Below are positions 1 through 64,000 of a DNA stretch of 64,000 nt, in pieces. Under the pieces are notes generated by a model that ran no database searches, was not told where the DNA came from, and worked only from the letters and a program-made list of their open reading frames with translations. The DNA is from Lysobacterales bacterium (GTDB lineage: Bacteria; Pseudomonadota; Gammaproteobacteria; Xanthomonadales; Rhodanobacteraceae). A program made the position numbers and the translations under genes. Within the stretch, counting starts at the first letter, position 1. Each line of letters begins with the position of its first letter. Where the stretch lies: assembly GCA_046347015.1 (NCBI GenBank), contig JAXMHA010000005.1:65747-129746 (forward strand), given 5' to 3'.

Positions 1-398
1 GGTGACATCGCGCCCCCGTCGACGTCAACTCGCCATGGATGATCCGCGCCGTGGGCTCGCGACACGAGCGAGAATCGCGACACCGACGCGACCGATGGCA
101 ACGCCTCGCCGCGAAAACCCAGGGTGGCCACGTGTTCGAGATCGGCAAAGGACGCGATCTTGCTGGTCGCGTGCGGCGCGACCGCAAGCGTCAATTCCTC
201 GCGTGATATTCCGGAACCGTCGTCCCGCACGATGATTTCGGCAACGCCACCGCCACCAATCGAGATGTCGACGTGGCGCGATTCGGCATCGAGGCTGTTT
301 TCGACCAGTTCCTTGACGACCGACGCAGGCCGCTCGATGACTTCACCGGCGGCGATCTGGTTGACCAACTCGACGGGCAGCGACTGGATGCGGGGCAT
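1..398 (-). CDS. mutL: DNA mismatch repair protein MutL, N-terminal fragment (continues beyond the window start)
   Basis: Manual reverse translation from the ATG (complement of 396-398) gives [47 protein letters not shown]...GFRGEALPS, the GHKL-ATPase N-terminus of MutL. The frame is open to position 1, and it is absent from the ORF track because there is no stop in the window. Fits amiB-mutL synteny. Confidence 0.9.
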
Positions 399-451
399 GG
401 GCGCGCCCGCATTCTAACAGTGCCCCGCACGACCCGGGATCGCGCCCCGGT

Positions 452-1813
452 TCAGCCCGACGGGACCTGCAGGCCCGCATCCGCCCGGGCACGGTGATCG
501 TCGGCCAGCGAGTTTGCCGCGCGCATGGACGCCGAATCCGTACTGTCGCGCCTCGCGATCGCGCGCGACCCTTCGCCATCCACTGCCGCTTGACGTCGCA
601 CTTTCCGGCCGCGTTCCGCTTCCTCGGCAAACAACGTTCCGGGCGGTGGCGTCGCGCGGAAGTAACCGACGATGCCATCGAGGATCGCCTGGGCAAGTTC
701 CTCGCGATGGGCGGCATTGCGGAGATTGCGTTCCTCGGACGGGTTCGTGATGAACGCGGTCTCGATGAGGATCGATGGCACATCGGGGGAACGCAGCACG
801 ACGAAATTCGCGTGCTCGACGTAGCGGCGGTGCGTGGGCCCGACATTGCGCAGCGATTTCAGGACTCGCTTGGCGACCGCGTTGCTGGCTCCGATCGTCG
901 CGCCTTGCGACAGGTCGAGCAACACCGCGGCCAGCGTGTCGTCCTTGTCGTCGAGCGACACCCCGCCGACGAGGTCCGCGCGATTTTCACGGTCGGCCAG
1001 CCAGCGCGCCGCCTCACTCGTCGCACCGCGCGTCGACAGCACCCACACGGATGCGCCACGCGCGTCGCAACTGCCGGGGCACGCATCGGCGTGGATCGAA
1101 ACGAACAGGTCGGCCTTGGCTTCCCGCGCCTTGCGGTAGCGCTCCTTCAACGGCACGAAGACGTCGCCGTCGCGCGTCAATACCGCCTTCATTCCGGGTG
1201 TCGCATCGACCAACGCCGCCAGCTTGCGCGCGACGGCGAGCGTGATCGTCTTCTCGTACGTGCCATCGGAACCCTTCGCCCCGGGATCGACGCCACCATG
1301 ACCGGCGTCGATCGCGACGACCAGGTCACGCGAGCGGTCGGCGACGCTCGATGCCACGGTCTTGACGGGCGCTGATCCGCTGTTTCTTGGCGAGAACTCG
1401 ACGACCAGCCGATATCCGTCGCCACCGGTCTTGCGCTGGAGGAAGGTTTTCGGCGTCACCCCGCCGTCCATGTCGAACACGAGGCGTGCGTTCGTCTTGT
1501 CGCGCACGCCGGCGCGCAGGTCCTTGACCACGCCTCGGCCGCCATCGGGGGCGCGGAAACCACTCGCGAAGTTCGAGTCACGGAGGTCGACGACAACCCG
1601 GTCCGGATTCCCGAGCGCGAAGAGCTTGTACTCCACCGGCCCCGACAGTTCGAGGACGGCCCGGGTCGACGGCCCCTTGCCGTCGAGTCGCACCGCATCG
1701 ATGCGGGCCGCATGCGCTCCCGTCACCGCCGCCATCGGCAGAGCGATCGACAGTGCGAACGAACCCCAAGGGCGCTTGGCTCCCCACATGGGGCGTATTG
1801 AACGCCGAATCAC
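452..1813 (-). CDS. amiB: N-acetylmuramoyl-L-alanine amidase (AMIN domain + Amidase_3 domain)
   Basis: 453-aa ORF. N-terminus has a signal peptide and an AMIN-like segment (AVRLDGKGPSTRAVLELSGPVEYKLFALGNPDRVVVDL). Catalytic region is VVAIDAGHGGVDPGA...DLFVSIHADA...SILIETAFITNP. First codon at 1813 is GTG and an ATG alternative lies at 1789. Fits tsaE-amiB-mutL synteny. Confidence 0.88.
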   Translation of the reverse strand: MIRRSIRPMWGAKRPWGSFALSIALPMAAVTGAHAARIDAVRLDGKGPSTRAVLELSGPVEYKLFALGNPDRVVVDLRDSNFASGFRAPDGGRGVVKDLRAGVRDKTNARLVFDMDGGVTPKTFLQRKTGGDGYRLVVEFSPRNSGSAPVKTVASSVADRSRDLVVAIDAGHGGVDPGAKGSDGTYEKTITLAVARKLAALVDATPGMKAVLTRDGDVFVPLKERYRKAREAKADLFVSIHADACPGSCDARGASVWVLSTRGATSEAARWLADRENRADLVGGVSLDDKDDTLAAVLLDLSQGATIGASNAVAKRVLKSLRNVGPTHRRYVEHANFVVLRSPDVPSILIETAFITNPSEERNLRNAAHREELAQAILDGIVGYFRATPPPGTLFAEEAERGRKVRRQAAVDGEGSRAIARRDSTDSASMRAANSLADDHRARADAGLQVPSG

Positions 1814-1936
1814 GGGTGGATTTCAAGTATTTTCCTTGCAAATCCGTCCACTGGATCGCATTCATCAGGCTTGCGGGAGAAAGCGCCGGCAACTGACTGA
1901 ATGTGTCGAAAGCGACGCGCCCGGGCGCGCCCATCC

Positions 1937-2395
1937 CTACGCCTTCGCCAGATAGGTCAACCCAGCGGGCGTGCTGGCTGTCAAGGTGAGGTTGCGGACC
2001 GGCCCCGCGTGGTCGAGGGACAGGACGATGTCCGGCGGCGGCAAACGCCCCGCGCCACGCTCTGGCCACTCGATCAGGACCAGCGGACTGCCGGCCCAGA
2101 GATCGCCGAGCCCGAGCCAGTCGAGTTCTTCGGGTGCAGCGATCCGGTAAAGGTCGATATGGTGTGCATCGCGCCCGTCGAACCGGTACGACTCGATCAG
2201 GCTGTAGGTCGGACTCTTCACCCGTCCGACGACACCGAGCGCATGCAGCAGGGCACGCGCAAACGTCGTCTTGCCGGCGCCCAGTTCACCGACGAGGTGA
2301 ACCATGCCACCGGCGCGAGCGGGTTCCGCCAAACGCCCGGCGAAAGCCACCAGTGCGGATTCGTCAACGCCCGTCATCACGCGACGTTCGCTCAT
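1937..2395 (-). CDS. tsaE: tRNA threonylcarbamoyladenosine (t6A) biosynthesis ATPase TsaE
   Basis: 152 aa with Walker A LVGELGAGKTTFARALL and SPTYSLIESY. ATGA start/stop overlap with nnr at 2392-2395. Confidence 0.9.
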   Translation of the reverse strand: MSERRVMTGVDESALVAFAGRLAEPARAGGMVHLVGELGAGKTTFARALLHALGVVGRVKSPTYSLIESYRFDGRDAHHIDLYRIAAPEELDWLGLGDLWAGSPLVLIEWPERGAGRLPPPDIVLSLDHAGPVRNLTLTASTPAGLTYLAKA

Positions 2396-3876
2396 CGGCC
2401 GTAATCATTGACCCGTTCGCGCAACGCGGTGAAAAGATCCGACGCCAGCAGCCCGCGCGGCACACGGCCCGCGGCAAGGTCACCTGCCTGCGCGTGCAGC
2501 CCGACACCGAGGCACGCCGCGTCCCACGGGGCGAGTCCCTGCGCCCGCAATGCGGCAACCACGCCCGTCAGCACGTCACCCATGCCGGGACTCGCCATGC
2601 CCGGATTGCCCCACGGGCAAACCGCAAGCCGGCCGGCAGGATCGGCCACCAGGGTCCCGGCACCCTTCAGCACCGCGATCGCACCGGCATCCGCGGCCAG
2701 CCTGCGGACCGCCGCGAATCGGTCGCGTTGCACCGTGCGCGAGTCGCTCCCGAGCAGCCGGCCCATTTCTCCGGGATGCGGCGTCAAGATGCTGTGGCCC
2801 GGAATGGATCTTGGCGCGTGCGCCAGCAGGTTCAGCGCATCGGCGTCAATCACTGCGGGCTTCCCATTGTCGAGCGCCTCGCGCCACAACGCTTGGCCCC
2901 ACGGCGATGATCCCAGTCCCGTACCGATCGCGACGATATCCGCACGCGCCAGCAGAGGCGCGAGAGCCGCGGCTTCCTCGACCCCGTACACCATCAGTTC
3001 CGGCCGCGCGGCGAGGAGCGGCGCGACGTGGGCTTCGCGTGTCGCGACCGTGACGAGGCCGGCGCCAGTGCGCAAGGCAGCTTCCGCACAGAGTCGCGCC
3101 GCTCCTCCCATGCCGAGGTCGCCGGCGATCACCAGCACATGGCCATGGCGCGATTTGTCGGTGTTGCCGCGTCGCGGAGGTAGCAGGTCCACGATCGTCG
3201 AATCGAGGCAGGCGGCGTCGGGCAGGATGCCGTCGAAGCAGGCCTCGGGTACATCGAGGGATGCAAGTTCGAGTTCGCCGCGGACATCGAAAGCGTCGCC
3301 AGTGAACAAACCCCGCTTCCAGGCAACGAACGAAACCGTCGCCGTCGCCTCGATGCAGGATGCGGGAGCGACCCCGCGGTCGGCATCGAGCCCCGACGGC
3401 ACATCGAGCGAGAGTACCGGTACGCCGCTGGCGTTGACGGTGTCGATCAGTTGCGCAATGCCCGGTTTCGGAGGATCGCAGAGTCCGGTACCGATCAAGC
3501 CGTCGACGATGACGTCACCAACGGGCAGCGCGCCGCCGGACGATTCATGCACGCGCACACCGGCGGCCAGGGCGTGGATGCGCGCGTACTCGGCATCGTC
3601 GCGAGGGGTGCCGGCCACCGCGACCGCGTCGACTTCGAGACCCCGAGCCCGCGCGAGGGCGCCGAGCAGCATCGCATCGCCACCGTTGTTGCCGTTTCCG
3701 GCGAGCACGACGATCCGGCGCGCCGACGGCCATCGCCGCCGCAACGATGCGAACGCCGCCCCCGCCGCACGCCGCATCAACTCGACGCCCGGAATACCCG
3801 CGCCTTCGATCGCGGCATGATCGATCCGACGCACCTGAGCCACGGTGTACAGCGCCTGCAACGGTCTGGGGTTCAT
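2392..3876 (-). CDS. nnr: Bifunctional NAD(P)H-hydrate repair enzyme (epimerase / ADP-dependent dehydratase)
   Basis: 494 aa. YjeF_N motif VLAGNGNNGGDA and carbohydrate-kinase C-domain (GTGLG, GMGDVLTG). Upstream of tsaE as in enterics. Confidence 0.88.
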   Translation of the reverse strand: MNPRPLQALYTVAQVRRIDHAAIEGAGIPGVELMRRAAGAAFASLRRRWPSARRIVVLAGNGNNGGDAMLLGALARARGLEVDAVAVAGTPRDDAEYARIHALAAGVRVHESSGGALPVGDVIVDGLIGTGLCDPPKPGIAQLIDTVNASGVPVLSLDVPSGLDADRGVAPASCIEATATVSFVAWKRGLFTGDAFDVRGELELASLDVPEACFDGILPDAACLDSTIVDLLPPRRGNTDKSRHGHVLVIAGDLGMGGAARLCAEAALRTGAGLVTVATREAHVAPLLAARPELMVYGVEEAAALAPLLARADIVAIGTGLGSSPWGQALWREALDNGKPAVIDADALNLLAHAPRSIPGHSILTPHPGEMGRLLGSDSRTVQRDRFAAVRRLAADAGAIAVLKGAGTLVADPAGRLAVCPWGNPGMASPGMGDVLTGVVAALRAQGLAPWDAACLGVGLHAQAGDLAAGRVPRGLLASDLFTALRERVNDYGR

Positions 3877-3914
3877 TCGGCCATTCTATCGACGGGTGCG
3901 GGTTATGCTGGGGC

Positions 3915-5027
3915 ATGGACGCGTTGCAAGAACTTCCGGACTGGCCGTCGCTGGCGGCCATGATCCGGCGATGGGGCGTAGCCCTCGGGTTCCAGAAGGT
4001 CGGTATCACGTCGATCGAGCTTGGCGACGATGCCCGGCATCTCGCGGACTGGCTCGCTGAAGGACGCCACGGCCGGATGGCCTACATGGAGCGGCACGGC
4101 ACCAAGCGGACGCGGCCCGACGAGCTGGTTCCCGGCACCGTGAGTGTCGTCTCGGCCCGGATGAACTACCTGCCCCCGGATGCCCGCGACCCATGGCCGG
4201 TGCTGCGGGACTCCACCCGCGGCTACGTGGCGCGCTACGCGCTCGGCCGCGACTACCACAAGCTGGTGCGGATGCGCCTGCAGAAGCTTGCCGATCGCAT
4301 CGCGGCAGCGGTCGGCGCCTTCGGCTACCGGGCGTTTTCGGATTCGGCCCCGGTGCTCGAAAAAGCCATGGCGCGCAATGCCGGGCTCGGCTGGATCGGA
4401 AAGCACAGCGTACTGCTGAGCCAAGACGCCGGAAGCTGGTTCGTGCTCGGCGAACTCTATACCGACCTGCCACTGCCGGTCGACGAACCCGCCAGCGCCC
4501 ATTGCGGCACTTGCCGCCGCTGCATCGACGCCTGCCCCACCGGGGCGATCACCGCGCCCTACCGGGTCGACGCTCGCCGATGCATTTCCTACTTGACGAT
4601 CGAGCTGAAGGAAGCCATTCCCGTCGAGCTGCGTCGCCTGATCGGCAACCGCGTGTTCGGTTGCGATGACTGCCAGCTTGTATGCCCCTGGAACAAGTTT
4701 GCCCGGATCGCCGACGAAGTGACCTTTCGACCCCGGCACGGCCTCGACGACGCGCCTCTGACGGGGCTGTTCGGGTGGAGCGAATCCGAGTTCCTGTCGC
4801 GCACGGAAGGCATGGCCGTGCGTCGCGCGGGTTATGCCGGGTGGTTGCGCAACGTTGCGGTCGCGCTCGGCAACTCACCGCCATCCATGGCTGCCGTTGC
4901 TGCGCTGGAAGCCCGGCGGGACGACCCGTCACCACTCGTCCGGGAGCATGTCGCGTGGGCGCTCGCCGAACAACAGCGCAAGCGGACCTCCGGAGAAGCC
5001 TCCCCGGGAACCCCGCTGCAGAAGTGA
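3915..5027 (+). CDS. queG: Epoxyqueuosine reductase
   Basis: Internal ATG at 3915 of ORF 3747..5027 (MDALQELPDW...). 4Fe-4S motifs CGTCRRCIDACPTGAI and CDDCQLVCPWNKF. Divergent from nnr. Confidence 0.88.
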   Translation: MDALQELPDWPSLAAMIRRWGVALGFQKVGITSIELGDDARHLADWLAEGRHGRMAYMERHGTKRTRPDELVPGTVSVVSARMNYLPPDARDPWPVLRDSTRGYVARYALGRDYHKLVRMRLQKLADRIAAAVGAFGYRAFSDSAPVLEKAMARNAGLGWIGKHSVLLSQDAGSWFVLGELYTDLPLPVDEPASAHCGTCRRCIDACPTGAITAPYRVDARRCISYLTIELKEAIPVELRRLIGNRVFGCDDCQLVCPWNKFARIADEVTFRPRHGLDDAPLTGLFGWSESEFLSRTEGMAVRRAGYAGWLRNVAVALGNSPPSMAAVAALEARRDDPSPLVREHVAWALAEQQRKRTSGEASPGTPLQK

Positions 5028-5038
5028 GGCTGCCGCGA

Positions 5039-5419
5039 TCAGGCCGCCTGTGGCGGAATCGTCTGCCGGGTGTGCGTCAGGTGGTTCCGGCGGTCGACGT
5101 AGACGAGCTGCGGTTTGTGCGACCGGGCCTCCGCGGAATCGTACACGGCATATGCACAAATGATGACGACGTCGCCCGGCTGGGCCCGGTGGGCCGCCGC
5201 GCCGTTCACCGAGATGACGCCCGAACCGTCCTCGGCGCGGATCGCATAGGTCGAAAAACGCTCGCCATTGTTGACGTTGTAGATGTGGATCTGCTCGTAC
5301 TCGCGGATCCCGGACGTGTCGAGCAACAGCCCGTCGATCGCACAGGACCCCTCGTAGTGAAGTTCCGCGTGCGTGACGGTTGCCCGGTGGATCTTCGCCT
5401 TGAGCATGTTCAACTGCAT
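5039..5419 (-). CDS. panD: Aspartate 1-decarboxylase proenzyme
   Basis: [30 protein letters not shown]... with the canonical G-S self-cleavage context. The ATG at 5419 gives about 126 aa, and the upstream part of ORF 5039..5566 looks non-coding. Confidence 0.92.
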
Positions 5420-5548
5420 GATCGACTCGTGTTGCACCTGCGAGACAGGTGCGATAATAGCAAGGAAGCCACGATGCTGCCCTGCAACATCGGCCTGCCA
5501 GTAGTGTCGCGAATGCAACCTTCTGAAAACCAAGCCGAAACGACGGCC

Positions 5549-5581
5549 AAAAAAAACCCTCGCCACTGTCGTGTGCGAGGG
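5549..5581 (-). terminator. Rho-independent terminator in the panC-panD spacer
   Basis: On the minus strand: CCCTCGC (5581-5575), 11-nt loop, GCGAGGG (5563-5557), then T8 (5556-5549). Confidence 0.65.
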
Positions 5582-5729
5582 TTCTCAATCGGAGTGACGA
5601 TTACCTAACAATGCGCCCTGCTGCCAAAAGAGCATCGAGTGTTGCGAAAACCCCTATGGCAGTGACGACAATACCACAAATCACGGGGCATGCAACAGAG
5701 GCCGCTGCCCTTGGCATTCACGGCCCCCG

Positions 5730-6584
5730 TCACGGGCCGATGAAGAGATTGTCAATCAGTCGAGTTCGGCCCAGGCGCGCCGCAATGAGTGCGACCAGAC
5801 CTTCGCGTTGATCCGGTGACGGAACTCCGAGGTCGTCACGTCGGCGCGCGACTGCGTAGTCGGGTTCAAAGCCCGAGTCACGCAGGCGAGCGAGCGCTTC
5901 GGCTTCGATCGCCGGGAACGGGGCACCCGCCCGCACGGCGGCTGCCATCGCGCCGAGCGTCGCATGGATCACACCCGCGCGGACCCTCTCGGAAGCGTCG
6001 AGGTACTGGTTCCGTGAACTTAGGGCGAGACCATCCGGCTCCCGCACGGTCGGCGCGCCAATGAGTTCGACCGGGAACGCCAGATCCCGCACCATGCGGT
6101 TGACAACGAGCCATTGCTGGAAATCCTTGAGGCCGAAGACCGCGATGTCCGGCTCGACGAGATGGAACAGCTTCGCCACCACCGTCGCGACACCATCGAA
6201 ATGCCCAGGCCGATGCACGCCTTCGAGGATTTCGGAGAGTTCCGGCACGTGGACCCGTACCGTCCGCTCGGGACCGAGCGGATAGATCGTCGCGACGTCG
6301 GGCAGGAACAACAGGGAACATCCGTGCGCGGCCAGCCCCGCGGCGTCCGCCTCCGGCGTCCGCGGATACCGGGCAAAATCCTCGCCGTGTCCGAACTGGG
6401 TCGGGTTGACGAACACACTCGCAACGACGCAGTCGGCGTGCCGTTGGGCGAGGTCGATCAGCGAAAAGTGACCGGCGTGCAGGTTGCCGAGCGTCGGCAC
6501 GAAGGCGATCCTTCGATGCGACTGCCGTTCGGCGCGAACGAACCCGCGCAGCTCGTCGGCTGCCCTGACCGTTTGCAGCGTCAC
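5730..6584 (-). CDS. panC: Pantoate--beta-alanine ligase
   Basis: 284 aa with FVPTLGNLHAGHFSLI (HIGH-like motif) and ALSSRNQYL. GTG start overlaps the panB stop (GTGA). Confidence 0.92.
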   Translation of the reverse strand: MTLQTVRAADELRGFVRAERQSHRRIAFVPTLGNLHAGHFSLIDLAQRHADCVVASVFVNPTQFGHGEDFARYPRTPEADAAGLAAHGCSLLFLPDVATIYPLGPERTVRVHVPELSEILEGVHRPGHFDGVATVVAKLFHLVEPDIAVFGLKDFQQWLVVNRMVRDLAFPVELIGAPTVREPDGLALSSRNQYLDASERVRAGVIHATLGAMAAAVRAGAPFPAIEAEALARLRDSGFEPDYAVARRRDDLGVPSPDQREGLVALIAARLGRTRLIDNLFIGP

Positions 6585-7402
6585 GACGCGTAGCTGTGCT
6601 CGGGGCCGGGGAATTCACCGCCACGCACGGCTGCCACGTAGTTCGACAGCGCCTGCACGACCGATCCGGTACCGGCGAGGAAGTCCTTGCTGAAGCGCGG
6701 GCGCCTGCCGGGCGTGACACCCAGCAGGTCGTAGAGGACCAGGACTTGGCCATCGCAACGCGGACCGGCGCCGATGCCGATGACGGGAATGGCGAGGTGC
6801 CCGGTGATTTCGGCGGCGAGCGGGTCCGGCACGCATTCGAGTACCAGCAGGTCCGCGCCGGCCGCCGCGACCGCACGGGCATCCTCGCGCAGCCGATTGG
6901 CTTCGTCCGCGTCCCGGCCACGGACGCGGTAGCCGCCGAACTTGTGTACCGACTGCGGCGTCAGGCCGAGATGCGCGCAGACCGGGATCCCCGACTCGGC
7001 GAGCGACGCGATCGACTCGCAAACGCGCCCCGCCCCTTCGACCTTGACCATCGCGGCACCGCCCTCCGCCATCAAACGGCCCGCTGAAGCAAGGGCCGTC
7101 GACACGTCGCGAAAGCTCAGGAACGGCATGTCCGCGATCAGCAGCGCGCGTCCGAGCCCGCGGCCGACGCATTGGCTGTGGTAGACAATGTCCTCGATCG
7201 TGACCGGGAGCGTGCTCGGCCGGCCCTGCACGACCATTCCGAGCGAATCGCCAACCAGCACGGCATCGACTCCGGCGGCGTCGGCCTGCGCCGCGAAACT
7301 GGCGTCGTACGCCGTCACCATCGCGATCTTCTGCCGCGACGCCTTCATCGCCGCGAGCGTACGGACGGTAACCGGGTTCGTCGACGTCGCGCTCGTGTTC
7401 AT
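6581..7402 (-). CDS. panB: 3-methyl-2-oxobutanoate hydroxymethyltransferase
   Basis: KIAMVTAYDASFAAQADAAGVDAVLVGDSLGMVVQG..., VKVEGA, HLGLTPQS. I chose ATG 7402 over the TTG at 7453. Confidence 0.9.
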   Translation of the reverse strand: MNTSATSTNPVTVRTLAAMKASRQKIAMVTAYDASFAAQADAAGVDAVLVGDSLGMVVQGRPSTLPVTIEDIVYHSQCVGRGLGRALLIADMPFLSFRDVSTALASAGRLMAEGGAAMVKVEGAGRVCESIASLAESGIPVCAHLGLTPQSVHKFGGYRVRGRDADEANRLREDARAVAAAGADLLVLECVPDPLAAEITGHLAIPVIGIGAGPRCDGQVLVLYDLLGVTPGRRPRFSKDFLAGTGSVVQALSNYVAAVRGGEFPGPEHSYAS

Positions 7403-7424
7403 GCGGAGCCCTCGGGGAACGGCA

Positions 7425-7943
7425 TTATCGACTCGGTGCCGGCATTTCTCCAAGACGACGGCAACCGTCCCGGCCGACGCGCTCGAGCAACGACAGCGGC
7501 GTCGCTCCGCCCGGCAACTCCAGGTCCGGAGCGAGGTCGGCCAGCGGCATCAGCACGAACACGCGTTCGGTCAACCGCGGATGCGGCACCTTGAGTCCCT
7601 GCTCGCGCACGCGACGCGTGCCGTGCAGCAGCAAGTCGAGATCGAGCGTGCGCGGACCCCAGCGATCGCCGCTGCGGCGTCGCCCGTGCCGCTCTTCGAT
7701 CGCCAGCAGAAGCTCGAGCAACGCCCGCGGGGGCCGCGACGTGTCGAACGCGGCGACGGCGTTGATGAAGTCCGGCTGGCCATCACGCCCCCACGGACGG
7801 CTGACATAGAGAGGCGAGACGACGAAATCATTGGCGTCCGGCAACGACGCCAATTCTTCGATGGCTCGCCGCACCTGCCGTTCGGGATCTTCGAGATTCG
7901 ATCCGATGCCGACGAACACGCGTTCGGGAAGGATGGCGCTCAC
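7425..7943 (-). CDS. folK: 2-amino-4-hydroxy-6-hydroxymethyldihydropteridine diphosphokinase (HPPK)
   Basis: 172 aa: VFVGIGSNLEDPERQV...GPRTLDLDLLL...LKVPHPRL. GTG start overlaps the pcnB stop (GTGA). Fits pcnB-folK synteny. Confidence 0.88.
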   Translation of the reverse strand: MSAILPERVFVGIGSNLEDPERQVRRAIEELASLPDANDFVVSPLYVSRPWGRDGQPDFINAVAAFDTSRPPRALLELLLAIEERHGRRRSGDRWGPRTLDLDLLLHGTRRVREQGLKVPHPRLTERVFVLMPLADLAPDLELPGGATPLSLLERVGRDGCRRLGEMPAPSR

Positions 7944-9286
7944 TCCGGAGCGGTCTTCGCTGCAGCCTTCCCGCCACGCCGCCGACGTCGGCGCCTGCGC
8001 ACGGAACGTGGAGGTGCCGGCGGTTGATCTGGGCCGTTCGCGAGTTCAGCCACGCGGCGAGCCAGTCCTTCCCGATCGAGCGACTGCACCTCCGTCCACC
8101 ATTGTGCGCAACCGGACAGGGCCGGCTCGGCCTGCGCGCGCAGCACCAGAAAGTCGTAGGCCGCCCGAAATCTCGGATTCGCGAGCAGTCGCATGACGCG
8201 CCGGCGCGGCCGCTGCTCGAGGACCGGTTGCAGGGCCCAGATTTCCTCGACGATGAGCGTGAAGCGCCGCGGAACCGCGACATGCGTCCGCTGTTCGGCA
8301 AGCACCCGTTCCGCCGCCGCGGCAAACGCCATCTCGCTGTCCGTGCCGGCGCTGGTGCGGTCGTCAATGCCGAGCTGGACGGCGTCCCACAACAGCGCCG
8401 CAAACAGGAATGCTGGCGTCACCGGCTTGCCGTCACGGATGCGTTCGTCGGTGCTGGCAAGTGCGCCTTCGATCAATACGCGGCACGCTTCGGCGCGCGC
8501 GCCCTCGAGTGCGCGCGCGGCACCCGGGTAAACGTGCCGCAGCAGGCCGCACTCGCGCAGCGCGCGGAAACTGGCCTGGCCGTGCCCGGTCAGAAACATC
8601 TTCAGTGATTCGTCGAACAGGCGCGCTGGCGCTGCTTCGGCGAGCAACGGACCCAGCGCGGCGAATGGCGCGGACGTGGCCGGGTCGATCCTGAACCCGA
8701 GTTTCGCCGAGAGCCGCACCGCACGCAGCATCCGTACCGGGTCCTCCCGATAGCGCTGCTCCGGATTTCCGATCAACCGCAACCGGTGCTGCTGCAGGTC
8801 CTCGATGCCACCGACATAATCGCGCACGCTGAAGTCGGCGATGTCGTAGTAGAGCGCATTGACCGTGAAATCCCGGCGCAATGCGTCCTCTTCGATCGTT
8901 CCATACACGTTGTCGCGCACCAGCCGACCGTCGACCATGTGCCGCCCGCCGCTGCCATCGTCCGCTCCGGAACGGAACGTCGCCACTTCGACGGTCTCGC
9001 GTCCGAACACGACATGCGCGAGGCGGAACCGCCGGCCGATCAACCGGCAGTTGCGGAAGAGCGAACGGACCTGCTCCGGCGTCGCATCCGTGGCTACGTC
9101 GAAGTCCTTGGGGTGGCCACCCAGCATCAGGTCCCGCACGGCACCGCCGACCAGGAACGCCTGGAATCCCGCATCATGGAGGCGGGTCAGCACGCGCAGC
9201 GCACCGATTGAAATATTCTTGCGCGAGACCGGATGATCGGCGCGCGCGACGCGGCGGAAGGTGGCGGTCACGCGCCGGGCATCCAC
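7940..9286 (-). CDS. pcnB: Poly(A) polymerase I
   Basis: FLVGGAVRDLMLGGHPKDFDVATDATPEQV, RLAHVVFG, tRNA-nucleotidyltransferase/PcnB fold. The 621-aa track ORF runs across the tRNA at 9370-9445, so the true start must be below 9370. No in-frame ATG exists there. GTG candidates are at 9286 (chosen) and 9355. Confidence 0.85.
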   Translation of the reverse strand: MDARRVTATFRRVARADHPVSRKNISIGALRVLTRLHDAGFQAFLVGGAVRDLMLGGHPKDFDVATDATPEQVRSLFRNCRLIGRRFRLAHVVFGRETVEVATFRSGADDGSGGRHMVDGRLVRDNVYGTIEEDALRRDFTVNALYYDIADFSVRDYVGGIEDLQQHRLRLIGNPEQRYREDPVRMLRAVRLSAKLGFRIDPATSAPFAALGPLLAEAAPARLFDESLKMFLTGHGQASFRALRECGLLRHVYPGAARALEGARAEACRVLIEGALASTDERIRDGKPVTPAFLFAALLWDAVQLGIDDRTSAGTDSEMAFAAAAERVLAEQRTHVAVPRRFTLIVEEIWALQPVLEQRPRRRVMRLLANPRFRAAYDFLVLRAQAEPALSGCAQWWTEVQSLDREGLARRVAELANGPDQPPAPPRSVRRRRRRRRGGKAAAKTAPE

Positions 9287-9369
9287 CGCGGGATTCCGCG
9301 CGTGGCTTCGATTGTCGCGTCCCCCGCTTCCGTTATACTTTCCGGCCCGTCGCACCTGCCAGTCAGCCC

Positions 9370-9445
9370 GCTCCCTTCGTCTAGCGGTCCAGGACGTCGC
9401 CCTCTCAAGGCGAAAACACGAGTTCGATTCTCGTAGGGAGCGCCA
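9370..9445 (+). tRNA. tRNA-Glu (anticodon CUC), CCA encoded
   Basis: Hand fold: acceptor GCTCCCT/AGGGAGC, D arm GTCT..GGAC, anticodon stem TCGCC/GGCGA with loop CTCTCAA (anticodon CTC), T arm ACGAG-TTCGATT-CTCGT, discriminator G, then CCA. Confidence 0.9.
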
Positions 9446-9487
9446 GGCCGCGACCGATCGCGCCGCACACGCCCGCCAGCCAGAACC

Positions 9488-9811
9488 ATGCCGTTTGCCG
9501 TCACCGAGAATTGCATCAAGTGCAAGTACACCGATTGCGTGGAAGTGTGCCCGGTCGACTGCTTCCATGAGGGGCCGAACTTCCTGGTGATCGATCCCGA
9601 CGAATGCATCGACTGTACGCTGTGCGAGCCGGAATGCCCGGCCCACGCGATCTTCCCGGACGACAGCGTTCCGGCGGGACATGAAGGTTTCATTGCGCTC
9701 AATGCCGAACTGGCGAAGATCTGGCCGGTCATCACCGCGCGCAAGGATGCGCCGGCCGACGCCACCGAATGGGACGGCAAACCGGACAAGACCCGGCTGC
9801 TGCAACGCTGA
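9488..9811 (+). CDS. fdxA: 7Fe (3Fe-4S + 4Fe-4S) ferredoxin
   Basis: 107 aa: [50 protein letters not shown], the classic FdxA cysteine pattern. Confidence 0.92.
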
Positions 9812-9856
9812 TTTCCCTCATTGCGCGGCGCCGGCGCAGCGCACTGCCCGGGTGCT

Positions 9857-10534
9857 TCACGACAGGCGTTGCCGGAGTGCCGCCACGACATTCCGCGCTG
9901 CCGCGTTGGCGGCATCGGATCCGTCCCCTTGCACGCTCACGCGCGAGGCGCTGCCATCGGCAGCGACGCGGACGATCAGATGCACCGACACTTGGGCCTT
10001 GCGGCCGGCCAGACCAAGCGTGACGATGCGTTTGAACAAGCCCGGTTTCTGCGCCACCTCGCCCGTAGTCTCGATGGCGTAGCTGCGCTCGGCGGGGTCG
10101 CGTGAAAGAACCTTGGCGACACCCGACCGTTCGAGTGCGTAGCCGACGCGCGTATAGGTACTGTCCGGGGTATCGACGACCCGCAATCCGTCCCCGGAAA
10201 CCGTGACGTCGGGGCCAGTCGGCGGCGGGGCCGCAGCCGTTACCCGGGATGAACCTGCCGGCGCTGGCGCAGGACTCGAAGCCGACGCGCCCCCTGGCGG
10301 CGGCACCGTCGTGGCGGCCGGCGCGCCCGTCGACCCGGTGCCGGGGGCCGGAATCGCAAGCGCTCCACTCGTATCCGGATGATCGAGGCCGGGCGGGACT
10401 TCGAGAGGATGCTCCTGCACGCTCTGCCGGTACGCATTCTCGTCGCGCCCGAAGTGGCGATGGAGGAAGTCGCAGCCCGTCAGGACGAGAGCCGCGATGA
10501 GGGCGGTGGCGAGTACCGGGGCGTTCCGTCTCAC
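9857..10534 (-). CDS. bamC: Outer-membrane lipoprotein, probable BamC (short form)
   Basis: GTG at 10534 gives VRRNAPVLATALIAALVLTGC (lipobox). The following YRQSVQEHPLEVPPGLDHP resembles the conserved BamC N-terminal segment. Lies immediately downstream of dapA as in E. coli dapA-bamC. The longer 333-aa track ORF is rejected. Confidence 0.6.
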   Translation of the reverse strand: MRRNAPVLATALIAALVLTGCDFLHRHFGRDENAYRQSVQEHPLEVPPGLDHPDTSGALAIPAPGTGSTGAPAATTVPPPGGASASSPAPAPAGSSRVTAAAPPPTGPDVTVSGDGLRVVDTPDSTYTRVGYALERSGVAKVLSRDPAERSYAIETTGEVAQKPGLFKRIVTLGLAGRKAQVSVHLIVRVAADGSASRVSVQGDGSDAANAAARNVVAALRQRLS

Positions 10535-10593
10535 TGTGGGTGTTCCCGTCGAGGTTGTGGGCCGATCCGGTCGATTGTCCGGAGCCGCGTAGT

Positions 10594-11499
10594 CTACCCG
10601 GCTGCGCGTGCCGGTTCGACTGGTGCCAGTGAACGGAGCAGGGCATGCCCTGCGTCGTGGTATCCGGCCGACAACGCGACCAGCGGCAAGCGCATCCGGT
10701 CGGAACCAATGCCGAGCTGCGCCAGGCACCACTTGACGGGCGTCGGATTCGGCTCGACGCCGAGGAACGCGTACAGTGCCCGCAGTTCCGAGTCGATCCG
10801 ACCGGCAGTTTCCCGATCCCCGGCACGGCACGCGGCGGCCAGCGCCGCCATCCGCCACGGCACGACATTGGACGCAACCGATACGACGCCGTCGGCACCC
10901 GCCAGCATCGACTGCATCGCGCTGGGGTCATCGCCGGACAGGATCGCGAACCGATCGTCACGCAGCGAAACCAATGCCGCGACGCGGGCGGGATCGGCAA
11001 CGGCTTCCTTGACGCCGATGATGCCGGAATGGGCTGCAAGCCGCGCCACGGTCTCCGGCGCAATGTCACATCCCGTACGCGACGGAATGTTGTACAGCAC
11101 GACTGGCAGGCCACCTTTGTCGGCCACCCGGTCAAAATGACGGAACAGGCCCTCCTGGGTCGGCCGGACGTAGGGCGGGCCGGAAACCAGGGCGACATCG
11201 GCCCCTGCGTCTCGCGCCCGACGTGTCTGGGCGACGGTCGCCGCTGTTCCCGACCGGCCCGTGCCGACAAGGACCGGCACCCGGCCCACCGCGCGCTCGA
11301 CCGCGAACTCGACCAGTCGAACGAACTCGTCCTCGTCCAGCATTGCCGCTTCGCCGGTCGAGCCGGCAACACAGAGGGCAGAGGTACCACCGGCAATCTG
11401 CGAGTCGACCAACCGGCCGAATGCAGCGAAGTCAACGGCGTCGTCGGCGACGCCGAAGGGTGTCGCGAGAGCGCAAATGGCACCGGAAAGAGTCGACAC
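10594..11499 (-). CDS. dapA: 4-hydroxy-tetrahydrodipicolinate synthase
   Basis: GAICALATPF...GGTSALCVAGSTGEAAML...VPVLVGTG...YNIPSRTG... GTG start at 11499 (302 aa). The rest of the 437-aa ORF is an upstream extension. Confidence 0.9.
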   Translation of the reverse strand: MSTLSGAICALATPFGVADDAVDFAAFGRLVDSQIAGGTSALCVAGSTGEAAMLDEDEFVRLVEFAVERAVGRVPVLVGTGRSGTAATVAQTRRARDAGADVALVSGPPYVRPTQEGLFRHFDRVADKGGLPVVLYNIPSRTGCDIAPETVARLAAHSGIIGVKEAVADPARVAALVSLRDDRFAILSGDDPSAMQSMLAGADGVVSVASNVVPWRMAALAAACRAGDRETAGRIDSELRALYAFLGVEPNPTPVKWCLAQLGIGSDRMRLPLVALSAGYHDAGHALLRSLAPVEPARAAG

Positions 11500-11602
11500 C
11501 GGAGGGACACTGTGAAGCAGTCCCGTGATGTTACTTGCGGGCGCCCGCGAGTGGCAAGTATTCTGCGATCGTGGCTCCGCGCCACGCATGGACATCCCGG
11601 GG

Positions 11603-12199
11603 ATGACGCGCATCGTGAAGCAGGGGTCCCGACCAGCGTCCGCCGGCACTGCGCAGCGTCCCGCCGCGAATGAGAACTTTCTCCTCATCAGTGCGTTCGC
11701 CGAAGCGACCCATCCGTTGTTGACCACGCTCACCAAGCGGATCACGGAGTGTGGTTGCAACGCGATCGAGGCACGGGCTTCCGCGCTCGGTGGGGACATC
11801 GGCGTGGTGGCCCTCGCGCAGGGACCGTGGGATGCGATCGCCAAGCTCGAGAATGCGCTCGCCCGTTTCGAACGGGAGGACGGTGTCCGCCTGACGCATT
11901 TCCGCACCGGTCCGAAGCCGCAACGTTCGGAACTGCTGCCCTACGTCGTCGAGGTCATCGCCGCCGACAAGCCCGGCATGCTGTTCCAGATCGCCGATTT
12001 CTTCGATCGTCAGGGCATCGTGATCGAGCAGCTGACGTCGACCCGCTACCGGGCAATGCAGACCGGCGCCGAGATGTTTTCGGCGCAGGTGACGATCGGC
12101 ATCCCGTCGTCGATGCACATCGCCGCGCTGCGCGACGAGTTCCTCGAGTTCTGCGATGGACTCAACCTCGACGCGATCATGGATCCGATGAAGTTCTGA
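11603..12199 (+). CDS. gcvR: Glycine cleavage system transcriptional repressor-like ACT-domain protein
   Basis: Tandem ACT-like halves (LLISAF...ITECGCNAIEARASALGGD and YVVEVIAADKPGMLFQIADFF). Divergent from dapA and followed by bcp, exactly as in E. coli. Start uncertain (ATG 11603 or 11588). Confidence 0.65.
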   Translation: MTRIVKQGSRPASAGTAQRPAANENFLLISAFAEATHPLLTTLTKRITECGCNAIEARASALGGDIGVVALAQGPWDAIAKLENALARFEREDGVRLTHFRTGPKPQRSELLPYVVEVIAADKPGMLFQIADFFDRQGIVIEQLTSTRYRAMQTGAEMFSAQVTIGIPSSMHIAALRDEFLEFCDGLNLDAIMDPMKF

Positions 12200-12666
12200 T
12201 GATGGCGATCGCGATCGGCCGAAAGGTTCCGGACCTTGCCGGCGTCCTGGCGGATGCCACGACGCTCTCCCTTGGCGACCTTGCCGGACATCCCGCCGTC
12301 GTCTACTTCTACCCGAAGGACAACACCACCGGTTGCACCAGGGAAGCACTGGACTTCCGCGACCTGTGGCCGCGGTTCCGCAAGTTGAAATGCGCCGTCG
12401 TCGGCGTATCGCGCGACTCGCCCGCTTCCCACGCCCGCTTCGCCGCGAAGCACGAGCTGCCGTTCCCGCTCGTCGCCGATGTCGACGAAACGTGGTGCCG
12501 CGCATTCGGCGTGATTGGCGAAAAGACGCTCTACGGACGCCGATTCACCGGCGTCATCCGTTCCACGTTCCTGCTGGACGGCCAACGCGTGCTGCGCGCC
12601 GAATGGCGCGGCGTCAAGGTTGCCGGCCACGCCGCGGCCGTACTCGAGCGCGCCGCGCAACCGTGA
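12199..12666 (+). CDS. bcp: Thiol peroxidase Bcp (peroxiredoxin Q type)
   Basis: MMAIAIGRKVPDL...VVYFYPKDNTTGCTREA. The ATG overlaps the gcvR stop (TGATG). Confidence 0.9.
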   Translation: MMAIAIGRKVPDLAGVLADATTLSLGDLAGHPAVVYFYPKDNTTGCTREALDFRDLWPRFRKLKCAVVGVSRDSPASHARFAAKHELPFPLVADVDETWCRAFGVIGEKTLYGRRFTGVIRSTFLLDGQRVLRAEWRGVKVAGHAAAVLERAAQP

Positions 12667-14105
12667 CCCGGCACCACCCCCGGACTCCGGCGCCGCCGCG
12701 GCGCAGCGTGCGCGGGCGACTCCTGTACGCACTCGACACCAACGTGCTGATGCACGATCCGACAGCCCTTTTCCGGTTCGAGGAACACGACGTATTCATC
12801 CCGATGACCGTGCTCGAGGAACTCGACGCGGCGAAAAAGGGAACCTCGGAAGTCGCGCGCAACGCCCGGCAGGTCAGCCGCTTCCTCAACGAACTGATCG
12901 AGCGCGGCAACGGCCGCCACATCGAGGAAGGACTCGATTTGATCCTGCCGAGCGGCGTGCAGCTCGGCCCCGCGCGCCGGACGGGCCGCCTGTATTTCCA
13001 GACGCATGCCACCGAGCCCGTGGATGGCGCAAGCGAACTCGAATCGCTGCCCGACAACCGCATCCTCCGCGCCATCGTCGCGTTGCGCGGCCGGCAGCCA
13101 CGGCGACCCGTCGTGTTGGTGTCGAAGGACATCAACCTGCGCATCAAGGCGACGATCTACGGGATCGCCGCCGAAGACTACGAGAACGACCGCGCCCTCG
13201 ACGATTTCAGCCTCCTCTATACCGGCGTCACCGAGCTGCCGGCCAACTTCTGGGACCGGCATCCGGAAGTCCGCTCGTGGTCAGAACGCGGCCACACGTG
13301 GTACGAGGTCAAGCGCCGGCGGGAGGAAGACTGGCACCCCCACCAGGCGCTCCATTTCGCCAGCGAGGACGATGTCGAGCTGCGAGTCATGCGGCTCGAC
13401 GGTCCGCGCGCGGTGCTGCGGATCGTCGATGACTACCGCAGCGGTACGCACACGGTCTGGGGCATCTCGGCGCGCAACCGGGAGCAGAACTTTGCCCTCA
13501 ACACGTTGATGGACCCGGATATCGATTTCATCACCTTGCTCGGCACCGCCGGCACCGGCAAGACGCTGCTGGCGCTTGCTGCCGGCCTCGCGCAAGTGAT
13601 GGACCAGCAGCGCTATCGCGAGATCATCATGACCCGCGCCACGGTGTCGGTCGGCGAGGACATCGGATTCCTGCCGGGCACCGAGGAGGAAAAGATGACG
13701 CCGTGGATGGGGGCGCTGACCGACAACCTCGAAGTGCTGACGAACCCGCAGGAAGGCGGCAGCTGGGGCCGCGCCGCGACCAACGATCTGCTCGCATCCC
13801 GCATCAAGATCCGCTCGATGAACTTCATGCGCGGCCGCACGTTCCTGAACCGCTTCGTCATCATCGACGAGGCCCAGAACCTGACGCCGAAGCAGGTGAA
13901 GACGCTGGTCACGCGGGCCGGCCCTGGCAGCAAGATGGTCTGCCTCGGCAACCTCGAGCAAATCGATACGCCCTACTTGACCGAGACCACGTCGGGCCTC
14001 ACCTACGCGGTTGATCGGTTCAAGGACTGGCAGCACTCGGCGCACATCACGTTGCGCCGCGGTGAGCGTTCGCGGCTTGCGGACTACGCGTCGGAGAAGC
14101 TTTAG
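12663..14105 (+). CDS. PIN domain + PhoH-like ATPase fusion (PhoH2/YlaK type)
   Basis: N-terminal PIN (LYALDTNVLMHDP...IPMTVLEELD). C-terminal PhoH with Walker A GTAGTGKTLLALA and IIDEAQNLT. GTG at 12663 overlaps the bcp stop (GTGA). No in-frame ATG upstream of the PIN domain. Confidence 0.85.
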   Translation: MTRHHPRTPAPPRRSVRGRLLYALDTNVLMHDPTALFRFEEHDVFIPMTVLEELDAAKKGTSEVARNARQVSRFLNELIERGNGRHIEEGLDLILPSGVQLGPARRTGRLYFQTHATEPVDGASELESLPDNRILRAIVALRGRQPRRPVVLVSKDINLRIKATIYGIAAEDYENDRALDDFSLLYTGVTELPANFWDRHPEVRSWSERGHTWYEVKRRREEDWHPHQALHFASEDDVELRVMRLDGPRAVLRIVDDYRSGTHTVWGISARNREQNFALNTLMDPDIDFITLLGTAGTGKTLLALAAGLAQVMDQQRYREIIMTRATVSVGEDIGFLPGTEEEKMTPWMGALTDNLEVLTNPQEGGSWGRAATNDLLASRIKIRSMNFMRGRTFLNRFVIIDEAQNLTPKQVKTLVTRAGPGSKMVCLGNLEQIDTPYLTETTSGLTYAVDRFKDWQHSAHITLRRGERSRLADYASEKL

Positions 14106-14174
14106 AGGGCCCGGAACCTGCGATCTGCCGGCAGACCGACCGGTGACGCCTACGTGGGTTTGATCAGAGCACCC

Positions 14175-15368
14175 CTAGAACGGCATGACCCAAGTGGCCT
14201 CGAACTCCATGCGCCCGGCGTCGGGCGAACCGATGCGGGCCATCGGCAGGCCGAGGAAATACGGTGAAGATGCGTAACTCGCGACGACGCTCAGCCGTCC
14301 AGCCAGCCCGAAAGCGCGCGTCCACATGAGCGACAGCGTGTCGTCGGCGCGATCCTCCGCCAGCGCGTTGGCGAGGAGTTGCGAAGTCGGACGGGGCTGC
14401 TGGCTCGTGGTGTAACGGAACTGCAGGTCGCCGAGTGTCTTGTCGCGGACGGTGAAACCGGCGCCGTAGACGTTGAGGTCGCTCCATGCGAACACGGGGC
14501 TGGCGCCGTCGTTCAGCAGCGCAAGGAACTGCGGCGGCAAGGCCGAACTCGTGAACGGCGGAATGGCGCCGTACATGACACGCTGCACGCCGGCATCGAG
14601 CGAGAACCGCGGCGACAGCGCATAGCTGAGGTCGAAGGTCGCGCTGGCCGGTATGTCGAACTTCCCGGGATCCGAATAGACCCCGCGGTAGTTCGCAAAG
14701 GCGCTCATGTCGACGCGCGACTGGTAGGCGACGTGCCAGCGCAACCGGTCATTGACGGCGTCGGACAAATCGATGCGCGCCCCGGCACCATAAGCCGTAT
14801 CGCGGTTGTACCAGCTCATCGGCAGCAGGCCATCCTGCCACGGCGTCACGCCAAGTCCGAGGCTGGCAAACCGCTGGTAGGCAAGCACCGCGGTCACGCT
14901 CGCTTCTCCCGCTTGCCCGAACCGGCGGCTGAAAGTCGGCGACACGACCGTGCGCTCGAGGCCCGGCGATGCCGCGTCGATCACGCCGAGATGCGATGCT
15001 CCGCCGACGGTCGGCGACTCGCCGAAGCGCGCGCGTGCGATCGAGAACGAGAACTGCCCCCCGGTGCTCGCGCCGGGCCCGAACGCCGATGGCGGCAGCA
15101 GCGTGCGCTGGTAGTTGCCGAGGACAGTCGGCGGAGCCGGGTCCGCGGGTTTCGCGGCCCATGAAAACTGGGGTGTAATGCTGGCCAGGGCATAATCGTG
15201 CCAGCGCCCGAGGGACGCTTCCGCTGGTTCGGGCCGCGAACTGGACCGGTCGGACGCACGCGCCCCGGCCGTCCCGAGGTTTTCGACCGCGCAAACGGAA
15301 AGGGGGAGCGCCAGCAAAATGCTGAGCGCTCCCGCCAGTCTCCCTTTGATCGCTGTTGCCCGCTGCAT
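14175..15368 (-). CDS. Putative outer-membrane beta-barrel protein (FadL/TodX-like pattern)
   Basis: ATG 15368 gives MQRATAIKGRLAGALSILLALPLSVCAV (signal peptide). Alternating beta-strand pattern and terminal ...FEATWVMPF (aromatic C-terminus). The FAWSDLNVYGAGF...LQFRYTTSQQP segment resembles FadL-family motifs. Family assignment is tentative. Confidence 0.5.
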   Translation of the reverse strand: MQRATAIKGRLAGALSILLALPLSVCAVENLGTAGARASDRSSSRPEPAEASLGRWHDYALASITPQFSWAAKPADPAPPTVLGNYQRTLLPPSAFGPGASTGGQFSFSIARARFGESPTVGGASHLGVIDAASPGLERTVVSPTFSRRFGQAGEASVTAVLAYQRFASLGLGVTPWQDGLLPMSWYNRDTAYGAGARIDLSDAVNDRLRWHVAYQSRVDMSAFANYRGVYSDPGKFDIPASATFDLSYALSPRFSLDAGVQRVMYGAIPPFTSSALPPQFLALLNDGASPVFAWSDLNVYGAGFTVRDKTLGDLQFRYTTSQQPRPTSQLLANALAEDRADDTLSLMWTRAFGLAGRLSVVASYASSPYFLGLPMARIGSPDAGRMEFEATWVMPF

Positions 15369-15538
15369 TGCCCTGTGCTGCGGTCCGGGTTGGAGTGCCT
15401 GATCCAAGCCGCGCCAATTTTGGGGAAAAAACAACGCGCGGTCAAGGGCTGAGGCATTGGAAATTCAGTGACGCCGCACACACTTGCACCGTGCAGCCCC
15501 ATCCTCATCCACCGGTGCTGTCGTACAATTGCAACAAG

Positions 15539-16351
15539 ATGCCGGAAATCCTGCGCGCTTCCCCGCCCTGCGTCTTGACCATCGCCGGTTCCGATTCAGG
15601 CGGCGGCGCCGGCATCGAGGCCGATCAGGCGACCATTGCGGCATTCGGCCTCGGTACCCGCGTCGCACTCACGGCCGTCACCGCACAAAATTCGCGTGGC
15701 GTCACGTCCATCCAGGCGCTGCGTCCCGCCATGGTCGCGGCACAGATCGACGCCGTGCTCGATGATTTTCCGGTGCGTGCGATCAAGACCGGCATGCTGG
15801 CCAGCCCGGCGATCGTCCGCAGTGTCGCCGGGTGCCTCGCAACGCGACCCCGGCTGCCTTTCGTCCTCGACCCGGTCCTGGTCGCAACCAGCGGCGCGAC
15901 GCTGGCGACCGGCGACCTTGCACCGGCGATCCTGCGCCACCTGCTACCCGGGGCCACGCTCATCACGCCGAACCTTCCGGAAGCGGCCCGCTTGCTCGGC
16001 ATGCCCCGGATCGGGCGGTGCGGGATGCTCGCCGCGGCGACGGCGTTGCGCGGGCGCGGCGCGCGTGCGGTGCTGCTCAAGGGTGGCCACCTCGACGGTG
16101 ACGTGATCGCCGACCTGCTGCTCGATGCAACCGGCGCAACCTGGTTCGAACATCATCGCGTGGCCGGAAACGTGCACGGCACCGGCTGCACGTTGTCGGC
16201 GGCGATTGCCGCGGGACTGGCGCAAGGCGTCGCACTGCCGCGTGCCGTCGCCGGTGCGATCGCCTGGCTCCAGCAGGCGATTCGCCACCGCTATCGCGCC
16301 GGTCGCGGCAACCTCGCGTGGCTGCACCCCGGGACCATGACGCCGCAATAG
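15539..16351 (+). CDS. thiD: Hydroxymethylpyrimidine / phosphomethylpyrimidine kinase
   Basis: Internal ATG 15539: MPEILRASPPCVLTIAGSDSGGGAGIEAD..., LLKGGH, GTGCTLSAAIAAGLA. Confidence 0.9.
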   Translation: MPEILRASPPCVLTIAGSDSGGGAGIEADQATIAAFGLGTRVALTAVTAQNSRGVTSIQALRPAMVAAQIDAVLDDFPVRAIKTGMLASPAIVRSVAGCLATRPRLPFVLDPVLVATSGATLATGDLAPAILRHLLPGATLITPNLPEAARLLGMPRIGRCGMLAAATALRGRGARAVLLKGGHLDGDVIADLLLDATGATWFEHHRVAGNVHGTGCTLSAAIAAGLAQGVALPRAVAGAIAWLQQAIRHRYRAGRGNLAWLHPGTMTPQ

Positions 16352-16357
16352 CGCGGT

Positions 16358-17368
16358 TCATCCACTCCGGATGCGTTCGACCACGGCGTCGCTGAGCGAG
16401 CGCGTCGTGCCCTGGCCGCCGAGGTCCGGGGTCACGCGATCGCGCGCAGCCAGCACGCCGCGCACTGCCGATCGCAGCCGACCGGCGGCTTCAGCCTTCC
16501 CGAGCCAGTCCAGCATCAATCCGGCCGCGAGGATCAATGCGCACGGGTTCGCGATCCCCTTGCCGGCGATGTCCGGCGCCGAACCGTGCACGGCCTCGAA
16601 GATAGCGATGCCGGCTCCCATGTTCGCGCCGGGTGCAAGGCCAAGACCCCCGACCAACCCGGCGCACAGGTCGGAGATGATGTCGCCGAACAGGTTTGTC
16701 GTCACGATCACGTCGAACCGCTCCGGATGCATGACGAGTTGCATGCACGCGTTGTCGACGATCATTTCTTCGAACGCGATGTCCGGGTAGCTCCGCGCCA
16801 CGTCGCGCGCCACATCGAGGAAGAGCCCGGACGCGGTCTTGATGATGTTCGCCTTGTGCACCGCCGTGACCTTGCGGCGGTGCTGGTGGCGCGCCAGCTC
16901 GAACGCATGGCGAACGATCCGTTCGCTGCCGCGGCGCGTGTTCCGGATCAGCGAAGTCGCGGTCTGCCCGTCCGCCGACAGCGTCTGGCCTTCGGTCAGG
17001 TACGCGCCTTCGGTGTTCTCGCGCACGGTGACGATGTCGATCCCGAAATAGCGCGAAGACGTGCCCGGGAAACTCAGCGCAGGGCGCACGTTCGCGTAGA
17101 GGTCGAAGCGTTTGCGCAGCTCGACGTTCAAAGACGCGTGCCCCCCACCGACCGGCGTCGTCAGGGGTCCCTTCAGGGCGACCCCGCATTCACGAATCGC
17201 CTCGAGGGACGCGGCGGGAAGAAGCTCGCCACCCGCTTTCCCGGCGCTTTCCCCGGCGGCCACGGTGCGGTACGCAAGCCCCGTGTCGAGCGCGTCGAGC
17301 ACCCGCAGGGCCGCGTCCATGATCTCCGGGCCGATACCATCGCCCGCCAACACCGCGATCGTGTTCAT
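16358..17368 (-). CDS. Isocitrate/isopropylmalate dehydrogenase family protein (336 aa, likely NAD-dependent isocitrate dehydrogenase)
   Basis: IAVLAGDGIGPEI..., RENTEGAY, NLFGDIISDLCAGLVGGLGLAPGAN. Substrate cannot be fixed from sequence alone. Confidence 0.8.
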   Translation of the reverse strand: MNTIAVLAGDGIGPEIMDAALRVLDALDTGLAYRTVAAGESAGKAGGELLPAASLEAIRECGVALKGPLTTPVGGGHASLNVELRKRFDLYANVRPALSFPGTSSRYFGIDIVTVRENTEGAYLTEGQTLSADGQTATSLIRNTRRGSERIVRHAFELARHQHRRKVTAVHKANIIKTASGLFLDVARDVARSYPDIAFEEMIVDNACMQLVMHPERFDVIVTTNLFGDIISDLCAGLVGGLGLAPGANMGAGIAIFEAVHGSAPDIAGKGIANPCALILAAGLMLDWLGKAEAAGRLRSAVRGVLAARDRVTPDLGGQGTTRSLSDAVVERIRSG

Positions 17369-17423
17369 GGGACTTGTTCCGCGACGGCTTGTCGCATCGC
17401 CGGAGGGCGCGCATTATCGTGCC

Positions 17424-18551
17424 ATGCGTTGCCGCGCCTCAATCGCAAGCGTGTTCTTCCGTTCAGCCACAGGCTTGCTGGCGGCCGCGGCGATCATCGG
17501 CATTCCGCCCGCCCGCGCCGGGGTTGCGATCGCGAACGTGCAACTCGCCGTGGCGCCCGCCCGGCTCGACATCTTCGGATCGGCAACATTGGGGTGTACG
17601 CCGCGGATCGACCGGATCGCAGTCGACGGCAGCGATGTCAGCGCAATCCTGCGAACGGCCGAGACCGGCTGTCGGCCGGGTCCCTCCCATCCGTTCCACC
17701 TGACCTCGAACCTCGCACAAGCAACGGCCTTGCCGCAGCCGCTGCCACTCGGCGTCTACCGGATCCGCGTGTACGATTCGCCCTCGTCCGGCCTCAACCT
17801 GATCGCGTTCCGCGTCGTCGACACGACGCCCGTCGCCGACGCACCGCTGCCGGAGTCCGGGTTCTGGTGGTCGGTCAGTGCCGACGACGGGTCGCCCGCC
17901 GGTGCGGCGACCGGCGTGGGGATCGAGCGCCAGGGACAGGACCTTGCCGCCGAGCTATACGGATTCGACGACGCGGGGGCACCCACCTGGTTCTTCGGGA
18001 GCGGAACATTGCGTGGCCGCACGGCGCTCGTCCCGCTGGTCAAACTGGCCGGCGGCACGCCGCTGTTTCACGGGGGCGGGAGTGCGGTCCCGAATGCCAC
18101 CGGCGGACCGCAACTCGACATCGTTTTCGATTCCCCCACCAGCGCGCACGCGTACCTGGTCCGCACCGATCCTTCCGGCCGCGTCGACGTGCGATCGATG
18201 GCGATCGCGCGGACACCGTTCGCGGCAACGCCCCCAGGGCACACGTGGGCCGGCCGTTGGGTCATGGTCGGCAATGGCGACGTGCGGCCGGTACCGCAGG
18301 TGTTCGATTTCAGCGGCGTCGGCAGCGTCGACTCGGTGCGCTTCACGCTGTCGGACGCGGCGGCCGACGCGACCCTGGATTGCCGCCTGGCCGAGGGCAC
18401 GACGCGAGCGGACCTGTGCACGCTCTCGGTTGGCGCACTGCCGCTGGCGACTTTCGACAAGGTCGGGATCGACCACATGGCGGGAATCGCCGAGGACGGC
18501 AGCCGCGTCGAGCTGGTCCGTGTGCCGCACCGAACCGGACGCGGGGAATGA
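17424..18551 (+). CDS. Secreted hypothetical protein (375 aa)
   Basis: ATG 17424 gives MRCRASIASVFFRSATGLLAAAAIIGIPPARAG (signal peptide). Coding-like composition. Internal motif SGFWWSV...GVGIERQGQDLAAELYGFDDAGAPTWFFG. I cannot name a family. Confidence 0.6.
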   Translation: MRCRASIASVFFRSATGLLAAAAIIGIPPARAGVAIANVQLAVAPARLDIFGSATLGCTPRIDRIAVDGSDVSAILRTAETGCRPGPSHPFHLTSNLAQATALPQPLPLGVYRIRVYDSPSSGLNLIAFRVVDTTPVADAPLPESGFWWSVSADDGSPAGAATGVGIERQGQDLAAELYGFDDAGAPTWFFGSGTLRGRTALVPLVKLAGGTPLFHGGGSAVPNATGGPQLDIVFDSPTSAHAYLVRTDPSGRVDVRSMAIARTPFAATPPGHTWAGRWVMVGNGDVRPVPQVFDFSGVGSVDSVRFTLSDAAADATLDCRLAEGTTRADLCTLSVGALPLATFDKVGIDHMAGIAEDGSRVELVRVPHRTGRGE

Positions 18552-18684
18552 ACGGCCCGTAACCGCGAGACGCACCCCTCGCCCTCCGGCTCGCCGGCCA
18601 GTGGCATCGGGAACCCCGTCACGCTATGGTGATCCAAGCGTGCGACACCGCCGGGCATCGCGACCGGCACTGCGGCAACCCACG

Positions 18685-20394
18685 ATGCGCGTCCTCCGCG
18701 GCTATTCACAACTGGCCATCGCATGCTGGTTCGGGCTGGCTTCAGCCGCCGAACCGGCCTACAAGCTTCCCGACATCGGCAGTTCGGCGGCAACCGTGAT
18801 GTCGCCGTCGGACCTGCACGACTACGGCGCGGAAATGCTGCGAGAGCTGCGCAGTTACGACATGGTGCTCGACGACCCCCTCGTCGCCGATTACCTCGGC
18901 GCGATCGGTTACCGCCTCGTGTCGATGAGCGACCGCCCGGAGCAGCCGTTCACGTTTTTCGTCGTGCGCGACAACACCATCAACGCGTTCGCGGCGCCCG
19001 GCGGTTTCGTCGCGGTGAACTCGGGCCTGATCGTCAACATGGACCGCGTCGACGAATTGGCTGCGGTGCTGGCGCACGAGATTTCGCACATCACCCAGCA
19101 GCACCTGCTGCGCGCATTCGAATCGCAGCAGAAGATGAGCATCCCGGTGATGCTGGCGATGCTCGGCATCATGATCGCTTCGGCCGGGCGCAGCGACGAC
19201 ACCGGACAGGCGGCAATCGTGACCGGGACCTCGATCCTGCAGCAGCACGCGATCAACTTCACCCGGCAGGACGAGGCCGAGGCCGACCGCGTCGGCATCC
19301 AGACCCTGGCCCGCGCCGGTTTCGACCCGAACGCGATGGCGGAAGCATTCCAGACGCTGCAACGGATCACCCGCGTCAACAGCACAGAAATCCCCCCCTA
19401 CCTGATCGACCACCCCGTCGACACGCTGCGCATCGCCGACGCCAAGGCACGCGCGGCGCAGCTCGGCTGCCCGGTCGCGCAACAGGTGCCGCCACCGGGT
19501 CCAGTGGCGCCCGCCCGCTCGGGTGCGCTCGACCTGTCGCTGCCACGCGACTACTCGTTCCTGTCCGATGCCAACGCCCCGGATACGGGGTCGGGGACCG
19601 ACGCCGCGACCACGCTGTCGGTTGCCGCGAAAGGACATGCCGGCGCGTTGCCGACGGTCACCGTGGAAGCGTGTCGCGACCGCGATCCGGCGGCACAATC
19701 CTATTTCCTGCTGATGCGCGAGCGCACCCGCGTCCTGTCCTCGGACAATCCGTCGACGACGCTCGGCTACTACACCCGCAACCTGCATGACGACAAGGCG
19801 TTCAACACCCTCGCCAACCGGTACGGCCATGCCTTGGCGTTGTTGCGCTCGAACCAGGCGCAATCCGCCATGGCGGAACTTGCGCCACTGGCCGCGCAGC
19901 ACCCGGATTCCGCGGTGCTGCGGCTCGCGCTGGCCAAGGCCACTGCGCAATCCGGCGGACGCGATGTCGCCCGCCACGAGTACGAAAGCATTTACCGGGA
20001 CTTTCCCGGCAACCGGGCCGTCGTGCTGATGTACGCCGACGCGCTGCTCGACGCCGGTGACGCCGCGGGAGCGCGGCGCGTGCAGGAAATCCTGCGACCG
20101 CTGCTCGATCGCAATCCCGCCGATCCCGACCTCCAGCAAAGCTTCGGGCGCGCCTGCGCGCTGGCCGGCGATACGGTGCGAGCGGCCGAAGCCTATGCCG
20201 AAGCCGCGTTCCTGAACGGCCATGCCGAGGATGCGCTGAACCAGCTGAAGCGCCTCGCCACCCGGCAGGACCTCGATTACTACCAGCGCTCCCGCATCGA
20301 CGCGCGCATCGCCCAATTGACGCCGATCGTCCTCGAAGCGCGCAAGCGCGACAGCGACTCGCCACCCGATTCGCTGCTGCCGGCGTGGCACTGA
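18685..20394 (+). CDS. bepA: Beta-barrel assembly-enhancing protease (M48 peptidase + TPR)
   Basis: ATG 18685: MRVLRGYSQLAIACWFGLASA (signal peptide), INAFAAPGGF, zinc motif HEISHITQQH, TPR-like C-terminal half. The upstream part of the 838-aa ORF is non-coding or overlaps the previous gene. Confidence 0.82.
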   Translation: MRVLRGYSQLAIACWFGLASAAEPAYKLPDIGSSAATVMSPSDLHDYGAEMLRELRSYDMVLDDPLVADYLGAIGYRLVSMSDRPEQPFTFFVVRDNTINAFAAPGGFVAVNSGLIVNMDRVDELAAVLAHEISHITQQHLLRAFESQQKMSIPVMLAMLGIMIASAGRSDDTGQAAIVTGTSILQQHAINFTRQDEAEADRVGIQTLARAGFDPNAMAEAFQTLQRITRVNSTEIPPYLIDHPVDTLRIADAKARAAQLGCPVAQQVPPPGPVAPARSGALDLSLPRDYSFLSDANAPDTGSGTDAATTLSVAAKGHAGALPTVTVEACRDRDPAAQSYFLLMRERTRVLSSDNPSTTLGYYTRNLHDDKAFNTLANRYGHALALLRSNQAQSAMAELAPLAAQHPDSAVLRLALAKATAQSGGRDVARHEYESIYRDFPGNRAVVLMYADALLDAGDAAGARRVQEILRPLLDRNPADPDLQQSFGRACALAGDTVRAAEAYAEAAFLNGHAEDALNQLKRLATRQDLDYYQRSRIDARIAQLTPIVLEARKRDSDSPPDSLLPAWH

Positions 20395-20562
20395 CCCGCG
20401 CGGGCGCACGGCGGATCGCGGTTCCCGGACGCACGCTCCTTCGCGTTCCAGCCATCATCGGAGACCTCGCGCGATACTGTGTCGGCAGGCGCAATCGACT
20501 GCCGGTGCACGGGCCATCATGATTCCGGCCGGAAGATCGCGGCGCACACCCCAACTCGACCC

Positions 20563-22644
20563 ATGACCGTCGCCGAACGCACCGATTTCGCCGATCCCGC
20601 GCTGTACGTCAACCGCGACCTCGCGCACCTCGAGTTCGATTTCCGCGTCCTCGCGCAGGCCCGTGATCCAGCCGTCCCGCTGCTCGAGCGGCTCGTGTTC
20701 CTGTGCATTTCGCGCACGAACCTCGATGAGTTCTTCGAGACCCGGGTCGCCGTGCTGAAGGACCGCCTCGAACTCGGCGAACGATCGCGCGGACCGGATG
20801 ACTTGCCGCTCGACGACGTGCTGGGCCGGATCCGCCGGCGCACGCTCGAGCTCGTCGAGAGCCAGTTCGAAACATGGCACGAGGAACTGTTGCCCGCCTT
20901 GCGAGCCGAAGGCATCCGCGTCTCGACCGCCGCCGAATGGACGCCGCCACAGGCGGCCTGGTTGCGGGACCATTTCCGCGACGAGATCGTGCCGCTGTTG
21001 TCGCCGATCGATCTCGCACCGCCACGCCCGTTCCCGCGCATCCTCAACAAGTCGTTGAACCTCGTGGTGACGCTCCACGAGCACGGCGCCACCGGCCGCA
21101 CCCGCCGGCTGGCCGTCGTGCGCACGCCGCGTTCCGTGCCGCGCATTGTCCGCCTGCCGCCGGAAGTGGCGACGACACCGAACGACTTCGTGTTCCTGTC
21201 CTCGCTGCTGCAGGCATTCGTCGGCGAACTCTTCCCCGGTCTCGAAGTCGACGGAGCCTGGCAATTCCGCGTGACCCGCAACAGCGAATTGATCATCGAT
21301 GGCGAGGAAATCGAGAACCTCGCGCTGGTGCTGCGTGACGAGTTGAAGGAACGCGGTTACGCGAAGCCGGTGCGGCTCGAGATCGACGCCGAATGTCCAC
21401 CCGCGGTCGTGCAGATGCTGGCGCGCAACTTCCGGCTGGCCGATGCCGACGTGTACCGGTGCCGGGGCCCGGTCAATGTCAGCCGCGCGAACGCGATTCA
21501 CGCGATGGTCGATCGCCCCGACCTCAAGTTCGCGCCGTTCCAGCCCCGGGTGCTACCGGAAGTGGCCGAACGCGCGAACCTGTTCCGGCGGATCGCAACG
21601 CGCGACGTCCTGTTGCACCACCCCTACGATTCGTTCGGAACCGTCGTCGAGCTGCTGCGCCAGGCCGCGGCGGACCCCGATGTGCTGGCGATCAAGCAGA
21701 CGCTCTACCGCGTCGGCCACGACTCGCCGGTGATCGACCATCTGGTCGCAGCGGCACGGGCGGGCAAGGACGTCACCGTCGTCGTCGAGCTGCGTGCGCG
21801 CTTCGACGAGGAAGCGAACCTCGGGCTCGCCGACCGGCTGCAGGAAGCCGGCGTCCAGGTCGTCTACGGCGTCATCGGCTACAAGACGCACGCCAAGATG
21901 CTGTTGATCGTGCGGCGCGAACACGGCGCGCTGCGCCGCTACACCCACCTGTCGACCGGCAACTACCACCGGCGCACCGCGCGGCTGTACACGGACGTCG
22001 CGCTGCTGACGGCGGACGCGGACACCGGTGCCGATGCGCAGGCCCTGTTCCTGCAACTGTCGGGGTTCGCGCCGGCAGTCCGCCTGCGGCGGCTCCTGCA
22101 GTCCCCATTCACGATGCATCATCGCATCGTCGAGTTGATCGACCGCGAAATCGGCCATGCCCGCGCCGGTCGGCGCGCGCGGATCGTCGCGCGCATGAAC
22201 GCCCTCTGCGAGGGCAGCGTCATCGAGCGGTTGTATCGCGCGTCGAACGCCGGCGTGCCGGTGGACCTGATCGTGCGCAGCGCGTGCTCGTTGCGGCCCG
22301 GCTTGCCCGGCGTGTCCGCGAACATCCGCGTACGCTCGATCGTCGGCCGCTTCCTCGAGCACAGCCGCGTGTGGTGGTTCGCGAACGATGGCGATCCGGA
22401 ACTCTGGTGCACGAGTGCGGACTGGATGGAACGCAACTTGATCCGCCGCGTCGAAGTCGCGTTCCCGGTACGCGATCCGGGACTGGCGCAACGCGTCTTC
22501 GACGAGACCCTCGCGAATTACCTTGCCGACAACACGCAGGCGTGGCAGCTCGACAGCGACGGTGCCTATTCGCGCATCACGCCGGGCGGCGCACCGCCCC
22601 ACGCCGCCCAGGAAACGCTGCTGGCCGCCCTTGGCATCGATTGA
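20563..22644 (+). CDS. ppk: Polyphosphate kinase 1
   Basis: ATG 20563: ...YVNRDLAHLEFDFRVLAQA...LERLVFLCISRTNLDEFFE...TGNYH...VGRFLEHSR. Confidence 0.93.
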   Translation: MTVAERTDFADPALYVNRDLAHLEFDFRVLAQARDPAVPLLERLVFLCISRTNLDEFFETRVAVLKDRLELGERSRGPDDLPLDDVLGRIRRRTLELVESQFETWHEELLPALRAEGIRVSTAAEWTPPQAAWLRDHFRDEIVPLLSPIDLAPPRPFPRILNKSLNLVVTLHEHGATGRTRRLAVVRTPRSVPRIVRLPPEVATTPNDFVFLSSLLQAFVGELFPGLEVDGAWQFRVTRNSELIIDGEEIENLALVLRDELKERGYAKPVRLEIDAECPPAVVQMLARNFRLADADVYRCRGPVNVSRANAIHAMVDRPDLKFAPFQPRVLPEVAERANLFRRIATRDVLLHHPYDSFGTVVELLRQAAADPDVLAIKQTLYRVGHDSPVIDHLVAAARAGKDVTVVVELRARFDEEANLGLADRLQEAGVQVVYGVIGYKTHAKMLLIVRREHGALRRYTHLSTGNYHRRTARLYTDVALLTADADTGADAQALFLQLSGFAPAVRLRRLLQSPFTMHHRIVELIDREIGHARAGRRARIVARMNALCEGSVIERLYRASNAGVPVDLIVRSACSLRPGLPGVSANIRVRSIVGRFLEHSRVWWFANDGDPELWCTSADWMERNLIRRVEVAFPVRDPGLAQRVFDETLANYLADNTQAWQLDSDGAYSRITPGGAPPHAAQETLLAALGID

Positions 22645-22734
22645 CACGCGCGCAACCAGGAGCATTGCCCTTCCGACCGGCGACTCCCGAAGGACCCGCG
22701 CATCTTTCGGCATCCCGTACGCGGCCATGCGAGA

Positions 22735-24294
22735 ATGCCCAGGCCTCCCGGGGACTTGCCCGTGGCCGACGCCGCCCCTGACCCGTTGCGTGATGGTGAA
22801 CTGCTCGCGGCCGTCGACATCGGCTCGAACAGTTTCCACCTTGTCGTCGCACGCCACGAACATGGTGGCCTGCGCCTGATCGACCGGCTGCGCGAGAGCG
22901 TGCGGCTCGCGATGGGTGTCGATGCGCGTGGGCGACTCGATCCGAACCGCCGCGACGTCGCGTTGCGCTGCCTCTCCCGGTTCGGGCAGCGCCTGCGTGC
23001 GCTGGGCCACGAGCGCGTTCGCGCCGTCGCCACCAACGCGGTACGCCGACTGGCCAATCCGCAGGCGTTCCTGGTCCCGGCCGAAACCGCGCTCGGGCAT
23101 CCGATCGAGATCGTTTCCGGGCGCGAGGAGGCCCGCCTGATCTGGCTTGGCGTCGCGCATGGCCTCGAGGCCACCGGCCAGCGCCGGCTCGTCATCGACA
23201 TCGGGGGCGGCAGCACCGAATTCATCATCGGCGAGGGACTGGAACCGCTCGAAACCGAAAGCGTCCAGATTGGCTGCATTGCCAGTACCCGCAGATTCTT
23301 CGGCGACGGCGTGTTGACGGCCGCGCGGTGGCAAGGCGCGCTGACCGAGATTTCAGTCGAGTTGCAGCAGTTCGCCGCCGACTACCGCGCGCGTGGCTGG
23401 ACCGAATCGGTCGGCTCTTCAGGGACGGCCAAGTCCATCGGCAGCATCGTGCAGGCGAACGGGTGGAGCGACCAAGGCATCACCGCGGCTTCGCTGGCTG
23501 CGTTGCGCGAAGCCATCATCGCGGCCGGGCGCATCGATGCGCTGCGGCTCGCCGGCCTTGCCGAAGAGCGCATTCCGGTGATCGCGGGCGGCGTACTGGT
23601 GCTCGACGCGGCGTTCGCGACATTCGCGATCGACCGCATGATCGTGTGCGAGACGGCGATGCGCGAGGGCCTGCTGCACGACATGGTCGGCCGCGGCATG
23701 ACCGGCGATCCGCGCGCCGGCGCCATTGCGATGCTGGCATCGCGCTACGGCGTCGATCGCTCGCAGGCGGCGCGCGTGCGCACGGCGGCGCTGCAACTGT
23801 TCGATGCCGTCGCGGAAAGCTGGTGCTTGACCGGCCTCGACCGGGCACTGCTCGGCTGGGCTGCCGACGTCCACGAAATCGGCCTTGCGATCGCGCACAG
23901 CCTGCACCACCAGCATGCCGGCTACATCATCGCCCACTCCGACCTGCCGGGATTCAGTCGGCAGGTACAGGAGCAGCTCGCGGCCATCGTCCGCGCGCAC
24001 CGGCGCCGGCCGGACCGGGCGACGTTCGACGCGTTGCCCGAGCGCCTGCGGCTCGTGTCGCGGCGCCTTGCGATGCTGTTGCGCCTTGCCGCACTGCTCG
24101 AACGAGCCCGCACGACCGAACCCCTGCCGGCGCTGCGGCTGTCCGCCGAGGGCACGCACCTCGATCTCGAACTGTCCGAGGACTGGCTGGCGCGGCACCC
24201 GCTGACGCGCGCCGACCTCGAGCAGGAAGCCGACCACGCCCGTGACCTCGGCGTCCTGCTTTCGGTTCGACCGCTGGCAAGCACGGTGGCCTGA
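22735..24294 (+). CDS. ppx: Exopolyphosphatase (Ppx/GppA family)
   Basis: LAAVDIGSNSFHLVVAR, VIDIGGGSTEFI, HD-like C-terminal domain. Fits ppk-ppx synteny. Confidence 0.9.
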   Translation: MPRPPGDLPVADAAPDPLRDGELLAAVDIGSNSFHLVVARHEHGGLRLIDRLRESVRLAMGVDARGRLDPNRRDVALRCLSRFGQRLRALGHERVRAVATNAVRRLANPQAFLVPAETALGHPIEIVSGREEARLIWLGVAHGLEATGQRRLVIDIGGGSTEFIIGEGLEPLETESVQIGCIASTRRFFGDGVLTAARWQGALTEISVELQQFAADYRARGWTESVGSSGTAKSIGSIVQANGWSDQGITAASLAALREAIIAAGRIDALRLAGLAEERIPVIAGGVLVLDAAFATFAIDRMIVCETAMREGLLHDMVGRGMTGDPRAGAIAMLASRYGVDRSQAARVRTAALQLFDAVAESWCLTGLDRALLGWAADVHEIGLAIAHSLHHQHAGYIIAHSDLPGFSRQVQEQLAAIVRAHRRRPDRATFDALPERLRLVSRRLAMLLRLAALLERARTTEPLPALRLSAEGTHLDLELSEDWLARHPLTRADLEQEADHARDLGVLLSVRPLASTVA

Positions 24295-24405
24295 CGGGCA
24301 GCGAGTGCGGCTCGTCCGGTCGCATCTTCGTCCGCTAAACTGCGCAGACGCAGCCGGAGCGCCCGCGCGCACCCGGACGTACCCAGTTCCGCCGTGGAGA
24401 CCACG

Positions 24406-25041
24406 ATGCCCTGTCGAATCCTGCTTGCCCTCGCCTTCGCCCTGCCCGCATTCGCACTGGCGAATGCCGGCGCCGCCGAGAAACCAGCCGCAAAGCCCGC
24501 GATGAAGGCCGAAAAGGCGCCGGCCAAGCCTGCCGCTCCGGCCACCAATCCGCGCGTGCTGATCAAGACCAGCCTCGGCGACATCACCGTCGAGCTGTTC
24601 CCGGAGAAGGCGCCGAAGACGGTCGACAACTTCCTGCAGTACGTCAAGAGCGGCTTTTACGACGGCACGGTGTTCCACCGCGTCATCAACAACTTCATGA
24701 TCCAGGGCGGCGGATTCACGCCCGCGCTCAAGCAGAAGCCGACGCGCCCGCCGATCGTCAACGAAGCGAACAATGGCCTCAGCAACGTGCTGGGGACGCT
24801 GGCAATGGCGCGCACGGCCGACCCCGATTCGGCGAGCGCGCAGTTCTTCATCAACGTCGTCGACAACCCGCGCCTGGACTGGAGCGCGACCAGCCCCGGT
24901 TACTGCGTGTTCGGCAAGGTCGTGTCCGGCATGGACGTCGTCGACAAGATCAAGGCGGTGCCGACCGGCGCGCAGGGCCCGTTCCGCGGCGACGTGCCGC
25001 TGACACCGGTCGTGATCCAGAAGGTCGAAGTCCTGCCCTGA
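24406..25041 (+). CDS. ppiA: Periplasmic cyclophilin-type peptidyl-prolyl isomerase
   Basis: ATG 24406 preceded by GGAGA. Signal peptide [36 protein letters not shown] and SAQFFIN. Confidence 0.9.
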
Positions 25042-25062
25042 CGTCCCCGTCGCCTCGCGGCG

Positions 25063-25785
25063 ATGACGACGCTCTTCATTTCGGACCTGCACCTCGATGG
25101 GAGCCGAGCCGACATCGCGCGGCTCGCCGTCGATTTCATCCGGAGGGGGGCGGCGGGAGCCGCCGCGCTCTTCATCCTCGGCGATCTGTTCGAGGCATGG
25201 ACGGGCGACGACAGCGCGGACGACACGGCCGTTGCCATCGCCGGTGCGCTGGCCACCCTGCACGAATCCGGCGTGCCGGTGTATTTCATCCACGGCAACC
25301 GCGATTTTCTGCTCGGCGACGCGCTCGCACGGCACGCGCGCCTGACGGTGCTGCCGGACGCCAGCATCGTCGACATCGAAGGCACGCCCACCTTGCTGAT
25401 GCACGGCGATGCGCTGTGCACGGATGACGTCGCGTACCAGAAATTCCGCGCCGAGGTGCGTGAACCGGCATGGCAACGCCGGTTCCTCTCGCGGCCGCCG
25501 GATGACCGCCGCGAGTTTGCCGGCGCGGCGCGCGCCGAAAGCCGTCGCTACGGGGCACAACTCGACGCGGCGCTCGCCGACGTCAGCCCCGATGCCGTCA
25601 GTGCGGCCATGCGCCGCGCGGGCGTCACGCGCCTGATCCACGGCCACACCCACCGCCCCGCGATCCATCGCTTCACGCTGGACGGCCAGCCAGCCGAACG
25701 GATCGTCCTCGGCGACTGGTACACGCAAGGCAGCGTGTTGACGATCGGTCCCGGAGAAGCCACCCTCCGCACGCTGGCCGTTTGA
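25063..25785 (+). CDS. lpxH: UDP-2,3-diacylglucosamine diphosphatase
   Basis: TLFISDLHLD, ILGDLFEAWTGDD, HGNRDFLLG, LMHGDALCTDD, LIHGHTHRP. Follows a ppi gene as in E. coli. Confidence 0.92.
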   Translation: MTTLFISDLHLDGSRADIARLAVDFIRRGAAGAAALFILGDLFEAWTGDDSADDTAVAIAGALATLHESGVPVYFIHGNRDFLLGDALARHARLTVLPDASIVDIEGTPTLLMHGDALCTDDVAYQKFRAEVREPAWQRRFLSRPPDDRREFAGAARAESRRYGAQLDAALADVSPDAVSAAMRRAGVTRLIHGHTHRPAIHRFTLDGQPAERIVLGDWYTQGSVLTIGPGEATLRTLAV

Positions 25786-25988
25786 TCGTCTTCCGGTCGT
25801 CGAAGGTCACGGCCAACCCGGCGACTGCGACGATCCGGGACCGCGCATCGTCTGGTTCCCTCGTCACTCGCGCCAGAGCGCTACCGGCCGCCATGACGAT
25901 CTGCACATGCGGCCTGCATGCGGTGCAAGGGACGATGACTGCCGTTCCGCCTTGCGGCGGCACCAATCCATCCAGGCTGGGGAGATCG

Positions 25989-28149
25989 ATGATGTCGAAG
26001 CTGTTTGCGGTCGCGCTTGGCGCGGCCACGTTGCTGTCAGCACCCTTGGGATTTGCCGGTGACGGGGATCCCGACCCGGATTTCGGCAACGGTGGTGTCG
26101 CCTACCTCGCCCTCGACGGCATCGAAGGCCATGAGCTGCGTGCCAAAACGGTCATCGCGCTGGCCGGCGGCAAGCTGTTGTTCGCGGGCTCGCGCAACCT
26201 GCTGATCCCCGGCAATCCGGACCCGGCCATGCGCGCAATGATGGCGCGCATGAATCCCGACGGATCACCGGATCTCGGCTTCGGTGCCGACCCGAACAAC
26301 CCGGGGATCCTGGTGCTGCCGTCGATCTCGGCCACCGCGATCCAGACCATCGAAGCCATGCGCACGCTGGACGATGGCACGATCCTCGTCGCCGGCTATG
26401 CCTACGTGTTCGGCCCGCTGTCGGGATTCATCGGCAAGTTCGACGCCGACGGCCACCCCGACGACGCCTTCGGGCAGGACGGCATCCTGCAGATCCCGTC
26501 GGTCTTCCTGCACGCGATGGCGATCGACAGCCAGGGCCGGATCGTCGTCGCCGGTGAGCAGTCGATCAACGGACTGTCGCAGGGCTACATCGCACGCCTG
26601 TCCACCGACGGCACCTTCGACCCGACGTTCGGGCCCGCCGACGACGGAACCGTGCTGTTGACGCCGGAAGTCGCCGGCGACAACGCCTACATCTCGGCGA
26701 TCGCACTGGACGACGCCGATGGCATCGTGGCCGGTGGCATTTACGAGGACAACCAGAACTTCCTGTCGCAATTCTCCCTGGCCCACGTCGACGCCGACGG
26801 CAACCTCGTCACGACCTTTGCCGACGACGGCTGGCGGCGCTTCACGGTACCGGGCGACACATCCATGTTCAACGGCATCGACGTCCTGACGCGCACGCCC
26901 GATGGCCTGATCGTCATTGGCGCGCATCACGACGATGGACAGGGCGGCACGGTCGTCGTGCTTGGCCAACTGGACGCGAACGGCAACGACGACGCGGCGT
27001 TCGGCGATCCGTCGACACCGGGCTACCGGAACCTCGTCGTCGTGCCGGACGCCTGGAACCGTTACGCGAGTGCCGTCGTGCGGCAGGACGACGGCAAGTT
27101 CCTCGTTTCCGTCAGCTACGCGACACCGGCGAAGGAAGACTTCGTGGTGGCCCGCGCCGGCACCGACGGTGCGCCGGACCCGGACTTCGGCACCGCTGGC
27201 ATCGTCGATTTCGACGCCGCTCCCGGCGGCGTCTACAGCAACCTCACCGCGATGACGTTGCAGGACGGCAAGCCGATCCTCGCGGGCTCGGCCAAGCGTG
27301 ATCCGGGATCATCACTGGTCGACCTCGCGGCCGTGCGCCTCGGAAAACGGCCCGCGGGCGACGACCTCGTGTTCGCAGGACGGCTTCGACGGCACGTCGG
27401 CTGAACCGGGCGTCAGCACCTATGACGACCTCGCGGAGGGTTTCCTCGGCACCGACTACACGTACAACGGCATCTACTACCACGACGCGAACGGCATCGG
27501 CGGCATCTTCCCCGATGGCTCGACGTTCACGGCGGACGACGTCGGTGACCAGTTCATCATCGAGGACGCCGGCGTGCTGTGGAACGATTTCCCGGATTTC
27601 GGCAGCTTCCCGAACGTGCTGACGTTCGGCACCGCCTACGTGCCCGGCGACAACTTCTCGATCGGCGCGCTGGTGCAGGCGTCGATGGACCTGCCGGAAC
27701 CGGCGAACGCGGTCAGCATGGACCTCGCCTTCTACGAGAACGGCCCGTGGGGCGGCATCGAGCTGCACCTCGACGCCTTCCTCGGCGACACGTTGGTGGG
27801 TTCGGATTCCCTGACCATCGCCAACGGCGGCGGCCGCGACGACGTCACGACGACCACGTTTTCGGTCGCGGGCGTCACGTTCGACAAGTTGCGCCTGTAC
27901 GCAACGTACGGCGGGCAGCCGTCCGCGCCGCGGGTGATGATCGACGATCTCACGCTCACGCCGGCCGCGGCGCCAGAGGTCCCTGCTCGCGCGGGCTGGT
28001 TGCAGCAGTCCCGCGGTCGGCCCGCGCCATGGCTGGGGTTCCGCAGCACGGGCGGACCCCGGGGAAGTCCTCAGGATTGGCTCCGAACCGACGGGTCGAA
28101 CCCGTTCTCGAAGATGATGTCGTCGACCGCAGGGCGAACACCTCGTTGA
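25989..28149 (+). pseudogene. Secreted delta-60-type repeat beta-propeller protein with a C-terminal domain, split by a frameshift near 27378 as assembled
   Basis: ATG 25989: MMSKLFAVALGAATLLSAPLGFA (signal peptide). Seven D(G/A)xxDxxFGxxG repeats. Frame 1 stops at 27404. The continuation (DGFDGTSAEPGVSTYDDL...MIDDLTLTP) lies in ORF 27298..28149. The true 3' end is uncertain. Confidence 0.7.
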
Positions 28150-29179
28150 CGGACAATGGCGTGGTGCCGTCGACGTCGTAACCACCGGTGGCGAAGATCT
28201 TCCCGGTCGCGGGATCGACGTCGGCCGCAAGTTTCGCCGCGCCGCGTTCATGGCCGGGCCGAGGCCCCACGCGTCGGACGTCGGGTCGTAAACGTCCACT
28301 TCGTTGCTCGGGTTGGGTGACGTCCGCCGCCGCCCAGGACCCAGATGCTGCCATCCGTCTCGGTGACGGCGCGCGTCTCCGCGACGACGCGCGGGATTGT
28401 CGCCACGGACTGGATCTCATCCGCGGACGGGCTGTACAGGAACGACGTGTCGGTGTCGTCGATCGTCGTGCCGTCCCAGATCGAACCGCCGAAGCTGTAG
28501 ATGAAGCCGCCCGAGGCTGCCATCGGAATGTAGCCGAGACCCTGCGGCAATGTCGCCGTCATTTCGGTCCAGCGGGTGCCGTCCGCCGCATCCGGATCGA
28601 ACTGCCAGATCGTGTTCAACATCGCCGTGCTGATCTGGAAGCCACCGAACACATAGAGCTTGTTGTCGAGCACCGCCGCCCCACCCGGCAACGTGATCGT
28701 GTCGGCATCGCCCGGCCAGGGGTCGGACGCGAGCGTCGTGACCGTGCCGGCCACCGGATCGATGACGTTCACGGCGGCACTCGCGGTCGTTGCACCAGCC
28801 GCGGACCCACCGACAACGACGATCGACGGTGTGCCACCGACGTCGAGCACGCCACCGACCATGTTGTTGACCTGGTTGTCCGGAAACGTCAGCGTGGTCG
28901 CCGACCAGGCATCCGCTGTCGGGTCATAGGCGGTGACGGTCTGGAAGTCGGATCCGGCCGTGTCCGTTTCGCGCCCACCGAGGACATAGAACTGGCCGTT
29001 CGCCGGAAAGAACATTCCGAGCGACCGCACCACGGTGGTCGGAAAGTCAGTCGCGAGCGACCACGATCCCGGAGGCGTGCAGGTTCCACTCCGGGGTCCG
29101 GTTGCCGCACCGGCGACGGAAGGCAATGACAGCGCCGCGACGATGCCGGCAGCGAGGACCGACGAGAAACACCCTTCAT
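28071..29179 (-). pseudogene. Secreted Kelch-repeat protein, readable only with four frame switches as assembled
   Basis: AAAGGAG then ATG 29179 (MKGV..), then signal peptide FSSVLAAGIVAALSLPSVAGA in the next frame. Kelch-like blades (GQFYVLGG, NKLYVFGG, GFIYSFGG, GSIWVLGGG, GKIFATGGYD) are spread over ORFs 28248..29126, 27244..28299 and 27956..28420. The ending is ...DDIIFENGFDPSVRSQS* (stop 28071-28073). Confidence 0.7.
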
Positions 29180-29529
29180 GACCGCACTCCTTTCAGCGTC
29201 GAGGTTGCGGTCTTCTGATTCCCGCACGCGAGCGTAGTCCGGTCGAGGTTGGTCTGCACGCGGGGGCGTCCCTGCAAGTCTGCATCTGCAGGTAATCGTT
29301 CCTATTCGCGAACGCGCATCACGTCAGCTGGACCGAGCTCGCGAATCCCAGCATCGCAGAACCCAACACTGCGCGATTCGTTGCTCAACGCCGTCGGGGC
29401 TCATTGCATTCACCCCGGCCCGCCAGAGGCCGCGCCTTCGCAGGTCGGGACGGGCGCAGCGAATCCCGACATCAGCTCAACCCATTCTGGCGCAAGGCCG
29501 GAAGCATCTTCCCCCCAACCTTGCCCGAG

Positions 29530-30915
29530 CTACTTTGCGATGGTCTTTTGCGGCCCCGACAACGCCTGTCGCACGCCGGTCTTGTACATGACGGCGATGT
29601 AGTACCAGTACGGTGTCCTTTCACGGCCGTCGTATCGCGCCACTGGTATTCGACGGGACCTGTGCCGTTGTCGATCGCGGCGACCATGTGATCGCCAACG
29701 ACCTTGAACGGTCCATCCGCGGAATCGCCGCGGAACACCTGATAGCCGTGCACGTTGCCCTGGTGCAACCTGCCATTTCAGGAGCGGCCCCTCGCCCGGC
29801 GGCGTCGGCATCACCTTCAATGGAGGTTGAATCCGGCGGTTTCGGCATCTCGACTTTCTGGATGCCCGGAGGCGGCTTCGGCGATACCCGACGGCGCGGG
29901 CGGCGCGGCGAAGATGCCGAAGATCGACAGCGTCAGGTGCTTCTTCTGCTCCGGCAGCGGCACGTCGAGGTCGTACTTGAAGAACCCCGGTGCTTGATTC
30001 TTGCCGACATCGATCACCAATGCACGGCAGCCGCGGCGCGCAGGATCGCAATCACGGAGTTGAAAGTCGCGTCGAGGGTGCGGCCGATCAGGTCCGATGC
30101 ACGGTCACTTTGCGCTGATCGTGAACGCCTTGCCCTGAGTGTCGACCAAGTCAACGGACAACGCGCGTTGTGCAGCCCACGCCACGGTGCCGAACCAGTG
30201 TGGATTCTTCTCCGGTCCGATTTCACCCTTCACCGATCCGGTCACCTGCACCCAGGCTTCCGGTTGCTGCGGGCTGTCGATCGCAAGCTTCACCATCTCG
30301 TCGAACGGACCCCACGGCGCGTCTTCGCCAACCTCGGTGGTGACCGACCGGCCATCGGCACCCATCGCGGCATGCAGGAACGGCGGAGCGGACAGGATCT
30401 TCGTGATGCGGAAGCCCGGGGTCAGCTGCTCGCCAGCGCTGGCCGTTTCGTTACCGGTCCCGCAGCGACGTCGACATCACCGAAGGTGATTCGCGGATGC
30501 GGATCGTCGAGCACCGACATCACGAACCCGCTGGCCCGCGCGAACATCGGCCTGGCGCCGGCGCCGTCGATGCGCGGAACGTCCAAGCGATCTCGCCGGC
30601 GATGTTGCGCGTGTTGACGTGCGTCGCGGTGATCTTCGCTTGCGTGCGGCTCCAACGTCAGATGCGACGGCGTCGCGGAGTTGTGGTCCGTCGCACCGGA
30701 ACGATGTCCAGCGTCAACGGCGTGTCGCCCGCGTTCGTCAACGTGAACGCACAGCCGGCGGGCGCGAACGCATACACCTCGCCGAAATCGCAGTCCTGCA
30801 CCTTCAGCGGACTTGCTGCCGGTGTCGCGGCATGCAGCGGTCCCGCAAACGACAATGATGCGGTGAGCACACCAAAGGTGTAAGTCAGCGTCGGGACATA
30901 CCGAATCAACGACAT
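29530..30915 (-). pseudogene. Secreted protein with DUF1573-like (ASH/PapD-like) domain(s) and an FN3-like C-terminus, fragmented over about 9 ORF pieces
   Basis: MSLIRYVPTLTYTFGVLTASLSFAGPLHA (signal peptide). DCDFGEVYAFAPAGCAFTLTNAGDTPLTL (DUF1573-like). C-terminus: GNVHGYQVFRGDSADGPFKVV...YQWRDTTAVKG / YWYYIAVMYKTGVRQALSGPQ (FN3-like). Pieces: 30658..30951, 30422..30655, 30105..30365, 30014..30226, 29817..30020, 29621..29848, 29472..29768, 29530..30051. Confidence 0.6.
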
Positions 30916-30988
30916 TGCAGCGACCTCGCGCAGACTGCCGGCAGCATACAACGACCCGACAGTGACCGGCGCACTGGAACTACCGCAA

Positions 30989-31006
30989 GTGATACAGTAG
31001 TATCAC
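30989..31006 (+). promoter_or_regulatory. Perfect inverted repeat GTGATAC-N4-GTATCAC immediately upstream of the antitoxin ATG (candidate TA operator)
   Basis: gtgatacagtagtatcac at 30989-31006, with the ATG at 31010. It contains a TAGTAT -10-like hexamer (30998-31003) and there is no Shine-Dalgarno sequence. Function is inferred. Confidence 0.45.
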
Positions 31007-31009
31007 TCC

Positions 31010-31285
31010 ATGCGCACCGAACTCGTGACGACACTCAAGCGGCAGGCCACGGCCCTGCTCGCGGACATCGAGCGCGACAGGAAACCGATCCTGATCACCC
31101 AACATGGCCTGCCCGGTGCGTATCTGGTCGACGTGGAAACCTGGCAGTTGCAACAGGAGCGCATGGCCATCCTCGGTGGAATCGCACGCGGAGAAATGGC
31201 TATCGCGGAGGCCGCACGCTCACGCAAGCGCAGACTGAGAAACGGCTGGCGCAGTGGTCGAGCAGTTCGACCGAGCCAGCGATAG
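31010..31285 (+). pseudogene. Phd/YefM-family antitoxin (N-terminal domain intact, C-terminus out of frame)
   Basis: MRTELVTTLKRQATALLADIERDRKPILITQHGLPGAYLVDVETWQ is a Phd/YefM signature. The expected tail GRTLTQAQTEKRLAQW lies in the -1 frame from about 31210. Confidence 0.65.
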
Positions 31286-31557
31286 CAGACCTCGAAGCCA
31301 TCGCCGAATACATTTCTCTGACAACCCTGCCGCTGCACGCGCGCCGATACAGCGCATCGTGCAGCATGTTCGCCAGCTTTCCGGACCAACTGGAAAGCGG
31401 CGTCCGACCTCGCGAGCTGGGTCCGCGCAGCCGCTACAGGCAGATCGTCGAGCCACCCTGCCGCGTCTTCTACCGCTTCGATGGCCGAGCGGCCTACATC
31501 GTCCACGTGATGCGCGCGGAGCGGATACTCAGACGCGGCGTCTTGACGCGACGCTAG
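31256..31557 (+). pseudogene. ParE/RelE-superfamily toxin, two compensating frame switches, no own start codon
   Basis: PAIADLEAIAEYIS (frame 1), DNPAAARAPIQRIVQHVRQL (frame 0, ORF 31254..), FPDQLESGVRPRELGPRSRYRQIVEPPCRVFYRFDGRAAYIVHVMRAERIL (frame 1, ORF 31366..31557). Together these form a ParE-like sequence. Confidence 0.6.
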
Positions 31558-31801
31558 TACCCGGACGACACGTCGTTGCGAAACGGTCGAAGCTGTCGAG
31601 TCTGCTCCCATCGATACCGAGCGCGACGATACTCGCGACGACCGCGGCTGCGATCGACGCGGCCGAACGAAAATGAAGCATCTCCGGACCTCCAAGACGC
31701 GAATCGGAGAAGGCAACAGCGCGCCAACCCCGCGGGGTCGTTTCGCAGCCTATCGAACGTGCGCATCGCCGTGTCCGCGATTGCGTGGCCACAGCAACCC
31801 C

Positions 31802-32209
31802 ATGCAACCTGCCGCGCCGAACTCCCCTTGTCGAACTGTTCGTAGCCCGGCTCCTGAACGGGTGCCGGATCTGCTGGCGGTGTACCGGTTCGGTTCGTTC
31901 GACACGCCGGCTCAACGACCCGACAGCGACATCGACCTCGGACTGCTCGGTGAGGCCCCGCTCGAACCGGTGTTCCTTTTCGACCTCGCCGGTGAGCCCC
32001 GACGCTCGCCCTCCGCGAAGTGGACCTGATCGACCTCATCACGTGCTCCACCGTGCTGCGCGCACAAGTCGTCGCGACAGGCGAGCGGGTGTTCTGCCGC
32101 GACCGCTATCGCTGCGAGTCATTCGCCACCACGGCGTTCAGCCGCTACGCCCACCTCAACGAGGCGCGACGGGCGATCCTCGACGACATTGCCGCGCGAG
32201 CTGCGGTGA
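31802..32209 (+). pseudogene. MNT-type nucleotidyltransferase antitoxin (MntA-like), frameshifted
   Basis: LLAVYRFGSFDTPAQRPDSDIDLGLL (GS...DxD, 31892-31936) in ORF 31673..32029. The continuation REVDLIDLITCSTVLRAQVVATGERVF is in ORF 32020... ATG 31802 is a possible start. Confidence 0.6.
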
Positions 32210-32650
32210 TTGGCCGACGGCATCGGCCTCGGCAAGCTGGCGATCATCGAGCGGCGCCTCGCGCGCATACGCGAGGAGCAGCACCGGGGCACGCAACCGA
32301 GCTGGCGACGAACCTGACGCGGCAGGACGCGATCGTGCCGAACCTGCAGCGCGCCTGCTGTGAAGCGCGATCGACCGCGCCAAGCAAACCGTCCGAATGC
32401 GCAACTCTGGTCTGCCGCAGGACGCGCGCGATGCCTTCACGCTGCTGGAGGGTGCTTGTTCGATCGACACCGACAATGCAGCGCGGATGCGCGCGATGGT
32501 CGGTTTCCGCAATGTCGCCGTGCATCGCTATCGGGACCTCAGCCTGCCGACCCTGCGCGCGATACGGGACACGCGCGATCGGCGACTTCACCGCGTTCGC
32601 CAAGCGGGGCGGCTGGCTGACAGGACATCCACGTCGGCCATACCGCCCCT
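32210..32650 (+). pseudogene. HEPN (DUF86/HepT-like) toxin, at least three frame switches; 3' end approximate
   Basis: TTG 32210 right after TGA gives LADGIGLGKLAIIERRLARIREE. Then ELATNLTRQDAIVPNLQRAC. Then ORF 32397.. has LPQDARDAFTLLEGACSIDTDNAARMRAMVGFRNVAVHRY, with the Rx4H motif RNVAVH at 32508-32525. Confidence 0.6.
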
Positions 32651-32757
32651 TGGGCCTGAAGCGACGCTGCCAATCCGCAGGCACGATGCACGCCCTGCGG
32701 GCATCGCGTCCAACGTTACCCTTTCCCGTTCTCACGCGAAGGCGGAAGCTCTGACGC

Positions 32758-32788
32758 AAAGAAAAGCCCGGCCGGAGCCGGGCTTTTC
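32758..32788. terminator. Bidirectional rho-independent terminator
   Basis: AAAGAAAAGCCCGGC-CGGA-GCCGGGCTTTTCG: perfect 8-bp GC stem flanked by an A-run and a T-run. It lies 29 nt after the stop of the minus-strand secreted-protein gene. Confidence 0.8.
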
Positions 32789-32816
32789 GTGTTGCGGATC
32801 GCGCGACTGGCGTCGA

Positions 32817-33311
32817 TCAGTTGATCTGGAACTCCTGCAGCGTGACCGGAAGCGGGTCCGGGGTCGTGAAGGTCAACACGCCGTTCGCAGCCGGCCCACT
32901 CCGCAGCGGCACCGGTGATCGCCAACCAGTACGGTGTCGACGGTGCCGTGATCCCCGCCAAACTGATGCCTGAGCCAACGGCTGCGGTTGCACCAATGAC
33001 ACCGTTGTCGGTTCCCGCCGAGCAGGCGTTCAACAGGTACATCGCGAAGAACTGAAAGCCGGCAGTCGGAACGATCGAGCCCGTCGGAGCAGTCGTGCCG
33101 GTCGTGAACGCGGAACATGTAGTCATTCGACGGGCTAGAAGCCGCACCGTAACCACCGATCCAGTTGGTCGTGGTGGTGGTAATGGCGCTGAACGTGCCG
33201 TTCGCCGTCAGCGGAACTGACTCCGCGCAACTACCGCCGGGGCTGCCTGTGCGGAACGGCAAACCCGCCAATGGCGAGTGCCGCAATCAGGGCTGTGCAG
33301 AGCTTCTTCAT
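32817..33311 (-). pseudogene. Small secreted protein A (about 165 aa if reconstructed), no recognisable family, three frame switches
   Basis: GGAG then ATG 33311 gives MKKLCTALIAALAIGGFAVP (signal peptide). Body in ORFs 32873..33286 and 32716..33156. Tail ...PAANGVLTFTTPDPLPVTLQEFQIN* in ORF 32817..33002. Confidence 0.5.
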
Positions 33312-33351
33312 CAGTGTGTCACTCCGTAGCGATTGAACAAGGGACGCGTTG

Positions 33352-34074
33352 TTATATCAGAAACCAATGAACGTCTGGCGGCGCGAGTCGAACTGGTCCA
33401 AGCCGACGGGCATGTCCGTTTCGATTTGCGACGAAACCTGGCGCGGCATTCGACAAGCCAAGGAATGCCGTATCAATAGTCTGCGTGTTGCTGAAGGTCG
33501 TAACGCTCACGTCCGGCGAGGCTTCAACATTGTTGTTGACCCACATGCTGAAATGCGGCGTACCACTTACAGCACCGGTGTCATAGTCAAACTCGACGTA
33601 GTTCGTGCCAGCCGAAAGTGGAAGAAATCGATGTGACTCCACTCTGAATCTGCCGGATTCTGAACAATGTAGGTAATTCCCGATCCGCCGCCGCTGTCAC
33701 CAACGACGCCGAGGACTATCGGCGAAGTGAGTGCACCCGCTTGCTGATGCTGAAAACGCCGATGGAGTCGACGAGTCCGAGGTTGGTCAAGTTATCGGCG
33801 TCAATAATGAACTGCACACGATAGCGCGGTTCGGCAGCCGGCTGTCGTCCTCGACCACGGCCTGCGACGAGGCGTCACCGGTAAGCGTCGAGTCCATGCG
33901 GCACGGCGTTCCGGCGTAGCCACCCGCAGCGATCACCGCGGTGCCGCCCAACGCATTGACCGCCGTCCACGGCGGAACCGGGCTGGCCGGGCAACCGGCG
34001 AGCGCACTGCCAGCAAAGCCGAAACCCGCAAGACCGAGCAGGGCCAACGAAAGGACTTTTGTCTTCGCAGTCAT
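33352..34074 (-). pseudogene. Small secreted protein B (about 240 aa if reconstructed), no recognisable family, three to four frame switches
   Basis: GGAG then ATG 34074 gives MTAKTKVLSLALLGLAGFGFAGSALAGC (signal peptide or lipobox-like). Pieces: ...QAVVEDDS / PAAEPRYRVQFIIDADNLTNLGLVDSIGVFSIS / QQAGALTSPIVLGVVGDSGGGSGITYIVQNPADSEWSHIDFFHF / LSAGTNYVEFDYDTGAVSGTPHFSMWVNNN... (ORF 33352..33642). Confidence 0.5.
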
Positions 34075-34390
34075 GGAAATCTCCGGTGGTTGTCCGGGCG
34101 GGCTGCAGCGCCCCTCCCCAGGGTAAGTGTCGGTTAACCAAGCCCGATCCGCGCGGACCTTAACGGGATCTTGCCCCGCTGTCAACACGGTTTCGGCGTG
34201 GGCCTGGTCCGAATGTGCCTTGTTCGACAGTTGCCCCGGCTGCAACGGGCGCCCCTGCCGGCCATCGGCGGATACGGCATCGCCTCCGGCCCACGAAGCC
34301 ATAGACGCGCGGAGGGGTCGAAACCGGACACAGGGCTCGGGGGCCCGAGTCATCGGCCACGTTGGGCTGGCGCTGTTGGGATTCTGAAGC

Positions 34391-34780
34391 TCACCCCGAC
34401 CTGCGGTCGCCCTCGGCGCGCTCGTCGTCTGCTGCCGGGTTGCCCCCAAGCCGCCCCAGCTCGTCCTCGAGGATCGCGAGTTTCTGCGTCAGCCGCCGCA
34501 ACCGGCGTTCCTGCCGCGAGCGGTCGATGTCGAGCTTCAGCAGCCGGATCAGGATCAGCGACACGCCGACGATGATCGGCAGCACTGGCGCGTACGAAAT
34601 GCCGGTCAGGTGGCCCAGCCACTCGACCAGCGACGGAAACACGCCGAGGGCGAATGTCGCCGCCGCGACGCCGAACCACCACAGCGCATACGGCCCGTGC
34701 AGGTGGTCGCGGCGGACGAGGAACAGGATCGCGCCGGCCAGCACGATGCCGATGACGGCGGAAGTGATTTGTGCGGTCAT
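34391..34780 (-). CDS. DUF2304 family small membrane protein
   Basis: ATG 34780: MTAQITSAVIGIVLAGAILFLVRRDHLHGPYALWWFGVAATFALGVFPSLVEWLGHLTGISYAPV...LTQKLAILEDEL matches the remembered DUF2304 pattern. ATGA overlap with the GT2 stop. Confidence 0.8.
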   Translation of the reverse strand: MTAQITSAVIGIVLAGAILFLVRRDHLHGPYALWWFGVAAATFALGVFPSLVEWLGHLTGISYAPVLPIIVGVSLILIRLLKLDIDRSRQERRLRRLTQKLAILEDELGRLGGNPAADDERAEGDRRSG

Positions 34781-35559
34781 GATGGGTGGGGTGCCCGATG
34801 CGAAGGTGCCGGCGAGGCCTCGAACCGCGCGAGGCACAGCACGGTCGTCTGCGCCATGTAGCGGGCGACCACGGGCCACGACGCGAACACACGCGAATGG
34901 CCGGCCCGGCGCGGTTGCATCGGCACCGGCGTCTCGACCAGCAAATAGCCGCTGCGCGCCAGCAGGATCAGCACGCCGACGTCCTGGTAGTCCAGCAGGC
35001 TCGCCGCCGGTGAGGCGAGCAATTCCACCGCGCGCGGTCCGTACAGGCGCAGCCCTGACGTGAAGTCGTGCAGCGGCAGCCGCGTCAATGCACGCAGGTA
35101 CCGCCACGCCACTCGCTTGGCGCGGCTCAGCCGCTCGACGCAGGTGCCGATGACGACGTCGGCTTCCGTCCGCGCCTGGGCATCGAACAACGCCGGCAGG
35201 GTTTCCGGGAGGTGCTGGCCGTCGGCGTCGAGCGTGACGACGCTGGTGCAGCCGTGCCGCGCCGCATAGCGGATGCCGGTCTGGGTCGCGCCCCACGCGC
35301 CGAGGCCGAGCGGCAGCGTCAGCACCCGGGCACCCGCCGCGCGCGCCGCCGCGGCGGTGTCGTCACGGCTCGCGTCGTCGACGACGAGGACCGGGGCGCC
35401 CAGCACACGGCGCGCCCCGGTCACAACCTGGCCAATGGTCGGCGCTTCGTCACGCGCCGGGATGACGACGAGGCAGCGGCGCGGATCGAGCTGGGGCGTT
35501 CCGGGGTCGGGCACGGGAAGGATGTGCGCGGAGGGAGTGCGATTCTGGGCACGGCCCAT
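34777..35559 (-). CDS. Family-2 glycosyltransferase, polyprenyl-phosphate sugar synthase type (Dpm1/GtrB/ArnC-like)
   Basis: ATG 35559: ...CLVVIPARDEAPTIGQVV...LVVDDASRDDT...VVTLDADGQHLPE...DFTSGLRLY. Soluble about 260-aa form without C-terminal TM helices. Confidence 0.8.
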   Translation of the reverse strand: MGRAQNRTPSAHILPVPDPGTPQLDPRRCLVVIPARDEAPTIGQVVTGARRVLGAPVLVVDDASRDDTAAAARAAGARVLTLPLGLGAWGATQTGIRYAARHGCTSVVTLDADGQHLPETLPALFDAQARTEADVVIGTCVERLSRAKRVAWRYLRALTRLPLHDFTSGLRLYGPRAVELLASPAASLLDYQDVGVLILLARSGYLLVETPVPMQPRRAGHSRVFASWPVVARYMAQTTVLCLARFEASPAPSHRAPHPS

Positions 35560-35615
35560 GCGTTCCGCAAGCGCCGTCTGTCGCCTGGGTCCTTTTCGCG
35601 TAGCATCGCGCCGAC

Positions 35616-36764
35616 ATGCGCATCCTGCACGTCGGCAAGTTCTACCCTCCCGAACGCGGCGGCATCGAGCAGTACACGGCGGCCCTCGCGCGGTTCGCCG
35701 CCAGCGCCGGGGACGCCGTTGCCGTGTTGGCGCACCAGCGGCCCGGCGTGCGGCGAACCACCGTGGAAACGATCGACGGCGTCGCCGTGACGCGGGTCGG
35801 CTGCCTCGGCGCCTTCGCCTACGCCCCGCTGGCGCCGGCGTTCCCGGTCGTGGCGCGGCGCGTGGTCGCCTCTTTCCGGCCCGACCTGATCCACATCCAC
35901 GTGCCGAACCCTTCGGCATTCGCGTTGCTGGCGCTGCCAGGCGCGCGACGCGTGCCCTGGATCGTCCAATGGCAGGCCGACATCGACGCCGATGCGGTCG
36001 GCGCGGGGATGCGGGCGTTGTATTGCGTGTACCGGCCGTTCGAGACGGCGCTGCTGCGGCGCTCCCGCGCCATCATCGCGAGCTCGACCGCCTACGCCGA
36101 CGCGAGCCGGCCCCTCGCCCGCTGGCGCGACAAGGTCCACGTGGTGCCGCTTGGCATCGGCCCCTCGGCTGCGCCGCGTGCGGGTGGATCCGCATGCTGG
36201 CCCCAGCGACCTGGAATGAAGCTGCTCGCGGTCGGACGGTTGTCACACTACAAGGGCTTCGACGTACTGTTCGATGCGCTCACACATTGCGCCGATGCGA
36301 ACCTGCTGCTGGTCGGTACCGGCGAATGCGAAGCGGCGCTGCGCGCGCAGGTCGACACGCTCGGACTCGGCGGGCGGGTCGTGATGGCGGGCGATCTCTC
36401 CGACGCAAGCCTCGCCGCCGCGTACGCCAGTTCCGATGCGTTCGTGCTGCCGTCGCTGAACCGCAGCGAGTCGTTCGGGCTCGTGCTGCTCGAAGCGATG
36501 CGTGCCGGCCTGCCGGTCATCGCGAGCGACATTCCCGGATCCGGCGTCGGCAGCATCGTCGTCGAGGGCGTGACCGGACGACTGGTGCCGCCGGGCGATG
36601 CGCGGGCACTGGCCGGAGCAATTGCGGCGCTTGCGGATCCCGTTTCGCGCACGGCGCTCGGCCACGCGGGCTACGCGCGCTGGCTGGAACGGTTCACCTT
36701 GGAACGCTCGGCGCGCGCCGTGCGTGAAATCCAATGCCGAATCGTGGCAGCCGAAAGCACCTGA
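35616..36764 (+). CDS. Family-4 (GT-B) glycosyltransferase
   Basis: MRILHVGKFYPPERGGIEQY..., C-terminal EsFGLVLLEAMRAGLPVIASD motif. Divergent from the GT2 gene by 56 nt. Confidence 0.82.
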   Translation: MRILHVGKFYPPERGGIEQYTAALARFAASAGDAVAVLAHQRPGVRRTTVETIDGVAVTRVGCLGAFAYAPLAPAFPVVARRVVASFRPDLIHIHVPNPSAFALLALPGARRVPWIVQWQADIDADAVGAGMRALYCVYRPFETALLRRSRAIIASSTAYADASRPLARWRDKVHVVPLGIGPSAAPRAGGSACWPQRPGMKLLAVGRLSHYKGFDVLFDALTHCADANLLLVGTGECEAALRAQVDTLGLGGRVVMAGDLSDASLAAAYASSDAFVLPSLNRSESFGLVLLEAMRAGLPVIASDIPGSGVGSIVVEGVTGRLVPPGDARALAGAIAALADPVSRTALGHAGYARWLERFTLERSARAVREIQCRIVAAEST

Positions 36765-36788
36765 ACGGTTGCATCGCGGGGCGTCGTT

Positions 36789-38204
36789 TCAAGCCTTAGA
36801 GGAAGCTGCGGAATCGGACCTCAGCAGCAACGCCAGCAACACGACCGTCGCCGGGACGATCTGCAACACCAGCCGGTTTGCGCTGGTGTAGTCACGTGCC
36901 CAAGCCGCGGCGCCGGTGAAGAAGAACAACACGGCGAGGAAGGCGAGGAACAACAGCAGCGCAAGTCCGAGGAAGCGGGCCGCTGGCACGCGGCCGAACA
37001 CGCGCCAACGCACGATCGCGACCAGCGGCGCGAGATACCACAGGAGATGCCAGTTCGGCAGCGTGAACAGTCCCGCCAGGATTTCCTGCCCGACCGGGTG
37101 GAACGCGAGCGGATAGCGGCCGAGCGCCGGGATGTCGACCAGACCCCAATGGATTCGCACGAGACCGAGTTCCGGCAGCGGCAGCTCGAATCCGCCCGTC
37201 ACGAGTCCGATGACGATGAGGCCGACCGCGGCCAGCGCGAACGGCCAGCGCGACCGCCGCGGCAGGCGTTCGAGCAGGATCACCACCGCCAGCGCGAGCA
37301 GCCAGAACGCGCCTTCGAGCTTGATCATCGGCAGCACCAGCGCAAGTCCGGCGCACAGCAGCAACTGCCCCGTCGCCCCGGTTTCGATGAACCGCATCCA
37401 CGCGAGCGCAGCGAGCCCGAGCACCAGCGCGACCCACAGATCGGCATAGCCCGCGAGCGCGACGTGGGCATCGAGCAGCGGCAACGACATCAGCGCGTAG
37501 ACCAGCGCCAGCGCGGCGAGCGCGGCATGTCCAGCGGCGCGCCAGTATCCGTACGCGGCGAACGCGAACGCGACCAGCGCCCCGCTCCACGCGAGCGCAA
37601 TGCGCGGCCCCTCGAACGCGTGCGCCGCACTCGCGAACCACAACTCGATCCACGCCAGGAGGTCGGGATAGGCCGAGGCCGGCATCGTCAACGCCGTCGC
37701 ATGCCGGCCGGCCAGCCATTCCTTCATCGGTACCCACGCTTCGGCATGGCCCAGCCCGAACCACGTCTTCGCCTTGAACGCCCACGTCGACCACGCGTCC
37801 CACGGGAACAGTGGCCGCAGCGAGGCTTCCCACGCGAGCAGGCCGACACGGACTGCGATCAGCGCGACGAGCAGTCCGAACACGATCCGGACCAGCATGT
37901 CCGGGGAGTCGGCGATTTGATCGACCCGCGTACCCCGATGGCGCCAGGCCCGGAACGCCGTCACCACCCACGCCACGACTCCAACCAGCACCAGCCACGG
38001 CGCGGTGCGCGCGAAGGTTTCCCGCGTCGCATCGGTCGCACAAAGCGGCGCGAGCAGGCCGGCCAGCAGGATGCCGACCAGCCAGCCGGCGCCCAGCGTC
38101 GCCGCACCATCTCCGCGACTCGTCCCGGCGCCCGCGGCGAGCCGCCAAACGCCGGCGCCGGCGAACAACGGAAGCGCCCACGCGAGGACGTACTCAGCGC
38201 CCAT
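36789..38204 (-). CDS. Polytopic inner-membrane protein (about 12 TM, 471 aa), possible GT-C-like glycosyltransferase
   Basis: Strongly hydrophobic, helix-rich ORF with good coding composition. ATG 38204 overlaps the upstream gene by 11 nt. No motif I can assign with certainty. Confidence 0.6.
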   Translation of the reverse strand: MGAEYVLAWALPLFAGAGVWRLAAGAGTSRGDGAATLGAGWLVGILLAGLLAPLCATDATRETFARTAPWLVLVGVVAWVVTAFRAWRHRGTRVDQIADSPDMLVRIVFGLLVALIAVRVGLLAWEASLRPLFPWDAWSTWAFKAKTWFGLGHAEAWVPMKEWLAGRHATALTMPASAYPDLLAWIELWFASAAHAFEGPRIALAWSGALVAFAFAAYGYWRAAGHAALAALALVYALMSLPLLDAHVALAGYADLWVALVLGLAALAWMRFIETGATGQLLLCAGLALVLPMIKLEGAFWLLALAVVILLERLPRRSRWPFALAAVGLIVIGLVTGGFELPLPELGLVRIHWGLVDIPALGRYPLAFHPVGQEILAGLFTLPNWHLLWYLAPLVAIVRWRVFGRVPAARFLGLALLLFLAFLAVLFFFTGAAAWARDYTSANRLVLQIVPATVVLLALLLRSDSAASSKA

Positions 38205-39387
38205 GCCGCCCCCGGTAGTACAGCACCGTCAACGGCGGAGAGTCGAAGCTGCCGTCGAACACGACGCCCGCGCGGTGCATGATCTGGCTGCGGTCACGCA
38301 CGGCACGGAGTTGCGGATCGTCATGCCGGTCGATGTCGTAGAACACGATGACCGTGCCGGGCGGAATCGGCGGACCAGCCGTCGCGGCAAGGTCGAACAT
38401 GCCCGTGTCGCGGGGCGCGAGAAACCAGATGAGCCGCAAGGTCTCGAACTCGGACGCGGCCTTCACCAGTACCCGCGTCGATTCCGGCAGACCGGCCAGA
38501 ATGGCCTTGACGCGACGCGCGGCCGCTTCGGTATCCGCATCCGCGACCCGGCGCTCGCGTTCGGGCCAGTCGAGTCCCGCGTACAGCGTCCGCGTCGTGC
38601 CGAGGCGCCACACGAGCCCCGCTTGCCAGCGCGCATCCAGCAGGGCCCAGCCGAGCGCGACGGCGGCGAGCGCGCCGAAGCCGAGCCGAACCCCGCGCCA
38701 GCGCAGCACGACGACGCCCCACAACACGATCGCCAGCGCGACCATCGCGACATACGGCACGATCGATGCCGCACGCGGCGTGTCGGTGTCGCGCCCGAGG
38801 GCGTGGACCGAGCGCTGGCTCCACGGCCAATCGCCGAACCAGTCGGTGACCAGCGCGGCAAGCTGCCCGCGCCACGACGGCGTCTCGAGCCTCGCACCAG
38901 CAAGTGCGAATGGCTGGAAACCAAGGGCCGGCGGTACCACCTGTGGCGTCGCGTATTCGGCGAACCCGAGTTCGGTGATCGTGCCGCGCCAAGCCCGGAT
39001 TCGGGCCAGGTCGAAGGTCGCGCCGTGTCCGGGCCACGGCAGCGAAACCGTCTGCACATCGTCCGGATTGGCGGCAGTACGAAACACCAGGGCCAGTTCG
39101 AGCGTCGCCGGAAAACCGTCGAGGCGATACCGCAACAACGGAAAGCGGCTGGCCTCGAAATCGACGCCGGACACCGTCTGCATCGCGAGGTGATCCTCGC
39201 CCGCGGCGGTCACGTCGAGCACATCGCCACGCGGCGTGGCGCTGCCGAAGCGCGCCACGAACGTCGATCCGGGAAAATCGCGGTGGAAGGTCGGCGCCAA
39301 CGGTCCGTCCCACGGCACGCCGGCGAACGCCGCCAGCAACAGCAATGCACTCGCGAGGACCAGGACGACGTGGAGCGCGCGCCTCAT
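38194..39387 (-). CDS. Membrane protein of unknown function (397 aa)
   Basis: ATG 39387: MRRALHVVLVLASALLLLAAFAG (TM or signal), a soluble segment of about 190 aa, two central TM helices (IVPYVAMVALAIVLWGVVVL, GFGALAAVALGWALL), and a tail of about 130 aa. ATGA overlap with the DUF455 stop. Confidence 0.6.
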   Translation of the reverse strand: MRRALHVVLVLASALLLLAAFAGVPWDGPLAPTFHRDFPGSTFVARFGSATPRGDVLDVTAAGEDHLAMQTVSGVDFEASRFPLLRYRLDGFPATLELALVFRTAANPDDVQTVSLPWPGHGATFDLARIRAWRGTITELGFAEYATPQVVPPALGFQPFALAGARLETPSWRGQLAALVTDWFGDWPWSQRSVHALGRDTDTPRAASIVPYVAMVALAIVLWGVVVLRWRGVRLGFGALAAVALGWALLDARWQAGLVWRLGTTRTLYAGLDWPERERRVADADTEAAARRVKAILAGLPESTRVLVKAASEFETLRLIWFLAPRDTGMFDLAATAGPPIPPGTVIVFYDIDRHDDPQLRAVRDRSQIMHRAGVVFDGSFDSPPLTVLYYRGRHGR

Positions 39388-40202
39388 GCAGCGGTCACCG
39401 CAAGGCGCTCGAGTTCGGCCGCGCTGAAACCGGCCGCACGTCGTGCCTCGACGTTGAACGGCCCGCGCAACGCACCGCGGTAATGGCGATCGACGAGCGT
39501 GCGGAACGTCGCTTCCGGCTCGACGCCAGCCCGTTCGCAACACCACGCGAACCAGCGCGAGCCGCACGCAACGTGCGCGATCTCCTCACGCAGGATCACT
39601 TCGAGTACCGCGCAGGTCTCGTGGTCACCCGCGGCGGCGAGCCGCGCGATCATGCCGGGCGTCACGTCGAGCCCACGCGCTTCGAGCACGCGCGGCACCA
39701 GCGCCATCCGCTCGAGGCAGGAACCCGTGGTGCGCTCGGCCATCGTCCACAGTCCATCGTGTGCGTCGAAGTCGCCATAGGCATGGCCGAGGCCGGCAAG
39801 GCGCGCGGTCACCATCGTGAAATGCCGCGCCTCGTCGGCGGCGATGCCGGCCCAGTCGCGATAGTACTCATCCGGCAGGCCGCGAAAGCGCCAGACCGCA
39901 TCCCACGCGAGATTGATCGCGTTGAACTCGATGTGCGCGACCGCATGCACCAGCGCGGCGCGCCCCTCATCGCTGCCGAGCCGTCGGCGCGGAACGTCAC
40001 GCGGAGGCCGCAGGCGTGGGCGATCGGGCCGACCCGGTGCTCCGGCTGGCCCGGGCACGGCACCATCGTCCCGCAACGACAAGGTTCCCGCCGACAGGGC
40101 CGCGTGCGCCTGCGCCGTCAGCGCGCACTTCTCGCGCGGGTCGCGGCATTCGAGGCAGCGCTGCGCGGCGGAGAAGACACTCCCGGCAGGGTCGGCACTC
40201 AT
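39384..40202 (-). CDS. DUF455 ferritin-like (MiaE-like di-iron fold) protein
   Basis: ATG 40202: ...ALVHAVAHIEFNAINLAWDAVWRF...ADEARHFTMV...ERMALVPRVLEARGLD...ILREEIAHVACGSRWF. ATGA overlap with the DUF2235 stop. Confidence 0.78.
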   Translation of the reverse strand: MSADPAGSVFSAAQRCLECRDPREKCALTAQAHAALSAGTLSLRDDGAVPGPAGAPGRPDRPRLRPPRDVPRRRLGSDEGRAALVHAVAHIEFNAINLAWDAVWRFRGLPDEYYRDWAGIAADEARHFTMVTARLAGLGHAYGDFDAHDGLWTMAERTTGSCLERMALVPRVLEARGLDVTPGMIARLAAAGDHETCAVLEVILREEIAHVACGSRWFAWCCERAGVEPEATFRTLVDRHYRGALRGPFNVEARRAAGFSAAELERLAVTAA

Positions 40203-41306
40203 GCGGCAAACTCGATGCCGGATGGCACGACGAGCGCCCCGTCCGCCAGCGCCACCGTCAGCGTCGGCGGGCGATACGCTGCGATGGCGCGCCAGTGTTC
40301 CCACACCGAATCGTCGATGGTCTCGTTGATGCCGGTGCCGAACACGCGGTTGAACGGGCGTTTGAACAGGTGGTAGAGGCCGAACATGAAGTGCCGGTAC
40401 GAATCGTTGGGCGTGGCGGTGACGGCAGCGGACAATGGCACGAACGGCGCCGTGAAAGCGAGACCCGCGCCGATCGCCTTGCGTTGCATCCAGGCCAGCG
40501 GCGGGTCCGGCAGCGGATCCGGACTGTGGCCCGCGCCATCCGCCGGTTCACCACCGCCGACGTCGGAATGGGATCCGGCGAACCAGCGTTGCTCGACTTC
40601 GATCTGCCCGGGCTTCATCGCCGTCGGCGACTCACCCGGCGCGAGCGACGCCGGCAGGCGCATCCACTTCGCCGGCGCGAAGTCGGCGCGATGCTCGTCC
40701 AGCGCGAGCGCCTGATACGCATACTGCACGATGCGGCTGAGCCCGGTGTCGTGGAATCGATAGCGGCTGCGGGCGAACGGAAACCAGGAAGCGACATCGG
40801 GGATGCCGAGCGCGCCCACGGTTTCCCATACGCCGATGAAGCGGATGCCGACGGTGCGGGCATGGGCCGCGCGCCAGGCGGCGGCCGCGGGTCCGCGGGC
40901 GCAGGCCGTTCCGGTAGAAATTCCACGCTTGACCGACCGCGGCGGCGTCGACCCCGCCATGCGCATCCGGCACCATGAGCCCGCACTTGCGGATCATCCC
41001 GGCGAGACTGCGCGCGCTGTACGCGCCGCGACTGAACCCGAACGCCCAGATTTCGTCACCGTCGCGCCACTGCCCGCAAAGCCACTGGTATCCCTCCCGG
41101 ATGTTGGCCGACAGGCCGAGGCCGAACGCGCCGCCGAGCAGGTGTTCGATGCCGTGCTCGACGCCGACGCCCGGGATGTAGCAGCACAGTTGCGCGTGCC
41201 CCACGCCGTCGCTCGGCGCGATCAACCGCCAGAGGCGATCGACGTTGGTGCGTGTCGTGGCCTTGCTCCAGGTGCCGTCGAACAGGACGATCAGTCGGCG
41301 CGGCAT
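40199..41306 (-). pseudogene. DUF2235 alpha/beta-hydrolase-domain protein, one frameshift near 40905-40925 as assembled
   Basis: ATG 41306: MPRRLIVLFDGTWSKATTRTNVDRLW...IWAFGFSRGAYSARSLAGMIRKCGL...AWNFYRNG (ORF 40632..41405). It then continues as ...IRFIGVWETVGALGIPD...WFAGSHSDVGGG (ORF 40199..40966). Lies 23 nt downstream of the purF stop. Confidence 0.7.
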
Positions 41307-41328
41307 CCGGCGCTCCCGGCGGCCGGCC

Positions 41329-42804
41329 TCATGCCTTGCGGCGCAAGGCCTTGGCTTCGTCCGAGCGGCGGAACTCGAGCTCCCGCAGGTAGGTCGGTTC
41401 GACACCGGTCACGTAGTCACCGGAGAAGCAGGATGCATCGAAACGGGTGAGGGCCTCGTTGCCTTCGGAAACCGCCGCGACGAGATCATCGAGGTCCTGG
41501 AACACCAGCCAGTCGGCGCCGAGCAGGACCCGGATCTCTTCGACGGAGCGGCCGTGCGCGACCAGCTCGGAAGTCGTCGGCATGTCGATGCCGTAGATGT
41601 TCGGGAAGCGCACCGGTGGCGCCGCCGAAGCGAAGTAGACCTTGCGGGCACCGGCTTCGCGCGCCATCTGGATGATCTGGCGCGACGTCGTCCCGCGCAC
41701 GATCGAGTCGTCGACCAGCAGCACGACCTTGTTGCGGAATTCGAGCGGGATCGGATTCAGCTTGCGCCGCACCGAGCGCACGCGCTCGCTCTGCCCCGGC
41801 ATGATGAACGTGCGTCCGATGTAGCGGTTCTTGACGAGGCCGTCGCGGACCGGCACGCCGAGCGCCTTCGCCAGCGGCCCGGCGGCGGTGCGCGAGGTGT
41901 CCGGTATCGGGATCACCGCGTCGATGTCGTGGCCGGGGAACTCGCGCAGGATCTTCTCGGCCAGCTTCTCGCCCATCCGCAGCCGCGCCTTGTATACCGA
42001 CACGTCCTCGATCATCGAGTCGGGCCGCGCGAGGTAGACGTACTCGAAGATGCATGGCGCGTGCACCGCGGGCGGCGCGCAGTTGCGCGAGTACAGCTTG
42101 CCGTCGAACGTCAGCAGCACGGCCTCGCCCGGCGCGATGTCGCGCACGAGCCGGAACCCGAGGATGTCGAACGCGACCGATTCCGACGCCACCGCGTACT
42201 CGACGCCTTCGCCGTTGTCGCGCTGTCCGAGCACCAGCGGCCGGATGCCATGCGGATCGCGGAACGCCAGCACGCCGTAGCCGAGGACCAGCGCGACCAC
42301 GGCATAGCCACCGACACAGCGGGCATGGACGCCGGCCACGGCCTTGAAGATGTGGTCGGCCGACAGCGCCATGCGGTCCTGGATCTGCAGTTCGTGCGCC
42401 AGCACGTTGAGCAGGATTTCCGAATCGGAATCACTGTTGATGTGGCGACGGTCGTCCTCGAACACCTCGCGCCGCAGCGCTTCGGTGTTGACGAGGTTGC
42501 CGTTGTGCCCCAGCGCGATCCCGTACGGCGAGTTGACGTACAGCGGCTGCGCTTCGGCGACGCCTTCGGATCCCGCGGTCGGGTACCGGCAGTGGCCGAT
42601 GCCTGCGCGGCCGCGCAGGCGGCGGATGTCGGCGTCGTGGAACACATCGCGCACGAGGCCCGGCCCCTTGTGCACGTTGAGGTGCAGGCCGTCGACCGTG
42701 GCAATGCCCGCGGCATCCTGGCCACGATGCTGCAGCACCGTCAGCGCGTCATACAGGTCGGTCGCGACTTCCGACCGGCCGGCGATCCCGATGATTCCGC
42801 ACAT
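41329..42804 (-). CDS. purF: Amidophosphoribosyltransferase
   Basis: ATG 42804: [34 protein letters not shown]..., PRPP motif [15 protein letters not shown]. Confidence 0.95.
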
Positions 42805-42847
42805 GGCGTCATCCGCAAGGCAATGGTTCTCTCGCGCACCGCGGTCA

Positions 42848-43393
42848 TCACTGCCGCGGATCCTTTTTCGGCGGTGGCGCGCGCAACGGTTGCGCCAGCG
42901 CCGCGACCGGTTCGAGGTATTGCGCGACTTCGGCCGGGAGGCGCGCCCCGATCCAGTGCGCGCCCGCCTCGAACTCCGGCAGGAGCCGGGAAGCCCTCCA
43001 CCACGGATCGCGCTGCAGCGGCGTGAATCCAAGCACCAGCACCACGAGCGTCACGAGGACGATGCCACGCGCCAGCCCGAACACCATGCCGAGCATCCGG
43101 TCGCTGCCGGTCAAGCCGCTGCCGGCGACGAGCATCCGCATCAGCCACGCGACCAGCGCTCCGGCCACCAGCACGGCGAGGAACACGGCGACATAACCCG
43201 TCGCGATCCGCACCGACGGAGTCGATAGGGTGCCGGACAGCCGTCCGGCAAGCGCCGGGCCGAACAGCCATGCCGCCCAGAACGCCGCCGCCCAGCACAC
43301 CAACGCCAGTACTTCGCCGATGAAACCGCGCCACAAACCCATCAGCACCGACAAGCCGAGTGTCGCGACGATCGCGTAGTCGGCCCAGTTCAT
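42848..43393 (-). CDS. cvpA: Colicin V production protein CvpA
   Basis: 181 aa: [29 protein letters not shown]..., four TM helices. Fits cvpA-purF synteny. Confidence 0.88.
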
Positions 43394-43462
43394 GGACCTC
43401 TGCGGCCTCTCGCCCGGTCCATGTCCGGCATACCCGTCCGCACTCGCGGTTCGGCGCGCACG

Positions 43463-44392
43463 TCACATCGTGACGACGACGCCGTCGAGCTTCGCCTTGT
43501 CCTTCAACGCCGCCTTGAGCTTTTCGGCATTGCCGCGGTCGGCTTCGGGGCCGACGCGCACGCGCCACCACGTGGCCTCGGCCGTAGCCGCCTTGTCGAC
43601 GAATGCGGTGAAGCCGGCCTTGCGCAGCTTCAACCGCAATGCATCGGCATCGGCCGCGGTGCGATAGGCCGCGACCTGGACGGCCCAGCCGCCGGCGCGT
43701 CCGGCAGGGATGGCCGAGGACGGCGCATCCTTGGCGACGCTCGTCGCGACTTCGGTGACGCTGCTCGGAACCGAGGGATGGGCTTGGCGGATCTTCAGGC
43801 GCGCGGCTTCGGCCGCGGCGCGATCCGGATACGGCCCGGCCGTCACGCGCTGGGCCGGTTTGCCGTGATAGTCCGTCGTGGCGCTGGCGCCCGGGAATCC
43901 GGCCTTCTTCAGCGACGCGACGAGATCATCCGCATTCTTTTGCTGCGCATACACGCCGAGCTGGACGTACCAGCGCCCTTCAGCCGCGGTGCCCACGGGG
44001 GCCGGCGCGGTCGGCGGTGACGCCGTGGCGGATGGAGGCGCGGGTTCCGCCGCCTTGGTCGCCACCGGCGGCGCGGACGTCGCGTTTGCCGGTGTCCCTG
44101 CCGGCGCGGCGACATCCGGCGACGTCGCCGTGACCGGTGGCGCGGCCTTCTCCGGCAACGGCGTCGCCACGGCCGCTGCGCCCGGCGTCGCCGCAGGCGC
44201 GGCGCCCGAACCGGGACCGACCGGCAGCACGCGGTTCTGGAACTCCTCGTCCGGTGGAGGCGGGATCGACAGATCGATTCGATCCGACGTCGACTGCGGG
44301 CCCGGCCGCGACAGGAACATCGGGACGAAAATGACCACGAGCGCAATCAGCACGATCGCGCCGATCAGGCGATGCTTGACGGGTGTATCCAT
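43463..44392 (-). CDS. dedD: SPOR-domain cell-division protein (DedD-like)
   Basis: N-terminal TM (LIGAIVLIALVVIFVPMFL), Pro/Ala-rich linker, two SPOR-like repeats (WYVQLGVY...A..L, WAVQVAAY...). Fits folC-dedD-cvpA synteny. Confidence 0.78.
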   Translation of the reverse strand: MDTPVKHRLIGAIVLIALVVIFVPMFLSRPGPQSTSDRIDLSIPPPPDEEFQNRVLPVGPGSGAAPAATPGAAAVATPLPEKAAPPVTATSPDVAAPAGTPANATSAPPVATKAAEPAPPSATASPPTAPAPVGTAAEGRWYVQLGVYAQQKNADDLVASLKKAGFPGASATTDYHGKPAQRVTAGPYPDRAAAEAARLKIRQAHPSVPSSVTEVATSVAKDAPSSAIPAGRAGGWAVQVAAYRTAADADALRLKLRKAGFTAFVDKAATAEATWWRVRVGPEADRGNAEKLKAALKDKAKLDGVVVTM

Positions 44393-44419
44393 GGCGAGCC
44401 GGCGGCGTGGACGGCGCGA

Positions 44420-45754
44420 TTATACGCCGATGTTCCGCGTCGCCGCCGCGCGCAGGGCAACCGCTGCGATGAAAAACGAGCCGAACGCGAGGATGCGGTC
44501 GTCCGGTCCCGAGGCGGCGAACGCGGCGTCGAGCGCGGCCCCGGGAGACGTGAACATTCGGGCGACGGAATCCGTCGGGAGCCCGCGCCTCACCCGCTCC
44601 CGCAGCTCCGCCACCGGCATGCCGCGCGGCGATTCACCATCGAGCCCGGCCAGGAACCATTCATCGACATGGCCGGAGAGCGCTGCTGCGATGGCGGAAA
44701 CATCCTTGTCTGACAACGCGCCATACACCGCCCGCGTGCGGCCTGCGGCCGGATTCGTCGCGAGCCAGTCCGCGAGGGCCCGCGCGGCCTGCGGGTTGTG
44801 GCCGACGTCGACGACAAGCTCGGGGTTCGTGTCGATGCGCTGCAACCGCGCCGCGAGGAACGGCGGGGTGCCGGCACGTTGCACGCGAACAGCCAGCACG
44901 TCGGAACGCCAACGCACGCGGTCGCCGAGCGCGGAAAGCGCCGCGATCGCCGCCGCGGCATTGGCGCGCTGGAATGCGCCTTCGAGCACGAGGGTTTCGG
45001 GGATCACGGATACCGTCCGCTCGGCGCTTACGGCGGAATCGCCGGCACCGCTCTTCCGCCAGAATCGAAGGAGGCCGGGTTCCACGTCCCAGCCGAAATC
45101 CCGCCCGAGGACTTCGAGCCGCGCCCCGATCGCGCGTGCATGCGCGACGAGCGATGCCGGCGGATCGGATTCGCCAGAGATTGCCGGCCGGCCGGCACGG
45201 AAGATGCCCGCCTTTTCGCGACCGATCGACTCGCGGTCCGGACCCAGCCAAGCCTGATGATCGAGGTCGACCGTGGCGACGATGGCCGCATCGGCATCGA
45301 CAAGGTTGACGGCATCAAGCCGCCCGCCGAGGCCGACTTCGAGCACCGCGACGTCGACTGCCGCATCGGCGAAGACGAGGAATGCCGCCAGCGTGCCGAA
45401 CTCGAAATACGTCAATGGCACTTCCGAGCGCGCGCCTTCGATGCGCGCGAAAGCATCGACCAACACGGCGTCGGTCACGTCGACACCCGCGACGCGCACC
45501 CGCTCGTTGTAGCGCAACAGGTGCGGGGACGTGTACGCGCCAACCTTCATTCCCCCGGCCGCCAGCATGGCCTCGAGGAATGCGACGGTCGAACCCTTGC
45601 CGTTGGTGCCGCCGACGGTGATGACGACCGGTGCCGGCAGGGGCGCGCCGAGGCGACTCCAGACTTCCCGCACGCGCTCGAGGCCGAGTGCGATCGCCTG
45701 CGGATGCAGTTGTTGCTGGTAGTCGAGCCAGGCTTCGAGCGTCGTGGGGCGCAT
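44420..45754 (-). CDS. folC: Bifunctional folylpolyglutamate synthase / dihydrofolate synthase
   Basis: ATG 45754: MRPTTLEAWLDYQQQLHPQAIALGLERV...ITVGGTNGKGST. The upstream 200 aa of the track ORF overlap the rhomboid gene region and are rejected. Confidence 0.9.
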   Translation of the reverse strand: MRPTTLEAWLDYQQQLHPQAIALGLERVREVWSRLGAPLPAPVVITVGGTNGKGSTVAFLEAMLAAGGMKVGAYTSPHLLRYNERVRVAGVDVTDAVLVDAFARIEGARSEVPLTYFEFGTLAAFLVFADAAVDVAVLEVGLGGRLDAVNLVDADAAIVATVDLDHQAWLGPDRESIGREKAGIFRAGRPAISGESDPPASLVAHARAIGARLEVLGRDFGWDVEPGLLRFWRKSGAGDSAVSAERTVSVIPETLVLEGAFQRANAAAAIAALSALGDRVRWRSDVLAVRVQRAGTPPFLAARLQRIDTNPELVVDVGHNPQAARALADWLATNPAAGRTRAVYGALSDKDVSAIAAALSGHVDEWFLAGLDGESPRGMPVAELRERVRRGLPTDSVARMFTSPGAALDAAFAASGPDDRILAFGSFFIAAVALRAAATRNIGV

Positions 45755-45816
45755 CGTGATTCGATGGCTATGGTTGCCGAACCGGAATGGAACGGGCGCG
45801 ATCGATCGGGGAGCCG

Positions 45817-46497
45817 CTATCGCATCAAGGTCCGGCGCGGCTTGACCGGCAGACGGCCCCGCCAGTACTCGATCAGGAGGAAACCGATGGCCATGCCGCC
45901 GAGGTGCGCGAAGTGCGCGACACCGGCTTGCGTCCCGGTGACGCCGAGGAACAGCTCGACCGCGCCGTAGCCGATGACGAACAGCCACGCCGGCATCGGG
46001 ATCGGTGGAAACAGCAACATGATCCGCGTATGGGGGAACATCATGCCGAACGCGAGCAGCAGGCCGAACACGCCGCCCGACGCGCCCAGCGTCGGATAGA
46101 AGCCGCCGGTGAACCAGTGCATGACGATGAGCTGTGCGACGGCGGCGCCGATGACGCACACGAAGTAGTACAACGTGAACGGCCGCGTGCCGAACAACCG
46201 CTCCACCGGCCCACCGAACATCCACAGCGCCAGCATGTTGAACGCGATGTGGGTCAGGCTTCCATGCAGGAACGCGTACGAGACGAGCTGCCAGAGCTCG
46301 AAGCCGGCGCTGACGGGACCGTCGGGACCGGTGCCGATGATCTGGTGTGGGCCAATCGGCCACAGCGCAAAGTGCACGATCAGCGAATCGCCGACCACCA
46401 TTTGCAGCAGGTACACGCCGACGTTCGCGATCAGCAGCGCGCGGGTGACCGGTGGCAGGTCGAACATGCGGATTTCCCGGGACAGCGGGTCCGCCAT
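45817..46497 (-). CDS. Rhomboid-family intramembrane serine protease
   Basis: FLHGSLTHIAFNMLALWMFG, GASGGVFGLL (catalytic Ser), HFAHLGGMAIG (catalytic His). Start choice is between ATG 46497, ATG 46467 and TTG 46524. Confidence 0.85.
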   Translation of the reverse strand: MADPLSREIRMFDLPPVTRALLIANVGVYLLQMVVGDSLIVHFALWPIGPHQIIGTGPDGPVSAGFELWQLVSYAFLHGSLTHIAFNMLALWMFGGPVERLFGTRPFTLYYFVCVIGAAVAQLIVMHWFTGGFYPTLGASGGVFGLLLAFGMMFPHTRIMLLFPPIPMPAWLFVIGYGAVELFLGVTGTQAGVAHFAHLGGMAIGFLLIEYWRGRLPVKPRRTLMR

Positions 46498-46541
46498 GGT
46501 GACGGCACGATCGGCGCGATTCAACCTCCGCGGTCGACGCT

Positions 46542-46946
46542 TCAGTGCGGGCGGCGGCCGTCGAAGCCGTCGGCGAACACGCTGTCGATGACCGTCACCG
46601 AACCACGCATGCCGCCATTCAGGTCACCATGCGCCTCACAGTAGTAACCGACGGTGCCGACGCGATTGAACTGCACCATGACGCTCCAGGGTTCGGTGCT
46701 CGGCGCGTTGTTGGTCGTGCAGTTGAGCGAGCAAATGAAGCGGCCATCGTCGGCGTGCACGTTGTGCAGCCCGCCGGCATTGCGGAAATTGATCGTGTCG
46801 CCTTGCTTGATCACGACATTCGACGGCGTGAACGTCATGTCCGGGTTGGCAGTGACGATCACGACATCGGCGAACGCCGGGGCCGCCATCCCGGCGAGGC
46901 CGGCGACAAGCGCAAACGCGAGCGGCGCCCTCCGGCGTATCGTCAT
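46542..46946 (-). CDS. Secreted cupredoxin (plastocyanin/azurin-like blue copper protein)
   Basis: Signal peptide MTIRRRAPLAFALVAGLAGMAAPAFA. Copper-ligand context HNVH...YYCEAHGDLNGGMRGSVTV. C-terminal tail VFADGFDGRRPH. Confidence 0.8.
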   Translation of the reverse strand: MTIRRRAPLAFALVAGLAGMAAPAFADVVIVTANPDMTFTPSNVVIKQGDTINFRNAGGLHNVHADDGRFICSLNCTTNNAPSTEPWSVMVQFNRVGTVGYYCEAHGDLNGGMRGSVTVIDSVFADGFDGRRPH

Positions 46947-48352
46947 CCCATGAATCCGAGATCGGCGCTGGCGAAGCGGCCGAGGTTCGGGAAGATGTCG
47001 CCGATCCCACCGGAATCGACGCCAAACCAGCCCGCGAGCGTCGCCGCGTACTGGTCTACCGCCGTCGTCGGGATGATCTGGCCCCAGCCGGTGTCGTCCG
47101 GATTGCTGGCCGGATTGCCATCCTCGTAAGGCGCCAGCGATGGCAGCGTGCCGAAGAACCGCCCGCCGTTGACCGCATCACCAAGCACGAAGTGGTGTCC
47201 GCCCCAGCCGTGGTCGGTGCCGTCCTCGTTGACGGCGAGCGAGCGACCGAAATCCGACGCGGTGAATGCCGTCACGTCGCCGCCGGTGCCGAGTTCCGCC
47301 ATTGCCGCCTGGAACGCCGCGAGTCCTTGCGACAGGTCCGCCAGGTCGTCGTTCTGGGTGTCCAGTTGCTCGGAGTGCGTGTCATAGGCGCCGGTCGAAA
47401 TGAAGAACACCTGCCGGCTCATGCCGAGCGCGTCGCGCACGCTGATCACTTTCGCGATCATCGCCAACTGGTTGCCGAAGTCGGAGTCCGGGAACGCCGT
47501 CTGCAGCACCGGTGCACCGGCAAGCGCGGTGTCGAGTAATCGGTAGTTGGTGATCGTCCGCGACATCGACTGCGCGAACTGGCGCTCGAGGGCGTTGGCC
47601 TGCGTGCCGGGTTCGATCAGCGCGGCATAGGCGGCGGCGCCATCGGGGTTGTCGCCGATGACCCACGATTCGGGGCCGTTGTCGGCATAGCTGAGGCGAT
47701 TCACGCCACCCGAGTCCAACGCGTACGGACTGACGATCGTGCCGCGCTGGAACCGGTTCGCGCCGTCCAGCGAGATCGACATCGGCAACTGCCCGCTGTT
47801 GGTCGCGTACAGCAGGTCGGCAATGCGCCCGCCCCAGCCATCGGCATTGCTGTCGTCGGGACGCGAGGTTTGCCACTGCGTGGTCTGGTCGTCGTGCGAG
47901 TAAAGCTGGGGCGGCAGGACCACGGTGCCGTTCTGGTAGTCGGCTTGGGTCGTCGGGTACAGCAACGTGCCGACATTGGCGACGACCGCCAGCTTGCCGG
48001 AGTTGAAGAGTCCGGCGAGTTCCGGCATGGCCGGATGCATGCCGTAGTTGGATGGGCCGCCACCGGGCTGCGGCGTCAACGCATGCAGCCCATCGAGCGC
48101 GAGCGCGCCGCGGGACGCAACGTAGTCCGCCCGCTCGCTGCCGCTGACCGGAACCACGGTGTTGAAGGCATCGTTTCCGCCTGCGAGAAATACGCACAGC
48201 AATGCCTTGTAGTCGGTGAGCGGGCGCGCTCGCCGGCCCGCGGCGGCGGCGGCAGCGATGAGCTTCAGCGAGCCGGAGGCCGAAAACAGCCCGGCTCCAC
48301 CGAGCGCGGCGGCGATGCTGGTGCGGATGAAGGCACGACGGTTGACGATCAT
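46943..48352 (-). CDS. DUF1501 family protein (Tat-signal, sulfatase/phosphatase-like fold)
   Basis: ATG 48352: MIVNRRAFIRTSIAAALGGAGLF (twin-arginine), FLAGGNDAFNTVVP, TASDFGR, GTDHGWGGHHFVLG. GTG 48364 is an alternative start. ATGA overlap with the cupredoxin start. Confidence 0.85.
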   Translation of the reverse strand: MIVNRRAFIRTSIAAALGGAGLFSASGSLKLIAAAAAAGRRARPLTDYKALLCVFLAGGNDAFNTVVPVSGSERADYVASRGALALDGLHALTPQPGGGPSNYGMHPAMPELAGLFNSGKLAVVANVGTLLYPTTQADYQNGTVVLPPQLYSHDDQTTQWQTSRPDDSNADGWGGRIADLLYATNSGQLPMSISLDGANRFQRGTIVSPYALDSGGVNRLSYADNGPESWVIGDNPDGAAAYAALIEPGTQANALERQFAQSMSRTITNYRLLDTALAGAPVLQTAFPDSDFGNQLAMIAKVISVRDALGMSRQVFFISTGAYDTHSEQLDTQNDDLADLSQGLAAFQAAMAELGTGGDVTAFTASDFGRSLAVNEDGTDHGWGGHHFVLGDAVNGGRFFGTLPSLAPYEDGNPASNPDDTGWGQIIPTTAVDQYAATLAGWFGVDSGGIGDIFPNLGRFASADLGFMG

Positions 48353-48360
48353 CGCGGGCC

Positions 48361-50187
48361 TCACTTCTGGACCGAGTATTCGGGGGAATTCAGGATCAGG
48401 TACAGCGCGTGCTGCACCCGTACGCGGCCGAGATCGCTGCCATAGTCTTCGGCAGTGAGCAGGTTCAGCCGATTGACGATCACGGAACGCATGAACGGCG
48501 ACATTTGCCCCGACATCAGCAGCGTCGAGTACTGGTCGACGAGTGCACCGGGATCACTGGCCGCGAGCGCGGCGTCACGGGCTTCGTCGAGCTGCAGGGT
48601 ATCGTCGAAGTCGGCCCCCCAGCAGTCTTCGCTGCCGGTGTAGTTGCAGAACACCTGGTGGAAGATGAAGTTGGCCGTCGCGACCGACGTCGTGTCGGTC
48701 ATGATCTGGAACTCCGGTCCCAGGAGGCCACGGTCGGACAGCTCGCCCGGCGGCGAATAGTCGGGCTTGAAGAAATTGAACACGGTGGGTGAGCGCCCCG
48801 GCGCCTCGCCGATCTGCTCCTCGAGCGGCGGCCACGGATTGATCGTCCCGGGCTCGCCACTGGCCGACTGCGCATCCAGCGCACGCCACATCTGCGTCAA
48901 CCGCAGCAACGGCTCGCGCAATCTCCCGAACGTGTCCGGTTGTTGCCACTGGCCGTAGCGGGCCTCGGGATCGAGCAGGATCGCACGCACGACCGCCGCG
49001 AGGTCGCCCCGTACACCCTGCCCGTTGTCGTTGAACACCGCCGTGATGCGTGCGACGTAGGCCGGGCTCGGATTGCTGGTGACGAGGTTCCTGATGAGCC
49101 GCGTGCCGATGAACGGGCCGACGTTGGGGTGGTGGAAGATGTTGTCGAGCGCAGCGGTCATCTCGGCCTGCGCGTCGCCGCCGTGGACCAGCACGCCATT
49201 CGGCAGCGCGACGCCGGGATAGACCAGCAGTTGCTTGTCCGACGTGTTGTCGTGGTAGGCCTCGACCGGCTGCATCGGCAGCATCCACGGCGGGTCGTCC
49301 TGGTTGGCGGGGCCACACCAGAAGTACGTATCCTCGTCGCAGCAGGTGAAGGTGGAATCCCCGCAACCGGTGTTGTTCCAGTTCCAGCCGGTGAACACGG
49401 CCGCGAAGCCGCGCACCGCGGTCTGGTCGTACGTCGGTACCGGCTCGCCGCCGCTCATGACCGGCGTGCCGTCCGGATGCAGTTGCACGAGGCCGATCGA
49501 GAACAGCTGGTTCACCTCGCGCGCGTAGTTCTCGTCGGGATGGATGTTCTCGTCCGGGTCGGCCTTCTGGTTCTCGATCATCGTCAGCCAGATGCCCATC
49601 ACCGGGTTCTTGGTGACGTCCTCGAGCAGGGTGCGGAAATTGCCGAAGGCATCCCTCGCCAGAAGGTCGAAATAATTCCCGAGTCCCCAAGGCTGGTCGA
49701 CGAGAATGCCGTTGTTGTTCGACACGACGAAAATCTGGCTCAGCGCGTAGGCGACCCGCTGGCGCAACTGGTCGGTCGGAACCTGGTTGCCACGGCTCGG
49801 GTCGGGCGTGCCGAGCGCGTTGATCGTCCACGCTTCGACCCGCGCGTCGTCACTCAACCAGTCATCCGGAAATGTCTGCACCCACCAATCGATGTACTGC
49901 GTCTCGGTCGATGCGGGCTTGGCGATCTGCTCGTCGAGCCACGCCGCGTAGCCAATGGCCCGCAAATGGGCGATGTCGGCCGAAGTCGGTCCGAACGTCG
50001 CCTGCGCCAGGAACCGCGCTGCATCGGCGTCGGTCGTCGGCCCTTCGTCGATCCCTTCGTAGCCGTCGTGGTAGATGGCGTCCGGCGCATGGCTGCCGGA
50101 ACCGGTGCGGCCCAGTGATGGCCAGCACGCCGCCAGCATCGCCAAGGCGGCAAGTAATGTCCGGGTGGATACTGCTCTGGGCCGCAT
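48361..50187 (-). CDS. DUF1800 family protein
   Basis: 608 aa with signal peptide and FLAQATFGPT..., the usual partner encoded directly upstream of DUF1501. Confidence 0.82.
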   Translation of the reverse strand: MRPRAVSTRTLLAALAMLAACWPSLGRTGSGSHAPDAIYHDGYEGIDEGPTTDADAARFLAQATFGPTSADIAHLRAIGYAAWLDEQIAKPASTETQYIDWWVQTFPDDWLSDDARVEAWTINALGTPDPSRGNQVPTDQLRQRVAYALSQIFVVSNNNGILVDQPWGLGNYFDLLARDAFGNFRTLLEDVTKNPVMGIWLTMIENQKADPDENIHPDENYAREVNQLFSIGLVQLHPDGTPVMSGGEPVPTYDQTAVRGFAAVFTGWNWNNTGCGDSTFTCCDEDTYFWCGPANQDDPPWMLPMQPVEAYHDNTSDKQLLVYPGVALPNGVLVHGGDAQAEMTAALDNIFHHPNVGPFIGTRLIRNLVTSNPSPAYVARITAVFNDNGQGVRGDLAAVVRAILLDPEARYGQWQQPDTFGRLREPLLRLTQMWRALDAQSASGEPGTINPWPPLEEQIGEAPGRSPTVFNFFKPDYSPPGELSDRGLLGPEFQIMTDTTSVATANFIFHQVFCNYTGSEDCWGADFDDTLQLDEARDAALAASDPGALVDQYSTLLMSGQMSPFMRSVIVNRLNLLTAEDYGSDLGRVRVQHALYLILNSPEYSVQK

Positions 50188-50331
50188 GTCGATCTCCCGG
50201 CAGGGGCGGTGGAAGCTGCGCCACCGGCCGAGGATCCCGTACGCAACGCCGACGACGATGGCGCCTTGAATCTATCGCCCGCGCGTGCCGGAAAAATTTG
50301 ACGCAGTGCTCAGTTGCATACCATGCGCCGA

Positions 50332-50739
50332 TCACCTTTCCGGTACGGTCGAAGCGGGCTTCCGATGGCGGGCCCGCGCGTGCCTCGCATCCACGGGCCC
50401 CCACAGCGCGGCATCGAGGTCGCGCTCCCACCCTGCGGCGGACAGATCGACGCGCCCGCTGCGGACGAGCACACCCTCGCCGGAGAGCCGCCGGACCTGT
50501 TCGCGGAAGTTGGCGCTGCCGGGCGCGAACGCCAGGTGGCCGTCGGCCCGCACCACGCGATGCCACGGCAGGTTCAGCGCATCGGACATTGCGCCGAGGA
50601 CGTGGCCGACGAGCCGCGCGCGGCCCGGCACCCCGGCCCTGCGCGCGAGTTCGCCATAGCTCGCGACCCGCCCGGGTGGAATGGCCGCCACGACGCGGGC
50701 AATGGCGTCCTGCGGCGATCGGGAGCCGGACTTCGGCAT
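50332..50739 (-). CDS. Alkyltransferase-like protein (ATL/YbaZ type, MGMT DNA-binding domain without catalytic Cys)
   Basis: ATG 50739: ...IPPGRVASYGELARRAGVPGRARLVGHVL...NLPWHRVV. This is PWHRV where active MGMT has PCHRV. Confidence 0.75.
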   Translation of the reverse strand: MPKSGSRSPQDAIARVVAAIPPGRVASYGELARRAGVPGRARLVGHVLGAMSDALNLPWHRVVRADGHLAFAPGSANFREQVRRLSGEGVLVRSGRVDLSAAGWERDLDAALWGPVDARHARARHRKPASTVPER

Positions 50740-50781
50740 CGTTGTAGCATAGCGACGATCCGGGCATCGGACGAAACCGCC

Positions 50782-51183
50782 GTGCACAGCTTCGAGCAGA
50801 TCCGGTCCCATGTCGGTCGTCGCCATGACCTGCTGACCAATGATCCCTATCTGGTCAGTTTCGACGTGCGCGTGGCCGACGGCCGCAACCAGAGCCTGTT
50901 CCTGACGGAACTCGAGGACGACGCCGGCCGGAAGCACTTGCGGATCTCGACTCCGGTCGGGCCGAGCGATGGCGTCAACATCGAGGGATGCCTCCGATTC
51001 AACTGGCAGCAGCGCACCGGATTCCTCGCGATCAGCGACCTTGACGGCTCGCCGTACCTGCACTTGTGCGAGAACCGGCCCTACGACGCGCTGACCGCGG
51101 CCGAGATCGATCGCGTGATCGACGCGCTGGCCGCGCTCGGCGACCGCATGGAGCGCGCAATGTCGGGAGGCGATGCGCTCTGA
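50782..51183 (+). CDS. Hypothetical cytoplasmic protein (133 aa)
   Basis: GTG 50782 (VHSFEQIRSHVG...). Non-Arg-rich, coding-like composition to ...LGDRMERAMSGGDAL*. The upstream part of ORF 50314.. is antisense to the ATL gene. Family not recognised. Confidence 0.45.
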   Translation: MHSFEQIRSHVGRRHDLLTNDPYLVSFDVRVADGRNQSLFLTELEDDAGRKHLRISTPVGPSDGVNIEGCLRFNWQQRTGFLAISDLDGSPYLHLCENRPYDALTAAEIDRVIDALAALGDRMERAMSGGDAL

Positions 51184-51198
51184 ATCCGGCCCCGGCGG

Positions 51199-52329
51199 TC
51201 AACCCGACCAGCCGAGTCCATGCAGGACTTCAACCAGCAGCCAGGCAATCCCCGCGGTGACCGGCAGGGTCAGGATCCACGCCCAGATCATCCGTTCGAC
51301 GATGTGCCAGCGCACGGCATTCGACCGTTTCGCGGCACCGACACCCATGATGGCCGCCGAGACGTTGTGCGTCGTCGACACCGGGATGCCGAGGTGCGAC
51401 GCCGTCAGGATCACGGTGGAGCACGCGATGTCGGCGGCAACGCCGTTCACCGGCCGCAGCTTCACGATCTTGTGGCCCAACGTCTTGACGATGCGCCAGC
51501 CGCCGACCAGCGTGCCGGACGCCATCACCAGAGCGCAAACGACCTTGATCCAGATCGGGATCGTGAACTCATGGTGCGCGCGTTCCGCGACCCGCAGGAA
51601 GCCAAGCCATTCGGGAATCCGGTCGAGGCTGCCGGCCGTGGTCGCGCTGGCGAGCGCGAGGGCGATGATGCCCATTGTTTTCTGCGCGTCGTTCATGCCG
51701 TGTGAAAAGCCCATCACGCTCGACGACAACATCTGCATCCTCGCGAACACGCGGTTGACGTGGCGGGGCCGCATGAACGGTGCCAGCGGCCCACGGTCAC
51801 CCAAGGTCGCCAGCAACGCGAACAGGAGACCCATGATCGTGAAGCCGAGCACGAATCCCGCGACCGGCGACACGACCATCGGCAGGATGACCTTCGGGAT
51901 CACGCCGCGCCCCTGCCACCAATGCACGGCCGATTCCCACCAGATGATTGCCGTCGGCGAGTTGTGTGCCGAAGCGAGCGCGGCGCCGCACAGTCCGCCG
52001 ATCAGGGCATGCGAGGAACTGGACGGCAGCCCCCACCACCACGTGATCAGGTTCCACACCACCGCGCCGAGCAGCGCGCAGATCATGATCTGCGGCGTCA
52101 GGGTGACGAGGTTGGAATCGACCAGCCCCGCCGCGATGGTCCGCGCAACCGCGGTACCCCACAGCGCGCCCAGGAGGTTCGTGACCGCGGCCAGCGCAAC
52201 CGCCTGTATCGGCGTCAGGACCTTGGTCGCGACTACCGTCGCGATCGAATTCGCGGTGTCGTGGAAGCCATTGATGTATTCGAACGCCAGCGCGACCAGG
52301 ACGACCGTCACGACCAGCGCGAGGCTCAC
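51199..52329 (-). CDS. pitA: Inorganic phosphate transporter, PiT family
   Basis: VSLALVVTVVLVALAFEYINGFHDTANSIATVV and a second GFSHGMNDAQK repeat. GTG start. Confidence 0.9.
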   Translation of the reverse strand: MSLALVVTVVLVALAFEYINGFHDTANSIATVVATKVLTPIQAVALAAVTNLLGALWGTAVARTIAAGLVDSNLVTLTPQIMICALLGAVVWNLITWWWGLPSSSSHALIGGLCGAALASAHNSPTAIIWWESAVHWWQGRGVIPKVILPMVVSPVAGFVLGFTIMGLLFALLATLGDRGPLAPFMRPRHVNRVFARMQMLSSSVMGFSHGMNDAQKTMGIIALALASATTAGSLDRIPEWLGFLRVAERAHHEFTIPIWIKVVCALVMASGTLVGGWRIVKTLGHKIVKLRPVNGVAADIACSTVILTASHLGIPVSTTHNVSAAIMGVGAAKRSNAVRWHIVERMIWAWILTLPVTAGIAWLLVEVLHGLGWSG

Positions 52330-52342
52330 GGCGCCCGGCTCC

Positions 52343-52972
52343 TCACGAGTTCTTCAGCACGATGTGGTACACCGTGTTGCCGACGTCGCGGCAGCGGTCG
52401 ATGGCCTTCTCCAGCAGTTCGAACAGGTCCTTGCGCAGCAACAGCTCGGTCGCCGCGCGCTCCTTGCGGTACAGGTCGCGATAGAGTTCCAGCATGAGGC
52501 GATCGGCCTCGCTCTCGATCGCCTGCATGCGATCGTTGAGCGCGCTCATCCGATCGAGCCGGAAGCCGCCACGCAACCCGCCGACCATTTCGACGATCAC
52601 GTCCGTGGCCTTTTCCAGCAACACCGCGCGCGACGCGTAGTCGACATCGACGAGCCGCTCGGCATACGGCACGTAGCGTTCGGCAAAACGTTCGATCGTC
52701 TTCGGGATCTTGTACAACGCAGCCGCCAGCGCCTCGATGTCCTCGCGCTCGATGGCCGTGATGAAGGTGTTCACCAGCTCGACGTTGATCTCGGCCAGGA
52801 TCTCCTTCTCGCGCCGGCGCGATGCCTTGAAATCCTCGAGCGAAGGCCCCGCGGTCGGCGAGACGAGAAGTGCAATGAGGGCTCCGGCGCTCTGCCGCGC
52901 CGCGTCGGCGCTGGCCTCGAGCAACGTGTAGAAGCGGTCTCCCTTGCCGAAGATCGTCTGCAGAGAAAACAT
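52343..52972 (-). CDS. DUF47 (PhoU-like) Pit accessory protein
   Basis: MFSLQTIFGKGDRFYTLLE...IEREDIEALA.... Conserved partner immediately upstream of PiT transporters. Confidence 0.85.
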   Translation of the reverse strand: MFSLQTIFGKGDRFYTLLEASADAARQSAGALIALLVSPTAGPSLEDFKASRRREKEILAEINVELVNTFITAIEREDIEALAAALYKIPKTIERFAERYVPYAERLVDVDYASRAVLLEKATDVIVEMVGGLRGGFRLDRMSALNDRMQAIESEADRLMLELYRDLYRKERAATELLLRKDLFELLEKAIDRCRDVGNTVYHIVLKNS

Positions 52973-53199
52973 CGGTCGCGGTTCCGGTTGGGCCGCCGCG
53001 GCGGCAGGTTTGGCGAAGCGCGCCCGCTGTTCCGCGGGAATCGCGCCGCAGGGCCGGTGGCGGGCGCGATCTTACCCTACCCGGATCGTACGCCGCGAGG
53101 CCGACTTGCCCGCGCCACTGGTAGACTCCCCGACGCCACGGGGGCAATGATCCCGGCCCGGGTCACCCCGGCGGCAACGGCCCGGGGATAGCCTCACGG

Positions 53200-54510
53200 A
53201 TGCTGATCGAAATCGCACTGGTGGTCGTGCTGGCGTTGATCAACGGCTTTTTCGCCCTGAGCGAGATGGCGTTGATGACTTCCCGCCAGAGCCGGCTGCA
53301 GTTCATGTCCACGCAGGGCCGGCGGGCCTCGATTGCATTGTCGCTGATGCAGCGCCCGGAAAGCTTCCTCGCGACGGTACAGGTCTTCATCACGTTGCTG
53401 CAGATCGGCGCCGGCACCGCACTCGGCGCGGACATCGGTGTCCGCATCGGTGCCTGGATTGGGCGCGCGGACATTGCCGCCCTCAGGCCCTACGTCGAGG
53501 TGATCGGTGTTGCGGTGAGCATCGCCGGTATCACCTTCCTCAACATGCTGCTCGGCGAGCTGGTGCCGAAACGGCTGGCCTTGATCGACCCCGAGCGTTT
53601 CGCCATCGCCGTCGCCGTGCCGATGCGGGTACTCACCTGGCTCGCGGCTCCGTTTGCGTTCGTCCTGATCGCGTTCACCCGCGGCATCGTCCGGTTGCTC
53701 GGGCGGGACCGCGTCACGCGCGACAACGTCTCCGAGGAGGAAATCCGCTTGCTCGTCGCGGAAAGCGCCAGCCAGGGCGTCATCGACTCGGACGAACGCA
53801 ACATGGTGAACCGCGTGCTGCGCCTTGGCGACCGCACCGTTGACAGCCTCATGACGCCTCGCAACCGCATTGCCTGGCTCGATGCTGCGTCGGCTGCCGA
53901 GCGGAACTTCGCCACGATGCGCGAAACGCCGTATTCGCGCTATCCCGTCTACCGTGGTGGCGAGCAGGAGATCCTCGGCGTGCTCGAAGTCAAGCGCCTG
54001 ATCGGGCTGCTTGGCGGACCCGCGCCCACCAACCTGTTCCGTTCGCTGCGAAAACCGCTGTACGTGCCGGAGACCGCGCCGGCGCTGCACCTGCTCGAGG
54101 AGTTCCGCGACGCGGAGACTCCGCTCGCCCTCGTCGTCGACGAATACGGCGACATCCAGGGACTCGTCACGCTGAACGACTTGCTGGCCGCCGTTGTCGG
54201 CCGCAGTGCGACGCCCATCAGCGAGGCCGAACGGCACCCGATCACGCAACGCGACGATGGCAGCTGGCTCGTCGACGGCAGCGTCTCCTCGGACGACGTG
54301 CGGGAATTGCTCGGGATCGCCCACCTGCCGAACGAGGACGAGCACGACTACAACACTGCTGCCGGAATGATCACCGCGCAGTTCGGGCGCATTCCGGATC
54401 CCGGTGAGTCATTCGAATGGAACGGCTTCCGGTTCGAGGTCGTCGACCTCGACGGCGCGCGCATCGACAAGCTGTTGATCACGCCACCGCGCGAATCCGG
54501 CGACGCCTGA
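53200..54510 (+). CDS. CNNM/TlyC/CorC-family protein (DUF21 + CBS pair + CorC_HlyC)
   Basis: LINGFFALSEMALMTS (DUF21), CBS region VMTPRNRIAWLD...YPVYRG, C-terminal FEWNGFRFEVVDLDGARIDKLLI. Confidence 0.88.
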   Translation: MLIEIALVVVLALINGFFALSEMALMTSRQSRLQFMSTQGRRASIALSLMQRPESFLATVQVFITLLQIGAGTALGADIGVRIGAWIGRADIAALRPYVEVIGVAVSIAGITFLNMLLGELVPKRLALIDPERFAIAVAVPMRVLTWLAAPFAFVLIAFTRGIVRLLGRDRVTRDNVSEEEIRLLVAESASQGVIDSDERNMVNRVLRLGDRTVDSLMTPRNRIAWLDAASAAERNFATMRETPYSRYPVYRGGEQEILGVLEVKRLIGLLGGPAPTNLFRSLRKPLYVPETAPALHLLEEFRDAETPLALVVDEYGDIQGLVTLNDLLAAVVGRSATPISEAERHPITQRDDGSWLVDGSVSSDDVRELLGIAHLPNEDEHDYNTAAGMITAQFGRIPDPGESFEWNGFRFEVVDLDGARIDKLLITPPRESGDA

Positions 54511-54514
54511 ACCG

Positions 54515-55279
54515 TCAGCCGCGGGCGGTGCGTTCGACGTCGGCCAGGATGCCGTGCAGGATCCTCACTTCGCGCGAATCCGGTGCCGCCCGCAGGAACA
54601 GTCGTCGCAGGCGGCGCAGGATCGTGTCGGGCTCCCGGCCCTTGTGGAAGTCGATGGCTTCGAGCGTATGTTCGAGATGGACGAACAAGGCCTCAAGCTC
54701 GGCATGCGTCGCCGGGGCCATTCGCGTCGCACCGGTCGCGAGAGCCACGGGTTCGACGCACGCCTTGCGCAGTTCCCACGCCAGCAGCTGTACTGCCTGT
54801 GCGAGGTTCAGCGATGGAAAGTCGGGATCGGAAGGGATCCGGATGGCGGCGTGACACCGCGCAATCTCGTCGTTGTCGAGGCCATTGCGCTCGTTCCCGA
54901 ACACCAGCGCGATCCGGCCTCCGCACTGGATGACGCGATGGGCCTCCTCCGCTGCCGTACCGGGATCGAGCTCGGGCATGCGCACCAACCGGTTGCGGGC
55001 CGTCGCGCCGAGGACCAGGGTGCACTCCGCAACCGCCTCGTCCAGCGACCCATGTACGCTCGCGTCTTCGAGCACGGCGACCGCGCCACTCGCGAGTGCG
55101 ACAGCTTCGGGATGAGGAAACCGATGCGGGCTCACCAGGTCGAGGCCCGTGAATCCCATCGTGCGCATCGCGCGCGCGGCGGCGCCGATGTTGCCGGGAT
55201 GCGACGTTCGCACGAGGACGAAGCGTGTGTTCGCGGCGGCCGACAGACGGCTGGCACGGCCCGGAAGCTCCGGCTTCAT
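54515..55279 (-). CDS. trmJ: tRNA (cytidine/uridine-2'-O)-methyltransferase TrmJ (SpoU class)
   Basis: RFVLVRTSHPGNIGAAARAMRTMGF..., LVFGNERNGL, IPSDPDFPSLNLAQAV. Divergent from suhB as in E. coli. Confidence 0.88.
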   Translation of the reverse strand: MKPELPGRASRLSAAANTRFVLVRTSHPGNIGAAARAMRTMGFTGLDLVSPHRFPHPEAVALASGAVAVLEDASVHGSLDEAVAECTLVLGATARNRLVRMPELDPGTAAEEAHRVIQCGGRIALVFGNERNGLDNDEIARCHAAIRIPSDPDFPSLNLAQAVQLLAWELRKACVEPVALATGATRMAPATHAELEALFVHLEHTLEAIDFHKGREPDTILRRLRRLFLRAAPDSREVRILHGILADVERTARG

Positions 55280-55419
55280 GCGAATGTCCTGCCGCACATG
55301 CCGGTCTCGACCTTGAATCCTCGCCGGGCTCCGGAATCGCGATCTGCTACGCTGCCGGACTGTCCCGGCAGACGACCGTGTCGTTTCCGCCGGCTTCCAT
55401 CCGAGGCCAGAATCCCGAC

Positions 55420-56217
55420 ATGAGCCGACCCGCGATCAACGTGGCGACCCGCGCCGCCCGTGCCGCCGGGAGGATCATCCTGCGCCACGCCAACCGGCTC
55501 GGCAGCCTCGCCGTCATCGAGAAGCATCACCTGGATTTCGTTTCCGAGGTCGATCGCCTGGCCGAAGCGGAAATCATACGGGAATTGCGTCGCGCCTATC
55601 CCGCGCACGCGTTCGTTGGCGAAGAGGGCGGCGCAGTCGGCAAGTCTCGCCATGTCTGGATGATCGATCCGCTCGACGGGACGCACAACTACCTGCGGGG
55701 GTTCCCGCACTACTCGGTCTCGATCGCGCTGCTCGAGGACGGTGAACCGGTGCACGGCGTCGTCTACGACCCGCTGCATGAAGAACTGTTCATCGCCAGC
55801 AAGGGGGACGGGGCATTCCTCAACGACCGTCGCATCCGCGTCACCGGCCGCGAGGGCCTCGACGGCGCGTTGCTGGCCACGGGGTTCCCGTTCCGTGAGC
55901 GCGAGCGACTCGGCGCCCAGATCGACATGACGCGCGCCTTGCTGGCGAAGGCCGAAGACATTCGCCGCACCGGGTCGGCGGCCCTCGACCTCGCGTATAC
56001 CGCTGCCGGTCGCCTCGACGGTTACTTCGAAACCGGCCTCAAGCCATGGGACATGGCAGCCGGCTGCCTGCTGGTTCGGGAAGCCGGCGGCCGCTACGGC
56101 GATTTCTCGGGGCGTGACGGAATTCCTGCGACCGGGAACCTGCTCGCCGGTAACGTGCATGTCACGGCGGCAATGGTGTCGACGCTGGCGCCGGTATTGC
56201 CACCTGAATTGCGCTGA
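55420..56217 (+). CDS. suhB: Inositol monophosphatase family protein SuhB
   Basis: ATG 55420: ...DFVSEVDRLAE..., WMIDPLDGTHNYLRGFPHYSVSIAL, AALDLAYTAAGRLDGYFE. Confidence 0.9.
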   Translation: MSRPAINVATRAARAAGRIILRHANRLGSLAVIEKHHLDFVSEVDRLAEAEIIRELRRAYPAHAFVGEEGGAVGKSRHVWMIDPLDGTHNYLRGFPHYSVSIALLEDGEPVHGVVYDPLHEELFIASKGDGAFLNDRRIRVTGREGLDGALLATGFPFRERERLGAQIDMTRALLAKAEDIRRTGSAALDLAYTAAGRLDGYFETGLKPWDMAAGCLLVREAGGRYGDFSGRDGIPATGNLLAGNVHVTAAMVSTLAPVLPPELR

Positions 56218-56234
56218 CCACGCGTCAACGGCAC

Positions 56235-56267
56235 AAAAGAAAAGCCCGGCCGTGAGGCCGGGCTTTT
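56235..56267. terminator. Bidirectional rho-independent terminator between suhB and ompA-like gene
   Basis: AAAAGAAAAGCCCGGCC-GTGA-GGCCGGGCTTTT: 9-bp GC stem flanked by an A-run and a T-run. Confidence 0.85.
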
Positions 56268-56294
56268 CCATCACTCCGATTGTCGCGGGACGAC

Positions 56295-57395
56295 TTACTG
56301 TCCCTGGTTCTCGACCTTCAGCTCGGTGCGGCGGTTGCGCGCCCGGCCTTCCTTGGTCTTGTTCGTGTCGATCGGGTTCGACTCGCCGAAGCCCTTGACG
56401 GCGACGATGCGGCTGGCATCGATGCCGTGCGAGGTCAGGTAGTCGTACACGATCTGCGCGCGACGCTCCGACAGCTTCTGGTTGTACGCGTCGGTACCGA
56501 TCGAGTCGGTGTAGCCGTCGAGCTCGACCTTGATCTCCGGGTAGCGGTTCAACGCATCGACCGCCTGGTCGAGGATCGCGATCGAATCCGCCGTCGGAAC
56601 CTGCAGCGTCGGTCCAATGTTCTTCTCACCCGGCTTCGGGCGATCGAACTTGAAGTTGACGCCACGCAGGTCGATGGTCACGTTCTGCGGCGGCGGCGGC
56701 GGCGGCGGCGCAGCCGGCGGCGGCGGCGGGGGAGCGGCCGGCGGGGGCGGCGGCGGCGGCGGGGCCGCGCCGAAGCTGTACACGAGGCCCACGCTCAGGA
56801 TGGCGTCGGTGAATCCGGTCTTTTCCGGAATCATGTAGCCGAGCGCCTGCGCGAGATTGTTCTCGGTGTTGTTGTCATGGTCGTAGCGCGCCGCGATTTC
56901 ACCGCGGATCGCAACACGATCGGACATGTTGTACTGGATGCCCGCGCCAACGGTTGCCATCGGATCCCAACCGCTGTTCGCGAAGCTCTCGCCATGGAGC
57001 AACGCACCCGAGTACGCCGCGTGGCGCAACGCGCCAAGGCCGACCGCGACATACGGACGCCACTGGGCGCCTTCGTCACCGAAGAACCAGCGGGCCGTCG
57101 CGCCGAGGCCGACGCTTTCCCACTCGTGGCCGGAACGCCATGCGTCGCTCTTGAAGTCGGCGTTGTTGATCGTGTACTCGAAATCGAGCGCGAGGTGCGG
57201 ATTGACCCACACGCCGGCACCGATTCCACCCCAGACCGAGGCATCGGTCTTGCGGTCGCTGTCGGGGATGACACCACCGATACGCGGGGCGATATACCAC
57301 GTGCCGGTATCGGCCTTCGCCTGCTGGGCGACGGATAGGCCGCCACCAAGCGCGAGCGCGAGCGCGATCGGCGCATACAGGGCTTTACGATTCAT
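56295..57395 (-). CDS. OmpA-family outer membrane protein (beta-barrel + Pro/Ala hinge + OmpA_C peptidoglycan-binding domain)
   Basis: GAGGAG then ATG 57395: MNRKALYAPIALALALGGGLSVAQQAKA (signal peptide). Hinge PPPPPPPPAAPPPPPPAAPPPPPPP. C-terminus LDGYTDSIGTDAYNQKLSERRAQ...NRRTEL. Confidence 0.9.
   Translation of the reverse strand: MNRKALYAPIALALALGGGLSVAQQAKADTGTWYIAPRIGGVIPDSDRKTDASVWGGIGAGVWVNPHLALDFEYTINNADFKSDAWRSGHEWESVGLGATARWFFGDEGAQWRPYVAVGLGALRHAAYSGALLHGESFANSGWDPMATVGAGIQYNMSDRVAIRGEIAARYDHDNNTENNLAQALGYMIPEKTGFTDAILSVGLVYSFGAAPPPPPPPPAAPPPPPPAAPPPPPPPQNVTIDLRGVNFKFDRPKPGEKNIGPTLQVPTADSIAILDQAVDALNRYPEIKVELDGYTDSIGTDAYNQKLSERRAQIVYDYLTSHGIDASRIVAVKGFGESNPIDTNKTKEGRARNRRTELKVENQGQ
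56687..56766 (-). repeat. (GGC/GCC)n-rich low-complexity tract encoding the OmpA Pro/Ala hinge
   Basis: About 80 nt of near-pure CGG/CGC triplets (cggcggcggcggcggcggcggcgcagccggcggcggcggcggggg...). Confidence 0.85.
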
Positions 57396-57596
57396 TCTGG
57401 AATTCTCCTCGTCGATTGGCTTTCGGGCGCCCGCCCTTCCCCGCGCGGCACGCAAACCGCGCATAGTCTACGCTGGAACGGTGCCAAAAAGAAACAAGCT
57501 CTTAACATCCAGTCACGGCTTTCGGGACCGGTGCGGATTCTAGCGGGGTCCGTGGCGGGCGGCTACCCCAAAGTGAAGCTTCCGTTAAGTCAGCGG

Positions 57597-59042
57597 TCAG
57601 CCAATCGTGAACAATCCCACAAATTGGTCGATTGGCAGCCGATCCAGCCGTTCAGGATCCTGGCAGAGCGCAATGAGCGTGTCGACGTTGTCCCGGGAAA
57701 GCGCGCCCCCGCGCACCGCGTCCCCGAATTTCGCCAGCAACACCGGAATACCCTCGCCTCTTCGCTTGCGATGGCCGATCGGGTAGTCGATCTCGACGCG
57801 GTCGGTTCGGCCGCCGTCATCGAAGAACACCTGCACGGAATTGCCGATGTAGCGTTTGCCGGGATCGAAATAGTCGCGCGTGAAGCCGGGGTTTTCGACC
57901 ACTTCCATCTTCGCGCGCAGCGCGTCGATCCGCGGGTCGGACGCGACGTCATCGGAGTAGTCGCCCGCGGTGAGACGCCCGAAGATCAGCGGTACGGCGA
58001 CCATGTACTGGATGCAGTGGTCACGGTCGGCGTAGTTTGCGAGTGGCCCGGTCTTGTCGATGATCCGCTTGCCCGCTTCCTGCGTCTGGATCTCGATTCG
58101 TGCGATGCGCTCGATCCGGTCTTTGACCTGCGGATGCAGCCGCATTGCGCACTCGACCGCGGTCTGGGCATGGAACTCGGCCGGGAAGCTGATCTTGAAC
58201 AACACGTTTTCCATGACGTAGCTGCCGAACGGGCGTTCGAACTCGAACGGCTTTCCGTTGAACGCGACGTCATTGAAGCCCCAGGTCTTCGCGCTCAGGG
58301 CCGACGGGTAGCTTGGCTCATCCGTGTTGATCGCGTTCAGCGCGTGGATCACCGCGCGGCGGCAAGCGTCACCCGCAGCCCAACTCTTGCGCGGGCCGGT
58401 GTTCGGAGCATGGCGGTAGGTCCGCAGCGATCCATTGTCGATCCAACTGTTCGACACCGCGGTAATGACCTGCTCGCGCGCGCCACCGAGCATCGCGGTC
58501 GCCACTGCCGTGGACGCCAGCCGCACCAGGATCACGTGGTCGAGTCCGACCCGGTTGAACGAATTGCGCAGCGCGTAGCACCCCTGGATCTCGTGAGCCC
58601 GGATTGCACAGTCGAGAACATCGCGGACGGTCCGGGCCTTTCGCCCTGTGCGCGCCTGCCAGTCGGCGACCGCAAGGATCGCGCCGAGATTGTCGGACGG
58701 ATGGCCCCACTCCGCGGCCAGCCACGTGTCGTTGAAGTCGAGCCAGCGGATTTGGGTGCCGATGCAGAACGCGGCCTGGGCGGGATCGAGCTCCAGTGCC
58801 GTGCCAGGGACGCGGGCGCCAGGCGCGAGGGTCGCCCCCGGCACGATCGGCGCGACGTGCTTCACGCACTGCGGGAACTTCATCGCCAGCATTGCGCAGC
58901 CGAGCGAGTCCAGCAACATGAATCGCGCGGTATCGAAGGCTTCCTGCGAGTCGATGCGACGGTCGAGAACATATTCCGCGACGTCGACGAGCGCCTGGTC
59001 AGGCGCTGGACGTTGCGCGGAACGGTGGTCGTGCTGGCCCAT
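57597..59042 (-). CDS. prpD: 2-methylcitrate dehydratase
   Basis: 481 aa with an MmgE/PrpD family pattern throughout (DSLGCAMLAMKFPQC, WGHPSDNLGAILAVAD, DHCIQYMVAVPLIFG). Confidence 0.9.
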   Translation of the reverse strand: MGQHDHRSAQRPAPDQALVDVAEYVLDRRIDSQEAFDTARFMLLDSLGCAMLAMKFPQCVKHVAPIVPGATLAPGARVPGTALELDPAQAAFCIGTQIRWLDFNDTWLAAEWGHPSDNLGAILAVADWQARTGRKARTVRDVLDCAIRAHEIQGCYALRNSFNRVGLDHVILVRLASTAVATAMLGGAREQVITAVSNSWIDNGSLRTYRHAPNTGPRKSWAAGDACRRAVIHALNAINTDEPSYPSALSAKTWGFNDVAFNGKPFEFERPFGSYVMENVLFKISFPAEFHAQTAVECAMRLHPQVKDRIERIARIEIQTQEAGKRIIDKTGPLANYADRDHCIQYMVAVPLIFGRLTAGDYSDDVASDPRIDALRAKMEVVENPGFTRDYFDPGKRYIGNSVQVFFDDGGRTDRVEIDYPIGHRKRRGEGIPVLLAKFGDAVRGGALSRDNVDTLIALCQDPERLDRLPIDQFVGLFTIG

Positions 59043-59207
59043 GTCCGGTGCCCATCCGCAAAAGGTCGATTGTGCCAGAGGCCACGGCGCGGACGTGCAA
59101 TCTCCGCCGGGGACGAATCACCCGATCACGACGGCAGGCAACGTCCCGACCTTGAGTCCGGCCGGCTCCGGCCCGATATCCAGAAGACTTTCCAGAAGGA
59201 GAACCTC

Positions 59208-59831
59208 ATGAAACTGTTCACTTCGCCGGGCGCCTGCTCGATGGGCGTCCACATCGTGCTCGAGTGGACCGGGCAACCGTACACCGCCGAAATCGTCAGC
59301 ACCGAAGAACGTGCGACCCCGGCATTCCGCAAACTCAATCCGGAAGGTGCGGTACCCGTGTTCGAGGATGGCGGCTGGGTACTGACGCAAAACGCCGCGA
59401 TCCTGAACTACCTCGCCGACAAGTTTCCGGCCGCAAGGCTCGGCGGCGACGGGACGCCGAAGAGCCGCGCCGAAGTCAACCACTGGCTGGGTTACCTGAA
59501 CTCGGACGTCCACCCGGCGTTCAAGCCGCTGTTCGGCACGACAGCCTATCTCGGCCCCGAAGTGGCGGAGAGGACGAAACAGCATTCGCGCACCCAGTTG
59601 CGCCACTACTTCGAGCGCCTCGACGCACAGCTCGCCGGCCGTGACTGGCTGGTTGGCTCGCGGTCGATCGCCGATCCATACCTGTTCATCATGCTGCGTT
59701 GGGCAAAGGGGACGAAGGTGGATCTCAAGGGACTCGACAATCTCGCCCGCTTCGAGCGGCACATGCGCGCCGATGCCGCAGTCCAGAAGGTGCTCAAGGC
59801 CGAGGGACTGGATCAGGCCAAGGCAGCCTGA
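59208..59831 (+). CDS. Glutathione S-transferase
   Basis: AGGAGAACCTC then ATG 59208: MKLFTSPGACSMGVHIVLEW...NPEGAVPVFEDGGWVLTQNAAILNYL. Thioredoxin-like N-domain plus helical C-domain. Confidence 0.88.
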   Translation: MKLFTSPGACSMGVHIVLEWTGQPYTAEIVSTEERATPAFRKLNPEGAVPVFEDGGWVLTQNAAILNYLADKFPAARLGGDGTPKSRAEVNHWLGYLNSDVHPAFKPLFGTTAYLGPEVAERTKQHSRTQLRHYFERLDAQLAGRDWLVGSRSIADPYLFIMLRWAKGTKVDLKGLDNLARFERHMRADAAVQKVLKAEGLDQAKAA

Positions 59832-59952
59832 GTTCGGGCACCCCACCGGAATCCAACGGCGCCAGGAAGCCGCGGGGTGATCCCCGCGGCTTGTGCGCTC
59901 AGCACGTGCCAATCCGTTCCCGGCATCCCCTGCTTACGGGATACTGGCGGGC

Positions 59953-60516
59953 ATGGATGCTTTCGGTTACCTGTCGGTCCTGATCTCGATCATCATCGGC
60001 CTGGCGATCACGCAGATCCTCGCCGGGTTCCGCGGCATCGTGCTGTGGCGATCGCACGTGCGCATGTACTGGCCGGTGCCGGTATGGGCCGGCACGTTGT
60101 TGCTGGTCAACGTGCAAAGCTGGTGGGCAATGTTCTCGTTGCGCGAGGTCGCCACGTGGAGCTTTGCCGCATTTGCCGTCGTGCTGGCGCAGGCGACCGT
60201 GCAATACCTGCTGGCGGCAATCGTGTTTCCGGACTTTTCAGCCGACACCGGAACCAACCTGCGTGAACACTATTGGACGCACACACACTGGTTCTTCGGC
60301 TTGTTCATCGCGCTGTTGGTCTGCAGCCTCGGCAAGACGCTGACCCTGACCGGGCACCTGCCGGCACACGAGGACCTCGTGTTCCACCTCGTCTTCATCG
60401 CGTTGTCGGCGAGCGCGCTCGCCTCGCGCCGCGACGGCTGGCACAAGACGCTCGCCCTGCTCGGCCCGTTCGTGATGCTTGCCTACGTCGTCGCGCTGTT
60501 TGCCCGCTTGCGTTGA
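59953..60516 (+). CDS. Hypothetical inner-membrane protein (about 187 aa, 5-6 TM)
   Basis: ATG 59953: MDAFGYLSVLISIIIGLAITQILAGF.... Hydrophobic helices throughout. Family not recognised. Confidence 0.55.
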   Translation: MDAFGYLSVLISIIIGLAITQILAGFRGIVLWRSHVRMYWPVPVWAGTLLLVNVQSWWAMFSLREVATWSFAAFAVVLAQATVQYLLAAIVFPDFSADTGTNLREHYWTHTHWFFGLFIALLVCSLGKTLTLTGHLPAHEDLVFHLVFIALSASALASRRDGWHKTLALLGPFVMLAYVVALFARLR

Positions 60517-60522
60517 GCGGCG

Positions 60523-61671
60523 TCAGCGCTTGTCCAGCGGCACGAACTTGAGATTCTCCGGACCGGTGTAATTCGCGCTCGGCCGGATGATCTTGCCGTC
60601 CTGCCGCTGTTCGATCACATGCGCCGCCCACCCGGAGGTGCGGGAAATCACGAACACCGGCGTGAACATCGCGGTTGGCACGCCGAGCATGTGGTAGCTG
60701 ACGGCACTGAACCAGTCGAGGTTGGGGAACATCTTCTTGATCTCCCACATCACCTTTTCCAGGCGATCGGCGACATCGAACATCCGCATGTCGTTGCGCG
60801 CTGCCGACAGGTCGCGCGCGACTTCCTTGATCACCTTGTTGCGCGGGTCGCCGGTGGTGTAGACCGGGTGGCCGAAGCCGATGATGACTTCCTTGCTGGC
60901 GACACGCTTGCGGATGTCGGCTTCCGCCTCATCGGGCGAACCATAACGCTGCTGGATCTCGAGCGCCGCTTCGTTCGCACCGCCGTGCTTCGGCCCCCGC
61001 AACGCACCGATCGCGCCCGTGATCGCCGAATACATGTCGGCACCGGTACCGGCGATCACGCGGGCAGCAAAGGTCGACGCGTTGAACTCGTGCTCGGCAT
61101 ACAGGATCAGCGAGGTGTGCATTGCCCGCACTGCACGCGCATCCGGCGGCGTTCCGTGCAGCAGGTGCAGGAAGTGGCCGCCAATCGAGTCGTCATCGGT
61201 TTCGACGTCGATGCGCCGGCCGTTCACCGCGTAGTGGAACCAGTACAACAGGATCGAACCCAGCGACGCCATCAGTCGATCGGCAATCGCGCGCGCACCG
61301 GCGGCATTGTGGTCATCCTTCTCGGGCAACACGCAACCGAGCGCGGAAACAGCGGTGCGCATCACGTCCATGGGATGTGCCGATGCGGGTATCTGCTCCA
61401 GCACGGCCTTGACCGATGACGGAACGCCGCGGACGGCCTTGAGCGCGGTCTTGTATGCCGCAAGTTCCGCCCTGTTCGGCAACTTGCCGTGCACGAGGAG
61501 GTACGCGATCTCCTCGAACTCCGACGTCGTCGCGAAATCGAGGATGTCGTAGCCGCGGTAATGCAGATCGTTGCCGCTGCGCCCGACCGTGCACAGCGCG
61601 GTGTTGCCAGCGGCGACGCCGGACAAGGCGACGGACTTCTTCGGCTTGAAGGGAACAGCGGCTTCGTTCAT
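60523..61671 (-). CDS. prpC: 2-methylcitrate synthase
   Basis: ATG 61671: [30 protein letters not shown]...LHYRGYDI...[19 protein letters not shown] (citrate-synthase family). Confidence 0.9.
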
Positions 61672-61685
61672 CACGTCGAACCTCG

Positions 61686-62281
61686 TCAATTGTTGAAAAC
61701 TTCGGAATCGGGCAGATGCGGGCAGCGATCGACTTCGTGCACCAGTTGCGCGATCGACTTGTAGCCGACCGGATGGCGGTCGCTGTACAGCCAGCACTCC
61801 CCAAGCGTCGAGCAGTAGCAGATGTCCATCGTCATGCGGCTCGTGGCCGCGTCGCGAAAAACCTGCCAGCGATCCTGGTCGACGACCTTGATGATCCGTA
61901 CTTCCTCTCCGGCGCTGATCACATTCGGATTCAGCGTCGACTGCACGTAGCCATGCGGCGGCATGCCGCCAACGCAGCAAGCACGTTCGACCAGGTCGTC
62001 TGCGGCGTGCCGTCGATGAAAACCTGCGCGGTCTTCACGATCGCCGGACCGACTCCCTTGTTGCCCACGTCGATGGACTTGCCGTCATCGTTGCCGGCGA
62101 GGAGGTAGGGCCACACCTGCGCGCGCACCTGCTGGCGCTGGATGTACGCCGTGTACGCGGATACGCACAACGCCAGCAGACCGACCAGCGCCGCGATGAT
62201 CGCGGCGATTGCGTCCCAGCGGATTCCACGCCCCGCCGCGCCGACATCGGCCTCGCCCGAACCTGGCGACCGTTCCGGCAC
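61686..62281 (-). pseudogene. Hypothetical N-terminally anchored protein wedged between prpB and prpC, either frameshifted near 61950-61975 or two overlapping ORFs
   Basis: GTG 62281: ...IRWDAIAAIIAALVGLLALCVSAYTAYI (TM) ...[17 protein letters not shown] (ORF 61931..62281). It then continues as [33 protein letters not shown]...[18 protein letters not shown]... (ORF 61686..61964). Confidence 0.45.
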
Positions 62282-62286
62282 GTCAC

Positions 62287-63180
62287 TCAGTCCTTGCGAC
62301 CGCCTGCGAACAATTCGTCGAGCTTGTCCTCGTAGGCGTGGTAGCCGAGGAAGTCGTACAACTCCTCGCGCGTCTGCATCCTCGGCACGACGGATTTCTG
62401 CGTGCCTTCGCGGCGCGTGACCTCGTAGAAATTCAGCGCCGCCTTGTTCATCGCGCGATACGCACCGCAGCAGTACAGCGCGATATCCACGTTCGCGGAT
62501 TCCAATTCACTGGTGGTGAAAAACGGCGTCGAACCGAATTCGGTGAGATTCGCCAGGATCGGCACCTTCACCGCGGCCTTGAACTGGCGGTAGTCGTCGA
62601 GCGTCTTCATCGCCTCGGGGAAGATCATGTCCGCGCCGGCCTCGACATAGGCCACGGCGCGCTCGATGGCGCTGTCGATGCCCTCCACTGCGGCTGCGTC
62701 GGTGCGCGCCATCAGCACGAAATCGCGATCGGATTTCGCATCCACCGCTGCCTTCACGCGATCGACCATCTCCTCTTTCGGCACCACTTCCTTGCCGGGG
62801 CGATGGCCACAGCGCTTCTGGCCGACCTGGTCTTCCATGTGCACGGCGGCGACACCGGCGCGCTCGAACGAGCGAATCGTGCGCGCGATGTTGAAGGCCC
62901 CGCCCCAGCCGGTGTCGATGTCGACCAGCAACGGCAGTTGCGTTGCCTCGACAATACGGCGAGCGTCGGTCAGCACGTCCTCCATCGTCGAGATGCCGAG
63001 ATCGGGCATGCCGAGCGAGTTGGCGGCAACACCGCCGCCGGACAGGTACAAAACCCGATAGCCGACGCGCCTGGCCATGAGTCCCGCATACGCGGTGATC
63101 GCCCCGACGATCTGCAAGGGTGATTCAGCGGCGAGCGCGGCGCGAAAGCGGGCGCCCGGGGAAGTGGCGGTTTCGTGCAT
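62287..63180 (-). CDS. prpB: Methylisocitrate lyase
   Basis: 297 aa: [50 protein letters not shown] (PEP mutase/ICL superfamily, PrpB signature KRCGH). Confidence 0.92.
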
Positions 63181-63333
63181 GCGGCCCCCGGAGACGCGGC
63201 AATTTTAGCTGATCCGGACCAGCGGGTCCGGTCGTCGTGTGGTCCGCAACTCATGCCTCACGCGGTTTCGGGGCAGGCAGGTGACCGCATACCAGCCGGT
63301 GACATGAACGTGCTTCGCCCGTAAAGTCGCGCG

Positions 63334-64000
63334 ATGAACCACGCGCACAAGGCCATGACGCTGGCGACGCGGATCCTGTGGGGGCTCGTCGTCGGCGTCG
63401 TCGCTGGCGCCGCGACACTAGCGATCGGCCAGATCTGGCCGGCGGCGCTGGCCGTCATGAAATCCCTGGCCAGCGCCGTGCTCGATCCGTTCGGGCAAAT
63501 CTTCCTGCGGATGCTGTTCTTCGTCGTCGTGCCCCTCGTGTTCGCGTCCCTGGCTTCGGGCGTGGCGCAGCTGGGACGGCTGGATCGGCTCGGACCCCTC
63601 GCGATCCGGACATTCACGTTGTTCTTCGCGAACATGGCCATCGCCGCGGTGATCGGCCTCGCGATGATGAATGCGTTGCAACCCGGCCGTCACCTCGACC
63701 CGACCGCCCAGCAGACGCTGATGGTCGAGTACGGCGGCTCGGCCCGGCAGACGATCGACAGGCACGCGGAGCAACCGAAGATGAGCTTCGGCGTGCTGGT
63801 CGAAATGTTCATGCCGCGCAATCTCGTCGGCGCCGTCGCCGGGACCAGCCGCGCCACGCTCGGCGACGTGCTGCCCCTGATCGTGTTCGCGATCCTGGTC
63901 GGCTGCGCGGCAACGCAACTCGACGCGCGGCGGCGTCGGCGCGTACAGCACGCGCTGGACACGACCACCGAACTGATGACGCGAATCGTCGACTTTGCAT
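63334..64000 (+). CDS. Dicarboxylate/amino acid:cation symporter (DAACS family), N-terminal part (runs off window)
   Basis: Manual translation from ATG 63334 (in-frame TAA at 63322): MNHAHKAMTLATRILWGLVVGVVAG...LDPFGQIFLRMLFFVVVPLVFASLASGVAQLG...LPLIVFAILVG. Open to 64000 and absent from the ORF track because there is no stop. Confidence 0.8.
   Translation, partial: MNHAHKAMTLATRILWGLVVGVVAGAATLAIGQIWPAALAVMKSLASAVLDPFGQIFLRMLFFVVVPLVFASLASGVAQLGRLDRLGPLAIRTFTLFFANMAIAAVIGLAMMNALQPGRHLDPTAQQTLMVEYGGSARQTIDRHAEQPKMSFGVLVEMFMPRNLVGAVAGTSRATLGDVLPLIVFAILVGCAATQLDARRRRRVQHALDTTTELMTRIVDFA

What the first reader, a model, noticed from the sequence alone, without database searches (positions are those of the whole stretch)
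25786..34390. 8.6-kb accessory island where every gene needs +/-1 frame switches while about 55 kb of flanking genes are intact
Between lpxH (ends 25785) and the DUF2304/GT2 pair (from 34391), none of the recognisable proteins can be read in a single frame. By manual translation I count:
- 1 switch in the delta-60 propeller gene
- 4 in the Kelch gene
- at least 8 in the DUF1573/FN3-like gene
- 3 across Phd-ParE
- at least 4 across MNT-HEPN
- 3 in secreted protein A
- 3-4 in secreted protein B

That is about two dozen in about 8 kb. About 50 genes outside the island read cleanly, with only two suspected shifts (DUF2235 near 40.9 kb and the prpB-prpC insert near 61.95 kb).

The reconstructed joins give sensible protein sequence: signal peptides, Kelch blades, the Rx4H motif and the GS..DxD motif. 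I saw no clear nonsense codons, only indel-type damage. Shift directions are mixed, so this is not a simple one-direction homopolymer bias. Three genes show runs of three same-direction shifts that return to the original frame.

The island also holds the lowest-GC lines of the window, about 52-57% at 33.4-33.8 kb and 29.2-29.4 kb, against the high-60s elsewhere. It has no integrase, transposase, flanking tRNA or obvious direct repeats.

Two readings are possible: a decaying horizontally acquired, defence- or adhesion-type island, or a locally mis-assembled or poorly polished strain-variable region whose genes are really intact. Either matters for annotation.
Basis: partly seen in the sequence, partly recalled or inferred. 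Interest (0 to 1): 0.7.

Follow-up and report, generated by a model that had tools for sequence, protein, structure and literature searches.

The report
Frameshifts from assembly errors, not decay
The roughly 7-kb stretch of broken genes is real in this sequence, but it is almost certainly unpolished sequencing error in a strain-variable region, because the same genes are intact in four other assemblies of the same species.

Summary
Between 27,377 and 34,234 the window carries 53 small indels. At least 36 of them break the frame of nine genes: DUF5122 propeller, Kelch, a 465-aa Ig-like protein, Phd, ParE, MNT, HepT and two secreted proteins. About 18 kb of flank compared base by base has only two 1-nt deletions.

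The decay reading is not supported. Short-read assemblies of the same species (99.2-99.3% identical in the flanks) carry the whole island intact, in at least three further haplotypes. In four genes the window has 24 private indels, 23 of them frame-breaking. The other haplotypes have none that clearly break a frame, despite up to 180 private substitutions each.

Where the window follows one intact haplotype there are 36 indels against 73 substitutions. The compared flanks have 0 against 130. Most 1-nt indels lie outside homopolymers. No secure nonsense codon exists. Diverged genes still show dN/dS of about 0.1-0.2 in the intact frame. Indel density tracks haplotype divergence (rho -0.85).

Best explanation (about 0.85): consensus errors where only a few, probably long, reads covered a strain-specific haplotype. 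The island itself is an ordinary variable locus carrying toxin-antitoxin pairs. Interest is low, except for annotation.

The parts
25063..25785 (+). lpxH, the intact left border gene
   Evidence: 240 aa, 98.8% identical to the L008 protein in a single frame. No indels versus L008.
25992..28149 (+). DUF5122 beta-propeller gene with a C-terminal domain of about 220 aa, split by one extra base near 27377
   Evidence: The intact L008/L009 protein (661 aa) aligns at aa 1-462 in frame +3 and aa 451-658 in frame +1. There is a single 1-nt insertion versus L008. Removing one base restores '...DDLVFADGFDG...'. The source record calls the 3' part as a separate 283-aa protein, P0217.
28077..29180 (-). 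Kelch-repeat secreted protein gene with 4 frame-breaking deletions (29168, 28327, 28229, and 7 nt at 28128)
   Evidence: DNA alignment to L007, which encodes the intact 368-aa P0001 (95% aa identity). All four indels are private to the window; L008, L009, L014 and L007 have none. The truncated product P0205 equals the window ORF, including its out-of-frame tail.
28330..29160 (.). Stretch of about 840 nt with no indels inside the Kelch gene
   Evidence: No indel lies between 28327 and 29168. In the two 300-nt bins that lie wholly inside this stretch, the window is at least 93% and 97% identical to every other haplotype. The chance of such a gap at the island's mean indel density is about 0.002 (my own calculation).
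29530..30915 (-). 465-aa signal-peptide protein with a weak DUF1573 / HYDIN-VesB Ig-like domain, carrying 11 private frame-breaking indels
   Evidence: A family of intact proteins of about 455 aa (P0121-P0204). The window has 11 private indels, all of length not divisible by 3. L008 has 0, L014 has 0, and L009 has one 9-nt indel. Substitutions versus L008 are 95 synonymous to 35 non-synonymous, with 0 stops. The Pfam hits are weak and below threshold.
31010..31557 (+). Phd antitoxin (31010 to about 31266) and ParE toxin (about 31254 to 31557), with 5 one-base indels
   Evidence: Alignment to L008, where Phd (85 aa) and ParE (101 aa) are intact. Deletions lie at about 31211, 31258, 31270 and 31320, and an insertion at 31384. 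The intact versions give Pfam Phd 1-71/74 and ParE 1-88/89.
31802..32620 (+). MNT nucleotidyltransferase antitoxin (31802 to about 32214, 3 indels) and HepT/HEPN toxin (32210-32620, 4 indels)
   Evidence: tblastn of the L008 proteins jumps between frames: MNT +2 then +1, HepT +2 then +1 then +3. One 320-nt stretch has no substitutions but one non-homopolymer deletion. Intact L008 proteins match HepT 1-120/120 and Polbeta 5-92/93.
32817..33311 (-). 163-aa secreted protein gene ('secreted protein A'), with 3 frame-breaking indels and 1 in-frame indel
   Evidence: tblastn runs through three frames. Private changes in the window are 4 indels against 5 substitutions. L008 and L014 have 0 indels.
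33357..34074 (-). 239-aa secreted protein gene ('secreted protein B'), with 5 frame-breaking indels
   Evidence: Private changes in the window are 5 indels (none divisible by 3) against 3 substitutions. L008 and L014 have 0, and L009 has one 3-nt indel. Synonymous to non-synonymous is 18:4.
34391..34780 (-). DUF2304, the intact right border gene
   Evidence: 129 aa, 100% identical to the L008 protein. There are no indels from 34300 to 40749.
40892..40904 (-). Two 1-nt deletions 12 nt apart (TT to T, CCCC to CCC) in the core DUF2235/Tle1-like gene (40199-41306)
   Evidence: Both are absent from four independent assemblies: L010 from an NCBI MAG and L011-L013 from three Logan runs. These are otherwise 99.1-99.4% identical to the window.

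Best explanation
The frameshifts are consensus errors, not mutations.

Shown: the locus between lpxH and DUF2304 is a strain-variable region of a Rhodanobacteraceae-like species, and several haplotypes exist that are 57-99% identical to one another.

Inferred: the source assembly threaded one minor haplotype through this region. Only a few error-prone reads, most likely long reads, supported that haplotype. Reads from the other strains were too divergent to align and polish it. Raw-read-type errors of about 1 indel per 130 bp therefore survived there. The flanks, and the one internal stretch shared by all strains, were polished clean by the pooled coverage.

The true genes are intact: a secreted DUF5122 propeller, a Kelch protein, a 465-aa Ig-like protein, Phd-ParE, MNT-HepT and two small secreted proteins.
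For: 1. The whole island is intact in the same species. L008/L010 (NCBI MAG GCA_964593445.1) is 99.2-99.3% identical to the window over 36904-50200, and carries all nine genes at full length. L009, L014 and L007 are further intact haplotypes.
2. The indels are private to the window. In four coding sequences the window has 24 private indels, 23 of length not divisible by 3. L008, L014 and L007 have none. L009 has five (9, 3, 8, 3 and 3 nt). The one 8-nt event sits beside two 3-nt gaps in a very divergent gene. These haplotypes carry up to 116-180 private substitutions.
3. The ratio of indels to substitutions is abnormal. In the tract that follows the L008 haplotype (33900-30560) there are 36 indels and 73 substitutions. 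The compared flanks have 0 and 130 (Fisher p = 9e-13 for tract against right flank alone, 0 and 109). The binomial p is 5e-11 to 4e-5 if indels make up 10-17% of natural changes. In the 239-aa and 163-aa genes the private changes are 5 indels to 3 substitutions and 4 to 5.
4. The sequence context is random. Of 36 one-base events, 18 hit a base with no identical neighbour and 10 hit a 2-base run. This is close to a random base (0.58 and 0.31). Base usage follows composition. There are 25 deletions and 11 insertions.
5. Selection on the intact frame is still visible. Counted in the homologue's frame, including downstream of shifts, synonymous to non-synonymous is 95:35, 30:10, 18:4 and 21:10, giving dN/dS of about 0.07-0.2. 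There is no secure in-frame stop.
6. Indels per 300-nt bin fall as the window's identity to the other haplotypes rises (Spearman -0.85, p = 7e-12). An 840-nt clean stretch lies in the part of Kelch that differs least between the haplotypes.
7. The same assembly has an error-like pair of deletions in a core gene that four other assemblies contradict.
8. The truncated products occur on only one contig, a 195,968-bp NCBI contig that appears to be the window's own source.
9. The mechanism is documented. Long-read consensus needs depth, and localised heterogeneity within a population leaves data unpolishable (bioRxiv 10.1101/2021.08.23.457338). Nanopore bins below about 40-fold coverage need short-read polishing (PMC9262707).
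Against: - No reads, coverage figures or assembly method are available, and the source record is hidden. The low-coverage long-read mechanism is therefore inferred.
- If the source was a short-read assembly, this mechanism would not apply.
- The GT2 region (34.6-35.5 kb) is only 88-94% identical among haplotypes yet has no indels. The link between divergence and error is therefore a threshold, not a proportion.
- Accessory genes are also where real decay would be expected, so location alone does not discriminate.
- In the four short genes nearest to L008 (163-aa, HepT, MNT, Phd), substitutions are not biased towards synonymous sites: 7 synonymous, 9 non-synonymous, 8 multi-hit codons. Random error and neutral drift would both produce this.
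- No intact copy of the window's exact haplotype was found.
Confidence: 0.85

Rival explanations
1. Real decay. In this particular strain the accessory island has been released from selection, and all nine genes have accumulated genuine frameshift mutations, so it is a pseudogenised island.
For: - The damage is confined to dispensable, strain-variable genes, while core flanks are clean.
- Substitutions in the 163-aa, HepT, MNT and Phd genes are not biased towards synonymous sites.
- The MNT stop codon also differs from L008.
- No read data exist to exclude this.
Against: - It needs an indel-to-substitution ratio of about 1:2 to 1:1. Spontaneous bacterial spectra are roughly 1:5 to 1:15 (my own knowledge of mutation-accumulation studies).
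- 78% of one-base indels lie in runs of 2 bases or fewer. Natural indels are mainly homopolymer slippage (own knowledge).
- There are no secure nonsense codons, large deletions or IS insertions.
- About 5 hits per gene implies long neutrality, yet the tract is only 2.2% diverged from an intact haplotype, against 0.9-1.7% in the flanks.
- dN/dS is still about 0.1-0.2 in the diverged genes.
- No other dataset shares any of the indels.
- The assembly shows a similar double deletion in a core gene.
Confidence: 0.1
2. Collapsed-haplotype consensus. The assembler or polisher merged reads from two or more co-occurring haplotypes into one path, and the indels arise from conflicting alignments rather than from low coverage of one haplotype.
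For: - At least four haplotypes exist in nature.
- The short-read MAG splits exactly here into two alternative contigs.
- The window is a mosaic of L008-like, L009-like and other tracts.
- Some indels sit beside small clusters of substitutions.
Against: - At variable sites the window follows one haplotype in long clean runs of hundreds of consecutive informative sites, not a fine-grained mixture.
- Indels are as dense inside a tract that is about 98% identical to L008 as elsewhere.
- This is a variant of the artefact explanation and leads to the same practical conclusion.
Confidence: 0.04
3. A local burst of genuine frameshift mutagenesis, for example error-prone polymerase synthesis during break repair or recombinational import of the island.
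For: The indels are confined to about 7 kb that is also a recombination mosaic. DinB-type polymerases are known to make -1 frameshifts (own knowledge).
Against: - Both +1 and -1 events occur, along with 2- to 11-nt events, and there is no G:C-run preference.
- No known process yields about 1 indel per 130 bp over 7 kb without a matching excess of substitutions.
- All nine genes, both toxins included, would have to be dead at once in a viable lineage.
- Nothing distinguishes this positively from sequencing error.
Confidence: 0.01

Closest known systems
Residual indel errors in long-read (Nanopore or PacBio) assemblies at low-coverage or strain-heterogeneous loci. This is the problem addressed by the IDEEL test, short-read polishing and proovframe.
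   Same: - Errors are dominated by 1-2-nt indels, with more deletions than insertions.
- Genes are fragmented into frame-shifted pieces.
- There are no nonsense codons.
- The errors are confined to where polishing depth is lacking.
- The genes are intact in short-read assemblies.
   Different: - The technology and coverage of the source are not known to me.
- The errors are mostly outside homopolymers. That looks like raw-read error, or consensus from 1-3 reads, rather than the homopolymer bias of well-covered Nanopore consensus.
- The localisation is unusually sharp: about 7 kb inside an otherwise clean 64 kb.
Natural pseudogene decay in bacteria, such as the degraded islands and genes of host-restricted or recently niche-shifted lineages
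   Same: Several adjacent accessory genes are unreadable in a single frame, and core genes nearby are intact.
   Different: The indel-to-substitution ratio, the non-slippage context, the absence of stops, large deletions and IS elements, the preserved purifying-selection signal and the privacy of every indel all differ from natural decay.
Chromosomal hypervariable loci that carry toxin-antitoxin modules and secreted or surface proteins
   Same: The position is fixed between conserved genes (lpxH and DUF2304/GT2). Several diverged haplotypes exist, with kb-scale mosaicism and swapping of TA cargo: Phd-ParE and MNT-HepT, or BrnT plus a 66-aa gene beside it (likely its antitoxin, not tested), or remnants.
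   Different: There is no integrase, tRNA or flanking repeat, so this is not a classical mobile island. Function and selective cause were not tested.

Membership tests
Sequencing or consensus artefact (unpolished indel errors) | The same locus reads intact in independent assemblies of the same species | tested here: met
   L008/L010, L009, L014 and L007 all encode full-length proteins. The flanks are 99.2-99.3% identical to the window.
Sequencing or consensus artefact (unpolished indel errors) | The differences are dominated by small indels private to this assembly, out of proportion to substitutions | tested here: met
   The window has 24 private indels (23 not divisible by 3). The other haplotypes have 0-5 in total, nearly all divisible by 3. 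Counts are 36 indels to 73 substitutions in the tract, and 0 to 130 in the flanks.
Sequencing or consensus artefact (unpolished indel errors) | The error positions are random with respect to sequence context and codon structure | tested here: met
   The run-length distribution of affected bases is close to that of a random base, and base usage follows composition. Indels also occur in intergenic parts of the island.
Sequencing or consensus artefact (unpolished indel errors) | Read pile-ups contradict the consensus, or coverage is low at the affected stretch | not testable with these tools
   No reads are available, and the source record is not retrievable. Indirect support comes from indel density tracking haplotype divergence, rho = -0.85.
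Decaying (pseudogenised) genomic island | Relaxed selection: dN/dS near 1 and nonsense codons alongside the frameshifts | tested here: not met
   dN/dS is about 0.07-0.2 in sec239, the 465-aa gene, Kelch and the propeller. There are 0 secure stops, although about 2-3% of random substitutions would create one. The four short genes have too few substitutions to be informative.
Decaying (pseudogenised) genomic island | A natural mutational spectrum: slippage-prone contexts, a spread of deletion sizes, and a substitution excess relative to indels | tested here: not met
   78% of one-base indels lie in runs of 2 or fewer. 36 of the 53 events are 1 nt. The indel share of changes is 0.33.
Decaying (pseudogenised) genomic island | The same lesions are seen in independent samples of the lineage | tested here: not met
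   The exact truncated products are absent from other contigs. P0205 and P0217 occur on one contig only. This is weak evidence, because coverage of this strain in databases is unknown.
Mobile genomic island (horizontally acquired) | An integrase or transposase, a tRNA or other attachment site, and flanking direct repeats | tested here: not met
   The six-frame Pfam scan finds no such domain. The only tRNA is at 9370. There is no meaningful flanking repeat. The locus is occupied in every strain found.
Type II toxin-antitoxin pair Phd/YefM-ParE | An adjacent small antitoxin and toxin with full-length Pfam domains | tested here: met
   This holds for the intact haplotype in L008: Phd 1-71/74 (42 bits) and ParE 1-88/89 (66 bits), with the genes overlapping. 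In the window they match only in fragments across frames.
MNT-HepT (HEPN) toxin-antitoxin pair | A nucleotidyltransferase antitoxin followed by an overlapping HepT toxin with full-length domains | tested here: met
   In L008, Polbeta matches 5-92/93 and HepT 1-120/120, and the genes overlap by 8 nt. The window's copies are fragmented. The Rx4H and GSxxDxD motifs were not re-checked individually.

The most novel reading that the evidence does not exclude
The indels are real. A single lineage suffered a local burst of mixed +1/-1 frameshift mutagenesis across about 7 kb of a recombining accessory locus, for example through error-prone synthesis during recombinational import. This killed nine genes, including two toxin-antitoxin pairs, with almost no accompanying substitutions.
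Probability: 0.03. Interest if true: 0.6.

Novelty: not a real feature. Interest (0 to 1): 0.1.

Why it matters
- **Annotation.** As deposited, nine genes would be called as pseudogenes or as spurious fragments. The source record already holds a 260-aa Kelch fragment and a 283-aa propeller fragment. This inflates pseudogene and singleton counts and could prompt a false 'decaying defence island' story.
- **Diagnostic recipe without reads.** Find intact haplotypes of the same species. Count private indels against private substitutions. Check homopolymer context. Check dN/dS in the corrected frame.
- **Biology.** What remains is modest: a fixed chromosomal locus in a Rhodanobacteraceae-like species that is highly polymorphic and exchanges toxin-antitoxin cargo.

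Tried and rejected
- **Species-representative genomes.** The scan for relatives of the propeller found only 26-34% identical proteins in other phyla, so it gave no synteny.
- **Exact-protein look-ups.** Look-ups for lpxH, the truncated propeller, truncated Phd, truncated Kelch (by coordinates and as P0205) and prpB all returned nothing. The source contig could not be retrieved. The 50-64 kb and 1-25 kb flanks could be checked only with the Viterbi frame scan.
- **Whole-frame Pfam scans.** I re-ran them with stops replaced by X.
- **Fine-scale haplotype mixing.** I tested whether the window mixes two haplotypes site by site, as a collapsed consensus would. Site patterns show long clean tracts, so this is not the main cause.
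- **Homopolymer-driven error.** I tested the classic polished-Nanopore or 454 signature. Enrichment is only slight: 22% of events lie in runs of 3 or more, against 11% expected.
- **Clustering of indels.** I checked for clustering beyond a Poisson process. About 6-7 gaps of 20 nt or less are seen, against about 7 expected (my own calculation). No extra clustering was found.
- **Possible frameshifts at 7.46 and 8.03 kb.** The Viterbi scan flagged these. They are ordinary overlapping gene boundaries: panB/folK and folK/pcnB.
- **Last homologue search.** It found no intact protein of the window's exact propeller haplotype spanning 27377.
- **Metagenome and viral collection scans.** These were not used. 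JGI sources held no close relative of the island genes.

Full report

Yes. The window is about 68% GC, so long spurious ORFs occur in every frame. I therefore used homology rather than ORF length.

Phd and a partial Polbeta/MNT (profile 11-52 of 93) lie in one frame. ParE lies in another. HepT (profile 40-105 of 120) and DUF5122 lie in a third. Kelch is on the minus strand.

**Intact relatives.**

The 292-aa Kelch ORF has an intact 368-aa relative, P0001, at 95% identity. It is encoded on a Logan contig, L007.

The base-level alignment shows four frame-breaking deletions in the window. One follows the ATG directly. One lies in a G/C run. One is TTT to TT. One is a 7-nt deletion near the 3' end.

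A reconstructed query for the DUF1573-like gene found a family of intact proteins of about 455 aa. The two best hits led to NCBI MAG GCA_964593445.1:
- L008 is the end of a 63.6-kb contig. It carries the whole locus in the same gene order, with every gene full length. The order is lpxH, 661-aa DUF5122 propeller, 368-aa Kelch, 465-aa protein, Phd, MNT, HepT, 163-aa protein, 239-aa protein, DUF2304, GT2. ParE is present and intact but was not called.
- L009 is an 8.8-kb contig from the same MAG and carries a second haplotype.
- L014 is a MEGAHIT contig from ENA and carries a fourth haplotype.

**How the window compares.**

The flanks are 99.2-99.3% identical to this MAG with essentially no gaps. 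The 36904-50200 match has 2 gaps and the 24990-27965 match has 1, whereas the match covering the island (29530-36958) has 51 gap openings.

I count 53 small indels between 27377 and 34234. At least 36 break the frame of a coding sequence:

| Gene | Frame-breaking indels |
|---|---|
| Propeller | 1 |
| Kelch | 4 |
| 465-aa gene | 11 |
| Phd-ParE | 5 |
| MNT | 3 |
| HepT | 4 |
| 163-aa gene | 3 |
| 239-aa gene | 5 |

The only error was treating ParE as less damaged than it is.

Outside the island, the Viterbi frame scan and the alignments leave only two sites. One is the pair of 1-nt deletions at 40892/40904 in DUF2235. The other is a possible unresolved site near 61.95 kb. No tRNA, mobility gene or flanking repeat is present.

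**What the locus really is.**

Site patterns show the window is a kb-scale mosaic:
- It is L008-like from about 33.9 to 30.56 kb.
- It is L009-like at about 34.1-33.9, 30.55-30.25 and 29.8-28.7 kb.
- It is unlike L008 or L009 at 30.25-29.83 kb and 28.7-27.3 kb. Over 27.4-28.0 kb it is 97-99% identical to its closest haplotype, which must be L014 because L008 and L009 are only about 92-96% there.

L008 and L009 are only 57-90% identical to each other over much of the island. The toxin-antitoxin cargo also differs between haplotypes:
- L008 has Phd-ParE and MNT-HepT.
- L009 has MNT with a 58-aa remnant.
- L014 has BrnT plus a 66-aa gene beside it (likely its antitoxin, not tested) and a HepT remnant.

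So this is a fixed chromosomal hypervariable locus, present in every strain found. It is not a mobile insertion.

**Error or decay?**

Five independent lines point to error.

1. *Privacy of the indels.* In four coding sequences the window has 24 private indels, 23 of them frame-breaking. L008, L014 and L007 have none. L009 has five, of 9, 3, 8, 3 and 3 nt. This holds although those haplotypes have up to 116-180 private substitutions.

2. *Ratio of indels to substitutions.*
   - In the L008-like tract there are 36 indels to 73 substitutions.
   - The compared flanks have 0 to 130 (Fisher p = 9e-13 for the tract against the right flank alone, 0 to 109).
   - Flank-level strain divergence (0.9-1.7%) explains about 30-56 of the 73.
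   - The excess is therefore about one substitution per indel or fewer.
   - From my own knowledge, mutation-accumulation studies put natural spectra near 1 indel per 5-15 substitutions.
   - In the MNT gene a 320-nt run has no substitution but one deletion.

3. *Sequence context.* Half of the one-base indels affect a base with no identical neighbour, and 78% lie in runs of two or fewer. This matches a random base. Deletions outnumber insertions 25 to 11. This looks like stochastic read error, not slippage.

4. *Selection.* Substitutions separating the window from intact haplotypes were counted in the homologue's frame, including downstream of the shifts. They are strongly synonymous in the diverged genes: 95:35, 30:10, 18:4 and 21:10. 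There is no secure stop codon.

5. *Location.* Indel counts per 300-nt bin correlate with how far the window differs from the other haplotypes (rho = -0.85). An 840-nt clean stretch sits in the central part of Kelch, where the window stays at least 93-97% identical to every other haplotype.

In addition, the assembly carries two deletions 12 nt apart in a core gene. Four other assemblies contradict them. The truncated products exist on one contig only, the window's own 195,968-bp NCBI contig.

**Mechanism (inferred).**

- Long-read assemblers build a contig path from individual reads and then polish it with whatever reads align.
- In a metagenome, or any mixed population, the shared flanks receive the pooled depth of all strains.
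- A strain-specific haplotype that is 10-40% diverged from the dominant ones is polished only by its own few reads.
- Raw-read-type errors of about 1% then remain over a stretch about as long as one read, here 6.9 kb.
- This limitation is described for long-read metagenomics in bioRxiv 10.1101/2021.08.23.457338. PMC9262707 gives a coverage threshold of about 40-fold for Nanopore.

I could not verify the technology or the coverage.

**Caveats.**

- The moderately diverged GT2 region is clean.
- The few substitutions in the four short genes are not biased towards synonymous sites.
- Real decay would also be expected in accessory genes.

I put the artefact explanations at about 0.89 in total, real decay at about 0.10, and an exotic local frameshift mutagenesis at about 0.01-0.03.

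**Verdict.**

As a biological finding it is not a real feature, and interest is low. The practical consequence is that nine genes, plus DUF2235, should be frame-corrected or flagged in annotation.

Noticed in passing
window 40892-40904 (in the gene at 40199-41306, minus strand): There are two 1-nt deletions 12 nt apart (TT to T, CCCC to CCC) in the core DUF2235/T6SS Tle1-like gene. Four independent assemblies that are 99.1-99.4% identical all have the intact version, so this is a further likely consensus error outside the island.
   Followed up: yes
window 61686-62281, minus strand: Two small ORFs (116 aa, membrane-like, and 92 aa) sit between prpB (62287-63180) and prpC. The frame scan places a same-strand frame change at 61967, with the upstream stop 36 nt away. 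This may be one gene split by another indel. No relative could be fetched to check.
   Followed up: partly
window 27.3-34.2 kb; L008, L009, L014, L007: The locus is hypervariable in the population. There are at least four haplotypes, kb-scale mosaicism, and different toxin-antitoxin cargo: Phd-ParE with MNT-HepT; MNT with a 58-aa remnant; or BrnT plus a 66-aa gene beside it (likely its antitoxin, not tested) and a 79-aa HepT remnant.
   Followed up: partly
window 24990 and 36904-36958; L008 3847-3946: Both contigs of the short-read MAG (L008 and L009) end at exactly window position 24990. L008 also has a 100-N gap flanked by a duplicated 55-nt overlap. These are signs of assembly-graph branching around this locus in another sample.
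   Followed up: no
window about 32214-32216: The MNT stop codon TGA of L008 reads CGA in the window, through a TT to CC change that also alters codon 2 of HepT. It could be natural variation or error.
   Followed up: no
window 27380-27970 (C-terminal domain of the propeller): This domain of about 220 aa, with no Pfam match, is widespread in Rhodanobacteraceae-type metagenome proteins. It occurs as stand-alone proteins of 221-250 aa and fused to Kelch proteins of about 575 aa.
   Followed up: no
window 37047-38279 (L008 gene call of 411 aa): The 411-aa gene called on this strand in the MAG record shows 3 synonymous to 14 non-synonymous differences. My codon-usage scan prefers the opposite strand. 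L014 has a 495-aa gene on that opposite strand, so the 411-aa call is probably on the wrong strand.
   Followed up: no
window 34600-35500 (GT2 gene): The haplotypes are only 88-94% identical here, yet the window has no indels. If errors depend on read recruitment, the cut-off lies below about 88% identity.
   Followed up: no
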